A stretch of DNA of 64,000 nt from Oscillospiraceae bacterium (GTDB lineage: Bacteria > Bacillota > Clostridia > Oscillospirales > Oscillospiraceae). Under the pieces are notes generated by a model. That model made no database searches. It was not told the DNA's origin and saw nothing but the letters and a program-made list of their open reading frames with translations. Below, in pieces: positions 1-64,000 of the stretch. Position 1 is the stretch's first letter, and each line of letters opens with the position of its first letter. The stretch is from the NCBI GenBank assembly GCA_048201935.1, contig DBFBGR010000024.1:41322-105321 (forward strand). The letters run 5' to 3'. A program made the translations under genes and the position numbers.

Positions 1-1
1 C

Positions 2-298
2 TTGGCGGATAAGGAAAACGACTACGTCCGTGTGACCCTCACCGGCGAGTCCGAGCCTCTGGACCTGCCCGCTCTGCGCACACGGCTGGAGCCCCTTTGC
101 CGGGTGCTGGAGCTCCGGGACGAGACCGTGCCGCCCCTGGACCTGTGGGCCAGGGCCGGGGAGGACACCCTGACGGGCCACTTCGTCCGGGAACTGCGCG
201 CTCGGTTGGACAACGCCGACGAAGCCGACAAGCCCCGGCTGCTGGCCGCCCTGCGCTGGGGCCTGGCCGCATTGGAGGGAAGGGAGGGTCCCCAATGA
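2..298 (+). CDS. 3' end of a YhaO/SbcD-like DNA-repair exonuclease (metallophosphoesterase) gene; 5' end outside the window
   Basis: Open frame enters from the window edge. Its TGA (296-298) overlaps the ATG (295) of the following SbcC/YhaN-like ATPase (ATGA coupling). Product assigned from this conserved gene pairing only; no catalytic motif lies inside the window. Confidence 0.4.
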   Translation: MADKENDYVRVTLTGESEPLDLPALRTRLEPLCRVLELRDETVPPLDLWARAGEDTLTGHFVRELRARLDNADEADKPRLLAALRWGLAALEGREGPQ

Positions 299-2103
299 AC
301 ATCCTCTCTATGACCGCCACCTTCGGCTGCCTGGACCAGGCCACGCTGACCCTCCATGAGGGGCTCAACCTGCTGGAGCTGCCCAACGAGAGCGGCAAAT
401 CCACCTGGTGCGCCTTTCTCCGGGCCATGCTCTACGGCCTGGAGAGCCGCAAGGGCGGCGCGCTGTCCGAGCGCAACCGCTACACCCCCTGGTCCGGGGC
501 CGCCATGAGCGGCAGTATGGACCTTGTTTGGCAGGGAAAAGCCATCACCCTGCGCCGCTTCGGCAAGGGGTCCAATCCCTTCGGCGGCTTCCAGGCGGTA
601 TACACCGGCACCGAGGAGGCCGTCCCCGGCCTCACCGCCGACAACGCCGGGGAAATGCTGCTGGGCGTGACCAAGGAGGTCTTCCAGCGCACCTGCTTCA
701 TCCCCCAAGGCGGGCTCCAGGTGGACCAGTCCGGCGACTTAGAGCGCCGTGTGGCCGCCCTGGCGGCCTCGGGGGAGGAGGACGTATCCTACTCCGACGC
801 GGAAAAACGCCTGCGAGACTGGCGCAACCAGCGCCAGTCCAACCGGGCCAACGGTACGCTGCCCAAGCTCCGCACCCAGCTTTCGGAGGTCCAGGCCCAG
901 CGCCAGCGGCTGCTGGACGCCCGGGCCAAGGGGACCCAGGCCCAGAGCCAGCTGGAGAGCCTGGAGACCGAGCTACAAGAGGTCGGGCAGGACCTGGCCC
1001 GACACGAGCGCGCCGCCCAGGCCCAGCGCGCCGCCGACCAGCGAGAGCGCTACGAGCGCGCCGCCCAGCGGCTGGCCCAGGCAGAGGACGCTCTGGCCCA
1101 AGCACAAGCGGAGGAGTCACAGGCCCGGAGCGCCGTGCCCCCGGAGCCCGGCAACGGCTGGGCGGGACGGCTGGCCCTGAGCTTGACGCTACTGGCCGGG
1201 TGCGCGCTGATGGTGTGCGCCGTGGTCTTCTCCCTGTGGCCCCTGGCCCTGGGGGGACTGTCCCTGCTGAACATCGGGGCCCTGGGCACCCATCTGCTGA
1301 ACAAGGCCCGCAAGGCCGCCCAGGCCGCCTTTGACCAGGCCCGGGCCGCTCTGACCGCGGCCCAGGAAAAGACCCAGGCCGCTCAGGCTGAACACATCGC
1401 CGCCCAGGCCGCCTGGGAGGCCATCTCCGCTCAGGGTGAGCCCCCGGCCCCCGTGGCGGTGGACGACCAGCCCCGCCGCGCGCTGGCCGACGACCAGCTT
1501 TGCCAGCGGCGGCTCACCGAGGCCGTGGCCCTGTGCCGGGCCCAAATGGCCCGGTCCCAGGGCGAGGAGGAGGCCCTGGGCGGGCTGGCTCCCATGGACG
1601 AGACCGAGCGGGCTCTCACCGAGCGTATTGCCCAAGAGGAGGAGGAGCTGGCCGCGCTGGAGCTGGCTCTGGAAGCCTTGGACGCGGCCAACGCCAGCTT
1701 ACGTTCCCGGTTCTCCCCGGCGCTGAACGCCCAGGCCGGGGCCATTTTGAGCCGCCTCACCGGCGGGAAATATACCGCTTTGACCTTTACCCGGGCCTTC
1801 GAGGCCCTGGCCCAGACCCCCGCCGGGGCCCGCTCGGCCCAGCTTTTGAGCCAGGGCACCGCCGACCAGACCTATCTGGCCCTGCGGCTGGCCCTGTGCC
1901 GCCTGGCCCTGAGCGGAGACGACACGCCGCCGGTGGTGCTGGACGACGCGCTGGTGTGCTTTGACGATACCCGGCTGGCCCTGGCCCTGGAGGTGCTGGG
2001 CGAGCTGGCCCGGGAGCGGCAGGTCCTGCTCTTTACCTGCCAAAGCCGCGAGCGGCTTGCAATTTCCCAGCGGAACCCTTATAATGATGGCGACATATCT
2101 TGA
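295..2103 (+). CDS. SbcC/YhaN-like AAA/ABC-type ATPase with coiled coil and a central membrane hairpin
   Basis: ATG 295 is preceded by GGAGGGAAGGGAGG. Walker A-like LELPNESGKSTW near the N-terminus, long Q/A/E/R-rich coiled coil, two hydrophobic helices (LALSLTLLAGCALMVCAVVFSLWPLALGGLSLL), C-terminal Walker B-like VVLDDALVCFDD. The ORF-track start at 97 adds a P/G/R-rich extension and was not used. Confidence 0.7.
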   Translation: MNILSMTATFGCLDQATLTLHEGLNLLELPNESGKSTWCAFLRAMLYGLESRKGGALSERNRYTPWSGAAMSGSMDLVWQGKAITLRRFGKGSNPFGGFQAVYTGTEEAVPGLTADNAGEMLLGVTKEVFQRTCFIPQGGLQVDQSGDLERRVAALAASGEEDVSYSDAEKRLRDWRNQRQSNRANGTLPKLRTQLSEVQAQRQRLLDARAKGTQAQSQLESLETELQEVGQDLARHERAAQAQRAADQRERYERAAQRLAQAEDALAQAQAEESQARSAVPPEPGNGWAGRLALSLTLLAGCALMVCAVVFSLWPLALGGLSLLNIGALGTHLLNKARKAAQAAFDQARAALTAAQEKTQAAQAEHIAAQAAWEAISAQGEPPAPVAVDDQPRRALADDQLCQRRLTEAVALCRAQMARSQGEEEALGGLAPMDETERALTERIAQEEEELAALELALEALDAANASLRSRFSPALNAQAGAILSRLTGGKYTALTFTRAFEALAQTPAGARSAQLLSQGTADQTYLALRLALCRLALSGDDTPPVVLDDALVCFDDTRLALALEVLGELARERQVLLFTCQSRERLAISQRNPYNDGDIS

Positions 2104-2121
2104 GTTTGGAGGGATACCCAA

Positions 2122-2733
2122 ATGATCCCCGAGCGTGAAGAAACATCCAAAAAGAAGGAAGCGGACCAGCCCCAGCCCATGTACCGGCCCCAGGGCCTGG
2201 CCCAGAGCTTTACCGCCGGTCTCTACGGCTGGCTCCAGCCCATTTTGTTTGCCCTGGCGGTGCTTTTCGTGGTGTCCACCTTCCTGGGCCGCCTCATCGG
2301 CGTGGACGGCTGCTCCATGGTGCCCACCCTCCACGACGGCGATATGCTGCTGCTGCGTAGCATTGGCTACGACCCTGCCCCCGGAGACGTGGTGGTGCTG
2401 GCCGAGGAGTCCTTCCGGGACGGCTCGCCCATCGTCAAGCGGGTCATTGCCACCGCCGGACAGCGTGTGGACATCGACTACGACGCCCACACCGTGTCCG
2501 TGGACGGCAAGGTCCTCGACGAGCCCTACCTGGACCCGGGCGACCCCATGGTGGCCAAGCACGAGGCGGTGAACAACCACCTCACCGTCCCCGACGGGCA
2601 CATCTTCGTCATGGGGGACAACCGCAACAACTCCACCGACTCGCGCTACGCCGAGGTGGGCATGGTGGACGAGCGGTGCGTCATCGGCCAGGCGGTGTGG
2701 AGCCTGAAGCCCTTTGGGAGGATCGGCGGATGA
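2122..2733 (+). CDS. lepB: signal peptidase I
   Basis: GGAGGG RBS 8 nt upstream of the ATG. N-terminal TM helix. Catalytic boxes GCSMVPTL (Ser), VKRVIATAGQRV (Lys) and GDNRNNSTDSRY. Confidence 0.9.
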   Translation: MIPEREETSKKKEADQPQPMYRPQGLAQSFTAGLYGWLQPILFALAVLFVVSTFLGRLIGVDGCSMVPTLHDGDMLLLRSIGYDPAPGDVVVLAEESFRDGSPIVKRVIATAGQRVDIDYDAHTVSVDGKVLDEPYLDPGDPMVAKHEAVNNHLTVPDGHIFVMGDNRNNSTDSRYAEVGMVDERCVIGQAVWSLKPFGRIGG

Positions 2734-2978
2734 GACTGGATAAATGGCTGAAGGTCTCCCGGCTCATCAAGCGCCGCACCGTGGCCAACGAGGCCTGCGA
2801 CAACGACCGCGTCTGGGTCAACGGCAAGCCCCAGCGGGCCTCCTATGACGTAAAGCTGGGGGACGTGATCGACCTGCATTTCGGCCAGCGTGTCACCCGG
2901 GTAGAGGTGCTGGCCATCGACGAGCACGCGCAGAAGGACGAGGCCGCGGCCCTCTACCGGGAGCTGGGCGGCGGATAA
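2730..2978 (+). CDS. small S4-domain RNA-binding protein (Hsp15/YaaA-like)
   Basis: ATG overlaps the lepB stop (ATGA). MRLDKWLKVSRLIKRRTVANEACDNDRVWVNGKPQRASYDVKLGDVI is a typical S4 alpha-L motif. Confidence 0.75.
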   Translation: MRLDKWLKVSRLIKRRTVANEACDNDRVWVNGKPQRASYDVKLGDVIDLHFGQRVTRVEVLAIDEHAQKDEAAALYRELGGG

Positions 2979-3009
2979 GTCCGCCGTTTCATTCCTTAGG
3001 AGGGATAGC

Positions 3010-3615
3010 TTGACCCAACGCAAGACCGCCCTGGGGACCTACGCCATCATGGCCTTGGGGTCCTTCATCCTGGCCTTTGGGCTCTATAATATCCACGTTC
3101 AATCCGGCGTGACCGAGGGCGGCATCTTAGGCGCCACCCTTCTTTTTCGCCACTTTTTCAGCCTGTCGCCCAGTATCAGCGAGATCGTGCTGGACCTCAT
3201 CTGCTACTTAGCGGCCTTTCGGGTACTGGGCAAGGGCTTTGCCAAAAACGCCATCATCTCCACGCTGCTCTACGCCGGCTTTTACGCCATTTTGGAGCAG
3301 TTTCCCCCCGTGGTCCATGATCTTTCCGCCTACCCCTGGCTGGCGGCGGTGCTGGGGGCGCTGTTCGTGGGCGTAGGCGTGGGGTTGGTGGTGGGCGCCG
3401 GCGGCGCCTGCTGCGGCGACGACGCGCTGGCCCTGACCATCTCCAAGCTCACCGGCTGGGACGTGGGGCGGAGCTACTTTATCACCGACCTCACTGTCCT
3501 CACCCTGTCGCTGAGCTATATCCCGCCTGCAAGGCTGGTGTGGTCGCTGCTCAGCGTCACCCTCTCCTCGGCCATCATCAGCCTGATGCAGCGGCCTAGG
3601 GAGGCGTTAACGTGA
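3010..3615 (+). CDS. YitT/YczE-family integral membrane protein
   Basis: TTG start 5 nt after AGGAGGG. About 5-6 hydrophobic helices; the N-terminus (ALGSFILAFGLYNIHVQSGVTEGGILG) resembles the YitT/YczE family. An ATG at 3049 is an alternative start. Confidence 0.55.
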   Translation: MTQRKTALGTYAIMALGSFILAFGLYNIHVQSGVTEGGILGATLLFRHFFSLSPSISEIVLDLICYLAAFRVLGKGFAKNAIISTLLYAGFYAILEQFPPVVHDLSAYPWLAAVLGALFVGVGVGLVVGAGGACCGDDALALTISKLTGWDVGRSYFITDLTVLTLSLSYIPPARLVWSLLSVTLSSAIISLMQRPREALT

Positions 3616-4268
3616 AAAAGTCCCTGCTGGACCTGCTGTTTCCGCCCCGGTGTCCCTTCTGCCGCAAGGTGCTGGAGACCGAGACCATCTGCCCCGACTG
3701 CCAAAAGGGCCTTCCCTGGCTGGTGGGCCGCCGGGCCCAGCGGTTTCCCGAGCACGTGGAGCTGTGCGTCTCGCCCCTTGGCTACGAGGGTCTGGTCCGT
3801 GGCTGTATCCACCGCTACAAATTTGGCCGCCGCCGTGGCTACGTCCGGGTGCTGGGCCCTTTATGCGCCCAGGCAGTCCAGGACCACATGGCCCAGCAAC
3901 GCTTTGACCTCGTCTCCTGGCCGCCGCTGTCGGCCAAGGGCCTGAAGAAGCGGGGCTTTGACCAGGCCCGGCTGCTGGCCCAGGCCGTGGCCCAGAGCCG
4001 GGACATGACGGAAACGCCCCTTTTTCGCAAAGCTGAGACCGCCCAGCAATCCGCCCTCCGGGCTCCGTCGGCCCGGAGGGCCAACGTGCTGGCGGCCTTT
4101 ACCCTTTTAGACCCCGCGCTGGTGGCGGACAAGTCCATTTTGCTGGTGGACGACGTAGTCACCTCGGGCTCCACGTTGTCCGAATGCGCCCGGGTGCTGC
4201 TCACCGCCGGGGCCCGGGAGGTGTGGGCGGTGACGTTGGCCTCGGCCAAGGGGCACGAGTGCGCATAA
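3612..4268 (+). CDS. comFC: ComF-family protein (phosphoribosyltransferase-like, competence ComFC)
   Basis: GTG overlaps the upstream stop (GTGA). N-terminal zinc-finger Cys pairs (CPFC...CPDC) and C-terminal PRT motif ILLVDDVVTSGSTL. Confidence 0.85.
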   Translation: MKKSLLDLLFPPRCPFCRKVLETETICPDCQKGLPWLVGRRAQRFPEHVELCVSPLGYEGLVRGCIHRYKFGRRRGYVRVLGPLCAQAVQDHMAQQRFDLVSWPPLSAKGLKKRGFDQARLLAQAVAQSRDMTETPLFRKAETAQQSALRAPSARRANVLAAFTLLDPALVADKSILLVDDVVTSGSTLSECARVLLTAGAREVWAVTLASAKGHECA

Positions 4269-4362
4269 AAAGCTTGCAAAACACGCCGCTGTCGGATATA
4301 ATAGCGGAAGTGGCATTTTCATCCGACGACACAATACGTGGAACATACAAGAGGTGCAAAGA

Positions 4363-5385
4363 ATGTTTAGTAAAGATATCGGCATCGACCTGGGTACCGC
4401 CTCCGTTCTGGTCTTCGTCCAGGGCAAGGGCGTGGTGCTCCGGGAGCCCAGCGTGGTCGCCATCGACCGCAACTCCGGCCGCCTTCTGAAGGTGGGCGAG
4501 GACGCCCAGCAGATGCTGGGCCGCACCCCGGGCAACATCGTGGCCATCCGGCCTTTGCGCGAGGGCGTTATCTCCGACTACGACATGACCGAGCGCATGC
4601 TCCGGGAGTTCATCCACAAGGTCTCCACCTTCCGCATCTTCAAGCCCCGGGTGGTCATCTGCGTCCCCTCGGGCATCACCGAGGTGGAGGAGCGCGCCGT
4701 CATCGACGCGGGCATCCAGGCCGGCGCCCGGAGAGTGTACCTCATCGAGGAGCCTCTGGCCGCCGCCATCGGCGCGGGCATCGACATCACCAAGCCCGAC
4801 GGCCACATGGTGGTCGACATCGGCGGCGGCACCACCGACATCGCCGTCATCTCCCTCAGCGGCATCGTGGAGTCCGCCTCCATCAAGATCGCCGGCGACC
4901 AGTTTGACGAGGCGGTGGTAAAATACATCCGCCGCAAGCACAACGTCCTCATCGGTGAGCGCACCGCCGAGGAGCTGAAGAAGGAGATCGGCTGCGTCTT
5001 CCCCCGGCCCGAGGAGCAGAGCGTGGAGGTCAAGGGCCGCTGCCTGGTCACCGGCCTGCCCAGGGTGTTCACCGTCACCTCTTCCGAGATGATCGAGGCC
5101 TTCGAGGAGGTCTCCACCCGCATCCTGGAGGCCATCCACGGCGTTTTGGAGCGCACGCCCCCCGAGCTGGTGGCCGACATCTCCACCAACGGCATCGTTA
5201 TGACCGGCGGCGGCAGCCTGGTCTGGGGCTTTGATAAGCTCATCGAGAGCCACACCGGCATCGCCACCCACGTGGCCGACGACGCCATCTCCTGCGTGGC
5301 CTACGGCACCGGCAAGAGCCTGGAGTGGGTCAATGACATGCAGGACGGCACCATGAACATCTCGAGACAGAAGCAGATGAACTAA
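4363..5385 (+). CDS. mreB: rod-shape-determining actin homologue MreB
   Basis: AAGAGG RBS 8 nt upstream of the ATG. MFSKDIGIDLGTASVLVFVQGKGVVLREPSVVAI, DIGGGTTD and MTGGGSL actin-fold motifs. Confidence 0.95.
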   Translation: MFSKDIGIDLGTASVLVFVQGKGVVLREPSVVAIDRNSGRLLKVGEDAQQMLGRTPGNIVAIRPLREGVISDYDMTERMLREFIHKVSTFRIFKPRVVICVPSGITEVEERAVIDAGIQAGARRVYLIEEPLAAAIGAGIDITKPDGHMVVDIGGGTTDIAVISLSGIVESASIKIAGDQFDEAVVKYIRRKHNVLIGERTAEELKKEIGCVFPRPEEQSVEVKGRCLVTGLPRVFTVTSSEMIEAFEEVSTRILEAIHGVLERTPPELVADISTNGIVMTGGGSLVWGFDKLIESHTGIATHVADDAISCVAYGTGKSLEWVNDMQDGTMNISRQKQMN

Positions 5386-5387
5386 GG

Positions 5388-5527
5388 AAGCGCGAGGGTA
5401 GGCGCGCCGGGGACGATGGAGCGGCGACAGGCCAAAAGCAGGCGAACGCCGTAGGCGTGAGCGGCATTTTGGCCGCGCAGCCGCGAAGCGACCCCGACAA
5501 GCGCGCCCAACCCGAGCGTGACAGCCC
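5388..5527 (+). repeat. copy 1 of a ~140-nt GC-rich structured intergenic element (3 copies in window)
   Basis: Starts 2 nt after the mreB TAA. Differs at only 2 positions from 55473-55613 and is clearly homologous to the reverse complement of 48495-48629. Folds as a nested rod: GGCGCGC 5401-5407/GCGCGCC 5501-5507, GGGG/CCCC, GCGGC 5421-5425/GCCGC 5480-5484, GGCCAAAA 5430-5437/TTTTGGCC 5467-5474, ACGCC-GTA-GGCGT 5446-5458. Confidence 0.85.
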
Positions 5528-5538
5528 ATAAACACAGC

Positions 5539-5573
5539 AAAAACGGCGGCCCCAAGTGGGGCCGCCGTTTTTC
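5539..5573. terminator. bidirectional intrinsic terminator between mreB (+) and metK (-)
   Basis: AAAAACGGCGGCCCC-AAGT-GGGGCCGCCGTTTTT: an 11-bp GC stem flanked by an A-run and a T-run. Confidence 0.85.
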
Positions 5574-5588
5574 TCGGTTTTTTCGGCG

Positions 5589-6770
5589 TTATCGAGCCGC
5601 CTTCAAAGTCTTCGCCATGTCGGTGCGCTCCCAGGGGAGGTCGAGATCCGTGCGGCCAAAGTGGCCGTAGGCGGCGGTCTGGCGGTAGATGGGCTTGCGA
5701 AGGTCCAGCGTCTCGATGATCTTGGCCGGGCGGAGGTCGAAGTGGGCCTTGACGATCTCTGCCAGCCGCTCATCGCTGACCGCGCCAGTGCCGTAGCTCT
5801 CCACCAGCACGCTGACGGGGTTGGCCACGCCGATGGCGTAGGCCACCTCGATCTGGCAGCGGCGGCACAGACCCGCGGCCACCAGGTTCTTGGCGATGTA
5901 CCGGGCCATGTAGGCGCCACTGCGGTCCACCTTGGTGGGGTCCTTGCCGCTGAAGCAGCCGCCGCCGTGGCCGGCCACGCCGCCGTAGGTGTCCACGATG
6001 ATCTTCCGGCCCGTCAGGCCGGTGTCGCCCACGGGGCCGCCCACCACGAAGCGTCCGGTGGGGTTGATGAAGAGCTTGGTGTCCTGGTCCAGATAGCCTT
6101 CGGGGATGGCGGGGCGGATGATGGTCTCGGTGACGGCCTGGCGCAGCTCCTTGAGACCGATGTCCGGGTCGTGCTGGGTGGAGACCACGATGGCGGGGCA
6201 GCGGAGGACCTTACCCTCGCTGTCATACTCCACGGTGACCTGGCTCTTGCCGTCGGGCCGCAGCCAGCTAAGCTCCCCGCTCTTGCGGGCCTGGGCCAGC
6301 CGCCGGGTCAGGGCGTGGGCCAGGGCGATGGGGGCGGGCATCAGCTCCGGGGTCTCGTCGCAGGCGTAGCCGAACATCATCCCCTGGTCCCCGGCGCCCA
6401 CCACGTCGGCGGGGTCGCTACCGCCGTTTTGGTGCTCATAGGACTGGTTCACGCCCATAGCGATGTCCGGGGACTGGGCGTCGATGGCGGTCATGACGGC
6501 GCAGGAGCGGTAGTCAAAGCCGTATTCGGGGTCGGTGTAGCCGATGTCCTGGATGGTCTTGCGGGCGATGGCGGCGATGTCGCAGTAGTGCTGGGTGCTG
6601 ATCTCGCCCATGACGGTGACCATGCCGGTGGTGGCGAAGGTCTCGCAGGCCACGTGGGCCTGGGGGTCGTGGGCCAGGATGTCGTCCAGCACGGCGTCGG
6701 AGATCTGGTCGCAGAGCTTGTCGGGATGGCCCTCGGTGACGGATTCTGAGGTGAAAATGCGATTGCTCAT
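5589..6770 (-). CDS. metK: S-adenosylmethionine synthase
   Basis: [41 protein letters not shown] and [19 protein letters not shown] signature motifs. The start at 6770 is preferred over the ORF-track 6800. Confidence 0.95.
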
Positions 6771-6798
6771 GGTTTTCTTCCTTTCTTTTTTGAGGCAC

Positions 6799-6920
6799 AA
6801 AAAAGCGCTCCGGCAGGAGCGCCCGCGTCCCTCCTTATCGTTGTCAGCGGAACCACCTTGCTTGACGCAGGTTGGTGTGGGGTCATGGAGCTGACTCTCT
6901 CGCCCACTCTTGATAACGGG
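6799..6920 (-). promoter_or_regulatory. SAM riboswitch (SAM-I-like core, apparently without a P4 hairpin) plus terminator, metK leader
   Basis: Minus-strand RNA: GUUAUCAAGAGUGGGCGAGAGAGUCAGCUCCAUGACCCCACACCAACCUGCGUCAAGCAAGGUGGUUCCGCUGACAACGAUAAGG. P1 is UUAUC/GAUAA; AAGAG, CCAACC...AAGGUGG (P3) and UUCC match SAM-I landmarks. Followed by GCGCUCC-UGCC-GGAGCGC-UUUUUU (plus 6800-6823) just upstream of the metK RBS. Confidence 0.75.
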
Positions 6921-7061
6921 GTATATTCAGTTGTTAAAAGTTATTCTACAATACCCGGCGAAAAAAGTCAAGCCCTGAAAAATTCATCCTTTCGCTATGG
7001 ACTTCCTTTCAAAAATGGGCTACAATAGGTACAATATTTCCCCACGAGAGGAGCGGCGCGG

Positions 7062-7937
7062 ATGCGAAGCGTAGATTCCTGGCTGGACCGGTTTGCCTTC
7101 AACCACCCCAAATTCGGCATTCCCCATCTGATGAACCTGATCATCATTGGGAATGTGCTCGTCTTTATCCTGGATATGTGCTCCAACGGCGCGGCCACCC
7201 TTCTGCTGGGCCTCTCTTTCCACGCCATTGGGGCGGGCGAGGTGTGGCGGCTGGTCACCTTTATCTTTGTCCCCGACTCCTTCCGGCCCCTGTGGTTCGT
7301 GGTGAGCATCTTCTTTTATTACTTTCTGGGCAACACCATGGAGCGGGAGTGGGGCACGGCCAAGTTCTCCCTGTTCTACCTCTGCGGGACACTGCTCACC
7401 ATGATCGCCGGGGCCGTGGTCCAACTGGGCTTTGGCATCCCCTATGTAATCACCCTGGGCTCGGTACATCAGACGCTGTTTCTGGCCTTTGCCACGCTGT
7501 TTCCCGAAGCCCCCATGCGGTTCTATTTTATCATCCCCATCAAGGCCAAGTGGCTGGCGCTACTTTACTTCATTATGGAGATCTGGTCGGTGCTGGGAGT
7601 GAACCGGCTCTTCCTCCCCCTGATCCTCCCCTTGGTCTTGCCCACCCTCATCGCCGCGTGGATCAACTACCTGCTGTTCTTCTGGACGCCGGTGAAAAAC
7701 CTGGTGAACCGGGCCTTTGGCCGGGCCAAGCACCAAAGCTCCAAGCAGACGGTGAACTTCAAGGCCGCCCAGAAGAAAGCCAAGGAGACGAAGGGCTACC
7801 TCCACAAGTGCGCCGTCTGCGGCAAAACTGACGCCGACGACCCCAATATGGAATTCCGCTACTGCTCCAAGTGCGACGGCTATTACTGCTACTGCATGGA
7901 CCACATCAACAACCACGTCCACGTCAAGGAGAGCTGA
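7062..7937 (+). CDS. rhomboid-like polytopic membrane protein with C-terminal Cys/His zinc-ribbon tail
   Basis: About 6 TM helices; the GEVWRLVTFIFVP motif resembles the rhomboid WR..T..F.H box. Cytoplasmic tail HKCAVCGK...YCSKCDGYYCYCMDHINNHVH is Cys/His-rich. Confidence 0.5.
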   Translation: MRSVDSWLDRFAFNHPKFGIPHLMNLIIIGNVLVFILDMCSNGAATLLLGLSFHAIGAGEVWRLVTFIFVPDSFRPLWFVVSIFFYYFLGNTMEREWGTAKFSLFYLCGTLLTMIAGAVVQLGFGIPYVITLGSVHQTLFLAFATLFPEAPMRFYFIIPIKAKWLALLYFIMEIWSVLGVNRLFLPLILPLVLPTLIAAWINYLLFFWTPVKNLVNRAFGRAKHQSSKQTVNFKAAQKKAKETKGYLHKCAVCGKTDADDPNMEFRYCSKCDGYYCYCMDHINNHVHVKES

Positions 7938-7938
7938 C

Positions 7939-8604
7939 ATGAAGCTGGGCATCCTCTACGCCATGGAAAAAGAGGCCAAGGGCTTTGTTGCTAAGGGCCA
8001 AGCGAAGGGCCAGGTCCAGACTCTGCCCCAAGTGACGGGAATGGCCCTTTACGCGCTGCCAAAGGGCCATATCCTCTGCGTAGGCGGAGTGGGCAAGGTC
8101 AACGCCGCCATGGCGGCCCAAATGCTCATCGACCGTTTCTCTGTGGAGGCCATTTTGAATCCCGGCTGCGCCGGAGCGCTGACCGACCTTCCTGTAGGGA
8201 CGGTGGTGGCGGCCCGCCACTGCGTTCAGCACGACGTGGACACCTCGGTGTGCGGCGACCCGGTGGGCCTTGTGTCCACGGTGAACGTGGTGGAGCTTCC
8301 CTGCCGTCTGCCCAAGGCCCCCGGCCTTCTTCCCGGGGTGGTGGCCACCGGGGACTGGTTTGGCCGGGACCTTCATCGGGCACGGGCCATTCAAGAACAC
8401 TTTGGGGCGATGGTTTGCGACATGGAGGCCGGGGCCGCCGCCCAGGTGTGTCTGCGCCAGGGTCTTCCCTGCCTTGCCCTGAAGGCCGTCTCCGACCACC
8501 TCTTCTCCCCCGACCAGGGCCGGGAGTACCAAGAGAACTTTGCCGCCGCCATGGAGGCCCTGGACCGGGCCGTGGCGGCGGTCATCCGAGAAATGGAGGA
8601 CTAG
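7939..8604 (+). CDS. mtnN: 5'-methylthioadenosine/S-adenosylhomocysteine nucleosidase
   Basis: MKLGILYAMEKEA, GGVGKVNAAMAAQMLI, VATGDWF and VCDMEAGAAAQV match the Pfs/MtnN family. Confidence 0.85.
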   Translation: MKLGILYAMEKEAKGFVAKGQAKGQVQTLPQVTGMALYALPKGHILCVGGVGKVNAAMAAQMLIDRFSVEAILNPGCAGALTDLPVGTVVAARHCVQHDVDTSVCGDPVGLVSTVNVVELPCRLPKAPGLLPGVVATGDWFGRDLHRARAIQEHFGAMVCDMEAGAAAQVCLRQGLPCLALKAVSDHLFSPDQGREYQENFAAAMEALDRAVAAVIREMED

Positions 8605-8606
8605 AA

Positions 8607-9071
8607 ATGGAACGCATCGCCAGCTTTTCGGTGGATCACACCAAACTCCGCCCGGGGATGTACATCTCCCGCACTGATGGGGACATCGTCACCTACGACC
8701 TTCGCTTCAAGCGGCCCAACACCGGCGACCTCCTGTCCAACGCCCAGCTCCACTCCGCCGAGCACCTCTTCGCCACCCTTTTGCGCAACAGCGAGCATAA
8801 GGACGCGGTGGTCTACTTCGGACCCATGGGCTGCCAGACCGGGTTCTACCTCCTCATCGACGGCTCCAAGCTGGACCACCAGGGCGCCATCTGGCTGATG
8901 AAAGAGGTCTGCGACCACGGCTCCATCTACCAAGGCGAGATGCCCGGAAAGAGCGAATTTGAGTGCGGAAACTACCGCAATTTGGACGTGGACCTGGCAA
9001 GAGAGCTGTGCGTCTACTACGGCCAGATCTTGAAAAACTGGACGGTGGAGAAGCTTCAATACGAGGGCTGA
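8607..9071 (+). CDS. luxS: S-ribosylhomocysteine lyase (AI-2 synthase)
   Basis: SFSVDHTKL, the HSAEH metal-binding motif and GPMGCQTGFYL. ATG at 8607 lies 3 nt after the mtnN stop; the ORF-track start at 8250 overlaps mtnN and is rejected. Confidence 0.95.
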   Translation: MERIASFSVDHTKLRPGMYISRTDGDIVTYDLRFKRPNTGDLLSNAQLHSAEHLFATLLRNSEHKDAVVYFGPMGCQTGFYLLIDGSKLDHQGAIWLMKEVCDHGSIYQGEMPGKSEFECGNYRNLDVDLARELCVYYGQILKNWTVEKLQYEG

Positions 9072-9088
9072 CCCCCATAACAAAACGT

Positions 9089-9124
9089 AAAAAAACACCG
9101 CCTGATAACAGGCGGTGTTTTTTG
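9089..9124. terminator. bidirectional intrinsic terminator (luxS + / SLH-phosphatase-like gene -)
   Basis: AAAAAAACACCGCC-TGATAACA-GGCGGTGTTTTTT. Confidence 0.8.
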
Positions 9125-9134
9125 TTGCGTGTAT

Positions 9135-10847
9135 TCAGTCCTTTGGCGGCGTGGAGAGGTGGTCCTTGAGGGTCTCCACCTGCTGGGTGGTCAGGCCCAC
9201 CTTGTCCACCAGATAGCGCTGGGCAGCCTGCTCCAGCATGGTGGCCCCGGTGGCGGTCTTGGACCGGGCCAGGTCCCGGACCGCGTCCATATCGGAAACC
9301 TCCAGCAGCCGCAGAAGGTCGGCCTCGATCCCGCCCTGAGCCAGGGTAGCCCATTCCTCGCTGCCCTTTTCAATGTGATAGAGGTTCTCGAAGGACAGCA
9401 TATAGTCGTCCACGATGTCGTCCACGTCGGCCCCCATCAGGGCCTCCAGCAGGAAGATGAGGTGCCCGGCCCGGTCCGCGCCGTAGGTGGAGTGGATGAG
9501 ATAGGGCCCGGGCCGTTCGGTCATAAAGTCCAGGCCGTTTCGCAGGTCGTCCAGCCCCACCTGCACATACATATCCGAGCCCATATTCAGGTAGACCACG
9601 CCGTCGTCCTGGTGGACCTTTTCGTAGTTGGTCCCAGCGAAGGTCTCATATTTGGGGGCCTTGGCCCGGCAGTCGGCCATGTCGACGATGGTTTTGATAC
9701 CCGCCTGGCCCAGCAGACGGTCGGCCACGGCGTTACGTCCGGCGACGGTCTCGATGGGGCTGGCGGAGCGGTAGAGGACCCCGGGGGCCAGCTTGCCCAT
9801 GCTGACGCAGCGGAAGTTGGCGAAGGTCTCGTCGTCGGCGTAGTCGGAGCGGTCCAGGCTGAGCTTGTCCCCCAGGCCCAGGGGCTGGATATGCCCGCTT
9901 TGCGCATCCAGAACGATGGCGACCTTGGTGGGGGTCAGCTCATAGACCGCGCTGTCCCCCCGGCTGCCCACGCCGTAGGCGGTGGCGAAGTCCCCACGGC
10001 TCAGACAGAGACGAGCCAGGCCGTCATCTCCCACCAGGATGAGGGGCTGGCCCTGGGGTACGTCGTCGTAGTGGGTGACCCAGGGGGCTTGCAGGGTCTT
10101 GTCACCCACGGTGACCTCCAGCACGTCGCCAAGCTTCATGCCCATGGCCACCATACCCGACTCGCTGATCTCGACGATCACGTCGCCGTACTTGTTGATG
10201 TCCCTGGCACGGGCCACCATCCCCACGCCGGTGGTGGCGGCGGGCACGTAGTTGCACAAGATCTGGGCCAGCTCCGCCCGGGTGGCGGAGTCGCTGGGGG
10301 CCAGCAGCACCCCTCCCTTGCCCGAGACCACCCTGGCCCCCACCGCCCACTGGAAGGCGGGGACGGCCCAGGCAGGGACGTTTTCCGCATCCTCGTAGGT
10401 CAAAATGTTGGTCTCCTCGCCCACGGACACGTCCACCCCGGTCATCTGGGCGTAGCGGTAGAGGATGGTGACGATCTCCGAGCGGCTGGCCACCCGGTCG
10501 CCGTCAAAAAAGCCATTGCCATCACCGGTGGTGAGGCCCTGGGCGTAGGCCCAGCGGGCGGCGTCGGTCCACCAGTGGCCGGAGACGCCGGTGATACTCT
10601 CGTTCATCTGGAGCAGGTGCTCCGTGGGCGCGGGGGTCTCGGGCTTGTCCTCCATGTTGTAGAGAGTCTGGAAGACCATGGCCCGGGTGACCAGGCCCTC
10701 GGGCTCAAAGCCCTGGCCGGTGCCCGTCATCAGGCCCCAGTCGGTGACGATAAGGACCGCATCGTCGTACCACGCCCCCAAGGCGGAGGTCCCCAGGGTC
10801 CACAGCAGGGCCGCCGCCAGCAGCAGGGCCGTTCCTTTTCGCTTCAT
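9135..10847 (-). CDS. secreted SLH-anchored protein: 3 SLH repeats + SAM-hydrolase-C-like barrel + Y_phosphatase3-like domain with Cys-to-Ser P-loop
   Basis: Signal peptide MKRKGTALLLAAALLWTLGTSALGA. Three SLH-like repeats (WYDDAVLIVTDWGLMTG..., HWWTDAARWAYAQGLTTG..., VPAWAVPAFQWAVGARVVSG...). Middle segment GDVIVEISESG...LGDVLEVTVGDK...PLILVGDDGLARLCLSRGDFA resembles the SAM hydroxide adenosyltransferase C-terminal domain. The C-terminal P-loop reads IHSTYGADRAGH where the family has HCxxGxxR. GGAGAGGA RBS. Confidence 0.7.
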   Translation of the reverse strand: MKRKGTALLLAAALLWTLGTSALGAWYDDAVLIVTDWGLMTGTGQGFEPEGLVTRAMVFQTLYNMEDKPETPAPTEHLLQMNESITGVSGHWWTDAARWAYAQGLTTGDGNGFFDGDRVASRSEIVTILYRYAQMTGVDVSVGEETNILTYEDAENVPAWAVPAFQWAVGARVVSGKGGVLLAPSDSATRAELAQILCNYVPAATTGVGMVARARDINKYGDVIVEISESGMVAMGMKLGDVLEVTVGDKTLQAPWVTHYDDVPQGQPLILVGDDGLARLCLSRGDFATAYGVGSRGDSAVYELTPTKVAIVLDAQSGHIQPLGLGDKLSLDRSDYADDETFANFRCVSMGKLAPGVLYRSASPIETVAGRNAVADRLLGQAGIKTIVDMADCRAKAPKYETFAGTNYEKVHQDDGVVYLNMGSDMYVQVGLDDLRNGLDFMTERPGPYLIHSTYGADRAGHLIFLLEALMGADVDDIVDDYMLSFENLYHIEKGSEEWATLAQGGIEADLLRLLEVSDMDAVRDLARSKTATGATMLEQAAQRYLVDKVGLTTQQVETLKDHLSTPPKD

Positions 10848-10917
10848 CGCCGCTCATCCTCTCCAGGTTTTTCTCTATTGTACCGCTTTTTCCCCCGCCG
10901 CGCAACGCCCATTTTCG

Positions 10918-10952
10918 ACAAAAAAGGACCGGCGCACTGCGCCGGTCCTTTT
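10918..10952 (-). terminator. intrinsic terminator ending the surface-protein operon
   Basis: Minus strand reads GGACCGGCG-CAGTG-CGCCGGTCC followed by TTTTTT, 13 nt after the stop of the 388-aa gene. Confidence 0.8.
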
Positions 10953-10964
10953 CTTGCGGTTGTT

Positions 10965-12131
10965 TTAGACGTTGGACTGGGTGTTGTCGGTCACATCTGA
11001 GCCGGTGCCGCCCAGGGGGCCGGAATCGCTGGCGTCGTCATGGTAGCGCCAGCGCTCGTCGATCCAGCACCTGGACCAATCCTCGGGCAGGTCCTTCTTG
11101 TCCTCGTCGTAGGTGTGGTCGTTGGCAGCCTCGATGATCTCGTAGTAGGCCCAGTGGTCCTTGGGCACGTCGGGCCAGGTCATGTACTCGGTGGAGCCGT
11201 TCTCGGTGACGTTGCTGGCCACGCCCGAGTGGACGTACTCGGTCAGGCCCTCCAGGCCCTTTTCGTCCACGCCCCGGCGGAGATAGCCGTTGAAGATCTT
11301 CACGGCCTCGTCCCGGCGGATGGAGTTGTGGGGCAGGAACTTGCCCGCGTTCTCCCCGGTGGCGTAGCCCACGATCCAGCCCGCGGTTTGGGCGGTGCGG
11401 ATGTCCTCCATGGCCCATTCTCCCGCGTCGGCGATGTCCAAAAAGTCGTCCACCAGCCGCTGGGCGTCCTTGGGCAGGCGGCCCGTGGTCCGGGCCAGGC
11501 GGACCACCGCCGCCACATACTCCTGCCGGGTGATGGGCTGGTCGGGCTTAAACAGGCCGTCGCCATAGCCCACAAACACGCCGTTTTTGGCGCAGTAGGA
11601 GATGGCGCTCTCCGCCCAGTGGCCGGCCACGTCGGTGAGACCGGCGTCGTTGATGTAGATCTTGCCCTCCTCAAAGACCTCCGCGCCGGGCACGCCCTCA
11701 AAGCCCGCACGGGCGATGATGGTGGCCACGCTGCCCCGGGTGATGAGGTCGTCGGGGCCGAACTTGCCGTTGGGGTAGCCGATGACGTAGTGCTTATGGA
11801 AGGGCTCGTAGACGGCGTAGTAGGTGGTGTCCTTCTTCACCCGGATGTCCTCGGGCTTCACCAGCTCCGCTTCCTGCCCGGCGGGCAGCTTGTCCGGGTC
11901 GGAGGCCGACCAGCCGACGAAGGCCCAGCCGGTGAGGCCGTTGACGGTGGGGATGTTCTTGGCGTCGGGCTTGGTGTCGGAGGGGATGGAATCGGTGACG
12001 CTGTCGGAGCTGACGCCCTTGCTCCCCAGGCGGTACTCAATGTTGCACGGGCAACCCGCCGCGAAGGCGGAAAGGGCCAGTCCGGCCACCAGGGCCAGGG
12101 TCAGCAGCACGCTGAAAACTCGCTTGTTCAT
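10965..12131 (-). CDS. stand-alone anchor-module protein: signal peptide + Listeria-Bacteroides (Flg_new) repeat + 3 SLH + conserved C-terminal tail; paralogue of the giant protein C-terminus
   Basis: Signal peptide MNKRVFSVLLTLALVAGLALSAFAA. GWAFVGWS...TYYAVYEP (Flg_new-like). SLH repeats (HYVIGYPNGKFGPDD..., HWAESAISYCAKNGVFVGYGDG..., EWAMEDIRTAQTAGWIVGY...). The tail YVHSGVASNVTENGSTEYMTWPDVPKDHWAYYEIIEAANDH is nearly identical to the giant protein. AAGGAGG RBS; only 15 nt from the upstream stop. Confidence 0.85.
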   Translation of the reverse strand: MNKRVFSVLLTLALVAGLALSAFAAGCPCNIEYRLGSKGVSSDSVTDSIPSDTKPDAKNIPTVNGLTGWAFVGWSASDPDKLPAGQEAELVKPEDIRVKKDTTYYAVYEPFHKHYVIGYPNGKFGPDDLITRGSVATIIARAGFEGVPGAEVFEEGKIYINDAGLTDVAGHWAESAISYCAKNGVFVGYGDGLFKPDQPITRQEYVAAVVRLARTTGRLPKDAQRLVDDFLDIADAGEWAMEDIRTAQTAGWIVGYATGENAGKFLPHNSIRRDEAVKIFNGYLRRGVDEKGLEGLTEYVHSGVASNVTENGSTEYMTWPDVPKDHWAYYEIIEAANDHTYDEDKKDLPEDWSRCWIDERWRYHDDASDSGPLGGTGSDVTDNTQSNV

Positions 12132-12146
12132 TACCTTGGCACCTCC

Positions 12147-15100
12147 TTATCGGTTCCACACACGGAACCCGGCCGACAGCAGCCCCACAGTGGGGCCGCC
12201 GTCGTTCAGGTCGTCGTGATAACGCCACTTCTCATCGATCCAGCACTTGTCCCAGGTCTCGGGCACGGTGTAGCCCGTGGGCAAGGTCTCATCCACCACG
12301 TACTCGTGGTCGTTGGCGGCCTCGATGATCTCGTAGTAGGCCCACTGATCCTTGGTGACATCGGGCCAGGTCATGTACTCGGTGGTACCGTTCTCGGTGA
12401 CGTTGCTGGCCACGCCGGAGTGGACGTACTCGGTGAGCTTGCTGAGGCCCTCGGCGTTCACGCCGCGGTTCAGGTAGGCGTTGAAGATCTTCACGGTCTC
12501 GTCACGGCGGATGGGATTGAGCGGCTTGAAGGTGCCGTCGGTATAACCGTTGACCCAGCCGTTGGCGTAGGCGGTGTAGATGCCGTCCACGGCCCATGCG
12601 CCCGCGTCGCCCATGTCGGTGAAGGGCAGCTCCTTGGCGGACTTGACGCCGCTGAGGCGGGCCATGACCAGGGCCAGCTCCTGACGGGTGATGGACTGGT
12701 CGGGCTTGAAGGTGCCGTCGTCATAGCCCTTGAACACGCCGTACTTGGAGCAGTAGGCGATGGCGCTGGCGGCCCAGTGGTCGTTCACGTCGCTGTAACC
12801 GCCGGGATTGCCGTAGTCGGCGCCCTCCACGAAGTTCGGGAGCACCGCGCGGGCGATGATGGTGGCCACGCTGGCGCGGTTGATGTTATCGCCGGGGCCA
12901 AAGTTGCCGTTGGGATAGCCGATGACGTAGTGCTCATGGAAGGGCCGGCCCAGGTCGTAGACGGGCTGGTAGACGGCGAAGAAGGTGGTGTCGCCGTCGA
13001 TGGGCACGCTCTTGGGATCCACCAACGGACGCTTGGCGTCGGCCTGAGCGTCCCCGGTGGGACCGGTCAGGCTCCAGCCCAGGAACTTGTAGCCCGCGAG
13101 AGCGGTGACGTTGGGCACGGTCTTGACCTTGCCCCGGTCGGCCACCATCTCCATGACGGGGTCGGTGGTAGTGCCGTAGAGGCCCAGCAGGTAGGTGACC
13201 TGGTTGGGACAGGCGGGATCCACGCCGCCACCGCCGCCACCGCCGGGATTGGTGATGTTGACGGTGATGGTGTAGGAGGCCTTGACCACCTCGGTCTCCA
13301 GTCCGGCCTTATCCACGGCCCGGACGCCTTGGGCGGTAAGGACCAGCACGAAGACGCCGCTGCCCGCTTCGGAGGTATCCAGACCGCTCAGGTCCAGCTC
13401 CCAGGTGTTCTTGTTCACGGGCTTGCCGTCGTCGTCCACCTCCAGCAGCGTGTCATGGGGCTCATCCAGCCGCTTGAGGGTCCAGTTGTTGGTGTACACC
13501 GTCGCGCCGGTCTCCGGGTCGGTGGTGGACTTGCGTTGGGCCAGTCTGCCCGAGACGGCCAGTTCAGGCTCCTGATCCACCACGGCGACCTGGTCCACGT
13601 TGCCCACGTAAGCGCCCAGGTTGATCTTGTATACGCCGGGCTTGCTGCCCTTGGTCACCGAGACGGTGCGGGCGTCGTCCACCTTGGGGCCGGTGGTGTC
13701 GGTGGGCGCGTCCACCTTCACGTCATCGAACTTCAACTGGGCGATCTTGCCCTCCTGCTCCTTCTCGATGACGATGGGCTTGTTGGGCTCGGTGTCGTCC
13801 TCCTCGGGATGGAGCTCCACCTTCACGCCGGTGTTGGTCTCCAGGATGTACTCCACCTGCTCCTCGTCGATGCGCTGGTTGTCCTCCACGCCGGTGTCCT
13901 TGCCGTTGTCCTTGGGATCGAAGTAGAAGTAGTCCTCGGTCTCGTTGTCCTCGGTGGCAAAGCGGACAAAGACGTAGTTAGGATCGGGGATGAGCTTGAG
14001 CTTCACCCGGTAGGCGGTGTTGGGCTTGAAGGTGTCGCCGGTCTCGGGGTCGGCGCTGAGCTCACGCTTCTCGTTGCCGTTCTCGTCCAGCTCGACCCAG
14101 GTGATCTTGTAGCCCAGACGGGTCAGGCCGTTGATATCCAGGCCGTTCTCCGGGCCGTGCTCGGTGTCGCCGCCCTTGTTGATCAGATCCACGTCGTCCT
14201 TGGCGGAGACGTTGGTCAGGTTGGAGCCGTCGATGCTGTCATCGCCGCGGTAGAGGACCTGGCCCTTGACCACGATCTTGGAGACGTTGTCACTGACCTT
14301 CTGGTCCACCTCGGCGGCGCCCAGGCCGGTAACGTTGGCCAGGACGATGGGACGAGGCACGATCTTGATGATCAGGGTGTAGTCGGCGGATACGCTGTCA
14401 GCGGCCATCAGGCTGGCCTCGGCGGGCTGGGTGGTGCTACCCGTGGCGTTGACCTTCAGGGTGTACTCACCGGCGTACTTCAGGCCCCGCAGGTCGGCCC
14501 GGAATGCCTGGGCCCGGTTGTCGTGGCTGGTGGCGCTGTCGGAGCTCTGACGCGTCAGGTGGTCCAGGGTGGTAAAGGCGCTGGAGCTGGCGGAGCTGGG
14601 GAACTGGGTGCCGCCGTCGGCGCTGAGGATGCCGATGCGGTCGTTGCCGGTCTTGCCGTCCACCCGCTTGCCGGTGTTGCTGGTCACCTTCAAGGCCACA
14701 TCATAGAGATCCTTACCGCCGGGGTTCTGGAGGTACACGTCGAAGAACTCGGGGATCTGGTCCAGGTAGTAGACCACCACGCGCTCGTTCTTGTAGTCGT
14801 TGGACCACTCGTGAGCGGCCAGCTCGGCCTCGGCGCCCTTGGCGTGGTCGGCGTCGTTGAAGTCCAGACCCACGTCGGGCTTCTTCACCTCAATGTCCAG
14901 CTCCGCGTCGGCGTAGGAATAGTCGTAGGGGTTCTCATACTCCTTGGTGTCGCTGTTCAGGATGCCGGTGTAGGTGAAGGTGAAGGTGTAGCTGTTGGTG
15001 TAGGCGCTCTCGTCGGCGTTGGGGGTGCCGCTGAGGCCGTTGAACTTGGCGGGCGCCACGCTCCACACGCCGTTATTATAGGTATCACCGGCACTGTTGT

Positions 15101-18100
15101 GGGTCGTGGGCTCATCCTCGTGAGGCGTCACCACCACGTCAGTGGCGTTCTTCGTGTTGAGCACCTGCTTGAAGAGGAAGGGCGGCAGGGTGACGGGATC
15201 GCCGTCCTCGATGACGGTGTTGTCGCCGGTGGTCTTGTTGGCCAGGTAGGCCGCCACATAATCCGCGGCCGCCACAGGCACGTCAATGGTCAGCGGGGAG
15301 GTCATCACGTCCACGGTGTAGGGCACGAACTTCACCACGCCGGTGTTCTTGTCGGTGAGCTTGATGTAGACCTTCAGCTCGTCCTCCACATCCACCAGCT
15401 TACCGTCCACAGTCTTCTTCTCCACGTGGACGCCGGTGGCGTTGGCGGTGACCTTCAGACCGATCGTGTCGCCCACCGCCAGGTCGTCGGTGGTCTGGCC
15501 GTCGGCAAAGCCCAGCCAGGCGCTGGCGGCGGTGATGTTGGCCAGCATCTTGGCGTCGGCGGTCTCATCCAGCACCTTGGCCGTCTTCAGCTCGTCGGCG
15601 GTGGCGATGGCGATGGCGAACTTCTGGTTGGCAGAGTTGGCGTCGCCGGTGATGGTCATTTCGCCGGGGGTGGCCTCAAAGGCGTTGTTGCCGTAGTAGA
15701 CCTTGGCCGCGGCCGTGTCCGCGCCGAAGTCGGCGGGCTCGAAGACCGCCTCCACCCGGGCGTTGGGTCCGCCGGGCTGGAAGGTCGTCTCGGCGGCGGT
15801 GGCGTCGCCAATGACGCTCTTGGTGTCGGTGACGTTGCCCTCGTCATCCATAGCCAACTGCCACTTCACAAAGCGGTAGCCGTCGGCGGGCTTGGCGTAG
15901 ATATCAGCCGCTCCGCCGATGGGGGCGTTGCCCTGCTTCTCGGGGCCGTAGTCGTCGGCATCGCCGGTGGTGCTCACGGAGCCCCAGTAGTCGTGGACAT
16001 CGTCCTCGGCGTTGTCGTCATGGTCGGCGGTCCAGGCGGTGAAGGGATAGCCGTCGGCCTGGATGGTGAGGGTGACGGAGGGATCGTAGAGGCTGCTGCC
16101 GCCCTCCGCGGCGGTCTTGTCCACCAGCTTGCCGTCCACCAGCTTCTTCGCGCCCTTGGTCAGGTCGTAGAAGGTGATGACATAGGCGCCCACGCCGACG
16201 TTGCCGCTCTCCAGCCAATCCCGGCTCAGGGTGTACGCACCGTCCAGGTCCTCCACAGCGGAGCCGTCCTTGACGAAGGTCAGAGGCTTGGTGGTCTCGC
16301 TGGCGCCGTTGATAGCCAGAATGGTCTCGGCGCTGCCGGTCTTGGGCCGGATGGTGACCACGATGTCGTTCACGGCGTCGTCCACATTGTCGCCGCCGTC
16401 GTTATTGACGTAGTCGAACACGGGGGCGGTGCTGTGGTCCAGATCGTAGAGCTTGTAGGTCTGGTCCTTACTCAAGGTGGGCAGCAGGTCATAGTAGGCC
16501 ACCACGGTAGGATCGTTGCCGCCCACATGGTAGAAGGGCTTGAGCATCTCGTTGGGCTTGGTGTTATTCGGGTTTGTGCTGTCCAGGAAGGTGCCGCCGG
16601 CGGCGGTCTCGGTGCCGGGCAGGTCCTCGGTCACCAGATCGGCCCACTTGATGAACAGGTGGGTCTTGGCGGTATTGAGCTGGCCGGTGGTCAGCTTCAC
16701 ATCGCCGTTGGCCACGTCCACGAAGATGGTGCCGTCGGGGGCGGTGGCGGTGAGCTTCTGGTCCTGGGAGTTAGTGAACTCCGCACTGGTGGCGGTGCCG
16801 GACACGTCGTTCTGGGTGCCGGTGCGCCAGGCCTGGATGGTCACCGTAGCGCCCACATAGGTGGCGGCGATGTCGGTGCCCACATACCAGATGTCGTCGC
16901 CCTGGATGGTGCAGTAGAGGATGCAGCCCTTGTCATCGGCCACGGGCCTATACTTCAACAGGTCGGAGCCGGTGGGCGCGCCCATGCCGCCGCTTTCCTG
17001 CACCAGGGTGATGTCGTCGTTGGTGGGAGCGTTGTCCACCAGGTACTTGACCTGGGCGGCCTTATCCGTGCCCACGCTGGCGGGGAAGGTGAAGGTGCTG
17101 GGCACCTTGAACCAGCGCACCGTCACGTCGTAGTCGGCGTCGGTACCGGTACCGTAGGTGGTCAGGTTGGTGTGGGTGCCGTAGCTGGGATTGGCCTTGG
17201 GACCGCCGTCATGGTCCTGCACGCCCACCGTGGCGGTGGCCACGCCGCCCACGCTCACGCTCTTATTCAGGGCGGTGATGGACACGTCGGGCCGGGTGTC
17301 GATGTACTTGATGGACATGGACTTGGTGCTGCTGGAGGGCTCGGTGGTGTCATCGCCGGCGTTGTGCAGGGTCAGCTCGAAGGTGGCCTTGTCGCCCCGG
17401 ACCGCGGAGATGGGCGTGCCAGCCTGGCTGCCGTCAGCGGCATAGGCGGTGCTGTAGCCGTCGGTCTGGGCCAGCTTGTAGAGCTCCTCCTTGGTGTAGG
17501 TGAAGCCACGGTACTGGTCGCCGTACTTGTTCCACTCCGTCGAGCCAAGCACTGCCGGGATCAGCGACCACTCGGCATAGGGCACGATCCGGTCGGGGTC
17601 CCAGTCGATGGCGCTGCCGCCGATGGTGCCTTCCACCATAGCGAACTGGCGGCTGGCGTCATCAGCATAGCCCGCGGCGTTGATCTCCATGGACCAGTCC
17701 TTGTGCTTGTTGGTCAGGCCGGAGGTGGCGTACTCCACCAGGCCCAGCTTGTCGCCCACGCCGCCGGCTCTGGGGTTCAGGTCCCACTCGATGTCCAGCG
17801 GCAGACCGACCCAGCCCTCGTCCACGATGCAGATCTGCAAGGGCAGCTTGTCAAAGAGGCTGTACTCGTCCACCGAGGCGTCCGCGCCCATCACGTCGGC
17901 CACGTTGCCCGGGTCGTAGACCCAGAGAACGCCGTCGTAGATGCCGTAGGCCTCCTTATAGCCGGGCTGGCCCTTGGTTCCCTCAGCCGCCTTATAGCCC
18001 ACGTTCCGGTCGCCGGTGGGATTGCCGGCGGCGGAGTAGGCGTGGTCCTTGGCCCAGGCCGCGGAGAGCTCCGCGGTGCCGTCGGCGGTGCCGGGATAGA

Positions 18101-21100
18101 CCGTCACGTCCATGTACTCGTTGCCGCCCAGCTTCTGGTCGGCGGCGTCGGTGCTGCCGTCGGCGCGGTGGACGGTGTTGCCGGTGTTGCTCACGGTGAA
18201 GAAGGGAGTCTTGTTGTCGTCCAGCTTACCGGCCTTCCAGAGCTCGGCAAAGTAGGCCGCGCCAGCGTCGGAGGCCATATCCACCCAGCTACCGTCGTCC
18301 TTTTGCAGCCACTTGGGGGTGATCATCAGCACCGCGTTGTCATAGATGGACAACGTGCCGTCGTTCTTGGCCTTGCCGCCGGAGGAGGCGTCCAGGATGG
18401 GGATGTTGGTGTTGCCCTTGGCGATCTGGTTGCCGCGGACATCGCCCTCCAGCGCCAGGGCCGGGATGCCGCCGAAGGCGGGCTCCAGGGTGGAGTTGGC
18501 GGTGGGCTTGAAGGTGTTCTCAAAGCGGGTGTGGCTGGTGCCCACGGGGCCCTTGTCCACCTTGGCGCTCATCGCGCCGCTGCCCCGGGTGCCGTTGGCG
18601 TCGGGATCGTCGTTGTTCACCTGCTGCCAGATGCTGAAGGAGAAGGCGTTGTCGGCCTGGATGCCCAGGATCACCGTGCCGGTATCCACATTGGTCTCGG
18701 CGCCGGCCTGGATCACCTTGTCGTCGGCGGCCTGAACGAAGGCCACGTTCTTGTTCTGCTCCGCGCCGGCGTCGTTGATCACGGCAGGCGCGACCACGCT
18801 GCTGCTGTTGCTGGGATCATCCAGCGTGCCCAGTCTGGCCTCCACACGGAAGGGAGTGGTGAAGCTGTCGCTGGCGATGGCGCTGGCCAGCGCGCCGGCG
18901 GCGGCGGTGTCGGTCAGGTCGGTATCCTTGGGCAGGGCCACGGCGTAGACCATGTACTTGGTGCCGTTCTTCTTCAAGCCGTTGATGGCCCAGCCGGTGT
19001 CCTTGTCGGCGTCGGTGTGGTTGGCCACACGGCCCACGACCTCGACCGTGCCGCTGACTCCCGCCTTGTAGAGGTCCAGCAGGGCCTTGGCGTCGGCGGG
19101 CGCGTCAGGCGCGGTGTCGGGAGTGCCGGGGTTGCTGTCAAAGTCGCCGGGGGTCTGGTCCACCACGATGTAGTAGACATCCACCGCCTTGTCCGACTCC
19201 ACATGCAGCCGGTCCACCTTGCCCTTCCGGGCCTCGTTGAGGCCGTTGCTGCCGGCGGGCACCAGGCTGCTGGCCACCACCTCCAGCGCGGGCGCGGTGG
19301 CGGGGAAGGTATAGGTCAGGGTCAGGGTGCCGTCGGCGTTCTTCTTCACGCTGACCGGCGTGTCGCTGTTCTTGCCGCCCAGGATGGTGTAGCCGGTGGC
19401 GGGAGTATCGTCGTCGCCGGGGGTAATGCCAGTATCGGCAATGTACTTATTGACAAACTCATGGTTACCGTCGGGGGTGAAGGTCACCGAGGCCGTGTAC
19501 TCCCGGCCGGGGGCGAACTTGTCGCCGGAGTTCAGGGTGTTGGTGCCGTCGCTCCACACCACGGTGACATCGGGATCAGTCACCGCCGGGAAGGGCAGCA
19601 GGTTGGTATCGGCGGCGGTCAGCTCGTCATGGGTCTCGTCGATGACCGCGCCGTAGACCGGGGCGTCGATGCCCGTGACCTTCAGCAGGGTGATGGGCGC
19701 CTTGACCACGGTGTACTTGGGCGTGTAGTCGCCGCCGTTGTCGGCGGGAGTACCGGTGGCGTTCTTCACCACGGTGACGCTGCGGGCGTTGCCCGCGCTG
19801 TCATTGGTCCGGCCCACCTGGAAGCGCAGGCCGTGGTCGCCCACCTCGGCGGCGTAGGCCGGACTGGCGGGCGCGAAGGTGGGCGCGGGGATGGACAGGT
19901 CGAACTCCGCGTAGCCGCCCAGGGGCAGGGTCAGCTCCTTGGTGGTGGCGTTCACATGGGTGGCGGTCACGTCGTCATAGCCGCCGCCATCCTTGGGCGC
20001 GTAGACCTTCACCGCGTCCAGATCGAAGGTGTGCTCGCTGGCGATGTTAGAGGCGGTGGTCTTGTTGCCCGTCAGGGAGGCGTTGGCCGCGCCGGTGAGG
20101 GTCACGCCGTCGATGGGGGCGTTGCCCAGGTTCACCAGCCGGACCTTGTAGTCCTTCTGGGCGTAAGCGCCGTAGACCAGCCCGGCCTTGGCGAAGCCCG
20201 TGCTGAGGGCGAAGGCGCCGGTATCGGGAGTGGTCTGCTCGCTGCCGGTAAAGTTATCCTGCCACTGGACGTAATAGGTGGAGGCCAGCAGGTCGATGTA
20301 GTTCTCGGGCTTGCTGTCGGTGGCGTTGGTGGCCACGCTGCCGTCGGCGGCCAGGCCGTCGTCGTCACCGTCCACGGTGAAGGTCAGGGGCAGGTCGGCG
20401 GCGGTGTCGCCGTCAAAGCGGGCCTTGCCCAGGGTGGTGCCCGTCTCGGCCACGGCGGAGATGGTGTACTCCCCGGCGGGGACCTGGGCGAAGACCACGG
20501 TGCCGCCGTTGGCAATATCATTGCCCGCGGCGTCCTTGGTGACGGTCTTGGTGCTAAAGCTGGTCACCGTCTCGGTGGTGTCCAGCGCCACATTCTTGAG
20601 CTTGCCAGAGCCGGTGATGACGAACTTCACATCGTAGAGGTTCTGGGTCAGCTTGCCGGAGAAGGTCTTGTTCTGGATACCGCTTTCCACCTTCATGCCG
20701 TCGGAGAGCACGTGCTTCACGCCGCTCACGTCGGTGGCGTCGGCGTAGGCAAAGGCCGTCGTGTTGGTGTTCTTAGCCCAGTCAGTGGCGTTCAAGGTGT
20801 AGTGCTGCTTGGTCTTCCAGTCGTCGTTGCCGGCTTGGTTCTTGGTGTCGGCGTTCACGTCCACCTGGACGTACATCCCCTCCAGGACCGGAGTGCCGCT
20901 GGCGGTCAGGGCGGTGTTGTAGGCCGCGTCGGACTTGGCGTCGGAGACCTTCACGCCCAGGGCGCTGGGCAGAGGCCCGGCCAGAGCGGAGGCAAAGTCG
21001 GCATAGGTGCTGTTCACCGCCACATCCGGCGTGTAGTTCACCGTCCAGTAGGGCACGGTGACCTCGTCCACGATGGCGCTGTCCTTCTTACCCAGGCGCA

Positions 21101-24100
21101 GGCCGGTGTCCACATAGGTGGTGGTATTGCCCTTGGTGATGGGGGCGTAGACCGCGTAGGTCTTGGTAACGTCGATGGTGAGCTGGTAGCTGTCCTTGGT
21201 GGTATCGATGCCCTGCCAGGTCTCGGCGATGTCCACCGTGGTGTCCGCCGTGCCGTCGCCCTTCAAGGGATGGACCTTGAAGGTGTAGCTGGCATTGTCG
21301 GCGGCGGCCATGGCCGCGCCGTCCACGTTGACCTTGATCTGGACCAGCTTCTGGGTGGCGATGGCGTCGGAGACGGCCAGCTCGCTGGCGTTCACCTGAT
21401 CACTGGGCGCGTAGGCCACCAGATAGAGGTTCTTGCCCAGGTCGTTGTTGGTCAGCGTGTGCTGCTTGCCGGTGGTGAGGGCGCTCACGCCGGTACCGTT
21501 GGAGCTCACCGCGCCGGAGGCCACGCTGAGGCTGGCGGTAAAGTCTGCCTTGCTCATGGAGGTGGGAGCGCTGAACCAAGCGTACTTCACGTCGGTGCCG
21601 TCCACCAGCTTGGTGTTGGCGGCCACGGCGGCGGTGGTGGTCTTGCCGTCGTCGTCCACCAGGACCTTATCAAAGCCCTGGTTGGTCCCGCTCATGTCCT
21701 CAAGCTGCACGGCGTCGCCGGTCTTGGGCGGCGTGGTGATGACGCTGCCGCCGCTGACGGCCTCGGCGCTCACGCCCACGATGGGCAGAGGCTTGACCTC
21801 AAAGTCCAGCACGTAGTAGACCACGGGGCCCGCCGCGTCGCCGTTTTTGGAGACATAGCGCAGGATGTAGACCGCGTCGTCGGTGTTGACCGCGTCCTTG
21901 TTGATGGTGATGGTGGCGGCGGAGACGGCGGCCTTCTCGTTGCCGTCAATGGAGCCGTTGCCGTCCTTATCGCCCTCGGTCCCGGCGGCCAGCGGCGTAT
22001 CGTCGGCCAGCAGGCCGGTAAAGCTCACGATGGCCGTACCGGTGGCGGGATCTTGGGCGGCGTTGCCCGAGATGGTCATGGCCGTGCCCAACTGGGCGGT
22101 GTTAGACCAGTCGGTGATGGCGGCAAGGCCGGTCTTGCTGGTCTTATAGAGCTCCATGCTCACCGTCAGGTCGGTGTTGCCCGGGTTGTAGAGGTCCACA
22201 TGCAGGCCCTTGTGGTTGGCCAGCTCCTTGTAGAACACGCTCTCGGTGTGCTTGGCCTGCTTGTAGTTGCTGCTGGCCGACGTGGTGGAGGTGGCGGTGT
22301 GGTCGGTGGGCGCATCCTGGTCGGCCACCTTGAGCTGGATATCGGACTGGGCCAGGATCACGGTGAACTCGTTGCCCGCCGTGGTCACGGAGGCGCCGGT
22401 CAGGGTCTTGCCGCCCACCGGCGTGGTGGAGTTCCACTGCATCTGCTGGATGGTGGTGCTGGGGCCATCCACCGCCGTGATGGTATAGGTGCCCGCCACC
22501 ACCTTAAAGATGATGGTGTCGCCCTCGTCGCCGGTCTCGGTGTTGGAGTTGGTGTTGGCGATGCCGTTTTCATATCCGCCGCCGGTCTTGGCGGGGTTGA
22601 TGCCGCCGCTGGTCTCGGTGGTGTAGACGTTGCCGTTGGCGTCCTCCATGGTCACCGAGGCCACCGTGCCCGGCGTGCCGGAGATGTTGCCCTTGACCGT
22701 GTAGGTGTTCTGGTCCAGGCGGCCGCCGATGAAGGTCTTGGTGGTGATGGTCCAGGCCCGGCCGGTGAGGGCGGTGGCGGAGGTCTCAGTGACGGCGTTA
22801 CCGCTGACCGTCACATCGGACAGGTCGTTATCGGTGGCGCTGGCCTGGTCGTTCTTCTGCAGGTCGCGCCAGGTCAGGGTGTAGTCCTGGTCCCAGGCCT
22901 TGCCGTCGCCGGCGGTGCCGCCGTCGCTAAACTTGGCGGTGACGCTCTGGTCCTTCAGGATATTGCTGCCCGAGGCCACGCTCACCACGGAGCTGTCGGC
23001 CTTGGTGTAGGTAAATTCAGGCGAGGGATGGCTGGAGAAGGTCTCCTTCACCGCCTCCACATAGGGCTTATCCACCGTCTCCACAGCGGTGACGGTGAAG
23101 TACTCCGCGGTGGTGGCGGGAGCGGTGACGGTAACATCGGCCACCTTCACCATCTCGTCGGCCAGCGGCGCCTTGCCCACGCTGGCGTTGGCGGCATAGG
23201 TCTTGCTGGGATCGAGATAGCTGTCGCTGACGTAGGCCCAGTCGGGATCGGCGTCGGTGCCCAGGTTGGTCCAGGTGCTCTCCACCTTATTGCCGCCCTC
23301 GGTGAAGGTCACCGTGTAGGCCGGGTCGGCGGCGGCGTTGTAACGCGTGGCGTTCTCCTTCACCCGGACCACGCCCTGGAAGCCGGTGCGGATGGGGGCG
23401 GAGATGGCGGCCTTGACCACCTTGTTGTTGCTGGTGGCGTAGATCATCAGGTAGATGTACTTGCCCTGGTTGGCCTGGATGACCGCGTCGGTCAGATCCT
23501 GGTCCTGGGTGCCGATCTCGGTGGCGGTCTTGCTGTTCTTGAAGTTCACCGTCACCGTGCCCGAAGCGTCCGCCCAGTCAAGGTCGGCGTTGGCGATGGT
23601 ATTGTCCGCGCTGGCATACCAGGCGTAGTGGTAGTCGGTGCCCTCGGTGAGGTAACTGGGATCGGCGCTGGTCTTGCCGAAGAGGTCGATGGTGCTGGTC
23701 TCGTACTCATTCAGCGCCAGGTCCTTGTCCTCCACCAGGAAGCTACCCATGGTGGAGCCGTCGGCATACTTCATGGACACGTCCACGAACTCCACCGGCT
23801 CCACCTTGATGGTCAGGGTGTAGGTGACCTTGGCGGTGTCGCTGCCGCCGTCGGTGTGGGCAAAGCTGAACTCCACCGGCGCGGTGTAGGTGCCCACGGT
23901 CAGGCCCTGGGCGATGGAGATGGTCTCGGTGGTGCTGAGGAGCAAGCCGTCCATATCCGGCTTGCCGGACAGATTGGCGTTGGTGATGCTCACCTTGCCG
24001 CCGTTGGCGCCGCTGGCGCCGTCGATGCCGCTGTCGTCCAGCGTCACGTCATAGATGGTCTGCGGGGTGCCCGAAACCAGATTACTGTTGTTGGCAACGG

Positions 24101-27100
24101 TCACCACGATGTCCTTCTGGGCGTAGCCATAGGGCAGCGTTACGGTCTGCTTCAGCTCACCATCGCTGGCGGCGGTACTGTATAGCGCCTCGCCGTAGCC
24201 CGTGGCGCTCAGGTCGGTGGACACCCTCAGCTTCTGGCCCGTGGACAGAAGCACCACGTCGAAGGTCTTGTTGTCGGTGGTCACCGTGGTATCGTCCGTG
24301 GTGATGGTGGCGGTGGTGCTTCCCGTCGCGGGCACATTGTAGCCGCTGAGGGTGGTGCCGGCGGTCGCCTTGGCGGTAGCGGTATAGGAGCCCTTGGGCA
24401 CCTGGAAGGTCTTGTTGGTACCAGCGTTGATCTTGCTCTCCGCGCCGCCGATGGCCTGGATACCGCCGGTGGCGGCGGTGGTGAAGGTGTTGGTGCCGTC
24501 ACTCAGGGTGACCACATCCACCGAGCCCGAGCCAATGACATGGACCTCGATGGGATAGAGGTTCAGCTTCAGCTCAGTATCCACCGTCTGGTTGGCGGAC
24601 ATGCTCACGCTCTGGGTCACAGCGGAGGTGGAGGGCCCGTCGTCGGTGGCGGTGAGGGCGGTGGTCCAGTTCAGGTCATAGTCCTTGTCCCAGGCCACAT
24701 AGCTCAGCGTCACCGCGCTGTTCTTCAGCACCCACTGGCCCGTCGTCACCCCAATGGTGCCGGAGGCGGTGTCGGGCACGGTGGCGGTGGGCTTGGCGGC
24801 GGGGATATCCGAAGCGTCGTCCTTATAGAAGGCCGCGCCGCTGAGGCCAGTGTAGACGTTGTCCACCGTAGTGTCGTTGATGGTCAGTTGCTGATAGACC
24901 ACCTTGGGCCGCTCAGAGGCATAGGTCCCGCCGGCGTTAAAGTCGCTGTCGGCGATGGTGAGGACCTTCTTGAATTCCTTGCTGGCGGCGGTCTGGGTGC
25001 CCTTGATGTTGGCGTAGATGTCGTACTCCTTGCCCGCCACGCTGTCCATGGCGAAGGCGTCGGTGCCGTCCCAGGTCAGGGCGGTGGCGGTGCTCAGGTC
25101 AAAGGCCGCGCCCTTTTCCACGTAATAGAGCTCGTAGCCGCTGGGCGCGGAGGAGCCGGTCTTCTTGGTGGTGTCCTCAAAGAGCTCGATCTTCACCTGC
25201 CGCAGGCCGGGGATGGTATCGCTCATGGCCGCCATGGAGGCGTTGTTGCCGCCCTTGGCCACCACAAAGAGCTTCTTGCCCGCGTAGTTATAAACGCCCG
25301 TCAGGTCCAGCTTGGTGTTGTTCTCAGACAGGCCGGTGGAGATGGGGCTCGCCGCCGCGCCGCCCACCGTCACCGCGCCGGTGGTGGTGTTCAGAACGGG
25401 GTTGGCGGTATAGTCCACAGCGTACCACTCGAAGGTCACGTCGCTGCCGGCGGCGGCGGCGTCGGAGATGTCCAGCTTCGAGGCGTCCAGCCCGGTCTGG
25501 AAGGTCAGGTTATTATAGGTGTGGATGTTCCCCGTGGAGCTCACGCCCACGCTGGCCACCGGGATGGGATCCACCACCAGGTCCAGCTCATAGGTCACGC
25601 TGGGGCCGTAGACCAGGTCGGGCCCGGAGGTGCCTGTCTCGGTGGAGGTGAAGGCGAAGGTGTACTTCACGTCGTCGGCGTTGGCCAAGGTGGTGGGGAT
25701 GGTCACGGTGAACTCCTTGGTGTTGGCCGGGTTGGTCCCCACGTTGGCGGCTAGGGAGAACTTACCGCCGTCGGTGAGACCGGCGATGGTGACGTTCTTG
25801 GCGCTGGTGTAGGTGCCGCCCGTAGCGCCGCTGGAGATGGTGGAGAGGTCGACGGCGGTACCGCCCTCGCTCAGGGCCAGGGTCACGTCCAGATTGGTGT
25901 TGGCGGTGTTGGTGACGGTGACCTTATAGACCAACTGGTCGTTGGTGCTGTTATAGTTGTCGAAGATCTTGGTCCAAGTGGTTTTGGCGCTCTTGGACTT
26001 TACGCCCGCCTCAGCGGTCACCACGCTGGTGTGGGTAGCGGTGGCCTTGGCGATGGTGGCGTCCTCGCTGGGATTGGCAACGCCGCCCTTGTTGGTGTTG
26101 TCATCCTCCACCTTCAGCTCCCACTTGGAGGCGTTCACATGGATGAGGAACTGCTTTTCCGCCGCGGCGCTCACCGCCACATCCAGCGGCCCGATCTGAG
26201 CGGGGACGTTGGTGGCGCTGGGGAAGGTGGTGTACGCGCCAGAGTAGCCGATGACGGTGCTCCGGGGGTCGGTCTTGCCCTTAGCGGAGAGGACATACTT
26301 CTCGCCCACCTTGGCCCCGGCGATGGACTTGGGCACCTTGAAGGTGACCACGCCCGCGTCACCGCCGGAGAGGGTCACGGCGACGGAGGGCTCGAACACA
26401 TACTTCTCCGTGGTCCCGTCCATCACGGCCAACTGGGCCGAGGCGATCTGGCCGCCGCCGGTGGCCCGGACCTGGCCCTTCACCTCATAGGTGTTCTGCT
26501 TCAACTGGCCGGTGATCTTGGTGGCATGGGTAATGCCAACGGCCATGGTATAGCCGTTGGTATTGGCGTCAGTGCTGGTCTTGTCGGCGTCCTTCTTCGC
26601 CAAGGTCGGCGTGGCGGAGCCGGTCACGGCGGCCTCGTCGGAATACCAGTCCACATTGTAGTCCTGGCTCCACTTCTCGGAGACGGCCTTGACCTTGGTG
26701 GTCTTCAAGATGGCGTTGCCGTTGGGCACGGTGATGGCGTTGCCCACGGTGGTGGCGGAGAGGCCGGGCATATTGTCATAGTCCCAGGCCTCGCCCACCT
26801 CGGCGTTGTTCTTGTCCTTGGCGTGGACCAGGTAGGGATGGACGGCGTTGGTGTCGGTGCCCTTGTTGGCCTCGGTCCAGCCCTCCTTGCCCATGTCCAC
26901 CAGGGTCAGGGTGTAGTAGTCCACCGTCTTGGTGGGCGCGGTGGGCGTGATGGTCCCCTGGTCGCGCCACTTGCCCTCGGTGAAGGTTCCCTCCACCTCG
27001 TTGACGTAGACCTTGTAGGTGGTCCCGCCCACCAGGCCGTAGCCGCTGGTCTTATAGGTATGGGTGGCGGTGTCGTACCGGGCCTGGACCGCCCCGGTGG

Positions 27101-30100
27101 TGGCGGAGATATCAGTGGCGTTGGGGTCGGTGCCGTCGGGGATGAGCCACACCTTGTAACGTCCCTCGGCGGCGGCCTGGGTGGTCTCGGTCACCGCCAC
27201 CTCGTCCTCACGCACGGTGATAGTCCCATCAAAGTCCACGGCAATGGCGTTGGTGATGACCGCCTTGCTGCCGGTGCCGCTGGCGGTGACGATGGCGAAG
27301 ACGTACTGGCCCTCGGCGGCGGCGGGGATGGCGCTGAGGGTGGCGCTGGTCTCGCCGGAGATGGCGTTCACATTGCTGTTGCCACTACTGGCGGCGGTCA
27401 ACGCGGCGGCGGCGTCATTGTAGTTGGGATGGCCCGCCTGGCTGTTGTTGTGGTCGGAGCTGTCCGCCAAGCTCTGGGTGGGCGCCTTGTCCGCGCGGTA
27501 CCACTGCCAGGTCAGATCGCCGGGCAGAATATTCTCGTGGAAGTGCTGCACGTACTCCAGCGCCGCGCCCGGTGCGGCGTGGACGGCGGAGGCGTTGCCC
27601 TTCACCTGCACGTCGGTCTGGGTCAGCTTGTTCTGGTAGACCTCAATGACCAGGTCGGCCTTCCGGTCGGTCTGTGTGCCATTGGCGGGCGTTTTGGAGG
27701 CGAAGGTCAACTCATAGGTGTCCTTGGCTAGCGTCTTCAGGAAGGTATCCTTCAGGGTGATGGTGGACACACCGCCAGTGGTGGAAACGGTATAATCCGT
27801 CCCCAGTGTCAGATCCGTGCTCGCGCCGGACGCGCCCTTCTTCTTGTAGCTCAGCTTTTCATAGGTAGCGTCGTTGGCCGTCCAGCTGTAGACCGGCTCC
27901 GCATTGGTGATGCTGGTGTTCGGAACGGTCGCGCCCGTCGCCACACCTAAGTAATAGGTGCGGCTGCTGGGGGAAACAGTGGGCCAGATCCAATAGTTGG
28001 GCGTCAGCTCCGTATCCGCCTTAGGCGTAAACTTGGCCGTCCTATCATTGGCCGTCTCGCCCGTACCCGTGCCGAAGGTGGGCGACCCGGTGGCCGTCCA
28101 CTTCTGGAAGATATAATCGGTGGGGTCGGCGGTCAAGGCAGACAAAGTGATGGCCTCGCCGTCGTCCACCATGATAAAGCCGTTGGCCGCCAGGGTCTTG
28201 GCCGCCGTGGTGGTGGGCGTCATGGTCACGCCGATGCCCGTGGGCGCCGTACCGCCGCTCAACGTCACCGCCGCGGGCTTCAACGTCACCTTATGCTGCT
28301 GGACGTACTGGGGGTCCAGGAAGATGGGGGCGTTGGTGGTGGTGGAGGGCGCGGTGGCGTCCACGGTGTAGGCCCCGCCGGTGGCCACCGTCGCGTCGGT
28401 GGCGGAGGCGGTGGCGCTCACCACGTGCTGCTGCCACTTGTCAAAGCGGTAGTGGTAGCTACCGCTGGCGTTGGCATTGGTACCGTCGGTGAGGGTGATC
28501 TGCCCGTTGGCGGGGATGACGATGGCGTGGAGCGCGCCGGCGGTGGTGTCGTTGGCGGGCACCACCGTAGCGGCGCTCACACCGGTCACGGTGGCGGGCT
28601 TGGTGACGAACTTGGGCGTACCCTTGACGTTGCTGCCATCTTTATACTCGGCGGCGGAGAACTGGACGGTGTAGAGGTCCTTCACGTCATACTCCGCCTG
28701 GGCCGCGCCACCCGCCACCTGGGTGTTGTTCACATTGGTGGTCCCGGTGGCGTAGCCGTCCACATAGACAGTGTAGGTGCCGTCCCAGGCCACCTGGGCG
28801 GTCCACACGCCGCTACCCGCGGAAGTCTCGGTCAGCGTCACATTCCCCGCCTTCTTCGCCTCGGTCCCGGCGGTGGGCACCAGGATCACCGAGGTGATGT
28901 TAGCGCCGCTGGGCGCGGTCACGCCGTCGGGATAGGTCTTGATCTGGACCTTGAACTTGGCGGGATTGACCACGTTCACCGTCACCGGCACGGTGACGGT
29001 CACGTCGCCGTCGGTGACCTTCAGGTCGGCCACATAGACGCCCACGCCCAGACCCGTGCCAAAGCTCACCGGCACGGTGGTCTTCTTCCCGGTGTCCAGG
29101 CCGCCTACGGCGTTGAGGTTGGTGGTGACGATGGTCCCGGCAGTGATGGTGCTGGAGCCGTCGGTCTGACCGCTGCCCAGCGTCTTAGCCACGATGCTGG
29201 CGGTCAACTGCTTGGTGTTGGCGGTGGCCAGGTTCGCGAGGTCCACACTGCCGGTCAGGGCGGTGGTGTAGCCCGCGTCGATGGTGAACACCACGCCGTT
29301 GCTCCAGGCCACGCCGGTGGCGGCGGCGGCAGTGATGGTATCGCCGCTGGCCTTCAGGTTCTTAAAGCTGGCTTGGAGGGTGGTATCCTGGCTGGGAGCA
29401 TAGTAGGCCGTGGCCCCGGGCACAGCCCCGGAGTCCATGGCGGTACCGGCGGCGTCCTTCTTCCAAGCGCCGTCGCCGGAGATCTTCGTCCACTCCACAA
29501 AGGCGTAATCATTCATCGCCGTGGCGGTGGTGGGCGTAGCCTTCACCGTGGCGACGCTGTCCTTGTCGATGGCGGTGCTCAGCTTATTGCTGGCGATGGT
29601 GCCGCCGTTGGTCACCTCCACCGTACCGCCGGCCACGTTGCCCGTGGCGGGGGTGGGAGTCTGCACCTGCAGGGTCAGTACGGTGATATAGTTGGCGTAG
29701 ATGGTCACGTCCTTGGTGATGGCCCCGGTGTCCTTGGTCTTAAAGGTCAGGGTGGTATTCTGGCTGTCGGCGTTGGCCACGGCGGACACGGCGGTGGTGC
29801 TCACCGTGCCGTCCATCGCCGTCTCATAGGTGGTCCAAAGGGTGTTCCCCGCCCCGTCCTTGGTGGCGTTGCGCAGCCGCAGCCCCGCTCCGGCGTTGCT
29901 GGCATTCATAGTGATGACCACATTGCTGGCGGTCTCGGGCACATAGAGATCGTAGACCAGATTGCCCGTTGCCGGAATCGCCGTGGTAATGGGCGCGTTG
30001 GCGCCCCGGATAGTGGCCTTGGTCTTAGCGTCGCTGGGCTTATAGTCGGTGGTGCCGTCGTTCAGCGCGCCGTCGATCTTGGTGTCGATGATGACCTTGA

Positions 30101-33100
30101 ACATCTTCACCGTGACGGAGGCGCTGCCCGCGCTCACGGTGTAGCCCGTGTCATAGCCATCCACCAAGACCTTATAGGTGTGGCCGTTCATCAGCGCGCT
30201 GTCGGTCCACGCGTTGGTGCTGGTAGAGGTCCGTGTAATGGTAGAGGTAGAGCCGGTCCAGTTCTGGTGCTTGGCGGTGTCCGCCCCGGTGGTGGCCGCG
30301 TCCACCAGCTCGATGCGCACCCGGTCCGCGCCCTCGGTGTAGGCAGTGGTGCCGTCATGGCGCACCAGGTTGATGGTGCCGGTGAAGTTATCCGCTTCCC
30401 AGAACACTTTCACCGTAACGTCCTTCTTGGGGGTCACCATGATGTGGTCGCGGTCGGCGGTGTCCACATAGTAGCTGTTGGAGTCGGCGGGGATGGCGTC
30501 GCCCTTGGCGCCGCTGCTATTCTTGTTGAAGTCCACGTCGGCGGCCACGGTGGGAGAGACCACCTTCCAGCCCACCACCCGCATGGTGGCCTTGGGGGAG
30601 GTCACCACCGGCACATAGTCGCCGGTGTCCACAAAGAGGGCGTAGTTGCCGCTGGCGTCGGGCCCGGTCACATCGTCCACGCTGGTGCCGGTGGGCTTGT
30701 TGATGTCGCCGCCGCTCTTGTTGTCGTTTTGCAGCGTGACCTTATACTGCTCTTGATAGTTGGCCGTCAGGGTGATCTGGTTGGAGGTGGTGATGCCCAG
30801 ATCGTTCTTCAGCGCGCCCTCGGCAGGCAGGGTGAAGGTGGTGCTATAGCCGGTCTTGGTCTTGTTGGCCACCGTCACCATGTCGGTGTCGGTACCGGCG
30901 TTGCTATACTGGCTCACCGTCCAGCTATTGAAGCGGTACCACTTCTTGTCGCTGCCCTGGCCGCTGTGGTTATTGCGGCTGGCGGAAATGCTCAGATTGG
31001 ACTGCGCGCCGCTCTTGGCCAGGAAAATCTTGCTGGTGGTGGGGGTGGAGCCCACGCTGGCGGCGTGGTCCACGTTCACATTCGCCGAGGCGTTGGTCAA
31101 CCCGCCGCCCAGGGCCAGCACCACGGTGTAGTAGTTCACCTCAGCGGTGGCGGGGCTCGACACGGTGTTAGCGGTGGTCACCGTGACGGTCTTGCCCGTA
31201 TTTTCGCCGCCCACGTAGACGTTATAGGTGCCCACATGGACCTTGTTGCCGTAAATGCCGGTGTTGGCGCCGGTCTCGGTCAGGTCATATTGCTTCGCGC
31301 CGTCCTTCCACAGCTCCACGGTCTGTCCACCACGCACGGCGTTGTCCAGCTTCACCGTGACCTGCGCGGGGTACTCGCCCTGCTTGTAGAAGGCGGTGAC
31401 CACCACCTTGTCGGTCCCGGTGGGCTTGACGGTGATCACGTCGCCGGTGGTCACATAGTGGCCGCTGGCGTCCGCCGTCAGCGTAGCCGCGCTGGCGTTG
31501 GAGCCGTCATGGACGGTGCAGGTCCCCGTCACCGTCCAGTAGTTCAACTGGATGCCGTCCCCGGGCACGGTGGTGACGGACATATAGTCGCCGTCGTCGA
31601 TCTTGTTGCCCGTCAGGTCGCTGGTGCTGGCGGAGGTAGAGGCCAGCACAGAGCCCGTGCTCCCCGCCGCCACCTGGATGGTGGTGGCGGAGCCCTTGGT
31701 GCTGTCCATCTTGGCGTCCACTTCCCGCTGGAGGACAAAGTAGGCCGTAGCGTCAATGTCGTGGGAGATGGTATCAAAGGTCACAAAGGTGGCGCTGGCC
31801 ACGGCGTTGGGCGTGGTCACCGCCGCGCTGTCGGCGTTGCTCGCCGCCTGGTCGGTGATGGCCCAGGTGTTGGCGCCGTCCTTGGTGTTATCGCGCAGGC
31901 GGTAGCCCACCGTCGAGGTGGGTGCGGCCTGGATGCTCACCTGGGCGTTGCCCGAGCTGGTGGTGGCGCCCACGGGGACATAGACCTCGGTGGCGCTGCC
32001 GCTGATGGACGCGCCAAGGGCCACCTTCACCGTACCGGTGGAGGCGGTGGGATCCTTCTTCACGGCGATCTGGTACATCGCCACGTCATGGGTATCCGTA
32101 CCGTTCCAGGCGTTGCCCGGCTTGAGCACGTCGGTAGAGGACTCAAAGCCGTTGATGGTCAGCTTGCCGGTGGTGGCGGGGTCCAGGTTGGAGATGGTGT
32201 ATGCCCCCGTCCCGGAGGTCTTAGTCACCGTCGCCGCGCCGCCGGAGCCAAAGCCGCCGGTGGCGGTGATGGTGCTGGCGTCAATGGGGGTGGTGCCGTG
32301 CTTCAAGACGATGTGGACCTCATAGCTGAAGTTCGGCGTCAAGGTCACGCCGGTGGTGGGCCAGTTGGTGGTGACCAGGCTGGTGTAGGAGGTGGTCCCC
32401 ACCGTGCCGTGTCCGGTCACGTCCTCGGTCCAGGCGGCGGTGCCGGTCTTCTGGGTATAGCCGCTGGCGGGAGTCAGCCCCAGCACAAAGGAGCTGTCCG
32501 CCTTGCCCACGGCGGTGGTGCCGGCAGTGGTGCTCTGGCCGGCCACCTTCACCGTAGCCCCGGACCAGCCCGTGCCCGAGGCGGTCACATGGACGCTGTA
32601 AAGGGCCAGGGAGGTATTGGTGTTGGCCGAGCCGCTGACCTCGGTGACCTCATAGTCGCCGCTGACAGTGGTGACCACCCACTTGTAGTCGGCCCCAGAG
32701 GACTCGATACCGCTGGCGGTGTAGATGATAGCGGTGGTATCCGTGGTGGTGTCCGTGCTGATCTTGCTGCTGGCCACGGTGTTACCGCTCTTATCCACCA
32801 GCTTCACGCCGGTGATGGGCTGGCCCGAGGCCACATTGGGCTGGGCGCCGTCCAACCGAAGCGTAAAGGTGGCGTCAAAGCGGACCTTGGTATAGCCCGC
32901 CGTGGCGGTGCCCACCTTGTTGGTGGTGGTCACCTGCTGGGCCGCATACGTCCCGACGGTCCCGGTGACGTTCGTCAGCGCCCACTTGTCGAAGTTAAAG
33001 AGCCCCGCGCTGGCGTCGGCCACGATGTAGGGCTTGCTGCCCGAGAGATAGTAGTTCTCCACCGAAGCCGCCGTGGTCGTCACCGAGCTGGCCGCGCCCA

Positions 33101-36100
33101 GGCCCACCTTGGCCCCGGCGGTGCCGTCGGTGGTGACGGTCAGCTTGTAATAGGTGATGTCCTTATTGTTGTCCGCGGCGGTGGCGCTGGCGGTGAAGTT
33201 CACGCCGGTATACATCTGCCCCAGGCTGTTGTCGGTATTGGTGGCCCAGATATAATAGGTATCGCCCACCGTCAGCGCGTCGCTGGCCGTGGTGAACTTG
33301 AACTTATCCGTGCCGTCCTGGGTCAGGGTAATGGCCCCGGCGGTGGCGTCGCTGGCCGAGGTGCTCAGCACCACACTGCCGGTGAAGCCCACATAGTTGG
33401 CCGCCGTGCCGTCGTCCTTCTTCACCGTGATCACCGACTGGGTCTTCTGCTTGTCGAAGGTGACCTTGTAGGCGGTGGGCTTGTCGATGGCGTTCAGAGA
33501 ATAGGTGGCCCTGTTGCCGGCGACGCCCGGCGTACCCGACACGCTGGTGGCGGGCGAGGTGGCCTGGTCGGTCCAAGTAGCCTTATTCACGTCATAGGTC
33601 GTGGCAGGCTCCGCCACCAGCACGATACCGGTGGTACCCTTCAGGTATCCACCGTTCACACTGTTGGCGGTCGCACCGGTGACCTGCGCCGAGCTGGCCT
33701 TCACGCTGGCGTCGGTGCCGTCGACGGTCACACTGTAGTAATCCACCGTCTTCTCCACCGTCTCGCTGATGGCCAGGGTGAAGCCGGTCTTGTCCACGCA
33801 CACGCCGTCCACCCAGATATAGTACTTCTCACCGTCACCTGTAGCGGTGGCGTCGCCGGAATAGACGCTGGTCTTGGTGGGCGTGGTGTCACTGAGGCTG
33901 ACCGCGCCCGTAGTCCCGTCCGAATCACTCTTGGTCAGCACCACCGTGTGGGTCTTGGTGGTATCCGCCAAGGTGTCCAGGTTGATGGTCACCTTCACCG
34001 TCCCGGTGGTGATGGCGTTGACATAGTGGGCGGTCAGGGTCTGTCCGTTCCCGTCCGTGCCCGCCTTGGCCGTGTAGGTGCCATTCGTAAGGCCGGTGCC
34101 GCCGCCCAACGTGCCGCCGATACCGTCCTTCTTCGTCCAATTCACGAAGTTGAGATTGTCACTGCTATTCAGATCCTGCGCCTTCAGCGTGATGGTAGCG
34201 CCGTCAAGCACCAACGTGGCACTGGGGCCCTTCTCCGAGCTCCAGCCGCCGCCTGTAAACCGGCCCCGCTTTGCTGTGTTCGTAATGGCCGCGCTGGTAC
34301 TGTCGTTGTAGGCCGCAAGGGTGACCACCTGGGTGTCCACCCGCGCCGTCGTAGATGTGTAACTCACCGTCGCGCCTGTCTCCAGCGCGCCGTTGGCCGT
34401 ATAGCCAGCCGTGTCGTCCCCTGTGACCTCACCGAAAAGGACCTTATACTCCTTCTCCGGGTCCAGACCAGTAAAAGTATAGACGCCGCTGGCGACCGTG
34501 CCCTTGACCAGCGTGCCCGCGTCGTCCTTCAGCCAGACCACGTTTGCCGTGCTGTTCAGCACGCCGTCAGCATAAAGGCTCACCTCGGCGGTATAGGGCG
34601 ATTTGTAGGTCGCCTGCAGATCGCCGTTGGTCTTACCCACCTGGATGCTCTGGGTGGTTCCCGAGGAGGGAGTAATGTCGGTGGTAGCGTTGGGATAGGT
34701 CATCTTGCTGAAAACGTCGGTGCCATAGCTCTTGACGTTCACCGTCAGATTGGTAAACTGCGGCAGCGTATACACGTCGTCTTCAGTCTGAGATCTGTTG
34801 AGAGTGCTTACAGTATGGGTCCCGCCGTCGCTGATGGTCTCCGACATATAGAGATAAGACCTGTTGTTGTTGGCGGTGGCCCGGCCTAGGGGCACCTTAT
34901 TGGTCACCGTCCCCAGATAGACCGTCTGCTCCAGAACCTGGGCGTCACCCTCGTTGGTGTTGAAGGTGATCTTGGCGGTGTGGTCAGTGTCGGCATAGCA
35001 CACCACGCCATTGATAAGGATCTCCCACTCCGCACCCTTATCCAGCTTGACGTTCCACTGGTTGGTAAGCACCGAGTAGTTGGAGACCGTATACGAGTTG
35101 GTGGGCCTGCCCACCTGCCGGATCACCACGCTACCGCCGGCCCCGTCCGTCCCGGAGCCGATCTTGTTGGTTCCCTTGTCCGCGTTGTTCACGATGGTGG
35201 TCAGCTTGACCTCCAGCATGCTGTCCTCATAGGTGGCCGTCAGGTCACGGTCCTTGGTCATCTGTACGACGACCTGCTTCGGATTCCTCTCGTTAAAGAG
35301 GTCCCCGTCCTCCCGGCCAGTCCAATCCTTGATCTTATACGTAGTTTGCGTGGTATGGATCTCCGGCGCGATCAACGTCACCGCGGTATCCGGCATAAAG
35401 TAATTGAAGGTCGACGCGTCGGCGCCGATCTGCTTGGTGAATTGGTTGTCCCTGACGCCCGCGGGATCGCTCTTGTAGGTCAAATGATACAGCGTCACGT
35501 TGGCGGTAAATTTCCCGTTCTCGTCCTTCGTCACCATAATGCCGGTGTCCACACCGTCCACCACGATCGTCTCGCCCACGTTCACCGTGCCCGTATAGAC
35601 ATGCGTAGCGCCTGTGCTTGTCAGGGTCGGCGGGGTGGTGCCGTTGGAGGTGACCGTGTGCACCGTCGGCTCCGCACTCTTGGTGATCGCCTCGCCATCC
35701 GTATCCACCAGCGTGATGGTGACATCCGCAGTAGTGGCCACCGCCCAAATGTGGCCGTCCTTGTGCTCCGCCGCGGTGGTGTCCGAGGTACCCTGAATGG
35801 TACCCGTGGCGTTCAGTCGGTAGGTGTGCGCGCCGCCTCGGGTGGACTGGCCTACGGCCAGCATATTTGTGCCGGTGCTGTCAGAGCAGATGGGCACCTC
35901 ATAGCTCTCCCCCGGCGCCAGCGCCACCGGGATGGTAAAGCTCGTCCCAATGCTGCTGTCCAGACCGTAGTTTTTCGCATAACCCGTGCCCGCCGCGTCG
36001 GTATCCACCGCGGCGGGATGGGAAGTGGCCGGATTATAGCTAGTAACAAGGACCGATACCACCGCCGACCTGGCCATGGTCACCGTGATCTTCTCGATGG

Positions 36101-37040
36101 TCTTGCCGCTGATGTTCTTCACCTTCGCGGTGGTGATCTGTCCTGTATGCTTCTTCGCCACCGTCATCGGCGTATTGGTGATGGTGATCTCCAGCCCCGG
36201 GCCCTCCGCCACCTTCATCTCAAAGCTCAGATCTCCGATGACATAAGAGTTATCACCGAAGTAGTAGATGACCTTATAGGGGAGCGCCGAGGTGATCTTC
36301 GTTCCGCTTGCGTCATAGGCAGTCTCTGTACCGGCTACTAACTTTTCAATCAACTCATCCCGGGCCTTGGTAAAGCTATCATAACCGGTATTGTCTTGCT
36401 GTGGTCTTGCGGTCCCATCATAAATAATGCTACCACTGTCATTGAGAGCAAGTGCTTTACCGTCTGCGTATGTTACACTTCTGGCACGTGTTTGTGCCGC
36501 ATAGAGCGGATAAATATCTGCATAGGTCGTGTAGAACTCTCTACCCGTTAACACATTAGCACTCGGTATTAGATTTTCTGACGTGATAAGTCTGCTGTCT
36601 AATGTCGTTGTATCTTCATCTTTCTCTAAGCGAAAATTGGGGAAAATAGCAATAGTTACCGGTTGGGTACCTGCTCCGTTCGCGGTAATGGTCGCAATGT
36701 ATCCATCCCCGGCGTCATCTCCGGTCTTCATATTCTCCGACTTAAAAACATTGCCAGAACCGCCTACAGCATTACCATGGTCGCCGATGGCGGAGCCTTC
36801 TCCCTGCTCCCCGTCACCAGGGGTCGGGGTCTCCGGCCTCTCGTCGGAGGATGTGCCGCTAGACCCCGGCCGGGCATGGGTATCCACCACCCGGTCGGTC
36901 TTGTCCAGCACCGGGACCTCCACGCGAGCGCTCCCGGGGTCGTCCATGATCATGGCCGCCATGGCGTTCATAGGTAGCACAGATAGGAGCATGACGACGG
37001 CCAGGAATAAGCTCAGGCCCTTCTTCATGAGTTTCTTCAT
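12147..37040 (-). CDS. giant (8297 aa) Thr-rich, SLH-anchored repetitive cell-surface protein (putative fibrillar adhesin)
   Basis: Single uninterrupted 24.9-kb frame. ATG 37040 lies 8 nt after AAGGAGG. Signal peptide MKKLMKKGLSLFLAVVMLLSVLPMNAMAA. Dozens of beta-rich T/V/A/G modules, including many Flg_new-like units (YRFDKWQ, YIFQKWT, YRFVKWQ, LNFVNWT, FVEWT, RVVGWK). G7 linker, then Flg_new + 3 SLH repeats + conserved tail at the C-terminus. Confidence 0.9.
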   Translation of the reverse strand: MKKLMKKGLSLFLAVVMLLSVLPMNAMAAMIMDDPGSARVEVPVLDKTDRVVDTHARPGSSGTSSDERPETPTPGDGEQGEGSAIGDHGNAVGGSGNVFKSENMKTGDDAGDGYIATITANGAGTQPVTIAIFPNFRLEKDEDTTTLDSRLITSENLIPSANVLTGREFYTTYADIYPLYAAQTRARSVTYADGKALALNDSGSIIYDGTARPQQDNTGYDSFTKARDELIEKLVAGTETAYDASGTKITSALPYKVIYYFGDNSYVIGDLSFEMKVAEGPGLEITITNTPMTVAKKHTGQITTAKVKNISGKTIEKITVTMARSAVVSVLVTSYNPATSHPAAVDTDAAGTGYAKNYGLDSSIGTSFTIPVALAPGESYEVPICSDSTGTNMLAVGQSTRGGAHTYRLNATGTIQGTSDTTAAEHKDGHIWAVATTADVTITLVDTDGEAITKSAEPTVHTVTSNGTTPPTLTSTGATHVYTGTVNVGETIVVDGVDTGIMVTKDENGKFTANVTLYHLTYKSDPAGVRDNQFTKQIGADASTFNYFMPDTAVTLIAPEIHTTQTTYKIKDWTGREDGDLFNERNPKQVVVQMTKDRDLTATYEDSMLEVKLTTIVNNADKGTNKIGSGTDGAGGSVVIRQVGRPTNSYTVSNYSVLTNQWNVKLDKGAEWEILINGVVCYADTDHTAKITFNTNEGDAQVLEQTVYLGTVTNKVPLGRATANNNRSYLYMSETISDGGTHTVSTLNRSQTEDDVYTLPQFTNLTVNVKSYGTDVFSKMTYPNATTDITPSSGTTQSIQVGKTNGDLQATYKSPYTAEVSLYADGVLNSTANVVWLKDDAGTLVKGTVASGVYTFTGLDPEKEYKVLFGEVTGDDTAGYTANGALETGATVSYTSTTARVDTQVVTLAAYNDSTSAAITNTAKRGRFTGGGWSSEKGPSATLVLDGATITLKAQDLNSSDNLNFVNWTKKDGIGGTLGGGTGLTNGTYTAKAGTDGNGQTLTAHYVNAITTGTVKVTINLDTLADTTKTHTVVLTKSDSDGTTGAVSLSDTTPTKTSVYSGDATATGDGEKYYIWVDGVCVDKTGFTLAISETVEKTVDYYSVTVDGTDASVKASSAQVTGATANSVNGGYLKGTTGIVLVAEPATTYDVNKATWTDQATSPATSVSGTPGVAGNRATYSLNAIDKPTAYKVTFDKQKTQSVITVKKDDGTAANYVGFTGSVVLSTSASDATAGAITLTQDGTDKFKFTTASDALTVGDTYYIWATNTDNSLGQMYTGVNFTASATAADNNKDITYYKLTVTTDGTAGAKVGLGAASSVTTTAASVENYYLSGSKPYIVADASAGLFNFDKWALTNVTGTVGTYAAQQVTTTNKVGTATAGYTKVRFDATFTLRLDGAQPNVASGQPITGVKLVDKSGNTVASSKISTDTTTDTTAIIYTASGIESSGADYKWVVTTVSGDYEVTEVSGSANTNTSLALYSVHVTASGTGWSGATVKVAGQSTTAGTTAVGKADSSFVLGLTPASGYTQKTGTAAWTEDVTGHGTVGTTSYTSLVTTNWPTTGVTLTPNFSYEVHIVLKHGTTPIDASTITATGGFGSGGAATVTKTSGTGAYTISNLDPATTGKLTINGFESSTDVLKPGNAWNGTDTHDVAMYQIAVKKDPTASTGTVKVALGASISGSATEVYVPVGATTSSGNAQVSIQAAPTSTVGYRLRDNTKDGANTWAITDQAASNADSAAVTTPNAVASATFVTFDTISHDIDATAYFVLQREVDAKMDSTKGSATTIQVAAGSTGSVLASTSASTSDLTGNKIDDGDYMSVTTVPGDGIQLNYWTVTGTCTVHDGSNASAATLTADASGHYVTTGDVITVKPTGTDKVVVTAFYKQGEYPAQVTVKLDNAVRGGQTVELWKDGAKQYDLTETGANTGIYGNKVHVGTYNVYVGGENTGKTVTVTTANTVSSPATAEVNYYTVVLALGGGLTNASANVNVDHAASVGSTPTTSKIFLAKSGAQSNLSISASRNNHSGQGSDKKWYRFNSWTVSQYSNAGTDTDMVTVANKTKTGYSTTFTLPAEGALKNDLGITTSNQITLTANYQEQYKVTLQNDNKSGGDINKPTGTSVDDVTGPDASGNYALFVDTGDYVPVVTSPKATMRVVGWKVVSPTVAADVDFNKNSSGAKGDAIPADSNSYYVDTADRDHIMVTPKKDVTVKVFWEADNFTGTINLVRHDGTTAYTEGADRVRIELVDAATTGADTAKHQNWTGSTSTITRTSTSTNAWTDSALMNGHTYKVLVDGYDTGYTVSAGSASVTVKMFKVIIDTKIDGALNDGTTDYKPSDAKTKATIRGANAPITTAIPATGNLVYDLYVPETASNVVITMNASNAGAGLRLRNATKDGAGNTLWTTYETAMDGTVSTTAVSAVANADSQNTTLTFKTKDTGAITKDVTIYANYITVLTLQVQTPTPATGNVAGGTVEVTNGGTIASNKLSTAIDKDSVATVKATPTTATAMNDYAFVEWTKISGDGAWKKDAAGTAMDSGAVPGATAYYAPSQDTTLQASFKNLKASGDTITAAAATGVAWSNGVVFTIDAGYTTALTGSVDLANLATANTKQLTASIVAKTLGSGQTDGSSTITAGTIVTTNLNAVGGLDTGKKTTVPVSFGTGLGVGVYVADLKVTDGDVTVTVPVTVNVVNPAKFKVQIKTYPDGVTAPSGANITSVILVPTAGTEAKKAGNVTLTETSAGSGVWTAQVAWDGTYTVYVDGYATGTTNVNNTQVAGGAAQAEYDVKDLYTVQFSAAEYKDGSNVKGTPKFVTKPATVTGVSAATVVPANDTTAGALHAIVIPANGQITLTDGTNANASGSYHYRFDKWQQHVVSATASATDATVATGGAYTVDATAPSTTTNAPIFLDPQYVQQHKVTLKPAAVTLSGGTAPTGIGVTMTPTTTAAKTLAANGFIMVDDGEAITLSALTADPTDYIFQKWTATGSPTFGTGTGETANDRTAKFTPKADTELTPNYWIWPTVSPSSRTYYLGVATGATVPNTSITNAEPVYSWTANDATYEKLSYKKKGASGASTDLTLGTDYTVSTTGGVSTITLKDTFLKTLAKDTYELTFASKTPANGTQTDRKADLVIEVYQNKLTQTDVQVKGNASAVHAAPGAALEYVQHFHENILPGDLTWQWYRADKAPTQSLADSSDHNNSQAGHPNYNDAAAALTAASSGNSNVNAISGETSATLSAIPAAAEGQYVFAIVTASGTGSKAVITNAIAVDFDGTITVREDEVAVTETTQAAAEGRYKVWLIPDGTDPNATDISATTGAVQARYDTATHTYKTSGYGLVGGTTYKVYVNEVEGTFTEGKWRDQGTITPTAPTKTVDYYTLTLVDMGKEGWTEANKGTDTNAVHPYLVHAKDKNNAEVGEAWDYDNMPGLSATTVGNAITVPNGNAILKTTKVKAVSEKWSQDYNVDWYSDEAAVTGSATPTLAKKDADKTSTDANTNGYTMAVGITHATKITGQLKQNTYEVKGQVRATGGGQIASAQLAVMDGTTEKYVFEPSVAVTLSGGDAGVVTFKVPKSIAGAKVGEKYVLSAKGKTDPRSTVIGYSGAYTTFPSATNVPAQIGPLDVAVSAAAEKQFLIHVNASKWELKVEDDNTNKGGVANPSEDATIAKATATHTSVVTAEAGVKSKSAKTTWTKIFDNYNSTNDQLVYKVTVTNTANTNLDVTLALSEGGTAVDLSTISSGATGGTYTSAKNVTIAGLTDGGKFSLAANVGTNPANTKEFTVTIPTTLANADDVKYTFAFTSTETGTSGPDLVYGPSVTYELDLVVDPIPVASVGVSSTGNIHTYNNLTFQTGLDASKLDISDAAAAGSDVTFEWYAVDYTANPVLNTTTGAVTVGGAAASPISTGLSENNTKLDLTGVYNYAGKKLFVVAKGGNNASMAAMSDTIPGLRQVKIELFEDTTKKTGSSAPSGYELYYVEKGAAFDLSTATALTWDGTDAFAMDSVAGKEYDIYANIKGTQTAASKEFKKVLTIADSDFNAGGTYASERPKVVYQQLTINDTTVDNVYTGLSGAAFYKDDASDIPAAKPTATVPDTASGTIGVTTGQWVLKNSAVTLSYVAWDKDYDLNWTTALTATDDGPSTSAVTQSVSMSANQTVDTELKLNLYPIEVHVIGSGSVDVVTLSDGTNTFTTAATGGIQAIGGAESKINAGTNKTFQVPKGSYTATAKATAGTTLSGYNVPATGSTTATITTDDTTVTTDNKTFDVVLLSTGQKLRVSTDLSATGYGEALYSTAASDGELKQTVTLPYGYAQKDIVVTVANNSNLVSGTPQTIYDVTLDDSGIDGASGANGGKVSITNANLSGKPDMDGLLLSTTETISIAQGLTVGTYTAPVEFSFAHTDGGSDTAKVTYTLTIKVEPVEFVDVSMKYADGSTMGSFLVEDKDLALNEYETSTIDLFGKTSADPSYLTEGTDYHYAWYASADNTIANADLDWADASGTVTVNFKNSKTATEIGTQDQDLTDAVIQANQGKYIYLMIYATSNNKVVKAAISAPIRTGFQGVVRVKENATRYNAAADPAYTVTFTEGGNKVESTWTNLGTDADPDWAYVSDSYLDPSKTYAANASVGKAPLADEMVKVADVTVTAPATTAEYFTVTAVETVDKPYVEAVKETFSSHPSPEFTYTKADSSVVSVASGSNILKDQSVTAKFSDGGTAGDGKAWDQDYTLTWRDLQKNDQASATDNDLSDVTVSGNAVTETSATALTGRAWTITTKTFIGGRLDQNTYTVKGNISGTPGTVASVTMEDANGNVYTTETSGGINPAKTGGGYENGIANTNSNTETGDEGDTIIFKVVAGTYTITAVDGPSTTIQQMQWNSTTPVGGKTLTGASVTTAGNEFTVILAQSDIQLKVADQDAPTDHTATSTTSASSNYKQAKHTESVFYKELANHKGLHVDLYNPGNTDLTVSMELYKTSKTGLAAITDWSNTAQLGTAMTISGNAAQDPATGTAIVSFTGLLADDTPLAAGTEGDKDGNGSIDGNEKAAVSAATITINKDAVNTDDAVYILRYVSKNGDAAGPVVYYVLDFEVKPLPIVGVSAEAVSGGSVITTPPKTGDAVQLEDMSGTNQGFDKVLVDDDGKTTTAAVAANTKLVDGTDVKYAWFSAPTSMSKADFTASLSVASGAVSSNGTGVSALTTGKQHTLTNNDLGKNLYLVAYAPSDQVNASELAVSDAIATQKLVQIKVNVDGAAMAAADNASYTFKVHPLKGDGTADTTVDIAETWQGIDTTKDSYQLTIDVTKTYAVYAPITKGNTTTYVDTGLRLGKKDSAIVDEVTVPYWTVNYTPDVAVNSTYADFASALAGPLPSALGVKVSDAKSDAAYNTALTASGTPVLEGMYVQVDVNADTKNQAGNDDWKTKQHYTLNATDWAKNTNTTAFAYADATDVSGVKHVLSDGMKVESGIQNKTFSGKLTQNLYDVKFVITGSGKLKNVALDTTETVTSFSTKTVTKDAAGNDIANGGTVVFAQVPAGEYTISAVAETGTTLGKARFDGDTAADLPLTFTVDGDDDGLAADGSVATNATDSKPENYIDLLASTYYVQWQDNFTGSEQTTPDTGAFALSTGFAKAGLVYGAYAQKDYKVRLVNLGNAPIDGVTLTGAANASLTGNKTTASNIASEHTFDLDAVKVYAPKDGGGYDDVTATHVNATTKELTLPLGGYAEFDLSIPAPTFAPASPAYAAEVGDHGLRFQVGRTNDSAGNARSVTVVKNATGTPADNGGDYTPKYTVVKAPITLLKVTGIDAPVYGAVIDETHDELTAADTNLLPFPAVTDPDVTVVWSDGTNTLNSGDKFAPGREYTASVTFTPDGNHEFVNKYIADTGITPGDDDTPATGYTILGGKNSDTPVSVKKNADGTLTLTYTFPATAPALEVVASSLVPAGSNGLNEARKGKVDRLHVESDKAVDVYYIVVDQTPGDFDSNPGTPDTAPDAPADAKALLDLYKAGVSGTVEVVGRVANHTDADKDTGWAINGLKKNGTKYMVYAVALPKDTDLTDTAAAGALASAIASDSFTTPFRVEARLGTLDDPSNSSSVVAPAVINDAGAEQNKNVAFVQAADDKVIQAGAETNVDTGTVILGIQADNAFSFSIWQQVNNDDPDANGTRGSGAMSAKVDKGPVGTSHTRFENTFKPTANSTLEPAFGGIPALALEGDVRGNQIAKGNTNIPILDASSGGKAKNDGTLSIYDNAVLMITPKWLQKDDGSWVDMASDAGAAYFAELWKAGKLDDNKTPFFTVSNTGNTVHRADGSTDAADQKLGGNEYMDVTVYPGTADGTAELSAAWAKDHAYSAAGNPTGDRNVGYKAAEGTKGQPGYKEAYGIYDGVLWVYDPGNVADVMGADASVDEYSLFDKLPLQICIVDEGWVGLPLDIEWDLNPRAGGVGDKLGLVEYATSGLTNKHKDWSMEINAAGYADDASRQFAMVEGTIGGSAIDWDPDRIVPYAEWSLIPAVLGSTEWNKYGDQYRGFTYTKEELYKLAQTDGYSTAYAADGSQAGTPISAVRGDKATFELTLHNAGDDTTEPSSSTKSMSIKYIDTRPDVSITALNKSVSVGGVATATVGVQDHDGGPKANPSYGTHTNLTTYGTGTDADYDVTVRWFKVPSTFTFPASVGTDKAAQVKYLVDNAPTNDDITLVQESGGMGAPTGSDLLKYRPVADDKGCILYCTIQGDDIWYVGTDIAATYVGATVTIQAWRTGTQNDVSGTATSAEFTNSQDQKLTATAPDGTIFVDVANGDVKLTTGQLNTAKTHLFIKWADLVTEDLPGTETAAGGTFLDSTNPNNTKPNEMLKPFYHVGGNDPTVVAYYDLLPTLSKDQTYKLYDLDHSTAPVFDYVNNDGGDNVDDAVNDIVVTIRPKTGSAETILAINGASETTKPLTFVKDGSAVEDLDGAYTLSRDWLESGNVGVGAYVITFYDLTKGAKKLVDGKLVDKTAAEGGSSLYDPSVTLTIQADGYPFTAWTADHDDNAEDDVHDYWGSVSTTGDADDYGPEKQGNAPIGGAADIYAKPADGYRFVKWQLAMDDEGNVTDTKSVIGDATAAETTFQPGGPNARVEAVFEPADFGADTAAAKVYYGNNAFEATPGEMTITGDANSANQKFAIAIATADELKTAKVLDETADAKMLANITAASAWLGFADGQTTDDLAVGDTIGLKVTANATGVHVEKKTVDGKLVDVEDELKVYIKLTDKNTGVVKFVPYTVDVMTSPLTIDVPVAAADYVAAYLANKTTGDNTVIEDGDPVTLPPFLFKQVLNTKNATDVVVTPHEDEPTTHNSAGDTYNNGVWSVAPAKFNGLSGTPNADESAYTNSYTFTFTYTGILNSDTKEYENPYDYSYADAELDIEVKKPDVGLDFNDADHAKGAEAELAAHEWSNDYKNERVVVYYLDQIPEFFDVYLQNPGGKDLYDVALKVTSNTGKRVDGKTGNDRIGILSADGGTQFPSSASSSAFTTLDHLTRQSSDSATSHDNRAQAFRADLRGLKYAGEYTLKVNATGSTTQPAEASLMAADSVSADYTLIIKIVPRPIVLANVTGLGAAEVDQKVSDNVSKIVVKGQVLYRGDDSIDGSNLTNVSAKDDVDLINKGGDTEHGPENGLDINGLTRLGYKITWVELDENGNEKRELSADPETGDTFKPNTAYRVKLKLIPDPNYVFVRFATEDNETEDYFYFDPKDNGKDTGVEDNQRIDEEQVEYILETNTGVKVELHPEEDDTEPNKPIVIEKEQEGKIAQLKFDDVKVDAPTDTTGPKVDDARTVSVTKGSKPGVYKINLGAYVGNVDQVAVVDQEPELAVSGRLAQRKSTTDPETGATVYTNNWTLKRLDEPHDTLLEVDDDGKPVNKNTWELDLSGLDTSEAGSGVFVLVLTAQGVRAVDKAGLETEVVKASYTITVNITNPGGGGGGGVDPACPNQVTYLLGLYGTTTDPVMEMVADRGKVKTVPNVTALAGYKFLGWSLTGPTGDAQADAKRPLVDPKSVPIDGDTTFFAVYQPVYDLGRPFHEHYVIGYPNGNFGPGDNINRASVATIIARAVLPNFVEGADYGNPGGYSDVNDHWAASAIAYCSKYGVFKGYDDGTFKPDQSITRQELALVMARLSGVKSAKELPFTDMGDAGAWAVDGIYTAYANGWVNGYTDGTFKPLNPIRRDETVKIFNAYLNRGVNAEGLSKLTEYVHSGVASNVTENGTTEYMTWPDVTKDQWAYYEIIEAANDHEYVVDETLPTGYTVPETWDKCWIDEKWRYHDDLNDGGPTVGLLSAGFRVWNR

Positions 37041-37123
37041 CGTGGTGGTCCTCCTTAGGTTTGTTGGCATACGCCGGGTTTGATGGGTCCCGGCGCCGCC
37101 GGGGGTCAGGTCATTGTTTCATG

Positions 37124-40100
37124 TCAGGACGTGGTGTACTTCCACGCCCACTTGGCCTCGCACTCCGCCTTACATGTGGCGTCGTCGGGCAGCTCAGAGA
37201 GACTGTCACGGTGGATCAGCGCGTACTGGAACTGGTACCAGCTAGGCTCCTTGATGAGGGCCAGAGAGCTGGAGTCGATGTAGTCCCCGCCGTTGGCGCA
37301 CATGGAGATGGCGTCCATGGTGGTGATGATCATATCCATGGCGTCTGGGTTCCCCGCGAACAACTCCGCCGCGGTGATCACCGTGCCCGCGTCGTCACCG
37401 CGCAGCAACAGGGTGTCCTTCACCACGCTGTCATCCACCACAAAGGTGAACTCGCTGGCGTCCCACAGCTCATAGTAGGCTCCCGCCGACTGCATAAAGC
37501 TGCTCCAGGTCCCGGCGTCCACCGGGATCTCCGTCTTGTCGCCCGGATCGGGCTGCTCTCCGCCGCCTCCGCCACTGGTGTCATACTTCCAGTCCCACTT
37601 GGCCTCGCACTCCGCCTTACACGTGGCGTCGTCAGGCAGAATGGTCAGGCTGTCGCGGTGGATCAGCGCGTACTGGAACTGATACCAGGTAGGCGCCTTG
37701 ACAAGCGCCAGGGAGCTCATGTCGATGTAGTCCCCGCCGTTGGCGCACATGGAGATGGCGTCCATGGTGGAAATGACCAGGTCCATGGCGTCCGGGTTGC
37801 CTGCAAACAGCGCGCTGGCGGTGATCACCGTGCCCGCGTCGTCAGAGCGCAACAGCAGGGTGTCCTTGACGATGCTGTCGCTCAACGGGAAGGTAAACGC
37901 GCTGGCGTCCCACAGCTCATAGTAGGCGCCTGCCGAGCGCATAAAGTCGTTCCAGGTCCCCGCGTCCACCGGGATCTCCGTCTTGGTGGTCTCCTCGGGG
38001 GGCTCAGGGGGATCGGGGTCCTCTCCGCCGCCTCCGCCGCCGGTGCCGTACTTCCATTCCCACTTGGCCTCGCACTCCGCCTTGGCCGTAGCCTCGTCAG
38101 GTACCTCTGCCAGATTGTCCCGGTGGATCAGACAGTACTGGAACTGGTACCAGCTTGGCTCCTTGATGAGGGCCAGGGTACTGGAGTCGATGTAGTCCCC
38201 GCCGTTGGCGCACATGGAAATGGCGTCCATGGTGGTGATGATCATATCCATGGCGTCCGCGTTCCCCGCAAACAGCTCCGCCGCGGTGATCACCGTGCCC
38301 GCGTCGTCACCGCGCAGCAGCAGGTTGTCCTTCACCACCGTATCATTAAAGGGCGAGAAGGTAAAGGCCGCAGCGTCCCAGTTCTCATAGTAAGACCCCG
38401 CCGATTGCATAAATTTGCTCCAGGTGGTGGGGTCCACCTTGATCTCCGGCTTGGAGGGCGTGGGCGGCTCCTCGCCGCCGCTGGAGGTGCCGTATTTCCA
38501 GTCATACTTCTCCGCGCACTCCGCCTTGGCCTCCGCGTCGGTGGGCACCTTGGCCAGGCCATCCCGATGGATCAGGCAGTACTGGAACTGATACCAACTC
38601 AGAGGCTTCTTCAAGTCCAGGGTACTGGAGTCGATGTAGTCCCCGCCGTTGGCGCACATGGAAATGGCGTCCATGGTGGAGATGATCATATCCATGGCGT
38701 CCGGGTTCCCCGCGAAGAAGTCACTGGAACGGATCTCCGCCCCCGCCTCGTTGGCCCGCAGCAGAAGCACGTCCCGGATCACCTTGTCGTTGATGGGCGA
38801 GAAGGTGAAGGCGCTGGCGTCCCAATCCCGGTAGTAGGCCCCCGCCGATGTCATAAAGTCGTTCCACTTGGCCTCGTCCAGGGGCAGCTCTTCCTTTTCC
38901 GGAGGAGGCGGCGTGGGCGGGGTCTCCCCGGAGTCGTATTTCCACTCATACTTGTTCTGACACTCCGCCTTGGCCTCCGCGTCGGTGGGCACCTTACCAA
39001 GACTGTCCCGGTGGATCAGACAGTACTGGAACTGATACCAGCTCAGCTCCTTGATAAGGTCCAGTGTGCCCGGGTCGATGTATTCGCTGCCGTTGCTGCT
39101 CATGGCAATGGCGTCCATGGTGGAGATGATCATATCCATGGCGTCTGGGTCACCCGCAAAGAAGTCACTGGCGCGGATCTCCGTCCCCGCGTCGTCCAAA
39201 CGCAGCAACAGCTCGTCCCGGATGACCTTGTCATCCAAAGGCGAGAAGGTAAAGGAGCCGGCGTCCCAATCCCGGTAATAGGCCCCCGCTGACTGCATAA
39301 AGTCGCTCCACTGAGCCGGGTCGATGGGCTTTTCCTTCCGCCCGCCCGGCTCAGGCTTGCTGTCCAGCGTGAACCACCAATAGCTGTCCACCGGGTTTTC
39401 CGGGTCGGTGGTGTCGATGACCTCCGCCTTCACGTCGTCATCCGATTTATATGCGCCGCCCAGCAGCATATACTGCAGTTGGTAATTGGTCATGCTGGTG
39501 GCCTGGTCGTAGGTGATACCCGACTTCAGCACCGTCTCCAGCACCGCCAGGAAGGAGTCCACATCGGCAAACTCCGCGCCCTCGCTGTCGCTGCGCAGCG
39601 CAAGGCCAGTCCCCCGCTTGTTGATGAAGTCCACGCTCTGGGGCATCTCATCCAGCGCACGGTCCGTGGTGGTCCCCGCGCCGTCGCCCACGTAATAGAG
39701 CCAGGCGGCCTTCAAAAGGCTCTCCTGGTCGGTGATGGCAGGGCCTCCCTCCCCCTGCCACCAGTAGCTATCCGGGATGCTGGCGGCGGGAAGGTAGGTG
39801 TTGGCGTTCAAAATGGCGTACTGCAGCTCCTTGGCCAGGTCCGCCTCACTCTTGGTCCCTACAGTAGCGCTGGTGTAGGGGAAATTCGCGATGGCGTCCA
39901 GCACGAGCTGCTTCGCCTGGGCCGGGGTAGTGGCGGACGGGTAGGGGATGCCCCGCTCATCCTTCCAGATGCCCAGGTCGGTCAGATCCTGGACCGTCAA
40001 CTTGTCCAGCGCCGTGGACAGCAGCCCCTCCTTCACCCACAGCCCGGCGGTGAAGAGGTCGGTGATGCTCTCGATGTCCATGGGCTGGCTGGGGCTGCCC

Positions 40101-43100
40101 CCGTCCTTCCACCAGTAGTCGATACTGGGGTCGGCCAAAATGGCGTTCTTGTCCGGCTGGGTGACGCCGCCCCCCAGGTCCTTATAGTTCAGCAGCAGCC
40201 ACTGGAACTCCTCCCACTCCATGGTGAGGGTCTGGCCATCGTCGCCAAAGAACTTGGGGTCGCTGCCGCTAGTATACAGGGCCACCAGTGCGTCCAGCGC
40301 CACGCTCTTAAAGTCGTCCACGCTGTCAAACTTGCCCATGGGGTCGGTCTTGCGGAAATAGAACTCATTGTTGATGAGGCCGATCCCGTCCTCCAGGAGC
40401 TCGTTCAGACTGGTGTCCGAGCCGGTAAAGCCATACTCGCTCACCGCCGCCAGCAGGTCCTCCAGCTTCACCGCCGGCTCCCCGCCGTCGTTCCAGTAGA
40501 GGTCCTTGCCCTTCAGCGGGCCCTCCGCTGTGCCGCTGGTCTCCGCCTCGATGTCGGCCGGGCTCTTGTATGTCCCGGTCATCACCGCGTACTGCAGCTC
40601 CTCCCAGGATATCAGCTTGAGCTTGTCCACGCTGTCATATCCGCCGCCGCCGGCGCTCTTGGGCTTGGCCAGTACCTCCAGAGCCTTCTTCCAGGCCGTG
40701 GCGAACTCGTCGGCGTCGGCAAACTTCACCGCCTCGTCGTTGCTGTCCAGCTCCTTGCGCAGCCAGCCCATGTCCGCGTAGTCCCCGGTCTCCATCCCCT
40801 CCACGTGCCCGCCGATCATCCAATCCAGCTGGGTGGGGGTGACGTTGGCCGCGGTAAAGTTCTCAAAGGCGTGGGGCACCTTGGCGTCCGGCGTCCCATC
40901 CCCGTTCATGTCCACGCCCACATACTCCAGATAGGAGTACTTCAGCACCTCTTCCCAGGTCGCGGGGGTAGGCGGCGTGCCATAGGGCTTGCCGGGACTG
41001 GGCTCCCACCAGATATTCAGCGTGGCCGGAGCGCTGGCGCCCATGCGGTTGTAGATGATCTCCTCCTGGACCTGGCTCCAGGTCACCGTGGTCCAGTCCG
41101 GGTCCGCCCCCAGGGTGGGGGCCAGGGAGGCCACCGCATCGTCCAGGTCGTCCAAAATAGCCTGCTTCAGCGCCGCGTCGGTGGTGGCGCTGTCGTAATC
41201 ATAGGGCACGCCGTCGGCCTGCATCCGGTAGCCAAAGCCGTTGAGGAAGGAGGCCGTCACCCCCGTGGTGGTGGTCCCGTTGCCGTAAAGGGCGTCGTAG
41301 GCCTTTTTGTAGTCGTTGCTGGTGGTAGGCTTGGTCTGGATCATATAGAGCGCCGTCAGCACGTCGCTGGCGGTGTTGATCTCCATCTTGATGTCCCCCA
41401 CGCAGTTGTCCATCCGGCACCAGGTAAAGCCCGCGCAGGCGCTGTCGCTCATCAAATTGGTCCCGTCAAAGATGCCGTTGGGATTCCCCGCGGCGCACAT
41501 GACAATATGCCGCTGGAGCTGATGCCAGGTCAGCTCCACGTTGCCCTTCTTGTTGTAGATCCCCGCCGGAGCGGTGGCCGGGTCCGGGTAGGCCGCTACG
41601 ATGGCGTCCACCAGATTCTGCGTATAGGTGACACACCGGGTGCGGTTGAGCGCGGTAATTGCGCTATTCTCATCCAGTTTGAGGTTCAAATCGTTAATGG
41701 TCGCCAAGGTCATCGCGGTGGAGAGCTGGCTCGTGGTATCTCCTCGGGCAGCGGCGGTGGCCACCTCCATGAGCTGGTGAAGGGTCCCCTGGGTGACAAA
41801 TCCGTCCGTCCCCTGCCGCTCCTCGTAGGGCACGCTGTCCCCCGAGCCGTCCACCTTTTCGTAGTCAAAGTTGTTCTTCAGATTCAGCTCCCCGCCGTTA
41901 GACCGGTGCTCACCTGTGACAATATTATAGCCCTCATAGTGGTCCACGAGAACATAATCCACTCTCCAAATTACGCCGCCGGCGGTCAGGTCGATGTCCA
42001 TGAGGTCCTTGTTGTAGGCGATGTTCTTCACGTAAAACGCCTTGGTGTCCGTGGAGGGGTCCAGATCCTTGTCCTCGGTGTCAAAGGCGTTCACGTCGTA
42101 GGTCAGGCCCGCCTGCACCGCCGGGTCCCGGGTCCGCCGCACCCCCTGCCAGTCCCCGTAGAGGTCGGTGGCCCGCTGGTACTGGTACTGAAAGGAAAAG
42201 GTGGAATCCTGGGTGGAGGCGTTGTAACCGTACCGGGTCACATAGAGGCTATTGTCCACCGTAGTATACATTTCGTCCGGCAGCAGGTCAGCCCCCGGCT
42301 CATACACCGCCTTGACAATGAGCACATCCTGGCCCGGTTTGAGCAGGCTGTCAAAGTCGCTAAAATCAGCAAAGCGCAGATACCGGCTGGCATCCGCACT
42401 GGAGGTTTTATAGTCATAATGGCTGGGGCTGGTCAGAGCCGCCGACAGTCCCCCAGGCTGGAACTCGATAGTCCCCCCAGGCAGGGCCTGCACCGGCGAG
42501 CCCTTGTCGGTATAGTTCGGCTCGTGCGTACCCAGTTCGCCTGCGCCAAAGGTGGTCCAGGTGTTCTCCGTCTTCACCGAGTCCTTCAGGACCTCCCAGT
42601 TCTCCCCCGCCACCTCGATCTTGGTGTTGGCCGGGTCCTCCACAATGGCCCAGCCGTAGATATACGGATACTTCCCCGCCTCCGGGTCGTCGTTGGGCTT
42701 GGCCACGGTGTAGTACTTCTCCACCGTGTCCTTGTCCATGTTGGTGGGGTCGGCGGGGTCGGGGGTGCGCAGGGTGTTGACGATGTTCATCCGCTTGTAG
42801 AACACATAGTCCAGCTTGTTGGTCAAGGGATAGTCGTCCCCGTTGGCCACCTTCAAAGCGTCGCCGCCGTTCAACTGATAGGGATACTTGGAGCCGCGGT
42901 AATTGAACTCCCGGTCCAGGGTGTTCACCACGTTTTCGTAGTTCGCCAGTGCGGTGGGGTCGGTGGGCAACTCGCCGCCGTTCAAATACTGGCTGGCCCG
43001 CAGGTCGGGGTGGATGAAGTTGCGCTCCACGTAGGAGTTGACATCCTTGCGCACGTCGCCGCCCTTGACCACCTGGGCGCCGATGAGTTCGTCGGTGTAG

Positions 43101-44551
43101 TCGTAGTAGAGGATAATGAACTTGCCGCCATCTCCGCGGGGCGCACGGAAGGTGGGGGCGTTCACCATCTTCAGCTTCAATCCACGGCCCTCGGCGGGGC
43201 CATCCAGGTAGAGCAAATTGCTGTAATAGCTGTACCCCGCGCCGGTCTGGGGGTTCTCCTGGTCGCCGTGGCCCAGGACCTTCACGCCCTGGGTGGAGGG
43301 AATGCGGATGTGCTCCACATCCTGGATACCCGTAGGCGTGGACACGCTCACCGTGCCGTCGGGGTCGGAGGCGTCAGAACCCGCCACGGCGTTGGCGCCG
43401 AGGTAGTAATAATATTCCGTTTGGGTCCAGTCCACCGGGGCCCCGGCGGTATCCTTGCTGGAGAGTTTGGTCCATACCGTCTGGCCCGCCTCGGTGGCGG
43501 CGGCCAGGCCGTCGGAGTATGCAAAATTGCCGCCCTGGGCGGTGTCGGCCAGCCAAGTCAGCGGCGTCTTGCCGTCGTTGAGGAGATAGGCGTTGGCCCG
43601 GTCCAGGCCCAGCCAGAAGCCCTCAGGCTTGGCGGCGTCGTTCTCGCCGGTGATCTGATGGTTGATATTGGCGTTATTGTAGGCGGCGTTGACCATGACG
43701 GTGTTCTTGGGGAAACGCTTGAGGTCATAGCTAAACCGGACCACCACCACAGGGGTGGAGGTCTTGAACACCACAGGCTTATTGTCCGGCGCGTGAGCCG
43801 ACAAGGTCACCAGCGCCGTTTTGGTGTTGGTGGCGGTATCCTCGTAGTACTGGTCCACCTGGGCCGCCGCGGTAAAGGCGCTGCGGTCCCCCTCGGCGTC
43901 CAGGGCGATGGCGTTGGGCCGGGGCTTCTGCAGCGTGGCCTGGGTCACGTCGGGGAAGGGGTCGGGGTCGGCGGGGCCCCACACCTCGGGATCCACGTTA
44001 TCTGCCAAAACAATGCCCCTGGGATAGGCGGCATCCTGGTCGGCGTAGCTGGCGCCGTCCCACTCGCTGTATGTAACAGACTCCACGTCCCAGTGGACCG
44101 CAGTGAGGACATCGGTATTGACCCCCACCACCGCCGAGGCGGCGGAGAAGGGATAGTAGGTCACGGTATAGTCGGTCTCGGCCACCCCGGCAGTCCCGGT
44201 CTCGATATCGGCCAGAGCCTGGGCATACTCCGCCTCAGAGAGCTCCTTTTCCGAGCCGGTGGCATAACCGGCTGCAGGGTCGGGGCCATAGATGCGCCGG
44301 GGCGAGCGGACGCACAGGGCCAGCTCGTAGAAGCCCGTAGGCGCGCCGTTGTCGTCCACCACCACATTGCCTTGGATGGTGACCTCAGGCTTGTTCTGGA
44401 GCGTTGCCTGGGGGATCACGCCGTGATCGGCCGCGGCCAGGGCAGGCGTGGCAAACAGCAGGGCGGCCAACAACAGCGCCAGCAGGCCTCCGGTCCTCGG
44501 AAGCCTCTGCCGCAACGCGTTCCATATGCAGTTGAGTTTCTGTGTCCGCAT
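37124..44551 (-). CDS. 2475-aa secreted protein; C-terminal half built from a ~150-aa Trp/Cys-containing repeat of unknown family
   Basis: ATG 44551 lies after AGGTGAGGG. Signal peptide ...GGLLALLLAALLFATPALAAA. No SLH, LPXTG or TM anchor seen. Five near-identical C-terminal repeats plus at least 6 degenerate ones sharing W-x2-(L/F)Q(Y/W) and YWW motifs. Confidence 0.85.
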   Translation of the reverse strand: MRTQKLNCIWNALRQRLPRTGGLLALLLAALLFATPALAAADHGVIPQATLQNKPEVTIQGNVVVDDNGAPTGFYELALCVRSPRRIYGPDPAAGYATGSEKELSEAEYAQALADIETGTAGVAETDYTVTYYPFSAASAVVGVNTDVLTAVHWDVESVTYSEWDGASYADQDAAYPRGIVLADNVDPEVWGPADPDPFPDVTQATLQKPRPNAIALDAEGDRSAFTAAAQVDQYYEDTATNTKTALVTLSAHAPDNKPVVFKTSTPVVVVRFSYDLKRFPKNTVMVNAAYNNANINHQITGENDAAKPEGFWLGLDRANAYLLNDGKTPLTWLADTAQGGNFAYSDGLAAATEAGQTVWTKLSSKDTAGAPVDWTQTEYYYYLGANAVAGSDASDPDGTVSVSTPTGIQDVEHIRIPSTQGVKVLGHGDQENPQTGAGYSYYSNLLYLDGPAEGRGLKLKMVNAPTFRAPRGDGGKFIILYYDYTDELIGAQVVKGGDVRKDVNSYVERNFIHPDLRASQYLNGGELPTDPTALANYENVVNTLDREFNYRGSKYPYQLNGGDALKVANGDDYPLTNKLDYVFYKRMNIVNTLRTPDPADPTNMDKDTVEKYYTVAKPNDDPEAGKYPYIYGWAIVEDPANTKIEVAGENWEVLKDSVKTENTWTTFGAGELGTHEPNYTDKGSPVQALPGGTIEFQPGGLSAALTSPSHYDYKTSSADASRYLRFADFSDFDSLLKPGQDVLIVKAVYEPGADLLPDEMYTTVDNSLYVTRYGYNASTQDSTFSFQYQYQRATDLYGDWQGVRRTRDPAVQAGLTYDVNAFDTEDKDLDPSTDTKAFYVKNIAYNKDLMDIDLTAGGVIWRVDYVLVDHYEGYNIVTGEHRSNGGELNLKNNFDYEKVDGSGDSVPYEERQGTDGFVTQGTLHQLMEVATAAARGDTTSQLSTAMTLATINDLNLKLDENSAITALNRTRCVTYTQNLVDAIVAAYPDPATAPAGIYNKKGNVELTWHQLQRHIVMCAAGNPNGIFDGTNLMSDSACAGFTWCRMDNCVGDIKMEINTASDVLTALYMIQTKPTTSNDYKKAYDALYGNGTTTTGVTASFLNGFGYRMQADGVPYDYDSATTDAALKQAILDDLDDAVASLAPTLGADPDWTTVTWSQVQEEIIYNRMGASAPATLNIWWEPSPGKPYGTPPTPATWEEVLKYSYLEYVGVDMNGDGTPDAKVPHAFENFTAANVTPTQLDWMIGGHVEGMETGDYADMGWLRKELDSNDEAVKFADADEFATAWKKALEVLAKPKSAGGGGYDSVDKLKLISWEELQYAVMTGTYKSPADIEAETSGTAEGPLKGKDLYWNDGGEPAVKLEDLLAAVSEYGFTGSDTSLNELLEDGIGLINNEFYFRKTDPMGKFDSVDDFKSVALDALVALYTSGSDPKFFGDDGQTLTMEWEEFQWLLLNYKDLGGGVTQPDKNAILADPSIDYWWKDGGSPSQPMDIESITDLFTAGLWVKEGLLSTALDKLTVQDLTDLGIWKDERGIPYPSATTPAQAKQLVLDAIANFPYTSATVGTKSEADLAKELQYAILNANTYLPAASIPDSYWWQGEGGPAITDQESLLKAAWLYYVGDGAGTTTDRALDEMPQSVDFINKRGTGLALRSDSEGAEFADVDSFLAVLETVLKSGITYDQATSMTNYQLQYMLLGGAYKSDDDVKAEVIDTTDPENPVDSYWWFTLDSKPEPGGRKEKPIDPAQWSDFMQSAGAYYRDWDAGSFTFSPLDDKVIRDELLLRLDDAGTEIRASDFFAGDPDAMDMIISTMDAIAMSSNGSEYIDPGTLDLIKELSWYQFQYCLIHRDSLGKVPTDAEAKAECQNKYEWKYDSGETPPTPPPPEKEELPLDEAKWNDFMTSAGAYYRDWDASAFTFSPINDKVIRDVLLLRANEAGAEIRSSDFFAGNPDAMDMIISTMDAISMCANGGDYIDSSTLDLKKPLSWYQFQYCLIHRDGLAKVPTDAEAKAECAEKYDWKYGTSSGGEEPPTPSKPEIKVDPTTWSKFMQSAGSYYENWDAAAFTFSPFNDTVVKDNLLLRGDDAGTVITAAELFAGNADAMDMIITTMDAISMCANGGDYIDSSTLALIKEPSWYQFQYCLIHRDNLAEVPDEATAKAECEAKWEWKYGTGGGGGGEDPDPPEPPEETTKTEIPVDAGTWNDFMRSAGAYYELWDASAFTFPLSDSIVKDTLLLRSDDAGTVITASALFAGNPDAMDLVISTMDAISMCANGGDYIDMSSLALVKAPTWYQFQYALIHRDSLTILPDDATCKAECEAKWDWKYDTSGGGGGEQPDPGDKTEIPVDAGTWSSFMQSAGAYYELWDASEFTFVVDDSVVKDTLLLRGDDAGTVITAAELFAGNPDAMDMIITTMDAISMCANGGDYIDSSSLALIKEPSWYQFQYALIHRDSLSELPDDATCKAECEAKWAWKYTTS
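37127..39328 (-). repeat. five in-frame tandem coding repeats, period ~444-465 bp (~134-aa core + Gly/Pro/Glu linker)
   Basis: The landmark CCGCCGTTGGCGCACATGGA(G/A)ATGGCGTCCATGGTGG recurs near 37290, 37737, 38202 and 38646, with a diverged copy near 39095. Protein unit: W.(D/S/K)FM.SAGAYY..WDA..FTF......V.D.LLLR...AG..I....(L/F)FAG.(P/A)DAMD.(I/V)I.TMDAI(S/A)M(C/S).NG..YID...L.L.K..(S/T)WYQFQY.LIHRD.L...P..A..KAEC..K(Y/W).WKY. Confidence 0.9.
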
Positions 44552-44608
44552 TGCCCTCACCTGCGTTTCTCGTCAGCCTTTTCTAGCCGCTCTGCCTATC
44601 GTCTCGTC

Positions 44609-46831
44609 CTACGGTCTGGCCGTTACCCACAGCGCGTCGCAAAGGGGGCTGTGGGTGTCTCCGCTGAGGAAAAATACCTTCCAACCACTGTCCAGCGTGA
44701 TCTGCTTGCCTGAGAAAGTCAGCGTATTCCCGGACAGTCTGCCCCAGGCGATATCGGTCATCATCCCGTCTACGTACTTGGCGGCAATGACCTCCGCTCC
44801 GTCCAGCAGATCCGCGGGGGTAACGGTGATCGGTATGGTGGTCGTCCCACCGGACACCTGCGGCGTACCAAGGGTCACCTTGGTCGTAATGTCCGCAGGG
44901 GTGATGGTAAAGGTCCAGGAGGAGTCGGTGAGGCCGGTCGCGGCCTGATACTTGGTCCCCTCCGCCACATCCGCGTAGACCTGATAGGTGCCCACCGCCA
45001 CCGGATCCACCGGGGAATAGTGAAGCGTAATCGCCCCCACGCCGCCGGCAACACTTTTTTTCGGCGTCACATTGGCCGCCTTGATCTGGCCGTCATAGGA
45101 CAGGTCGGCCGGGGGCGCGAAGTCAAAATCCACTGCAGAAATGGCGGGCTTCGACACATGAAGGTTCAGCGTCAACTTCCCGCTGGTGATCGCCGGCGAC
45201 GGGTCCAAGCCAAACAAGACGGCGGATTGTCCCATCTGATTGACGATAAACACCAGTGAATAGTCGCCTGCGACCATCGGTCTGCCCGTGAGGATGTGAC
45301 GATTGCCCTTCTCCTCTCCGGCGTCGTTGACCAGCTTTAGCCCCCTGAGTAGCTCTCCCTCTATCACAAAGCGGAAGGTGGCGTCAGGGTTTCCATCAAC
45401 GGGGCGGACAAACTCGTTCAAGTCGATGCTTTCCGCGTCCACGCCGTAGACCATATCAATGTCTGTGCTCTTTCCCGACTCTTCAAACCCTACCACAAAA
45501 ACAGGACGAAGGACCGTGTCCTCCATCGGCGTCACCGTGGTCACCGTCTTTGTTCCGTTTTTGCCGTCGGTCCAGCCCGCAAAGCCATACCCATCCTTGG
45601 TGGGCACCATCTGCGTGTCCACTACGACCGTCTCCCCCGCGATGCAGTGGTGGGCGGCGGGGGCCGTTCCGGTGACCCCCGCGGGGATGGTGTAGGTCAC
45701 CGTGACCGGCGCGTTCACGATCAGGCGGTTGTCGGCGTTGACGCCGATGTCATAGTCAGCGTTGTCGCTGGTAAAGCACCCGCGGTAGTCATCAGCAGAC
45801 AGTTTTACGTGGGGAGCGGCAAACACCCCCGGTGTCTCTACGCTGACGCCCACCTGGGTGTCGGACGTTAGCGCGGCAAATGGTATGCTGACATAGCAAC
45901 CTCCCGCTAAATAGAGGTTGTTGGTCCGGGAGGCCGCGGTATTGTCCCGGATGACAGGGGTCCCAGAGAGCTTGTAGGCGGTGGCTATATCCCCCACGCA
46001 CGCATATATGCCGCCGCCCTGCTCCGTAGCGGTGTTGTCCGCGATCGTGCCGCCGGTCATGGTAAACTTGCTCCCGCTAGGCAAATAGACGCCGCCGCCC
46101 CGCTCCGTAGCGGTGTTGTCCATAATCGTGCCGCCGGTCATAGCAAACTCGCCGCCAGAATCCAAATAAACGCCGCCGCCAAGCTTAGCTTGGTTGTGGT
46201 CGATACTACCGCCATACATGCGGAAGATACCATCATCCAAAATGTACACACCGCCGCCAGAGGCCGCCTCTCCCTTGCGGACGGCTTGATTACCGGTGAT
46301 GCTGCCACCATAGAGCTCCAGCGTTCCGCCGCTCGCCCGCACGCCGCCGCCACCAGCAGACTTGCCGCCGGTGACCTTACCGCCGCCGGCGCAGTCGCAC
46401 AGACGCAGCGTAGCCCCAGCTCTCACGGTGATGACGCTACCCGAGCCGCCCGCGTCCAAGGTGTGGCCGTTCAGACAGAGGTCCACAGACTCACCCGCAG
46501 GAACGTTCAGATTGCCTGTAAGATCGCCACTCAAATAGTACTTCCCCGCGCTTAGGTCGGCCGTGGCTGAGACAGGGCTCCAGTCGGTGTGGTCTCCCAC
46601 CGCGTCGTGGAGCGCGTCATTCGTGGCGCTTAGCGCGGCGGGAAGCTCGTCCTCCGGCGTCACGTCCACAACGTCAGGCGTGCCCGCGCGCGGACGCTCC
46701 GCCGCCACCGCCTCCTCGCCCATAGGGGTCTCGGCCACGGTGGGGGCATCCATGATCGTGGCCGCGCCGGCCCGGACGGGCAGCATTAGAGCGCAGACGA
46801 GCAGCCCCATCCATATATGAAGTTTTTTCAT
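44609..46831 (-). CDS. 740-aa secreted parallel beta-helix (Pmp-like GGG-V/FxxN repeat) protein with Flg_new and Ig-like C-terminal modules
   Basis: ATG 46831 lies 9 nt after GAAGGGA. Signal peptide MKKLHIWMGLLVCALMLPVRAGAA. CLNGHTLDAGGSG...LRLCDC, then repeated GGGVY...F.M.GG.I..N.A units. GYGFAGWTDG (Flg_new). No recognisable wall anchor. Confidence 0.8.
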   Translation of the reverse strand: MKKLHIWMGLLVCALMLPVRAGAATIMDAPTVAETPMGEEAVAAERPRAGTPDVVDVTPEDELPAALSATNDALHDAVGDHTDWSPVSATADLSAGKYYLSGDLTGNLNVPAGESVDLCLNGHTLDAGGSGSVITVRAGATLRLCDCAGGGKVTGGKSAGGGGVRASGGTLELYGGSITGNQAVRKGEAASGGGVYILDDGIFRMYGGSIDHNQAKLGGGVYLDSGGEFAMTGGTIMDNTATERGGGVYLPSGSKFTMTGGTIADNTATEQGGGIYACVGDIATAYKLSGTPVIRDNTAASRTNNLYLAGGCYVSIPFAALTSDTQVGVSVETPGVFAAPHVKLSADDYRGCFTSDNADYDIGVNADNRLIVNAPVTVTYTIPAGVTGTAPAAHHCIAGETVVVDTQMVPTKDGYGFAGWTDGKNGTKTVTTVTPMEDTVLRPVFVVGFEESGKSTDIDMVYGVDAESIDLNEFVRPVDGNPDATFRFVIEGELLRGLKLVNDAGEEKGNRHILTGRPMVAGDYSLVFIVNQMGQSAVLFGLDPSPAITSGKLTLNLHVSKPAISAVDFDFAPPADLSYDGQIKAANVTPKKSVAGGVGAITLHYSPVDPVAVGTYQVYADVAEGTKYQAATGLTDSSWTFTITPADITTKVTLGTPQVSGGTTTIPITVTPADLLDGAEVIAAKYVDGMMTDIAWGRLSGNTLTFSGKQITLDSGWKVFFLSGDTHSPLCDALWVTARP

Positions 46832-46955
46832 CGCGCTCACATCCCTTCGGCCCTAGAGTGGCAAGCGGTCAGACAAATTTCGCCGCGCCCGTTTTCTTCC
46901 AGATATTACCAGCTTTTAGCTGTGTTCATGGCATAAAGACACAGTTTCATGATTG

Positions 46956-46984
46956 ATTATAAACCAAGCCGAGGCAAAATGCAA
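46956..46984 (-). promoter_or_regulatory. sigma-A-type promoter of the surface-protein operon
   Basis: Minus strand reads TTGCAT (46984-46979), 17 nt, TATAAT (46961-46956), with an upstream A-tract CGAAAAAAATG. It predicts a leader of roughly 115 nt before ATG 46831. Confidence 0.6.
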
Positions 46985-47008
46985 CATTTTTTTCGAAATA
47001 TGTAAACC

Positions 47009-47055
47009 AAAATATAGCAAAAAGCAGACTCGCCCGCTTTTTCCCGCGGACGAGT
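47009..47055 (-). terminator. intrinsic terminator after prfB
   Basis: GCAGACTCG (47014-47022) pairs with CGAGTCTGC (47041-47049), with an inner CCGC/GCGG helix. T-run on the minus strand, A/T runs on both sides. Confidence 0.75.
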
Positions 47056-47085
47056 CTGCTTTTTCTTGATAACAGGGAGATTTCC

Positions 47086-48207
47086 TTACTTTTCCACCCA
47101 GTTTCCTGTGGCTTCGCAGGTCAGATAGGCGTTGATGAAGCCGTCCAGGTCGCCGTCCATGACGGAATTGATGTTGGCGGTCTCAAAGCCGGTTCGGGTG
47201 TCCTTCACCAACTGGTAGGGCATGAAGACATAACTGCGAATCTGGCTGCCCCATTCGATCTTCATCTGCACGCCCTTGAGGTCGGAGATCTTCTCGGCGT
47301 GGGCCTGCATCTGGAGCTCAACGAGCTTGGAGCGGAGCATGCGCATACAGGTGTCCCGGTTCTGGAACTGGCTGCGCTCTTGCTGGGAGGAGACCACGAT
47401 GCCCGTGGGCTTATGGATAAGCCGGACGGCGGAGGAGGTCTTGTTGATGTGCTGGCCGCCGGCGCCGGAGGAGCGGAAGACCTGCATCTCAATGTCCTCG
47501 GGGCGGATGTCCACCTCCACGTCGTCGGGGATCTCGGGCATGACCTCCAGCGCGGCAAAAGAAGTCTGCCGCCGGGCGTTGGCGTCGAAGGGGCTGATGC
47601 GTACCAGGCGGTGGACGCCATTTTCTCCCTTCAAATAGCCGTAGGCGTTTTCCCCGGAGATGACGATGGTGGCCGACTTCATCCCCGCCTCGTCGCCGTC
47701 CAGATAGTCCACCACCTCGCAGGAATAGCCGTGGCGCTCGGCCCAACGGGTATACATCCGAAAAAGCATCTGCGCCCAGTCCTGGGCCTCGGTGCCGCCG
47801 GCCCCGGCGTGAAAGGTCAGGATGGCGTTGGAGTTATCGTACTCCCCGGTGAGCAACGTGGCCAGCCGGGCCTTCTCCATGTCCTCCTCCAACTGGGCAA
47901 AGCCCTCGGTGAGCTCGGGGATGAGACTTTCGTCCTCCTCCTCGTTGCCCATCTCGCACAGGGTCATCAGATCGGACCACTGGCCCTCCCGGCGGGTCTG
48001 GCTGTCCATCTTGTCCTGCAGGGCCTTGATGCGCTGCTGGGTCTTTTGGGCCTTGTCCAGGTCGTCCCAAAAGCCCTCGGCGGCGGACTGGGCCTGCAAC
48101 AGGTCCAGCTCCCGCTCGGCGGCGTCCAGGTCCAAGGCGGCCTTGAGCTTTTCCAGCTCGGGCTTAATATTGTTCAGCTTTACCTTGTATTCGTCAAATT
48201 CCAGCAT
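47086..48207 (-). CDS. prfB: peptide chain release factor 2
   Basis: SPF tripeptide (RISPFDANARRQTSF), GGQ motif (SGAGGQHINKTSSAVRL), HAGAGGTEAQDWA. The frame is contiguous through the region where many bacteria carry the +1 frameshift site. Confidence 0.95.
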   Translation of the reverse strand: MLEFDEYKVKLNNIKPELEKLKAALDLDAAERELDLLQAQSAAEGFWDDLDKAQKTQQRIKALQDKMDSQTRREGQWSDLMTLCEMGNEEEDESLIPELTEGFAQLEEDMEKARLATLLTGEYDNSNAILTFHAGAGGTEAQDWAQMLFRMYTRWAERHGYSCEVVDYLDGDEAGMKSATIVISGENAYGYLKGENGVHRLVRISPFDANARRQTSFAALEVMPEIPDDVEVDIRPEDIEMQVFRSSGAGGQHINKTSSAVRLIHKPTGIVVSSQQERSQFQNRDTCMRMLRSKLVELQMQAHAEKISDLKGVQMKIEWGSQIRSYVFMPYQLVKDTRTGFETANINSVMDGDLDGFINAYLTCEATGNWVEK

Positions 48208-48267
48208 GGTTTCACACAACTCTCAAAATAGGATCACAGGATATTATATCCAAAATCAGCTCTCGCG

Positions 48268-48477
48268 TCAATCCTTGGGCTTGAGAGGCCGTTTCGTACC
48301 GTCGGGCTCCTGGATGACGGTGTGCTCCAACTGGGCGGTGAGATTGGCCCGCACCGCCTCCACATAGCGCCGGCGCAGGTCCTGCTGCTCGGCGCGCTCG
48401 TCGTCGGTGAGGCCCTCCGGGCTCTTGGCCTTCCGGGCCAGGGCGTTGATGCGCTGGATGTCGGCTTGTGTGATCAT
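48268..48477 (-). CDS. DUF896/UPF0291 (YnzC-like) small protein
   Basis: MITQADIQRINALARKAKSPEGLTDDERAEQQDLRRRYVEAVRANL is typical of the family. GGAGGT RBS upstream of ATG 48477. Confidence 0.75.
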   Translation of the reverse strand: MITQADIQRINALARKAKSPEGLTDDERAEQQDLRRRYVEAVRANLTAQLEHTVIQEPDGTKRPLKPKD

Positions 48478-48494
48478 ATATACCTCCGTTGTTG

Positions 48495-48629
48495 GCACGC
48501 TCGGATTTGGCGGCCTTCTCGGCCCCGCTTCGCCCCTGCGCGGCCCAAATGCCGCTCATGCCGTTGGCATTCACCTGTTTTGGGCCTGTCGGGGCTCCAT
48601 CGGGTCCGGGCCGCCTATCCTCGCGCTTA
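48495..48629 (-). repeat. copy 2 (divergent, minus orientation) of the ~140-nt structured element
   Basis: The reverse complement aligns along its full length with copies 1 and 3. It begins on the ylmH-like TAA stop (48627-48629) and ends just before the RBS of the DUF896 gene. Helix positions carry paired substitutions (GGCGGCC/GGCCGCC, GCCCC/GGGGC, GGCCCAAA/TTTGGGCC, ATGCC-AAC-GGCAT). Confidence 0.8.
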
Positions 48630-49418
48630 GTATCTCTCCAATTCTACCATGATTCTACCTTTACGGCTCTCCCCCGTCACCTGGGCCAGGACGCACTTGC
48701 CGTGGCCCTTGGCGGTCAGGCTGTCCCCTTCCTTCAATAGCCGGTCGGGCTTTTGGCAGGGCAGGTGGTTGACCTGGACGTGGCCCCCGGCGATGAGGCT
48801 TGCCGCCTTGGCCCGGGACAGGCGAAAGCCCGCGGCGGCCACCGCGTCCAGCCGCAGAGATTGAAAGGTCTCGTGGCGCAATGTCCGGTCCCCGGCCACC
48901 GGCTCCAGCGCCGACAGCTCCAGTTCCCGGACCCGGACGGCGTAGCGTCCCACCTCGGTCCACTGGGTCAGCAGCGCGGGCAAAGCGGAGCGAAGGCACA
49001 CCACCTGGGCCCGCTCCGACGTGACCAGGATATCCCCCAGACCCTCCCGGGCAAGGCCAAGGCCCATGAGGGCCCCCAAATAGTCCCGGTGGGACAGCTT
49101 GGCCTCTGGGGGCGGTACAGCCTCCACGGCGGCCAAGGGCTCATCCTCGTCCCCGGGGACAAACTCCTCCTGCCAGTCGGGCAAAAAGAGACAGACCTTT
49201 CGCTCGGCCTGGTCGTAGCCGCCCCAAAGCTGGTATCGGGCGCACCCCACGGCGGTCAACGCCTGGCGGGCCAGCTCCTGCTCGCCGTCGCTCAAAAACT
49301 GGCTGTGGGCGGGGACGTTGCGGCTCCGGGCCAGCTCCGCCTTGTCCAGCACCCGGGCCAGGGTCACCCGGCTCTGGGCGTCCACCGCCAGGTGGTCTAA
49401 AATATCCTGTTTGCTCAT
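48627..49418 (-). CDS. ylmH: YlmH-like RNA-binding protein with C-terminal S4 domain
   Basis: N-terminus LARVLDKAELARSRNVPAHSQFLS, plus a C-terminal S4-like segment RLDAVAAAGFRLSRAKAASLIAGGHVQVNH. The ATG overlaps the ABC-transporter stop (ATGA). Confidence 0.7.
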   Translation of the reverse strand: MSKQDILDHLAVDAQSRVTLARVLDKAELARSRNVPAHSQFLSDGEQELARQALTAVGCARYQLWGGYDQAERKVCLFLPDWQEEFVPGDEDEPLAAVEAVPPPEAKLSHRDYLGALMGLGLAREGLGDILVTSERAQVVCLRSALPALLTQWTEVGRYAVRVRELELSALEPVAGDRTLRHETFQSLRLDAVAAAGFRLSRAKAASLIAGGHVQVNHLPCQKPDRLLKEGDSLTAKGHGKCVLAQVTGESRKGRIMVELERY

Positions 49419-51157
49419 GCCTGGGCCGTCTGTGCCCGGTAGAGCCGGGCGTATTCGCCGTTTTGGGCCAGCAGCTCGTCGTGGCTGCCCTCCTCCAAAA
49501 TACGGTTGTCGTCCACCACGATGATGCGGCTGGCGGCGCGGATGGTGGACAGCCGGTGGGCAATGATGAGGGTGGTCCGGCCCTGGGAGAGCTGGTCGAA
49601 GGCGGACTGGATGGCCCGCTCGGTGACGCTGTCCAGGGCGGAGGTGGCCTCGTCCAAGATCAAGATAGGCGGGTCCTTGAGGAAAATGCGGGCGATGGAG
49701 ATACGCTGCTTCTGCCCGCCCGAGAGCATCACGCCCCGCTCGCCCACGTAGGTATCAAAGCCCTGGGGCATGGCCAGGATGTCGTCCAGTATCTCCGCTT
49801 TGCGGGCGGCCTCGGCCACCTCGTCCAGAGTGGCCCCGGGCTTGCCGTAAGCAATGTTGTCAAAGACCGTCCCGGCAAAGAGGAACACGTCCTGCTGCAC
49901 GATGCCGATGGCCCGGCGCAGATCCTGCTGACGGAGGTCCCGCACGTCCACCCCGTCCACGGCGATGGCGCCGCCGGTCACGTCGTAGAACCGGGCGATG
50001 AGCTGGCATAGGGTGGACTTGCCGCCGCCGGAGGGCCCCACCACCGCCACGGTCTGGCCGTGGGGGATGGTCAAGCTCACGCGGCTGAGCACGTCCCGGT
50101 CATCGTCGTCATACCGGAAGGACACGTCCCGGATGTCGATATCGCCCACCACGTCGGCCATGGGCAAAGCGTCAGGCTTGTCCTGGACCTGGGGCTCCAC
50201 CGCCATGAGCTCCACAAAGCGGGAAAAGCCCGCCATACCGTTCAAGAACTGCTCCACAAAGGCGGAGAGCTTGCGGATGGGCGTGACGAAGGTGGTGACA
50301 TAGAGCGAGAAGGTCACCAGGTCCACATAGTCCAGCTTGCCTCCCATAATGAGCGCACCGCCGGCGGTGATGACCAGCACCGGCAGGATGGACATGGTGA
50401 ACTCCAACCCGCCGTGGTAGAGGCCCATGTGGCGGTAATAGTCCCGCTTGGCCTCCCGAAACTGGTCGTTGGAGCGGCCAAACTTCTCGATCTCGGCGCG
50501 TTCGTTGGCAAAGGCCTTGGCGGTGCGCATCCCAGACAGCGACGATTCCAGCTCGGCGTTGATGCCCGCCATGGTGGCCTTCACCTGTCTCGAGGCCCGG
50601 ACCATGCGAGAGCGCATAAAGACCGTATACACCGCGAACAACGGCACCGCGGCAAAGACCACCAGCGCCAGCTCCCAGCGGATGGACAGCATCACGCAAA
50701 AGGCCCCTATCAGCGTCACTGCCGAGATAAAGAGGTCCTCAGGGCCGTGGTGGGCCAGCTCGGAAATTTCAAAGAGGTCGCTGGTCACCCGGCTCATGAG
50801 CTGGCCGGTGCGGTTTTGGTCGTAGAAGGAGAAGCTCAGCTCCTGAAGATGGGCAAAGAGGTCCTCCCGGATGTCCGCTTCGATGCGCACGCCCATCATA
50901 TGGCCCCAGTAGGTCACCACGAAGTACATCACGCCCTTGAGCACGTAGGCCCCGGCGATGATGGCCATGACGGCGAAGAAGGTCTGAAAGAGCCCCTGGG
51001 GCAGCAGGGACTGCATGGACAGCCGGGAGACGTAGGGGAACAGCAGGTCCACCGCGCAGATGCCCGCCGCGCACAGCATATCCATGGCAAACAGCTTCCA
51101 ATGGGGCTTATAATAGGACACGAAAATGCCTAAATTACTCCGCTTTTCCCCCTGCAC
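49415..51157 (-). CDS. ABC exporter, fused permease/ATPase (MsbA/LmrA-type)
   Basis: Six-TM ABC exporter domain, then Walker A GPSGGGKST, signature LSGGQKQRISIAR and Walker B ILILDEATSALD. GTG 51157 lies 6 nt after AGGGAGGG; ATG 51181 is an alternative start. Confidence 0.85.
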   Translation of the reverse strand: MQGEKRSNLGIFVSYYKPHWKLFAMDMLCAAGICAVDLLFPYVSRLSMQSLLPQGLFQTFFAVMAIIAGAYVLKGVMYFVVTYWGHMMGVRIEADIREDLFAHLQELSFSFYDQNRTGQLMSRVTSDLFEISELAHHGPEDLFISAVTLIGAFCVMLSIRWELALVVFAAVPLFAVYTVFMRSRMVRASRQVKATMAGINAELESSLSGMRTAKAFANERAEIEKFGRSNDQFREAKRDYYRHMGLYHGGLEFTMSILPVLVITAGGALIMGGKLDYVDLVTFSLYVTTFVTPIRKLSAFVEQFLNGMAGFSRFVELMAVEPQVQDKPDALPMADVVGDIDIRDVSFRYDDDDRDVLSRVSLTIPHGQTVAVVGPSGGGKSTLCQLIARFYDVTGGAIAVDGVDVRDLRQQDLRRAIGIVQQDVFLFAGTVFDNIAYGKPGATLDEVAEAARKAEILDDILAMPQGFDTYVGERGVMLSGGQKQRISIARIFLKDPPILILDEATSALDSVTERAIQSAFDQLSQGRTTLIIAHRLSTIRAASRIIVVDDNRILEEGSHDELLAQNGEYARLYRAQTAQA

Positions 51158-51235
51158 GACGTTCCCTCCCTTTGTATCCATCCAATTTGTATCCATTAGT
51201 ATAGGAGAAACCAGTAAAAAAGTCAAACGGCGGCC

Positions 51236-51264
51236 TTGCCAAATTTTCCCCGCTGGCCTATAAT
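51236..51264 (+). promoter_or_regulatory. sigma-A-type promoter of metY
   Basis: TTGCCA (51236-51241), 17 nt, TATAAT (51259-51264), 34 nt upstream of the ATG. Confidence 0.55.
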
Positions 51265-51297
51265 AGATTTCAAATCATTGCCCAAGGAGGGTCCACC

Positions 51298-52572
51298 ATG
51301 AAGCTCGATACCAAATGCGTCCACGCCGGGTATACCCCCGGCAACGGCCAGCCCCGGAACATCCCCATCGTCCAGTCCACCACCTTCCGCTACGAAAGTG
51401 GCGAGGCCATGGGCGCCCTCTTCGACCTGGAGGCCGAGGGCTACTTCTACACCCGGCTCCAAAACCCCACCAATGACCATGTGGCCGCCAAGATCTGCGC
51501 CCTGGAGGGCGGCACGGCGGCCATGCTGACCAGTTCGGGCCAGGCGGCCAACTTCTACGCCGTGTTCAACATCGCCTCCTGCGGCGACCATGTGGTGGCC
51601 TCCTCCTCCATCTACGGCGGCACCTTCAACCTCTTCGCCGTCACCATGAAGCGCATGGGCGTGGACTTCACCTTCGTGGACCCCGACTGCTCCGAGGCCG
51701 AGCTGGAAGCCGCCTTCCGGCCCAACACCAAGGCCGTCTTCGGCGAGTCCATCGCCAACCCCGCCCTCACCGTGCTGGACTTTGAGAAGTTCGCCCAGGC
51801 CGCCCACGCCCACGGCGTGCCCCTCATCGTGGACAACACCTTCCCCACCCCCGTCAACTGCCGCCCCTTTGAGCACGGGGCGGACATCATCACCCACTCC
51901 ACCACCAAGTATATGGACGGCCACGCCAACGCCGTGGGCGGGGCCATCGTGGACTCTGGCAAGTTCGACTGGACGAAGTACCCCGACAAGTTCCCCGGTC
52001 TGTGTACCCCCGACGACAGCTACCACGGCGTGACTTATACGGAGCGCTTCGGCCTGGCCGGGGCCTTTATCACCAAGGCCACCGCCCAGCTCATGCGGGA
52101 CTTCGGCTCCATCCCCTCCCCCCAGAACGCCTACTACCTCAACATCGGCCTGGAGACCCTGCCCCTTCGCATGGCCAAGCACTGCGCCAACGCCCTGGCG
52201 GTGGCCCAGTACCTAGAAAAGCACCCCAAGGTGGCCTGGGTCCGCCACCCGGGCCTTCCCGGCGACCCCTACCACGCTCTGGCCCAAAAGTATATGCCCG
52301 CCGGCACCTGCGGCGTGGTCTCCTTCGGCGTGAAGGGCGGCCGGGAAGCGGCCCAGAAGTTCATGGCCGGACTGGAGCTGGCCTCCATCGCCACCCACGT
52401 GGCCGACGCCAAGACCTGCGTGCTCCACCCCGCCTCCACCACCCACCGCCAAATGACCGACGCCCAACTGGCCCACGCCGGAGTAGCCCCGGACCTGGTG
52501 CGGCTCAGCGTGGGCATCGAGGATGTAGGCGACCTCATCGCCGACGTGGAAAAGGCCCTGGCCGGGGTATAA
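51298..52572 (+). CDS. metY: O-acetylhomoserine sulfhydrylase / aminocarboxypropyltransferase (PLP-dependent)
   Basis: MKLDTKCVHAGY, full-length Cys/Met-metabolism PLP fold. HSTTKYMDGH contains the PLP lysine. AAGGAGGG RBS. Confidence 0.9.
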   Translation: MKLDTKCVHAGYTPGNGQPRNIPIVQSTTFRYESGEAMGALFDLEAEGYFYTRLQNPTNDHVAAKICALEGGTAAMLTSSGQAANFYAVFNIASCGDHVVASSSIYGGTFNLFAVTMKRMGVDFTFVDPDCSEAELEAAFRPNTKAVFGESIANPALTVLDFEKFAQAAHAHGVPLIVDNTFPTPVNCRPFEHGADIITHSTTKYMDGHANAVGGAIVDSGKFDWTKYPDKFPGLCTPDDSYHGVTYTERFGLAGAFITKATAQLMRDFGSIPSPQNAYYLNIGLETLPLRMAKHCANALAVAQYLEKHPKVAWVRHPGLPGDPYHALAQKYMPAGTCGVVSFGVKGGREAAQKFMAGLELASIATHVADAKTCVLHPASTTHRQMTDAQLAHAGVAPDLVRLSVGIEDVGDLIADVEKALAGV

Positions 52573-52612
52573 CGCGCCGCCGCCAGAGCCTGGAAGACTT
52601 GGCCCTTCGCAT

Positions 52613-52648
52613 AAAAAGAGCTCCGTCCTCATAGGACGGAGCTCTTTT
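52613..52648. terminator. bidirectional intrinsic terminator (metY + / zinc-ribbon gene -)
   Basis: AAAAAGAGCTCCGTCCT-CAT-AGGACGGAGCTCTTTT: a 12-bp stem. Confidence 0.85.
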
Positions 52649-53037
52649 CAACTATTCTCTTCAAAACTGGTGCCGCAGGAGCGGCAGGTGACCCGGATGC
52701 GGCCCGCCCCCTTGGGGACCCGGAGCTGCTGGCCGCAGTTGGGGCACTTGAAATACTTATGGGTCTTGTCGCTGCGTTTGGTCTTGGCCGTCCGCCAGCG
52801 GCTGCGCAGGGGCGCGGTGGCGTTCAAGAACCGCTGGTTCTCCGCCCGGCGCTTGGCGATATTGCGCGAGAGCATCCGGTACAGGGTCACCACCGCCAAA
52901 AGCGTGCACACCAGCCCCAGCACATGCCAGCCGGTGAGTATCTCCGCCAGCCAGACCACCAGATACAGCACCAGGGTAAACGTACCCAGGGCGTCCGCGC
53001 CGTAGCGTCCGTACATGAACCTCTGGAGAAACCCCAT
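52648..53037 (-). CDS. small membrane protein with C-terminal zinc ribbon (hypothetical)
   Basis: Two TM helices followed by CPNCGQQLRVPKGAGRIRVTCRSCG (CxxC...CxxC). Confidence 0.6.
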   Translation of the reverse strand: MGFLQRFMYGRYGADALGTFTLVLYLVVWLAEILTGWHVLGLVCTLLAVVTLYRMLSRNIAKRRAENQRFLNATAPLRSRWRTAKTKRSDKTHKYFKCPNCGQQLRVPKGAGRIRVTCRSCGTSFEENS

Positions 53038-53122
53038 ACTCCAAGCTCCCTTTCCGCAAAGTCGGTAAAAATTATAATAACACCGTCCACAGGGTAAAGC
53101 GTAAACAAAATGTAAATTCCTC

Positions 53123-53151
53123 TTGCGCCCGGGGTGGAAAGACCGTATAAT
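53123..53151 (+). promoter_or_regulatory. putative sigma-A promoter of comEB
   Basis: TTGCGC (53123-53128), 17 nt, TATAAT (53146-53151). Confidence 0.45.
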
Positions 53152-53187
53152 GGACCCATCAAGCTCCTTGTAAGGAGGGCCAGCGTC

Positions 53188-53667
53188 ATGCAGAGATTAG
53201 ACAAAGTGAACTACTACCTGGACATCGCCCAGACCGTGGCCGAACGCTCCACGTGCCTGCGCAAGTGCTACGGCGCCATCCTGGTCAAAAGCGACGAGAT
53301 CATCTCCACCGGCTACAACGGCGCCCCCCGGGGCCGGAAGAACTGTGCCGACCTGGGGGTGTGTACCCGCGAGCAGTTGAACATCCCCTCCGGCGAGCGC
53401 TATGAGCTCTGCCGCAGCGTCCACGCCGAGGCCAACTGCATCATCTCCGCCGCCCGCAGCGAGAGCCTGGGCGCCACGCTGTACTTAGCCTGCCGGGACC
53501 CCCAGACCGGGGAGGTGGTCTCGGGCACCACCTCGTGCATGATGTGCCGCAAGCTTATCATCAACGCCGGCATCAGCCAGGTCATCATCCGGGACACCCC
53601 CACCGACTACCGGGTGGTCCACGTGGAGGACTGGATCAGAGAAGACGATTCCTTGCCTCAGCAGTAG
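53188..53667 (+). CDS. comEB: dCMP (deoxycytidylate) deaminase
   Basis: AAGGAGGG RBS. Zinc motifs HAEANCI and TSCMMCRKLIINAGI (PCxxC-type). YNGAPRG. Confidence 0.9.
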   Translation: MQRLDKVNYYLDIAQTVAERSTCLRKCYGAILVKSDEIISTGYNGAPRGRKNCADLGVCTREQLNIPSGERYELCRSVHAEANCIISAARSESLGATLYLACRDPQTGEVVSGTTSCMMCRKLIINAGISQVIIRDTPTDYRVVHVEDWIREDDSLPQQ

Positions 53668-53742
53668 GGGCCGCTGGTCTTGCCTGTCGGCTCGGTCGCG
53701 CGATGGGACGCGTGCCACTGGCACGCATCGCCCCAGCGGCCC
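53668..53742 (+). other. long GC-rich rod-like hairpin immediately after the comEB stop
   Basis: GGGCCGCTGG (53668-53677) pairs with CCAGCGGCCC (53733-53742). Inner GCGAT/ATCGC helix and apical GCGTGCC-ACT-GGCACGC (53710-53726). Confidence 0.6.
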
Positions 53743-53759
53743 GCGAACACAGACCCACG

Positions 53760-53789
53760 CCCCGCCGGCGGCCCGGCGGGGCGCTTTTC
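53760..53789 (+). terminator. intrinsic terminator after comEB (short U-tract)
   Basis: CCCCGCCGG-CGGC-CCGGCGGGG followed by CGCTTTTC. Confidence 0.55.
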
Positions 53790-53811
53790 ATGCCCCTTTC
53801 CCGATTTGGCC

Positions 53812-53840
53812 TTGACAGTCTGGGCGTTCTGATTTACAAT
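53812..53840 (+). promoter_or_regulatory. sigma-A-type promoter of rny
   Basis: TTGACA (53812-53817), 17 nt, TACAAT (53835-53840). Confidence 0.6.
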
Positions 53841-53914
53841 AATATAGGTTTACTATCTGGCAAAATGGCCGGAATACCGAAAAAACAAGGAAAGAAGAGG
53901 TGTAACAAGACAAG

Positions 53915-55468
53915 ATGGATATTATCATCGCCGTCATCATCGGCGTTGTGGCCCTTGTGCTGGGCGTGGCCATCGGCGTGCCGCTGGGTATCGCCCGACG
54001 CAAGTCCGCCGCCGAGCGGGAGATCGGCTCCGCCGAGGACGAGGCCAAGCGCATCATCAACGACGCCATCAAATCCGCCGAGAGCAAGAAGCGCGAAGCC
54101 CTGGTGGAGGCCAAGGAGGAGATCCTCAAGGCCCGCAACGAGCACGAGGCCGAGGTCAAGGAGCGTCGCTCCGAGCTCTCCAAGCAGGAGAACCGCCTCC
54201 AGCAGAAGGAGGAGAACCTGGACAAAAAGCTGGACAATGTAGAGAAAAAAGAAGAGGCCATCGCCGCCAAGGCCGAGGCCCTGGAGGAGCAGAAGGCGGA
54301 GCTGGAGGCCCTGAAGGCCAAGGAGCTTTTGGAGCTGGAGCGCATCTCGGGCTACACCGCCGAGGAGGCCAAGAAGTTCCTGCTGGACCAACTGGAGCAG
54401 GAGGTCACCCACGAGGCCGCCTTAAAGGTCAAGGAGATCGAGACCCGGGCCAAGGAGGAGGCGGACAACACCGCCAAGGAGATCATCTCCCTTGCCATCC
54501 AGCGCTGCGCCGCCGACCATGTGGCCGAGGCCACCGTGTCCGTGGTGCCCCTGCCCAACGACGACCTCAAAGGCCGCATCATCGGCCGGGAGGGCCGCAA
54601 CATCCGCACCCTGGAGACCATGACCGGTGTGGACCTCATCATCGACGACACCCCCGAGGCCATCACCGTTAGCTGCTTTGACCCCGTCCGCCGGGAGATC
54701 GCCCGCATCGCCCTGGAAAAGCTCATCCAGGATGGGCGCATCCACCCCGCCCGCATCGAGGAGATGGTGGAGAAGGCCAAGCGGGAGGTGGACGCCACCA
54801 TCAAGGCCGAGGGTGAGCGGGCCGTCTTTGAGACCAACGTCCACGGCCTTCACCCCGAGCTCATCAAGCTGCTGGGCCGGATGCGCTACCGCACCAGCTA
54901 CGGCCAGAACGTCCTGAGCCACTCCATTGAGGTCTGCCATGTGGCAGGGCTCTTGGCCGCCGAGATCGGCGCCGACGTGACCATGGCCAAGCGGGCCGGC
55001 CTCCTCCACGACCTGGGCAAGTCCATCGACCACGAGGTGGAGGGCTCCCACGTCCAGATCGGCGTGGAGCTGGCCCGGAAGTACCACGAGTCCGACGGCG
55101 TGGTCCACGCCATCGAGGCCCACCACAACGACGTGGAGCCCCAGACCATCGTGGCCTGCCTGGTCCAGGCCGCCGACGCCATCTCCGCCGCCCGCCCCGG
55201 CGCCCGGCGCGAGAACGTGGAGAACTACATCAAGCGTCTGGAGAAGTTGGAGGAGGTCTGCTCCTCCTTCCCCGGGGTGGACAAGTCCTTCGCCATCCAG
55301 GCGGGCCGGGAGGTCCGCATCATGGTGGCCCCGGAGAAGATCAGCGAGGACCAGATGACCCTGCTGGCCCGGGACATCGCCAAGAAGATCGAGGAGGAGC
55401 TGGAATACCCCGGTCAGATCAAGGTCAACGTCCTGCGGGAGACCCGGGTCATCGAGTACGCAAAGTAA
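53915..55468 (+). CDS. rny: ribonuclease Y
   Basis: N-terminal TM helix, E/K-rich coiled coil, KH domain ([15 protein letters not shown]) and HD domain ([13 protein letters not shown]...LHDLGK). Confidence 0.95.
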
Positions 55469-55472
55469 GATC

Positions 55473-55613
55473 GAAGCGCGAGGGTAGGCGCGCCGGGGGC
55501 GATGGAGCGGCGACAGGCCAAAAACAGGCGAACGCCGTAGGCGTGAGCGGCATTTTGGCCGCGCAGCCGCGAAGCGACCCCGACAAGCGCGCCCAACCCG
55601 AGCGTGACAGCCC
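55473..55613 (+). repeat. copy 3 of the ~140-nt structured element
   Basis: Starts 5 nt after the rny TAA. Differs from copy 1 at only 2 positions by eye. A terminator follows about 15 nt later. Confidence 0.85.
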
Positions 55614-55624
55614 CCACAATATTA

Positions 55625-55664
55625 CAAAAAAGAGACCATCTGCGTGGCAGATGGTCTCTTTTTG
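55625..55664. terminator. bidirectional intrinsic terminator (rny + / helicase -)
   Basis: AAAAAAGAGACCATCTGC-GTG-GCAGATGGTCTCTTTTT: a 13-bp stem. Confidence 0.85.
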
Positions 55665-55673
55665 TGCTCGGTG

Positions 55674-56849
55674 TTACTTCTCCTCGACCTCCAGCAGCAC
55701 ACCGCCCTCGTACTTCAAGGGAATGACGGTGTTGCGGGTGCCCTTTTGGATGTCGTCCATCCTGAGGGCCTCGGTGACGCTGGCCACCAGGGTGTAGGCC
55801 ACGCCGTGGCGGCGGGCCCGGCCGGTGCGGCCGATGCGGTGGACGTAGTACTCGTTCTCGTCGGGCACGTCGTAGTTGAAGACCACGTCCACATCGTCGA
55901 TGTCCAGCCCCCGGGCGGCCACGTCGGTGGCCACCAGCACCCGGAGCTTGCCGTCGCGGAACTGGCCCAACACCTTTTCCCGCACTCTTTGCTGGATATC
56001 GCCGTGGATGGCGTCGGCCTGGATGCCCCGGAGCCGCAGCATGGAGGCCAGGCGGTCGGTCATGCTCTTGGTGTTGCAGAAGGCGATGGCCCGCTCGTAG
56101 CCCCCGGCGTTCAAAAGCTGCTCGGTGAGCTCGGCCTTGGCCCCCCGGTCCACCTCGATGCGGTACTGCTGGATGTCGGGCTTGTTCTCCGCCACGGCCT
56201 GGACGGTGATCTCCACCGGGTCTCTCTGGTAGACCCAGGAGATGTCCAGCACCTCCCGGGAAATGGTGGCCGAGAACATCCCCAGATTTTTGCGCTGGGG
56301 CATAGCGTCCAGAATTTTGGTCACGTCCCGGATGAAGCCCATGTCCAACATCCGGTCGGCCTCGTCCAGCACCACGGTCTGGACCTTGTCCAGCCGCACA
56401 GTGCGCCGCTTCATGTGGTCCATGAGCCGGCCCGGGGTGGCGACGACGATCTGGGGATTCTTCTTCAGGGTCTGGATCTGCTTGTCGATGGGCGCGCCGC
56501 CGTAGAGGCAGACGGTCCGCACCCCTTCCTTAAAGGCGCACAGGTCCCGGAGCTCCTCTTGAATTTGGATGGCCAGCTCCCGGGTGGGGGCCAGCACCAG
56601 GCCGGTCACGTCCGTGCCCTCGGGGTCGGTGTGCTCCACCATGGGGATGCCGAAGGCGAAGGTCTTGCCCGTGCCCGTGGGGGCCTTGGCAATCACGTCC
56701 CTCCACTCCATAAAGGGCGGGATGGCCCCCACCTGGATGGGGGTGGCCGCCACGTAGCCCTTCTTGTCGATGGCGCGCATCAGCTCCTCCGACAGGCCCA
56801 TGTCCTTGTAGTCTCTTTGGTCGTTGACCTTCTCGCCGTTGATTTCCAT
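55674..56849 (-). CDS. DEAD-box ATP-dependent RNA helicase (CshA-like, short form)
   Basis: Q-motif/PTPIQ-like ATPIQ, motif I APTGTGKT, DEAD, SAT, and HRIGRTGRA. Confidence 0.9.
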   Translation of the reverse strand: MEINGEKVNDQRDYKDMGLSEELMRAIDKKGYVAATPIQVGAIPPFMEWRDVIAKAPTGTGKTFAFGIPMVEHTDPEGTDVTGLVLAPTRELAIQIQEELRDLCAFKEGVRTVCLYGGAPIDKQIQTLKKNPQIVVATPGRLMDHMKRRTVRLDKVQTVVLDEADRMLDMGFIRDVTKILDAMPQRKNLGMFSATISREVLDISWVYQRDPVEITVQAVAENKPDIQQYRIEVDRGAKAELTEQLLNAGGYERAIAFCNTKSMTDRLASMLRLRGIQADAIHGDIQQRVREKVLGQFRDGKLRVLVATDVAARGLDIDDVDVVFNYDVPDENEYYVHRIGRTGRARRHGVAYTLVASVTEALRMDDIQKGTRNTVIPLKYEGGVLLEVEEK

Positions 56850-56885
56850 TGGTATCTTCCTTTTCTTTTGACGTGATTTGGGGGT

Positions 56886-56914
56886 ATTATATCAGATGCT
56901 ACTTATATATGCAA
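56886..56914 (-). promoter_or_regulatory. sigma-A-type promoter of the DEAD-box helicase gene
   Basis: Minus strand reads TTGCAT (56914-56909), 17 nt, TATAAT (56891-56886), preceded by CGAAAAAATG. This upstream context also occurs at the surface-operon promoter. Confidence 0.55.
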
Positions 56915-56924
56915 CATTTTTTCG

Positions 56925-56953
56925 TTGACAGGGCATACTTTCTATGGTATAAT
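56925..56953 (+). promoter_or_regulatory. sigma-A-type promoter of rpsO-pnp
   Basis: TTGACA (56925-56930), 17 nt with a TGG extended -10, TATAAT (56948-56953). It predicts a ~105-nt leader containing the hairpin GCCTGC-GAGTTC-GGCAGGC. Confidence 0.6.
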
Positions 56954-57063
56954 ACCCCAGCCTGCGAGTTCGGCAGGCCATATCACGTACCCTTTGCTTA
57001 GGCGGCGGCCTCACCGACCCCGACCTCAGCTCTGGGCAAATTTTTGAAAGGTGGAACCACACA

Positions 57064-57330
57064 ATGATCCGCAAAGACCAGAAGACCGAAGTCATCGACG
57101 CCAACCGCACCCACCCCACCGACACGGGCTCTCCCGAGGTCCAGATCGCCATCCTCACCGCCCGCATCGGCCAGCTCACCGAGCACCTGCAGGTCCACAT
57201 CCACGACAACCACAGCCGCCGGGGCCTGTATAAGATGATCGGCCAGCGCCGCAAGCTGCTGGACTACCTGATGAAGAAGGACATCGAGCGCTACCGCGCC
57301 ATCATCGCGAAACTCGGCATTCGTAAGTAA
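57064..57330 (+). CDS. rpsO: 30S ribosomal protein S15
   Basis: [22 protein letters not shown]...[23 protein letters not shown]. Confidence 0.95.
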
Positions 57331-57343
57331 AAACCGTCAACCG

Positions 57344-57377
57344 CAAAGGGTGGTGTGGCTTGCCACGCCACCCTTTG
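57344..57377 (+). promoter_or_regulatory. rpsO-pnp intercistronic stem-loop (attenuator/processing site candidate)
   Basis: CAAAGGGTGGTGTGGC-TT-GCCACGCCACCCTTTG: a ~16-bp stem with no U-tract after it, so read-through into pnp is expected. Confidence 0.5.
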
Positions 57378-57489
57378 ACAAAAATCAAGCCCCGGCGCGG
57401 CTGATTTAGCGTTTGAACGAAGGTCTCACAAAGGCCCTGGTTCAAGTGCTAAAACGGCGGCTGGGGCACAACACAAAGGAGGAAACCCC

Positions 57490-59634
57490 ATGTCAACCGT
57501 TATTACCAAGAAGCAGTTCAACACCAAGACCTGGTCCATGGACCTGCTGGGCCGCAAGCTCACCATCGAAATGGGCCGCATGGCCGAGCTGGCCAACGCC
57601 AGCGCCATGGTCACCTACGGCGACACCAGCGTCATGGTGGCCGTCACCGCCGCCCCCCGTCCCCGGGACGGGGTGGACTTCTTCCCCCTGAGCGTGGACT
57701 TCGAGGAGAAGCTCTACGCCGTGGGCCGCATCCCCGGCTCCTTCCTGCGCCGCGAGGGTCAGCCCTCCCTGCCCGCCGTGCTGGCCAGCCGGGTCATCGA
57801 CCGGTCCATCCGGCCCCTGTTCCCCTACGACTTCCGCAACGACGTGGTGGTCACCTGCACCGTCATGAGCCTGGACCGGGACTGCTCTCCCGAGATGGCC
57901 GCCATGTTCGGCGTGAGCGCCTGCCTGGCGGTGTCCGACATCCCCTGGGCCGGGCCCATCGGCTGCGTGGAGGCGGGCTATGTGGACGGCCAGATCGTCC
58001 TCAATCCCACCCAGGACCAGCGCCACAACTCCAAGCTGGACCTGACCGTGGCCGCCAGCCAGGAGAAGGTCATCATGATCGAGGCCGGTGCCAAGGAGCT
58101 GCCCGACGACATCATGTACGACGCCATTTGCCAAGCCCACGAGGAGGCCAAGCGCCAGATCGCCCTCATCAACCAGATGGTGGCCGAGGTGGGCAAGGAG
58201 AAGATGACCTACGACCACGCCGCCTTCGACCAGGAGCTTTTTGACGACATCGTCGCCAACTTCATGGACGAGGCCAAGGCCGCCATGGACACCGACGACA
58301 AGAACGTCCGGGAGACCCGCTGGAACGCCATGATCGAGAAGTGGCACGAGAAGTATCTGGACAGCCACCCCGACATGGACCAGTACCTGGAGGAGATCAC
58401 CTATAAGTTCCAGAAGAAGATCGTCAAGGCCTGGCTGCTGGAGGGCCACCGTGTAGACGGCCGGGCCAAGAACGAGATCCGGCCCCTGGCCGCCGAGGTG
58501 GGCGTGCTGCCCCGGGTCCACGGCTCTGGTATGTTCACCCGCGGCCAGACCCAGGTCCTCTCCATCTGCACGCTGAACACCCTCTCCGCCGCCCAGAAGA
58601 TGGACACCATCTGGGAGGAGGAAGAGGTGCGGTATATGCACCACTACAACTTCCCCGCCTACTCCACCGGCGAGGCCCGGGCCAGCCGCTCCACCAACCG
58701 CCGGGAGAAAGGCCACGGCGCGCTGGCCCAGCGGGCCCTGGAGCCCGTCCTCCCCGAGGTGGACGAGTTCCCCTACGCCATCCGCGTGGTCTCTGAGGTC
58801 CTGAGCTCCAACGGCTCCACCTCCCAGGGCTCCATCTGCGGCTCCACCCTGGCCCTCATGGACGCGGGCGTGCCCATTAAGGCCCCGGTGGCCGGCATCT
58901 CCTGCGGCCTCATCCAGGACGACAACGGCGGCTTCACCACCTTCATCGACATCCAGGGCGTGGAGGACTTCCACGGCGAGATGGACTTCAAGGTGGCGGG
59001 CACCAAGGCCGGCATCACCGCCATCCAGATGGACATCAAGAACGACGGCCTCTCCCACGCCATCATCAAGGAGGCCCTGGCCATCACCAAGGACGCGCGC
59101 TTTGCCATCCTGGACGAGATCATGCTCCCCTGCATCGCCGAGCCTCGTCCCGAGGTCAGCCGCTACGCCCCCAAGATGCTCACCATGAAGATCGACCCCG
59201 AGAACATCCGGGACGTGATCGGCAAGGGCGGCAGCGTTATCCAGAAGATCACCGCCGAGTCCGGCGCTCAGATCGACATCGAGGAGGACGGCACCATCCA
59301 CATCGCCTCCCCCGACGCCGAGAGCTGCGAGAAGGCCAAGAAGATGATCGACACCATCGTCTTCGTCCCCGAGGTGGGCCAGCTCTACTACGGCAAGGTG
59401 GTCTCCATCATGCCCTTCGGCGCTTTTGTGGAGCTCGCCCCCGGCAAGGACGGCCTGGTCCACATCTCCAAGCTTGCCAACCACCGGGTGGAGAAGGTGG
59501 AGGACGTGGTCAACATCGGCGACATGATCTGGGTCAAGTTCATGGAGATCGACGAGAAGGGCCGCTGGAACCTTTCCTACAAGGACGCGCTCCGGGAGCT
59601 GGAGCAGAGAGGGGCCAAGGCCCCTGAGGCCTAA
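57490..59634 (+). CDS. pnp: polyribonucleotide nucleotidyltransferase (PNPase)
   Basis: Two RNase PH domains, a KH domain (IGKGGSVIQKI) and a C-terminal S1 domain (GKVVSIMPFGAFVEL). AAGGAGG RBS. Confidence 0.95.
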   Translation: MSTVITKKQFNTKTWSMDLLGRKLTIEMGRMAELANASAMVTYGDTSVMVAVTAAPRPRDGVDFFPLSVDFEEKLYAVGRIPGSFLRREGQPSLPAVLASRVIDRSIRPLFPYDFRNDVVVTCTVMSLDRDCSPEMAAMFGVSACLAVSDIPWAGPIGCVEAGYVDGQIVLNPTQDQRHNSKLDLTVAASQEKVIMIEAGAKELPDDIMYDAICQAHEEAKRQIALINQMVAEVGKEKMTYDHAAFDQELFDDIVANFMDEAKAAMDTDDKNVRETRWNAMIEKWHEKYLDSHPDMDQYLEEITYKFQKKIVKAWLLEGHRVDGRAKNEIRPLAAEVGVLPRVHGSGMFTRGQTQVLSICTLNTLSAAQKMDTIWEEEEVRYMHHYNFPAYSTGEARASRSTNRREKGHGALAQRALEPVLPEVDEFPYAIRVVSEVLSSNGSTSQGSICGSTLALMDAGVPIKAPVAGISCGLIQDDNGGFTTFIDIQGVEDFHGEMDFKVAGTKAGITAIQMDIKNDGLSHAIIKEALAITKDARFAILDEIMLPCIAEPRPEVSRYAPKMLTMKIDPENIRDVIGKGGSVIQKITAESGAQIDIEEDGTIHIASPDAESCEKAKKMIDTIVFVPEVGQLYYGKVVSIMPFGAFVELAPGKDGLVHISKLANHRVEKVEDVVNIGDMIWVKFMEIDEKGRWNLSYKDALRELEQRGAKAPEA

Positions 59635-59657
59635 ATTTTCTTTTGCAAAGGATCCAG

Positions 59658-59692
59658 AACCGGCCACACCTTACGGGTGTGGCCGGTTTTTT
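59658..59692 (+). terminator. intrinsic terminator after pnp
   Basis: CCGGCCACACC-TTACG-GGTGTGGCCGG followed by TTTTTT. Confidence 0.85.
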
Positions 59693-59695
59693 ACC

Positions 59696-59724
59696 TTGAC
59701 AATATTCTACTTGTAGAATATAAT
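59696..59724 (+). promoter_or_regulatory. consensus sigma-A promoter with embedded 20-bp palindromic operator (PadR autoregulation candidate)
   Basis: TTGACA (59696-59701), 17 nt, TATAAT (59719-59724). The spacer and -10 contain the perfect palindrome ATATTCTAC-TT-GTAGAATAT (59702-59721). Confidence 0.65.
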
Positions 59725-59747
59725 ATGGGCAAAAAGGAGGGGTGTTC

Positions 59748-60290
59748 ATGCTCAAGCACGGGATACTGGGGCTTTTGAACTACCACGAGATGACGGGCTA
59801 TGAGATCATGGTGGCCTTTCGGGACTCCCTGCGGTTCTTCTGGAACGCCCAGACCAGCCAGATCTACCGGGAACTCCAGACCCTGGAGGCCAAGGGCTGG
59901 GCGGGCAAGACCCCGGTGGCCCAGCAGGGCAAGCCGGACAAGAACGTCTACGCCATCACCTCCGAGGGCCGGGAGGAGCTTTTGAAGTGGCTGTCCCAGC
60001 CGGAGGTACAGGGAGAGAGCCGCAACCGCATTTTGATGAAGGTCTTTTTCTTCGGCGAGCGGAGCCGGGAAGAGAACATCCGCTATTTCGAGGGGCTGCG
60101 GGACTATTACGCCATGCTGCTCCAAAGCTTGGACGCTGTGCCGGAGAGCATCCGGGCCTACGGGTCGTTCCTGGGAGACGGGGACAAGACCCTTTATTGG
60201 GAAATGGCGGTGGAGTATGGCCGGCGCGCCATGGGAATGCACATCGACTGGGCCCAGAGCTGTATCGACACGCTGAAGGAGGAGAGGTAG
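59748..60290 (+). CDS. PadR-family transcriptional regulator
   Basis: LKHGILGLLNYHEMTGYEIMVAFRDSLRFFWNAQTSQIYRELQTLEAKGW (winged helix of the PadR type). AAAGGAGGGG RBS. Confidence 0.85.
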   Translation: MLKHGILGLLNYHEMTGYEIMVAFRDSLRFFWNAQTSQIYRELQTLEAKGWAGKTPVAQQGKPDKNVYAITSEGREELLKWLSQPEVQGESRNRILMKVFFFGERSREENIRYFEGLRDYYAMLLQSLDAVPESIRAYGSFLGDGDKTLYWEMAVEYGRRAMGMHIDWAQSCIDTLKEER

Positions 60291-61934
60291 ATGAAGGTTT
60301 TGGTCATCAACGGCAGTCCCAAGGCAGAGAAAAGCAACACCTGGCTGCTGACAAAGGCCTTTTTGGCGGGGATGGAGGACAGCGGCCAAAGCCTGGAAAC
60401 CCGGGAGCTGGCGGTGAACAAACTGGACATCCAGCCCTGCCGGGGGTGCTTTTCCTGCTGGAGCAAGACCCCGGGAGCGTGCTGCGTCCGGGACGACATG
60501 GCCCAGGTGCTGGAGGAGCTGCTGTGGGCGGACGTGACGGTGTGGAGCTTTCCCCTCTACTATTTCTCCGTGCCCGGGCCGCTGAAAAACCTCGTTGACC
60601 GCCAGCTACCCCTGGTCCTGCCCTTTATGTCCGCCGACGGCGGCGAGACCGGCAGCGGCAGCCACCCCACCCGCTACGACATGACAGGCAAGCGCACCGT
60701 TGTCATCTCCACCTGCGGCTTCTATACCGCCCAGGGGAATTACGACGGGGTATGCAGTCTGTTTGACCACGAGTGCGGCAAGGGGAACTACACCGCCATC
60801 TTCTGCGGCCAGGGAGAGCTGTTCCGCATTCCAGAGCTGCGGCAACGGACCCAGGAATATTTGGGCTACGTCCGCCAGGCGGGCCGGGATTACATGGCGG
60901 GCGGCGTCACTCCGGAGACCAGAGAGAAGCTGGATCAGCTCCTCTTTCCAAGGGAGACCTTTGAGCGTTGGGCGGACGACAGCTGGGGCCTGGACGCCAA
61001 GACCGGGGAGCGGGAGAGCGACACCCTGGTCTTCACCCGGCAGATGGCCGCTCTCTACAAAAAGGCGAGCTGGCCCGGCCACGACCTGGTGTTGGAGATG
61101 GACTACACCGATGTGAACGAGCGCTACCAGATCGTCCTGGGCCAGGAGGGCAGCCGGGTGCTGACGGAGGACTTTCTCAGCGCCACCACCACTGTGGAGA
61201 CCCCCATCACCGTCTGGCGGGCTATCTCGGCGGGGGAGATCAGCGGCAGCGAGGCCATGATGCGCCACCAGTACCGGGTGAAGGGGGAGCTGGAGCTGCT
61301 GATGAAGTGGGACGACTACTTTTCCGGCACCGGCGACAAGGACACTCCGGCACAAACAAAGGAGGCCGCCCCGGCGGCGGGGGCCCACATCCCAACGAAG
61401 CCCACCAATATGAACATCCTGCTCATCCCCTGGATCGTGTTCTGGGTGGCGGTGTCCATCCACGCCCTGTGGGGCGGCGTGGCCACGCTGGCGGCCTGCG
61501 CGCTGGTGCCACTGGTCTTCTACGGTCACAAAACGACATTTTACGACATTCTCTCCGAGGCGCTGGTCATCGGCTTTGCCACGGCGGCGGTGCTGGGCGC
61601 GCCGGTCCGGCTGGTGGTGCCCCTGGGTTATCTGGTCTTTGGGGTCATGTGGAGCGTGAGCTGCCTGCTGCCCGTTCCCCTCACCGCCCATTACTCCATG
61701 AACGGCTACGGTGGGGAGGATGCCCTCCAAAATCCGCTGTTTGTCCGCACCAACCGCATCCTGACCCTGGCCTGGGGACTTTTGTACCTGGTCACCCCCA
61801 TCTGGACCTACTTCATCCTGGGCACGGGCATCGGCGGCTGGACTGGGGCTATCAATTCCGTCCTGCCCCTGTTCATGGGGCTCTTCACCAACTGGTTCCA
61901 GAAGTGGTATCCCGCCAAAGTGGCCAGAGGATAA
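60291..61934 (+). CDS. fusion protein: iron-sulfur-flavoprotein-like NAD(P)H oxidoreductase + SCP2-like domain + C-terminal polytopic membrane domain
   Basis: MKVLVINGSPK flavodoxin-like start. Cys cluster CRGCFSCWSKTPGACC. Middle segment WRAISAGEISGSEAMMRHQYRVKGELELLMKW is SCP2-like. The last ~170 aa form 4-5 hydrophobic helices. The start abuts the PadR stop. Confidence 0.65.
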   Translation: MKVLVINGSPKAEKSNTWLLTKAFLAGMEDSGQSLETRELAVNKLDIQPCRGCFSCWSKTPGACCVRDDMAQVLEELLWADVTVWSFPLYYFSVPGPLKNLVDRQLPLVLPFMSADGGETGSGSHPTRYDMTGKRTVVISTCGFYTAQGNYDGVCSLFDHECGKGNYTAIFCGQGELFRIPELRQRTQEYLGYVRQAGRDYMAGGVTPETREKLDQLLFPRETFERWADDSWGLDAKTGERESDTLVFTRQMAALYKKASWPGHDLVLEMDYTDVNERYQIVLGQEGSRVLTEDFLSATTTVETPITVWRAISAGEISGSEAMMRHQYRVKGELELLMKWDDYFSGTGDKDTPAQTKEAAPAAGAHIPTKPTNMNILLIPWIVFWVAVSIHALWGGVATLAACALVPLVFYGHKTTFYDILSEALVIGFATAAVLGAPVRLVVPLGYLVFGVMWSVSCLLPVPLTAHYSMNGYGGEDALQNPLFVRTNRILTLAWGLLYLVTPIWTYFILGTGIGGWTGAINSVLPLFMGLFTNWFQKWYPAKVARG

Positions 61935-61941
61935 AGGCCGC

Positions 61942-61974
61942 AAAAAACGGACCGCCCTAGGGCGGTCCGTTTTC
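61942..61974. terminator. bidirectional intrinsic terminator (flavoprotein gene + / cinA -)
   Basis: AAAAAACGGACCGCC-CTAG-GGCGGTCCGTTTTC. Confidence 0.8.
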
Positions 61975-62000
61975 TTATACTAAGGGCCCAAGCTAAGGGC

Positions 62001-63272
62001 TCAAAACACTGGTTTCAGCTCCAAGGGCAGGCCCTGGAGGTGCCGCCGGACCAGGTCGAAGGCGTGGTGGGCAGCGGAGGTGCGCGCCCGGTCCCGGCTA
62101 AGGCCCAGGTTGGTCTCCCGGCAGAATTCTCCGCCCTCCCAGGCCAGGGCCACGTATACAAGGCCCACGCTGTTGCCCCGCTCGTCGGGGTCGGGCCCGG
62201 CCACCCCGGTGGTGGCCACCGCCAGGTCGCACCCCAGGGCCTTTCTGGCCCCCCGGGCCATGGCCAGGGCCACCTCCCGGCTCACCGCCCCGTGCTGCTC
62301 CAGCAAGGTGTGGTCCACCCCCAGCAGGCTCTCCTTGGCGGCGTTGCAGTAGGTCACCAGCCCGCCCTTGAACACGCTGGACGCCCCGGGCAGGTCGGTC
62401 ATTCGCTTGGCGATGAGCCCGCCGGTGCAGCTCTCGGCGCAGCCAAAGGTAAGGCCCTTGTCCTTCAGTAGCGAGAAGGCCACCGCCTCGATGCTGGGAA
62501 CGTCCGCGCCGTAGATCAGATCGCCCAAAATGCCCCGCAGCTCCTCTTCCGCCGGGGCGATCAGGGCCCGGGCGGAGTCCTCACTGTCCGCCTTGGCCGT
62601 CAGCCGCAGCTCCACCTCGCCAGTCTTGGCGTAGGGAGCCAGGGTGGGGTTTTCCATGGCGTTCATCTTGTCCCGGAGCCGCTGCTCCACCGCCGATTCC
62701 CCCATGCCAAAGACCCGCAGGGACCGGGACAGGATGGTCTGGCCCGACAGCTTTTTGAGGTACGGCGCTACCCGCTCAAGGAACATGGGCCGGCACTCGC
62801 TAGGCGGGCCGGGGAGCATGATGACCCGGCAACCCTGGGCCTCGAAGATACACCCCGGGGCGGTGCCCCAGTCGTTTTGGAGGATGGTACAGCCCCGGGG
62901 CAGCATGGCCTGCTGGAGGTTGTTTTCCGGCATTTTGGTGGAGTGGAGCCTCTTTTCAAAGTAGTCTTGAATGCGCGCCGCGCTCTCGTCGTCAAAGACC
63001 AGCTCCAGGCCAAAGCACTTCGCCAACGTCTGCTTGGTCAGGTCGTCACAGGTGGGGCCCAGGCCGCCGGTGGTGATGATGATGTCCGCCCGGGTCTTGG
63101 CCAGCTCCACCGCTTGGGACAGCCGCCCTGGGTTGTCCCCCACCACCGTCTGGTAAAACACGTTCACGCCCAGAGCGGACAGCTCCCGGCACAGAAATTG
63201 GGCGTCGGTGTTCACGATGTTGCCCAGCAGCAGCTCCGTCCCCACCGAGATGATCTCCGCGTTGTGGGTCAT
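62001..63272 (-). CDS. cinA: CinA-family competence/damage-inducible protein (MoCF-binding domain + NMN deamidase domain)
   Basis: AEIISVGTELLLGNIVNTDAQFL, ITTGGLGPTCDDLT, and the C-terminal PncC-like ESCTGGLIA. Confidence 0.9.
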   Translation of the reverse strand: MTHNAEIISVGTELLLGNIVNTDAQFLCRELSALGVNVFYQTVVGDNPGRLSQAVELAKTRADIIITTGGLGPTCDDLTKQTLAKCFGLELVFDDESAARIQDYFEKRLHSTKMPENNLQQAMLPRGCTILQNDWGTAPGCIFEAQGCRVIMLPGPPSECRPMFLERVAPYLKKLSGQTILSRSLRVFGMGESAVEQRLRDKMNAMENPTLAPYAKTGEVELRLTAKADSEDSARALIAPAEEELRGILGDLIYGADVPSIEAVAFSLLKDKGLTFGCAESCTGGLIAKRMTDLPGASSVFKGGLVTYCNAAKESLLGVDHTLLEQHGAVSREVALAMARGARKALGCDLAVATTGVAGPDPDERGNSVGLVYVALAWEGGEFCRETNLGLSRDRARTSAAHHAFDLVRRHLQGLPLELKPVF

Positions 63273-63354
63273 GGCACTCGCCTCCTCAAAAATATAAGCT
63301 TGCCGTTATTATAACGCACTTAGGGCAAAAAGTATAGAAAAAGTGACGGCCTTG

Positions 63355-63645
63355 TCAGCCGTCACGTGCATGGAGCCTTTTGTACTCCTGCCAGGCGTCC
63401 TTGCGCTCCCGGGCACGCCGCCGGCCCATCACCGCCGCCACGATGGCCAGCCCCAGCGCCACCGCGCCCCAGGCCACGGCGCTCAGCACCGTGGCGGTAT
63501 TCACCCCCATAAACAGCATGGGCAACCCGCCCGCCAGCAGGGCCACCGCGGCCTCCACGCACACGAGGGCGTAGAGGTTATTTCCACCCAAGCCGTGCTC
63601 CTTCCACTTTTCCTCAAACTCCCGGTACATTTCATCCTTTTTCAC
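63355..63645 (-). CDS. small two-TM membrane protein (hypothetical), divergent from the XRE regulator
   Basis: 96 aa. Charged N-terminus, two hydrophobic helices (LYALVCVEAAVALLAGGLPMLFMGV; VLSAVAWGAVALGLAIVAAVMG), basic C-tail. Confidence 0.5.
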   Translation of the reverse strand: MKKDEMYREFEEKWKEHGLGGNNLYALVCVEAAVALLAGGLPMLFMGVNTATVLSAVAWGAVALGLAIVAAVMGRRRARERKDAWQEYKRLHARDG

Positions 63646-63697
63646 CGGACCGAGCCTCCCTTCCAGACCGCTTGTCTTGAAAAGAACGCTCTGATTT

Positions 63698-63740
63698 TAG
63701 TACAAATATTTACTAAAGTCAATAGTAAATATTTGTACTG
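63698..63740. promoter_or_regulatory. 17-bp perfect inverted repeat (operator candidate) in the divergent XRE promoter region
   Basis: AGTACAAATATTTACTA (63699-63715), 7 nt, TAGTAAATATTTGTACT (63723-63739). AT-rich and located between divergently transcribed genes. Confidence 0.6.
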
Positions 63741-63785
63741 GGTTAAACTAAAGCCATCCCCATTCCCCGGAGGTGGCAAAACAGC

Positions 63786-64000
63786 ATGGACTATATGGAG
63801 CGTCTGCGGGCGCTGCGGGAGGACAACGACCTGACCCAGGCCCAGGTGGCCCAGTTCCTGGGCACGTCTCAGACCATGTACGCCCGGTATGAGCGCGGGG
63901 CCAACGAGCTGCCCATCCGTCATTTGATCGCCCTGTGCGGGTTTTATAACGTCTCCGCCGACTATCTTCTGGGCACCCGCCCGGACAAACTGCGCCCAGG
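63786..64000 (+). CDS. XRE-family helix-turn-helix transcriptional regulator (3' end outside the window)
   Basis: GGAGGTG RBS. MDYMERLRALREDNDLTQAQVAQFLGTSQTMYARYERGANELPIRHLIALCGFYNVSADYLLG is a canonical Cro/C1 HTH. The frame runs off the window, so it is absent from the ORF track. Confidence 0.8.
   Translation, partial: MDYMERLRALREDNDLTQAQVAQFLGTSQTMYARYERGANELPIRHLIALCGFYNVSADYLLGTRPDKLRP

Follow-up and report, generated by a model that had tools for sequence, protein, structure and literature searches.

A helical domain arrayed in a secreted Oscillospiraceae protein and present singly in phage tail-region proteins, a probable binding module for the surface of bacterial cells

A large protein secreted by a Clostridia bacterium of the gut was found to carry 11 copies (six degenerate and five C-terminal, as counted in this short-read assembly) of a domain that has not been described before, predicted by modeling to be compact, mostly alpha-helical and about 125-130 aa in length. 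Because single copies of it occur in phage tail-region proteins, the domain is probably a new module that binds the bacterial cell surface. The sequence analyzed, referred to as the window, is a 64-kb stretch of the genome of this organism (63.5% GC), and the features discussed are collected in Table 1.

The gene, its product and the tandem array

The likely start of the gene is an ATG preceded by a AGGTGAGGG ribosome-binding site; residues were numbered from an in-frame GTG upstream (44560), making this Met residue 4. With this start the length given in the original prediction was borne out, and the public gene call P0134 (2475 aa) is 100% identical to the window protein. The GC3 of the gene is 0.85. 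The signal peptide is the sole hydrophobic segment of the protein, and neither a C-terminal LPXTG nor a Pfam match to SLH or another wall-binding domain was detected in the 2475 residues, in agreement with the prediction of a secreted protein that lacks an anchor. The N-terminal region is the best-conserved part across the protein family and matched nothing in Pfam, NCBIfam, PHROG or PDB; consistent with its earlier description as non-repetitive, no internal repeats and no second copy within the window were found.

The five C-terminal units are 130-131 aa long and joined by linkers of 17-25 aa rich in Gly, Pro, Glu and Thr (Tandem Repeats Finder: 37136-39310, period 444, 4.8 copies, 75% matches). 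Five tandem units had been predicted and are present, but they are not near-identical as then described, with pairwise identities of 63-84% (protein) and 72-84% (DNA). The last two, expected to differ at one residue in six, are 83.8% identical, and the motifs previously quoted for the unit were located, units 1, 3 and 4 departing from them slightly. Divergence among the five (dS 0.47-0.80, dN/dS 0.22-0.41), together with a confident AlphaFold2 model (see below), identifies the unit as a real domain under selection. Its composition is strongly acidic (D+E 17.6% vs K+R 7.1%), which speaks against plain electrostatic attachment to wall polymers of negative charge.

Degenerate copies had also been proposed upstream, and six were delimited from about residue 929 by profile-profile comparison (hhalign), with an alignment of 14 homologues divided into blocks at about residues 900-1060, 1061-1195, 1196-1362, 1363-1490, 1491-1606 and 1607-1735. 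Unit d1 matched the profile of the C-terminal units with a probability of 96.2% (E 2.5e-9), and d2, d4 and d6 at 93-94%; d2 matched the C-terminal units at 92.6% and d3-d6 at 98-99%; and d4 matched the C-terminal units at 97.5%, with an i-E of 3e-21 in an iterated HMM search. Unit d5 was weak against the C-terminal profile (1.9%) and d1 (22%), but matched d2, d3, d4 and d6 at 88-98%. Mutual matches within d2-d6 had probabilities of 88-99%, as compared with 0.9% at most for six N-terminal control blocks. The six internal units adjoin directly, without linkers, a layout that is also compatible with a structural rod.

Table 1. Features of the window (positions in window coordinates)
Feature	Coordinates	Strand	Details
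Giant gene, downstream	12147..37070	(-)	likely true start ATG 37040, AAGGAGG ribosome-binding site; about 8297 aa
ORF, whole frame	37124..44560	(-)	
Whole gene, secreted protein of 2475 aa	37124..44551	(-)	ATG 44551, stop 37126-37124
Signal peptide	44435..44551	(-)	residues 4 to about 42, ...LLALLLAALLFATPALA/AAD; sequence read directly
N-terminal region, conserved, non-repetitive	41777..44434	(-)	residues about 43-928
Degenerate unit d1	41381..41776	(-)	residues about 929-1060, core TWHQLQRHIVMC; hhalign
Degenerate unit d2	40976..41380	(-)	residues about 1061-1195, TWSQVQEEIIY ... IWW; hhalign
Degenerate unit d3, longer insert	40475..40975	(-)	residues about 1196-1362, SWEELQYAVMTG ... YWN
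Degenerate unit d4	40091..40474	(-)	residues about 1363-1490, EWEEFQWLLLNY ... DYWW; best-preserved internal unit
Degenerate unit d5	39743..40090	(-)	residues about 1491-1606, AKELQYAILNA ... SYWW; most diverged unit
Degenerate unit d6 and linker to unit 1	39329..39742	(-)	residues about 1607-1744, NYQLQYMLLGG ... SYWW
C-terminal unit 1	38936..39328	(-)	residues 1745-1875
C-terminal unit 2	38492..38884	(-)	residues 1893-2023
C-terminal unit 3	38048..38440	(-)	residues 2041-2171
C-terminal unit 4	37583..37972	(-)	residues 2197-2326
C-terminal unit 5	37136..37525	(-)	residues 2346-2475; unit modeled with AlphaFold2
Upstream gene, 743-aa protein	44609..46840	(-)	beta-helix and Listeria-Bacteroides repeat matches

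Sequence and predicted fold of the unit

Searches with the unit returned nothing from Pfam (cut-off E<=0.1), NCBIfam or PDB sequence profiles. The AlphaFold2 model, for which 44 diverse units served as input, had a pLDDT of 96.6 and a pTM of 0.91, and Foldseek found no neighbor of it in PDB or BFVD. The original prediction had placed the unit outside every known family, and across these libraries no match to a characterized family emerged. Among library families, only PHROG phrog_5648 (78-aa profile, E 4.4e-10) scored significantly against the whole protein; its positions 31-74 align to residues 1798-1841, the central part of a unit. As a phage family it agrees with the phage link of the unit, but it spans no more than roughly a third of the unit, is without annotated function and reached only E 0.25 against a single unit.

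The unit is recognized by a (S/T)W-x-x-(F/L)-Q-Y helix, in which the Gln is invariant, and by a terminal W-x-W / YWW motif, and its conserved aromatic and polar residues are Q100, R42, H105, W7, W96 and W128. The conserved positions are mostly hydrophobic and core-like in appearance; the invariant Gln, together with an Arg and a His that are well conserved, suggests that there is a functional site. A disulfide or metal site formed by three conserved Cys, as earlier suggested, does not hold for the family, since 12 of the 44 diverse units are Cys-free; even in the five C-terminal units only one Cys (..AEC..) is common to all, the second lying at position 102 or position 118 and the third being present in 4/5.

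Genomic neighborhood, distribution and phage copies

The gene immediately precedes the giant gene, as originally noted, and this arrangement is kept in every related Oscillospiraceae locus examined. The giant protein has a signal peptide and C-terminal, wall-anchoring SLH domains, which also occur in two further downstream proteins (Pfam SLH model vs neighboring proteins, E 1e-18 to 1e-27). No terminator was found between the two genes, which are probably co-transcribed. The gene for the 743-aa protein probably opens the same transcription unit; a strong terminator (47064-47019) follows prfB, no other comes after that one, and counterparts of the 743-aa gene were found in loci L002 and L034. 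The SLH-rich surroundings of an anchorless protein are a supporting context for the function proposed below.

A profile run against 1.84 billion cluster representatives yielded 73 clusters with the unit, nearly all of them belonging to one family of Oscillospiraceae proteins of 1500-2300 aa that are consistently encoded upstream of a giant gene, and all sources were gut metagenomes or MAGs (mouse, rabbit, human, ruminants). The distribution of the domain is narrow and its synteny conserved. Orthologues carry 1, 2, 3 or 5 C-terminal-type units, which are 63-95% identical inside one protein and on average 21-35% identical between orthologues; the C-terminal units have been amplified independently in each bacterial lineage. 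High identity within proteins and low identity between orthologues is the pattern expected of modules tracking a lineage-variable surface ligand. Flexible linkers and a copy number that varies between orthologues make up a layout typical of binding arrays.

The domain is also present in phages. All five single-unit proteins examined from outside the Oscillospiraceae protein family (P0001, P0060, P0076, P0081 and P0105) are encoded in phage tail/lysis regions, the usual place for receptor- and wall-glycan-binding modules of Gram-positive phages. Neighboring genes encode tape-measure-like, collagen-like tail-fiber, beta-helix and XkdX proteins, as well as Amidase_2 or CHAP endolysins with holin. 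In phages the unit is found once per protein, at varying positions, and makes up most of the small proteins P0081 and P0105. The closest relatives of the window units are two of these phage units, from P0060 (56-71% protein and 70-75% DNA identity to the five window units) and P0001 (50-58% identity), whereas units of orthologous bacterial proteins reach <=42% identity. Within the P0060 gene the unit forms a GC3 island (0.64 vs 0.21-0.25 in the flanks), which, taken with the GC3 of the window gene, points to transfer of the module into this phage tail gene from a bacterium of high GC. The phage contig with the closest unit has 44% GC, as compared with 63.5% for the window organism; as a point against the function proposed below, this phage may not infect the window organism.

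Proposed function and alternative explanations

Binding by the unit, and its ligand, are what we infer from these observations. The multivalent binding scaffold of the original prediction is plausible, supported indirectly by the single phage copies and the lineage-wise amplification. More specifically, and tentatively, the array is best read as a multivalent module by which the protein is kept at the cell envelope and which has been taken over by phages. Behind its signal peptide the protein has a conserved N-terminal part of 900 aa, a putative "business end", and then 11 domain copies, of which six abutting, diverged copies are old and five with flexible Pro/Gly/Glu/Thr linkers younger. The secreted array would bind a component of its own cell's envelope non-covalently, with avidity from many weak sites in series, and the anchorless protein would thereby be retained at the surface beside the giant protein; candidate ligands are a wall glycan or the co-encoded, SLH-anchored giant protein itself. 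Phages of these bacteria would have captured single copies into tail-fiber-region proteins, where the copy would bind the same surface ligand at adsorption.

The units could instead be adhesin modules for targets outside the bacterium (host mucin, dietary polysaccharide or other cells) in a protein that is released or loosely held and acts in adhesion or substrate capture, the phage copies then serving mucus adherence rather than host recognition. The gut origin of all sources, the absence of an anchor and a multivalent, flexibly linked array rich in conserved aromatics fit this explanation, and phage virions can carry accessory glycan-binding domains. It is nevertheless unlikely: the phage copies are in tail-fiber/lysis-proximal genes and not in capsid-decoration genes, the close, conserved linkage to the gene of a wall-anchored giant protein suggests that the task lies at the cell surface, and unit divergence between lineages is easier to reconcile with a ligand particular to each bacterial lineage than with a host or dietary glycan common to them.

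Less credence is given to two further explanations. A passive spacer or rod without a ligand of its own, projecting the N-terminal 900-aa domain or stiffening a phage fiber, would account for internal units that abut and are poorly conserved outside core hydrophobic and aromatic positions, and for the mostly core-like character of the conserved positions; giant surface proteins often have stalks made of repeats. A rod requires an anchored end, however, and none is recognizable here, while the flexible linkers of the C-terminal units do not make a rigid stalk, the single, variably placed phage copy that forms most of P0081 and P0105 fits poorly, and the invariant Gln with the conserved Arg and His points to a functional site. 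Equally doubtful is a protein-protein docking module (cohesin-dockerin-like or homotypic) that attaches to the giant SLH-anchored protein or to other arrays and is mimicked by phages docking onto the same structure, a narrower version of envelope retention. The strictly conserved gene pair, probably one operon, favors docking, and divergence between lineages of both the units and the giant proteins (27-34% identity, a fast rate) is compatible with co-evolving partners; against it, no partner motif was found, the unit profile had no other match in the rest of the window, giant protein included, and cohesin, dockerin and X modules are unlike the unit in sequence (Pfam) and fold (Foldseek match 4iu2_B, E 5.5, TM 0.17 only).

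That the array arose in assembly, through collapse, expansion or chimeric joining of a repeat, is very improbable and no sign of this was seen, for although the data are short-read metagenome assemblies and another public scaffold with the identical sequence is interrupted by a gap of 100 N at about window position 38672, inside unit 2 and exactly at a 63-nt exact repeat common to units 2 and 3, the sequences on both sides of that gap match the window at 100% and adjoin each other there, the units differ at 16-28% of nucleotides with longest exact shared stretches of 19-63 nt (below typical read length), the frame is open through all five units with mostly synonymous substitutions, and orthologues in other assemblies carry 1-3 such units.

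For envelope retention by the array, the closest analogy is with choline-binding repeats (CW_binding_1; pneumococcal surface proteins and phage lysins such as Cpl-1), tandem wall-binding modules that hold anchorless secreted proteins non-covalently and are common to host proteins and phages of that host. With about 20 aa each, those repeats build a beta-hairpin solenoid, whereas the unit is a predicted globular helical domain of about 130 aa without sequence likeness to them (no Pfam match at E<=0.1), and its phage copies are in tail-region proteins rather than an endolysin. SLH domains (PF00395) are helical, tandem modules of about 55 aa, usually in threes, that bind secondary cell-wall polymer non-covalently; they are clearly the wall-anchoring system used by the window organism, but the Pfam model that matches the neighbors strongly does not match the 2475-aa protein at all. 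CWB2 (PF04122; Clostridioides difficile) and GW/SH3b modules (Listeria InlB and Ami) are multi-copy, non-covalent binders of cell-wall polymers and, like the unit array, occupy one terminus of large surface proteins secreted by Firmicutes; their folds (alpha/beta and SH3-like, respectively) differ from the helical unit, with no sequence match and no Foldseek match in PDB. The CBMs of Gram-positive siphophage distal tails ("evolved" Dit/Tal and accessory baseplate proteins) are single accessory modules at variable positions of tail-tip proteins, whose genes immediately precede the lysis cassette. Those known are beta-sandwiches, in contrast to the helical unit with no structural neighbor in BFVD or PDB, but they are exchanged as modules, with which the GC island of P0060 agrees.

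Repeat protein and its eleven units

The minus-strand ORF at window 37124..44560 is real on reading of the sequence. An ATG at 44551 has a AGGTGAGGG ribosome-binding site directly upstream, which gives the originally predicted product of 2475 aa, and a public gene call of equal length is 100% identical to it. Residue numbering starts at the in-frame GTG that precedes this ATG. The N-terminus is a typical signal peptide (…LLALLLAALLFATPALA followed by AAD), which is the sole hydrophobic segment in the protein. LPXTG is absent from the C-terminus, which terminates …AKWAWKYTTS, and the sole LPxTG-like string is at residue 20, within the signal peptide. No SLH domain was found with Pfam PF00395 at E ≤ 0.1, with positive controls from the same window scoring 1.8e-27 (the giant protein encoded directly downstream), 6.9e-25 and 1e-18 (two neighbours), and Pfam hmmscan at the same threshold returned no match to CW_binding_1, CWB2, LysM, SH3b/GW or PG_binding. 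With no SLH, LPXTG or other wall-binding match in Pfam or NCBIfam, the protein has no recognisable anchor, as had been proposed. Long antisense ORFs overlap the real genes at 39479..44713, 37061..39292 and 28293..34889, all on the plus strand (1744, 743 and 2198 aa), owing to the high GC content. In L034, a second public scaffold, the true 2475-aa gene was left uncalled, and the annotation has the 1744-aa antisense ORF and a fragment of 511 aa in its place.

The final 731 residues comprise the C-terminal units u1-u5, with G/P/E/T-rich linkers of 17-25 aa between them. In the DNA, Tandem Repeats Finder reported a repeat at 37136-39310 with a period of 444, 4.8 copies and 75% matches. Pairwise identity among the five units is 63-84% for residues and 72-84% for nucleotides, so that copies described earlier as near-identical are in fact diverged. 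With dS of 0.47-0.80 and dN/dS of 0.22-0.41, u1-u5 are old duplicates kept by purifying selection. An assembly artefact is very improbable as the source of the array, since the longest exact nucleotide stretches common to u1-u5 are 19-63 nt, the reading frame is unbroken across them and their differences are mostly synonymous. L034 is 100% identical to the window across 21 kb and has a 100-N gap at 9889-9988 (window ~38672), within u2 and precisely at the 63-nt repeat common to u2 and u3; it lacks none of the window's bases there. The array is real, and its count of five comes from a single path through a short-read assembly.

The original prediction also held that at least six degenerate copies lie upstream, and six (d1-d6) were found by self-BLAST, iterated HMM and hhalign. 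Self-BLAST aligned residues 1096-1750 to 1516-2189 (E 6e-12). An HMM built from u1-u5 alone missed the degenerate copies, its sole extra match being 1303-1329 (i-E 0.059); an HMM iterated on 51 homologues recovered 929-1025, 1105-1165, 1272-1341, 1367-1484, 1516-1601 and 1647-1729. Column blocks from a 14-homologue alignment were then compared with hhalign, in which d2-d6 matched one another at 88-99% probability. For d1 the probabilities were 93-94% against d2, d4 and d6 and 96% against the C-terminal-unit profile. Unit d5 was weak against the C-terminal-unit profile (1.9%) and d1 (22%), with 88-98% against d2, d3, d4 and d6; six N-terminal control blocks scored ≤0.9%. All six internal units have (D/S)YWW or a variant of it (IWW in d2, YWN in d3) at their end, the counterpart of the W-x-W-K-Y end of u1-u5, and d1-d6 abut without linkers. 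Together with u1-u5 they make eleven units, from about residue 929 to the protein end; no further copies were found elsewhere in the window.

Locations of the C-terminal units, neighbouring features and single-unit phage-region proteins (window coordinates unless residues are stated)
Feature	Location	Strand	Description
u1	residues 1745-1875		C-terminal unit
u2	residues 1893-2023		C-terminal unit
u3	residues 2041-2171		C-terminal unit
u4	residues 2197-2326		C-terminal unit
u5	residues 2346-2475		C-terminal unit
Giant gene	12147..37070	-	8307 aa from first ATG; likely true start ATG 37040 with AAGGAGG RBS, ~8297 aa
SLH protein	9135..10847	-	directly downstream of giant gene
SLH protein	10965..12131	-	directly downstream of giant gene
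Upstream 743-aa gene	44609..46840	-	right-handed beta-helix and Listeria-Bacteroides repeat matches
Terminator-like hairpin	47019-47064	-	after prfB; strong, 19-bp stem and T run
P0001			210 aa; neighbours: collagen-like tail fibre, CHAP lysin
P0060			497 aa; after tape-measure-like gene and two large tail genes, before Amidase_2 endolysin
P0076			653 aa; neighbours: beta-helix protein, XkdX
P0081			229 aa; neighbours: 1035-aa gene, 731-aa gene, XkdX
P0105			264 aa; neighbours: Amidase_2, holin, integrase; diversity-generating retroelement nearby

Comparison with known families and predicted fold

The unit had been described as unrecognised, and nothing in Pfam, NCBIfam, PDB profiles or Foldseek against PDB and BFVD matched it. 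Pfam at E ≤ 0.1 with the whole repeat protein gave only a sub-threshold MLLE_2 match (E 0.026, below the cutoff), and 44 diverse units at E ≤ 0.01 matched no family. NCBIfam and the PADLOC defence models gave no match, and PDB sequence profiles gave no significant match with either the unit alignments (A1, A3) or the 14-sequence whole-family alignment (A2). The sole significant library match was to PHROG phrog_5648, a 78-aa profile of unknown function, with the whole protein (E 4.4e-10); it covers the middle of the unit.

A first AF2 model from a five-sequence alignment was poor (pLDDT 70, residues 23-59 below 50), and its Foldseek result therefore carries no weight. AF2 from the 44 diverse units gave pLDDT 96.6 and pTM 0.91, with modelled helices at 4-20, 32-38, 52-55, 65-75, 96-108 and 115-125 and two small hairpins. 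Foldseek with this model found no neighbour in PDB (best E 2.9, TM ≤0.28) or BFVD (best E 2.4), with TM ≤0.3 across both, and on the model the predicted fold is new relative to PDB and BFVD only.

Gln100 is the sole residue invariant across the 44 units; Tyr101, Pro113 and Trp128 are kept in at least 90% of them, and Trp7, Leu41, Arg42, Phe56, Trp96 and Leu103 in 73-82%. The earlier suggestion that three conserved Cys form a disulfide or metal site did not survive this comparison. Cys is absent from 12 of the 44 units and single in another 18, the best-conserved column (position 118) has Cys in 21, and the three positions of the window units have Cys in just 6, 3 and 6 of the 44. Even within the window, the second Cys is at position 102 in u1-u3 and at position 118 in u4-u5. 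Such a site is thus not a family feature.

Three known classes were considered and rejected. For cohesin, dockerin or X-module there was no Pfam match, and the related Foldseek row (4iu2_B, E 5.5, TM 0.17) is noise. A lysozyme-like or lytic-transglycosylase tail lysin would need an invariant catalytic acidic residue, and no Asp or Glu is invariant in the units; the best lysozyme-type Foldseek row had E 2.9 and TM 0.24. For a polymorphic toxin or WapA-like protein, the repeat protein ends in u5 with no toxin domain, and its gene is followed by that of the giant rather than by an immunity gene.

Family distribution and linkage to giant surface-protein genes

At least 50 whole-protein homologues of 1650-2300 aa were found (E down to 0), none with a Pfam annotation for the unit-bearing region. 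Across A2, many columns are invariant in the ~900-aa N-terminal region (motifs GFYELALC and PLTNKLDY), and the C-terminal half consists of repeated WYxFQY/YWW helical units, 1-7 per member by the A3 HMM and 11 in the window protein. Homologues come from MAGs of gut Oscillospiraceae and Clostridia from mouse, rabbit, ruminants and human, with Vermiculatibacterium agrestimuris DSM 112226 and Pseudoflavonifractor phocaeensis as distant cultured relatives. Queried with the unit profile, a word-indexed protein search returned only P0001 and missed diverged orthologue units, which were recovered by whole-protein search and local HMMs; a scan of a genome collection found no relatives with a single-protein query and succeeded with an alignment-based one. 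Exhaustive HMMER search of 1.84 billion cluster representatives with the unit profile matched only 73 clusters, nearly all of them the repeat-protein family or its fragments. The unit is a new, selected and confidently folded domain, present here in eleven copies and of very narrow distribution.

Identity among the C-terminal units is 63-95% within one orthologue, whereas between orthologues its mean is only 21-35% (29-53% for whole proteins), which indicates separate amplification or homogenisation of these units in each lineage and fast divergence between lineages. Their copy number among orthologues is 1, 2, 3 or 5.

A giant ORF lies directly downstream of the family gene on the same strand at all loci examined, namely the window, the public loci L002, L003 and L034 and 13 further loci. 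In closer relatives it is homologous to the ~8300-aa protein of the window, and such homologous giants in other MAGs have 7000-8300 aa. The giant protein of the window is Thr-rich (13.9%); besides a signal peptide it carries SLH domains and a Listeria-Bacteroides-repeat-like segment at its C-terminus, and Pfam gave no match across ~8000 aa. One of the two SLH proteins encoded downstream also bears Y_phosphatase3 and SAM_HAT_C. SLH domains on the giant and on two further proteins indicate that the organism anchors surface proteins in this way, the repeat protein itself having none. Equivalents of the upstream 743-aa gene are present in L002 and L034 and absent from L003. The 743-aa, repeat-protein and giant genes have no terminator comparable to the prfB hairpin between them, which points to a single long transcription unit; the genes flanking the surface-protein cluster are housekeeping genes. 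The linkage to a giant wall-anchored protein is conserved, and these proteins form a new family of secreted Oscillospiraceae proteins of 1500-2300 aa encoded upstream of giant surface-protein genes. The only lead in the literature on giant Oscillospiraceae genes concerns RCC1-repeat giants (bioRxiv 10.1101/2023.11.21.568195), a different gene family from that of the window. At L013, L015, L016 and L017 (distant relatives, including P. phocaeensis) the homologue has a giant ORF on either side. Each of these ORFs is visible for 1163-3214 aa and runs past the end of the fetched locus, which suggests that these relatives have larger surface clusters with several giant genes.

Phage copies and the role of the array

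Among the short proteins in the representative-search matches, the five single-unit proteins examined are all encoded in late regions of phages or prophages. The prophage with P0105 has a retroelement of the diversity-generating type (L033 4021-7994, with Mtd_N and RVT_1 genes) immediately upstream of it. The closest known relatives of u1-u5 are P0060 (56-71% protein and 70-75% DNA identity) and P0001 (50-58% protein), against ≤42% identity for the units of orthologous bacterial proteins. Within the P0060 gene (L025 5632-7125), the unit at 6361-6753 is a GC island: its GC3 is 0.64, whereas the remainder of the gene has 0.21-0.25 and the window gene 0.85. This island indicates that a phage tail gene received the module from a high-GC bacterial gene, and it marks the P0060 unit as a recent modular acquisition from a high-GC donor. 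Single copies in phage tail regions, with evidence of module transfer, accompany the bacterial arrays. No viral contig bearing the unit emerged from IMG/VR scans with P0060, with A1 or with a back-translated WYEFQY pattern, the four pattern matches being due to chance, and an INPHARED search with P0060 matched only non-unit parts of two phages.

The unit represents a new sequence and fold family, most probably in a known role, that of a cell-surface-binding repeat module. The multivalent binding scaffold originally predicted is plausible and gains indirect support from the phage link; the binding itself is something we infer. Our tentative preference, held at a little under even confidence, is that the array keeps the anchorless protein on the cell's own envelope as a multivalent, non-covalent retention module. 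Its ligand would be a wall glycan or the giant protein, and captured phage copies would bind the same ligand as the bacterial array. Against envelope retention, the units are strongly acidic, the internal units have no linkers, and the closest phage unit is on a contig of 44% GC, which means that this phage may not infect the window organism. Choline-binding repeats, found in both pneumococcal surface proteins and phage lysins, are the nearest analogy, followed by the carbohydrate-binding modules inserted in siphophage tail-tip proteins; the unit belongs to neither family.

That the units bind host or dietary glycans is unlikely. A module that docks specifically onto the giant protein, a sub-case of envelope retention, is a little less likely again. 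We give a similarly small chance to a broader version, in which the unit is the new-fold docking module of an undescribed surface-assembly system of gut Oscillospiraceae and phages steal copies for receptor docking. Arrays would then attach a 2000-aa effector protein to the giant SLH-anchored fibre through unit-giant or unit-unit contacts, and phages would take lineage-matched copies and dock onto the giant fibre structure as receptor; as a result of such theft, the C-terminal units would turn over and be amplified in a lineage-specific way. The role would be like that of cohesin-dockerin, to which no sequence or fold similarity was found. A passive spacer or rod is equally doubtful.

Oscillospiraceae are abundant, mostly uncultured gut bacteria whose cell surfaces are almost unstudied. 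The domain family now defined, absent from Pfam, NCBIfam and PDB, joins a conserved operon for a ~8300-aa wall-anchored protein, its ~2000-aa anchorless partner and phage tail-region proteins. If it is a surface-binding module, it would offer a handle on phage-host pairing in this clade and a probe for an unknown envelope ligand, and would be a further case of phages borrowing host wall-targeting modules.

The distant homologue P0039 (2229 aa) carries a barnase-type RNase domain (PF00545) in its last ~110 aa, after a Pro-rich tail, which suggests that some family members carry C-terminal toxin-like cargo.
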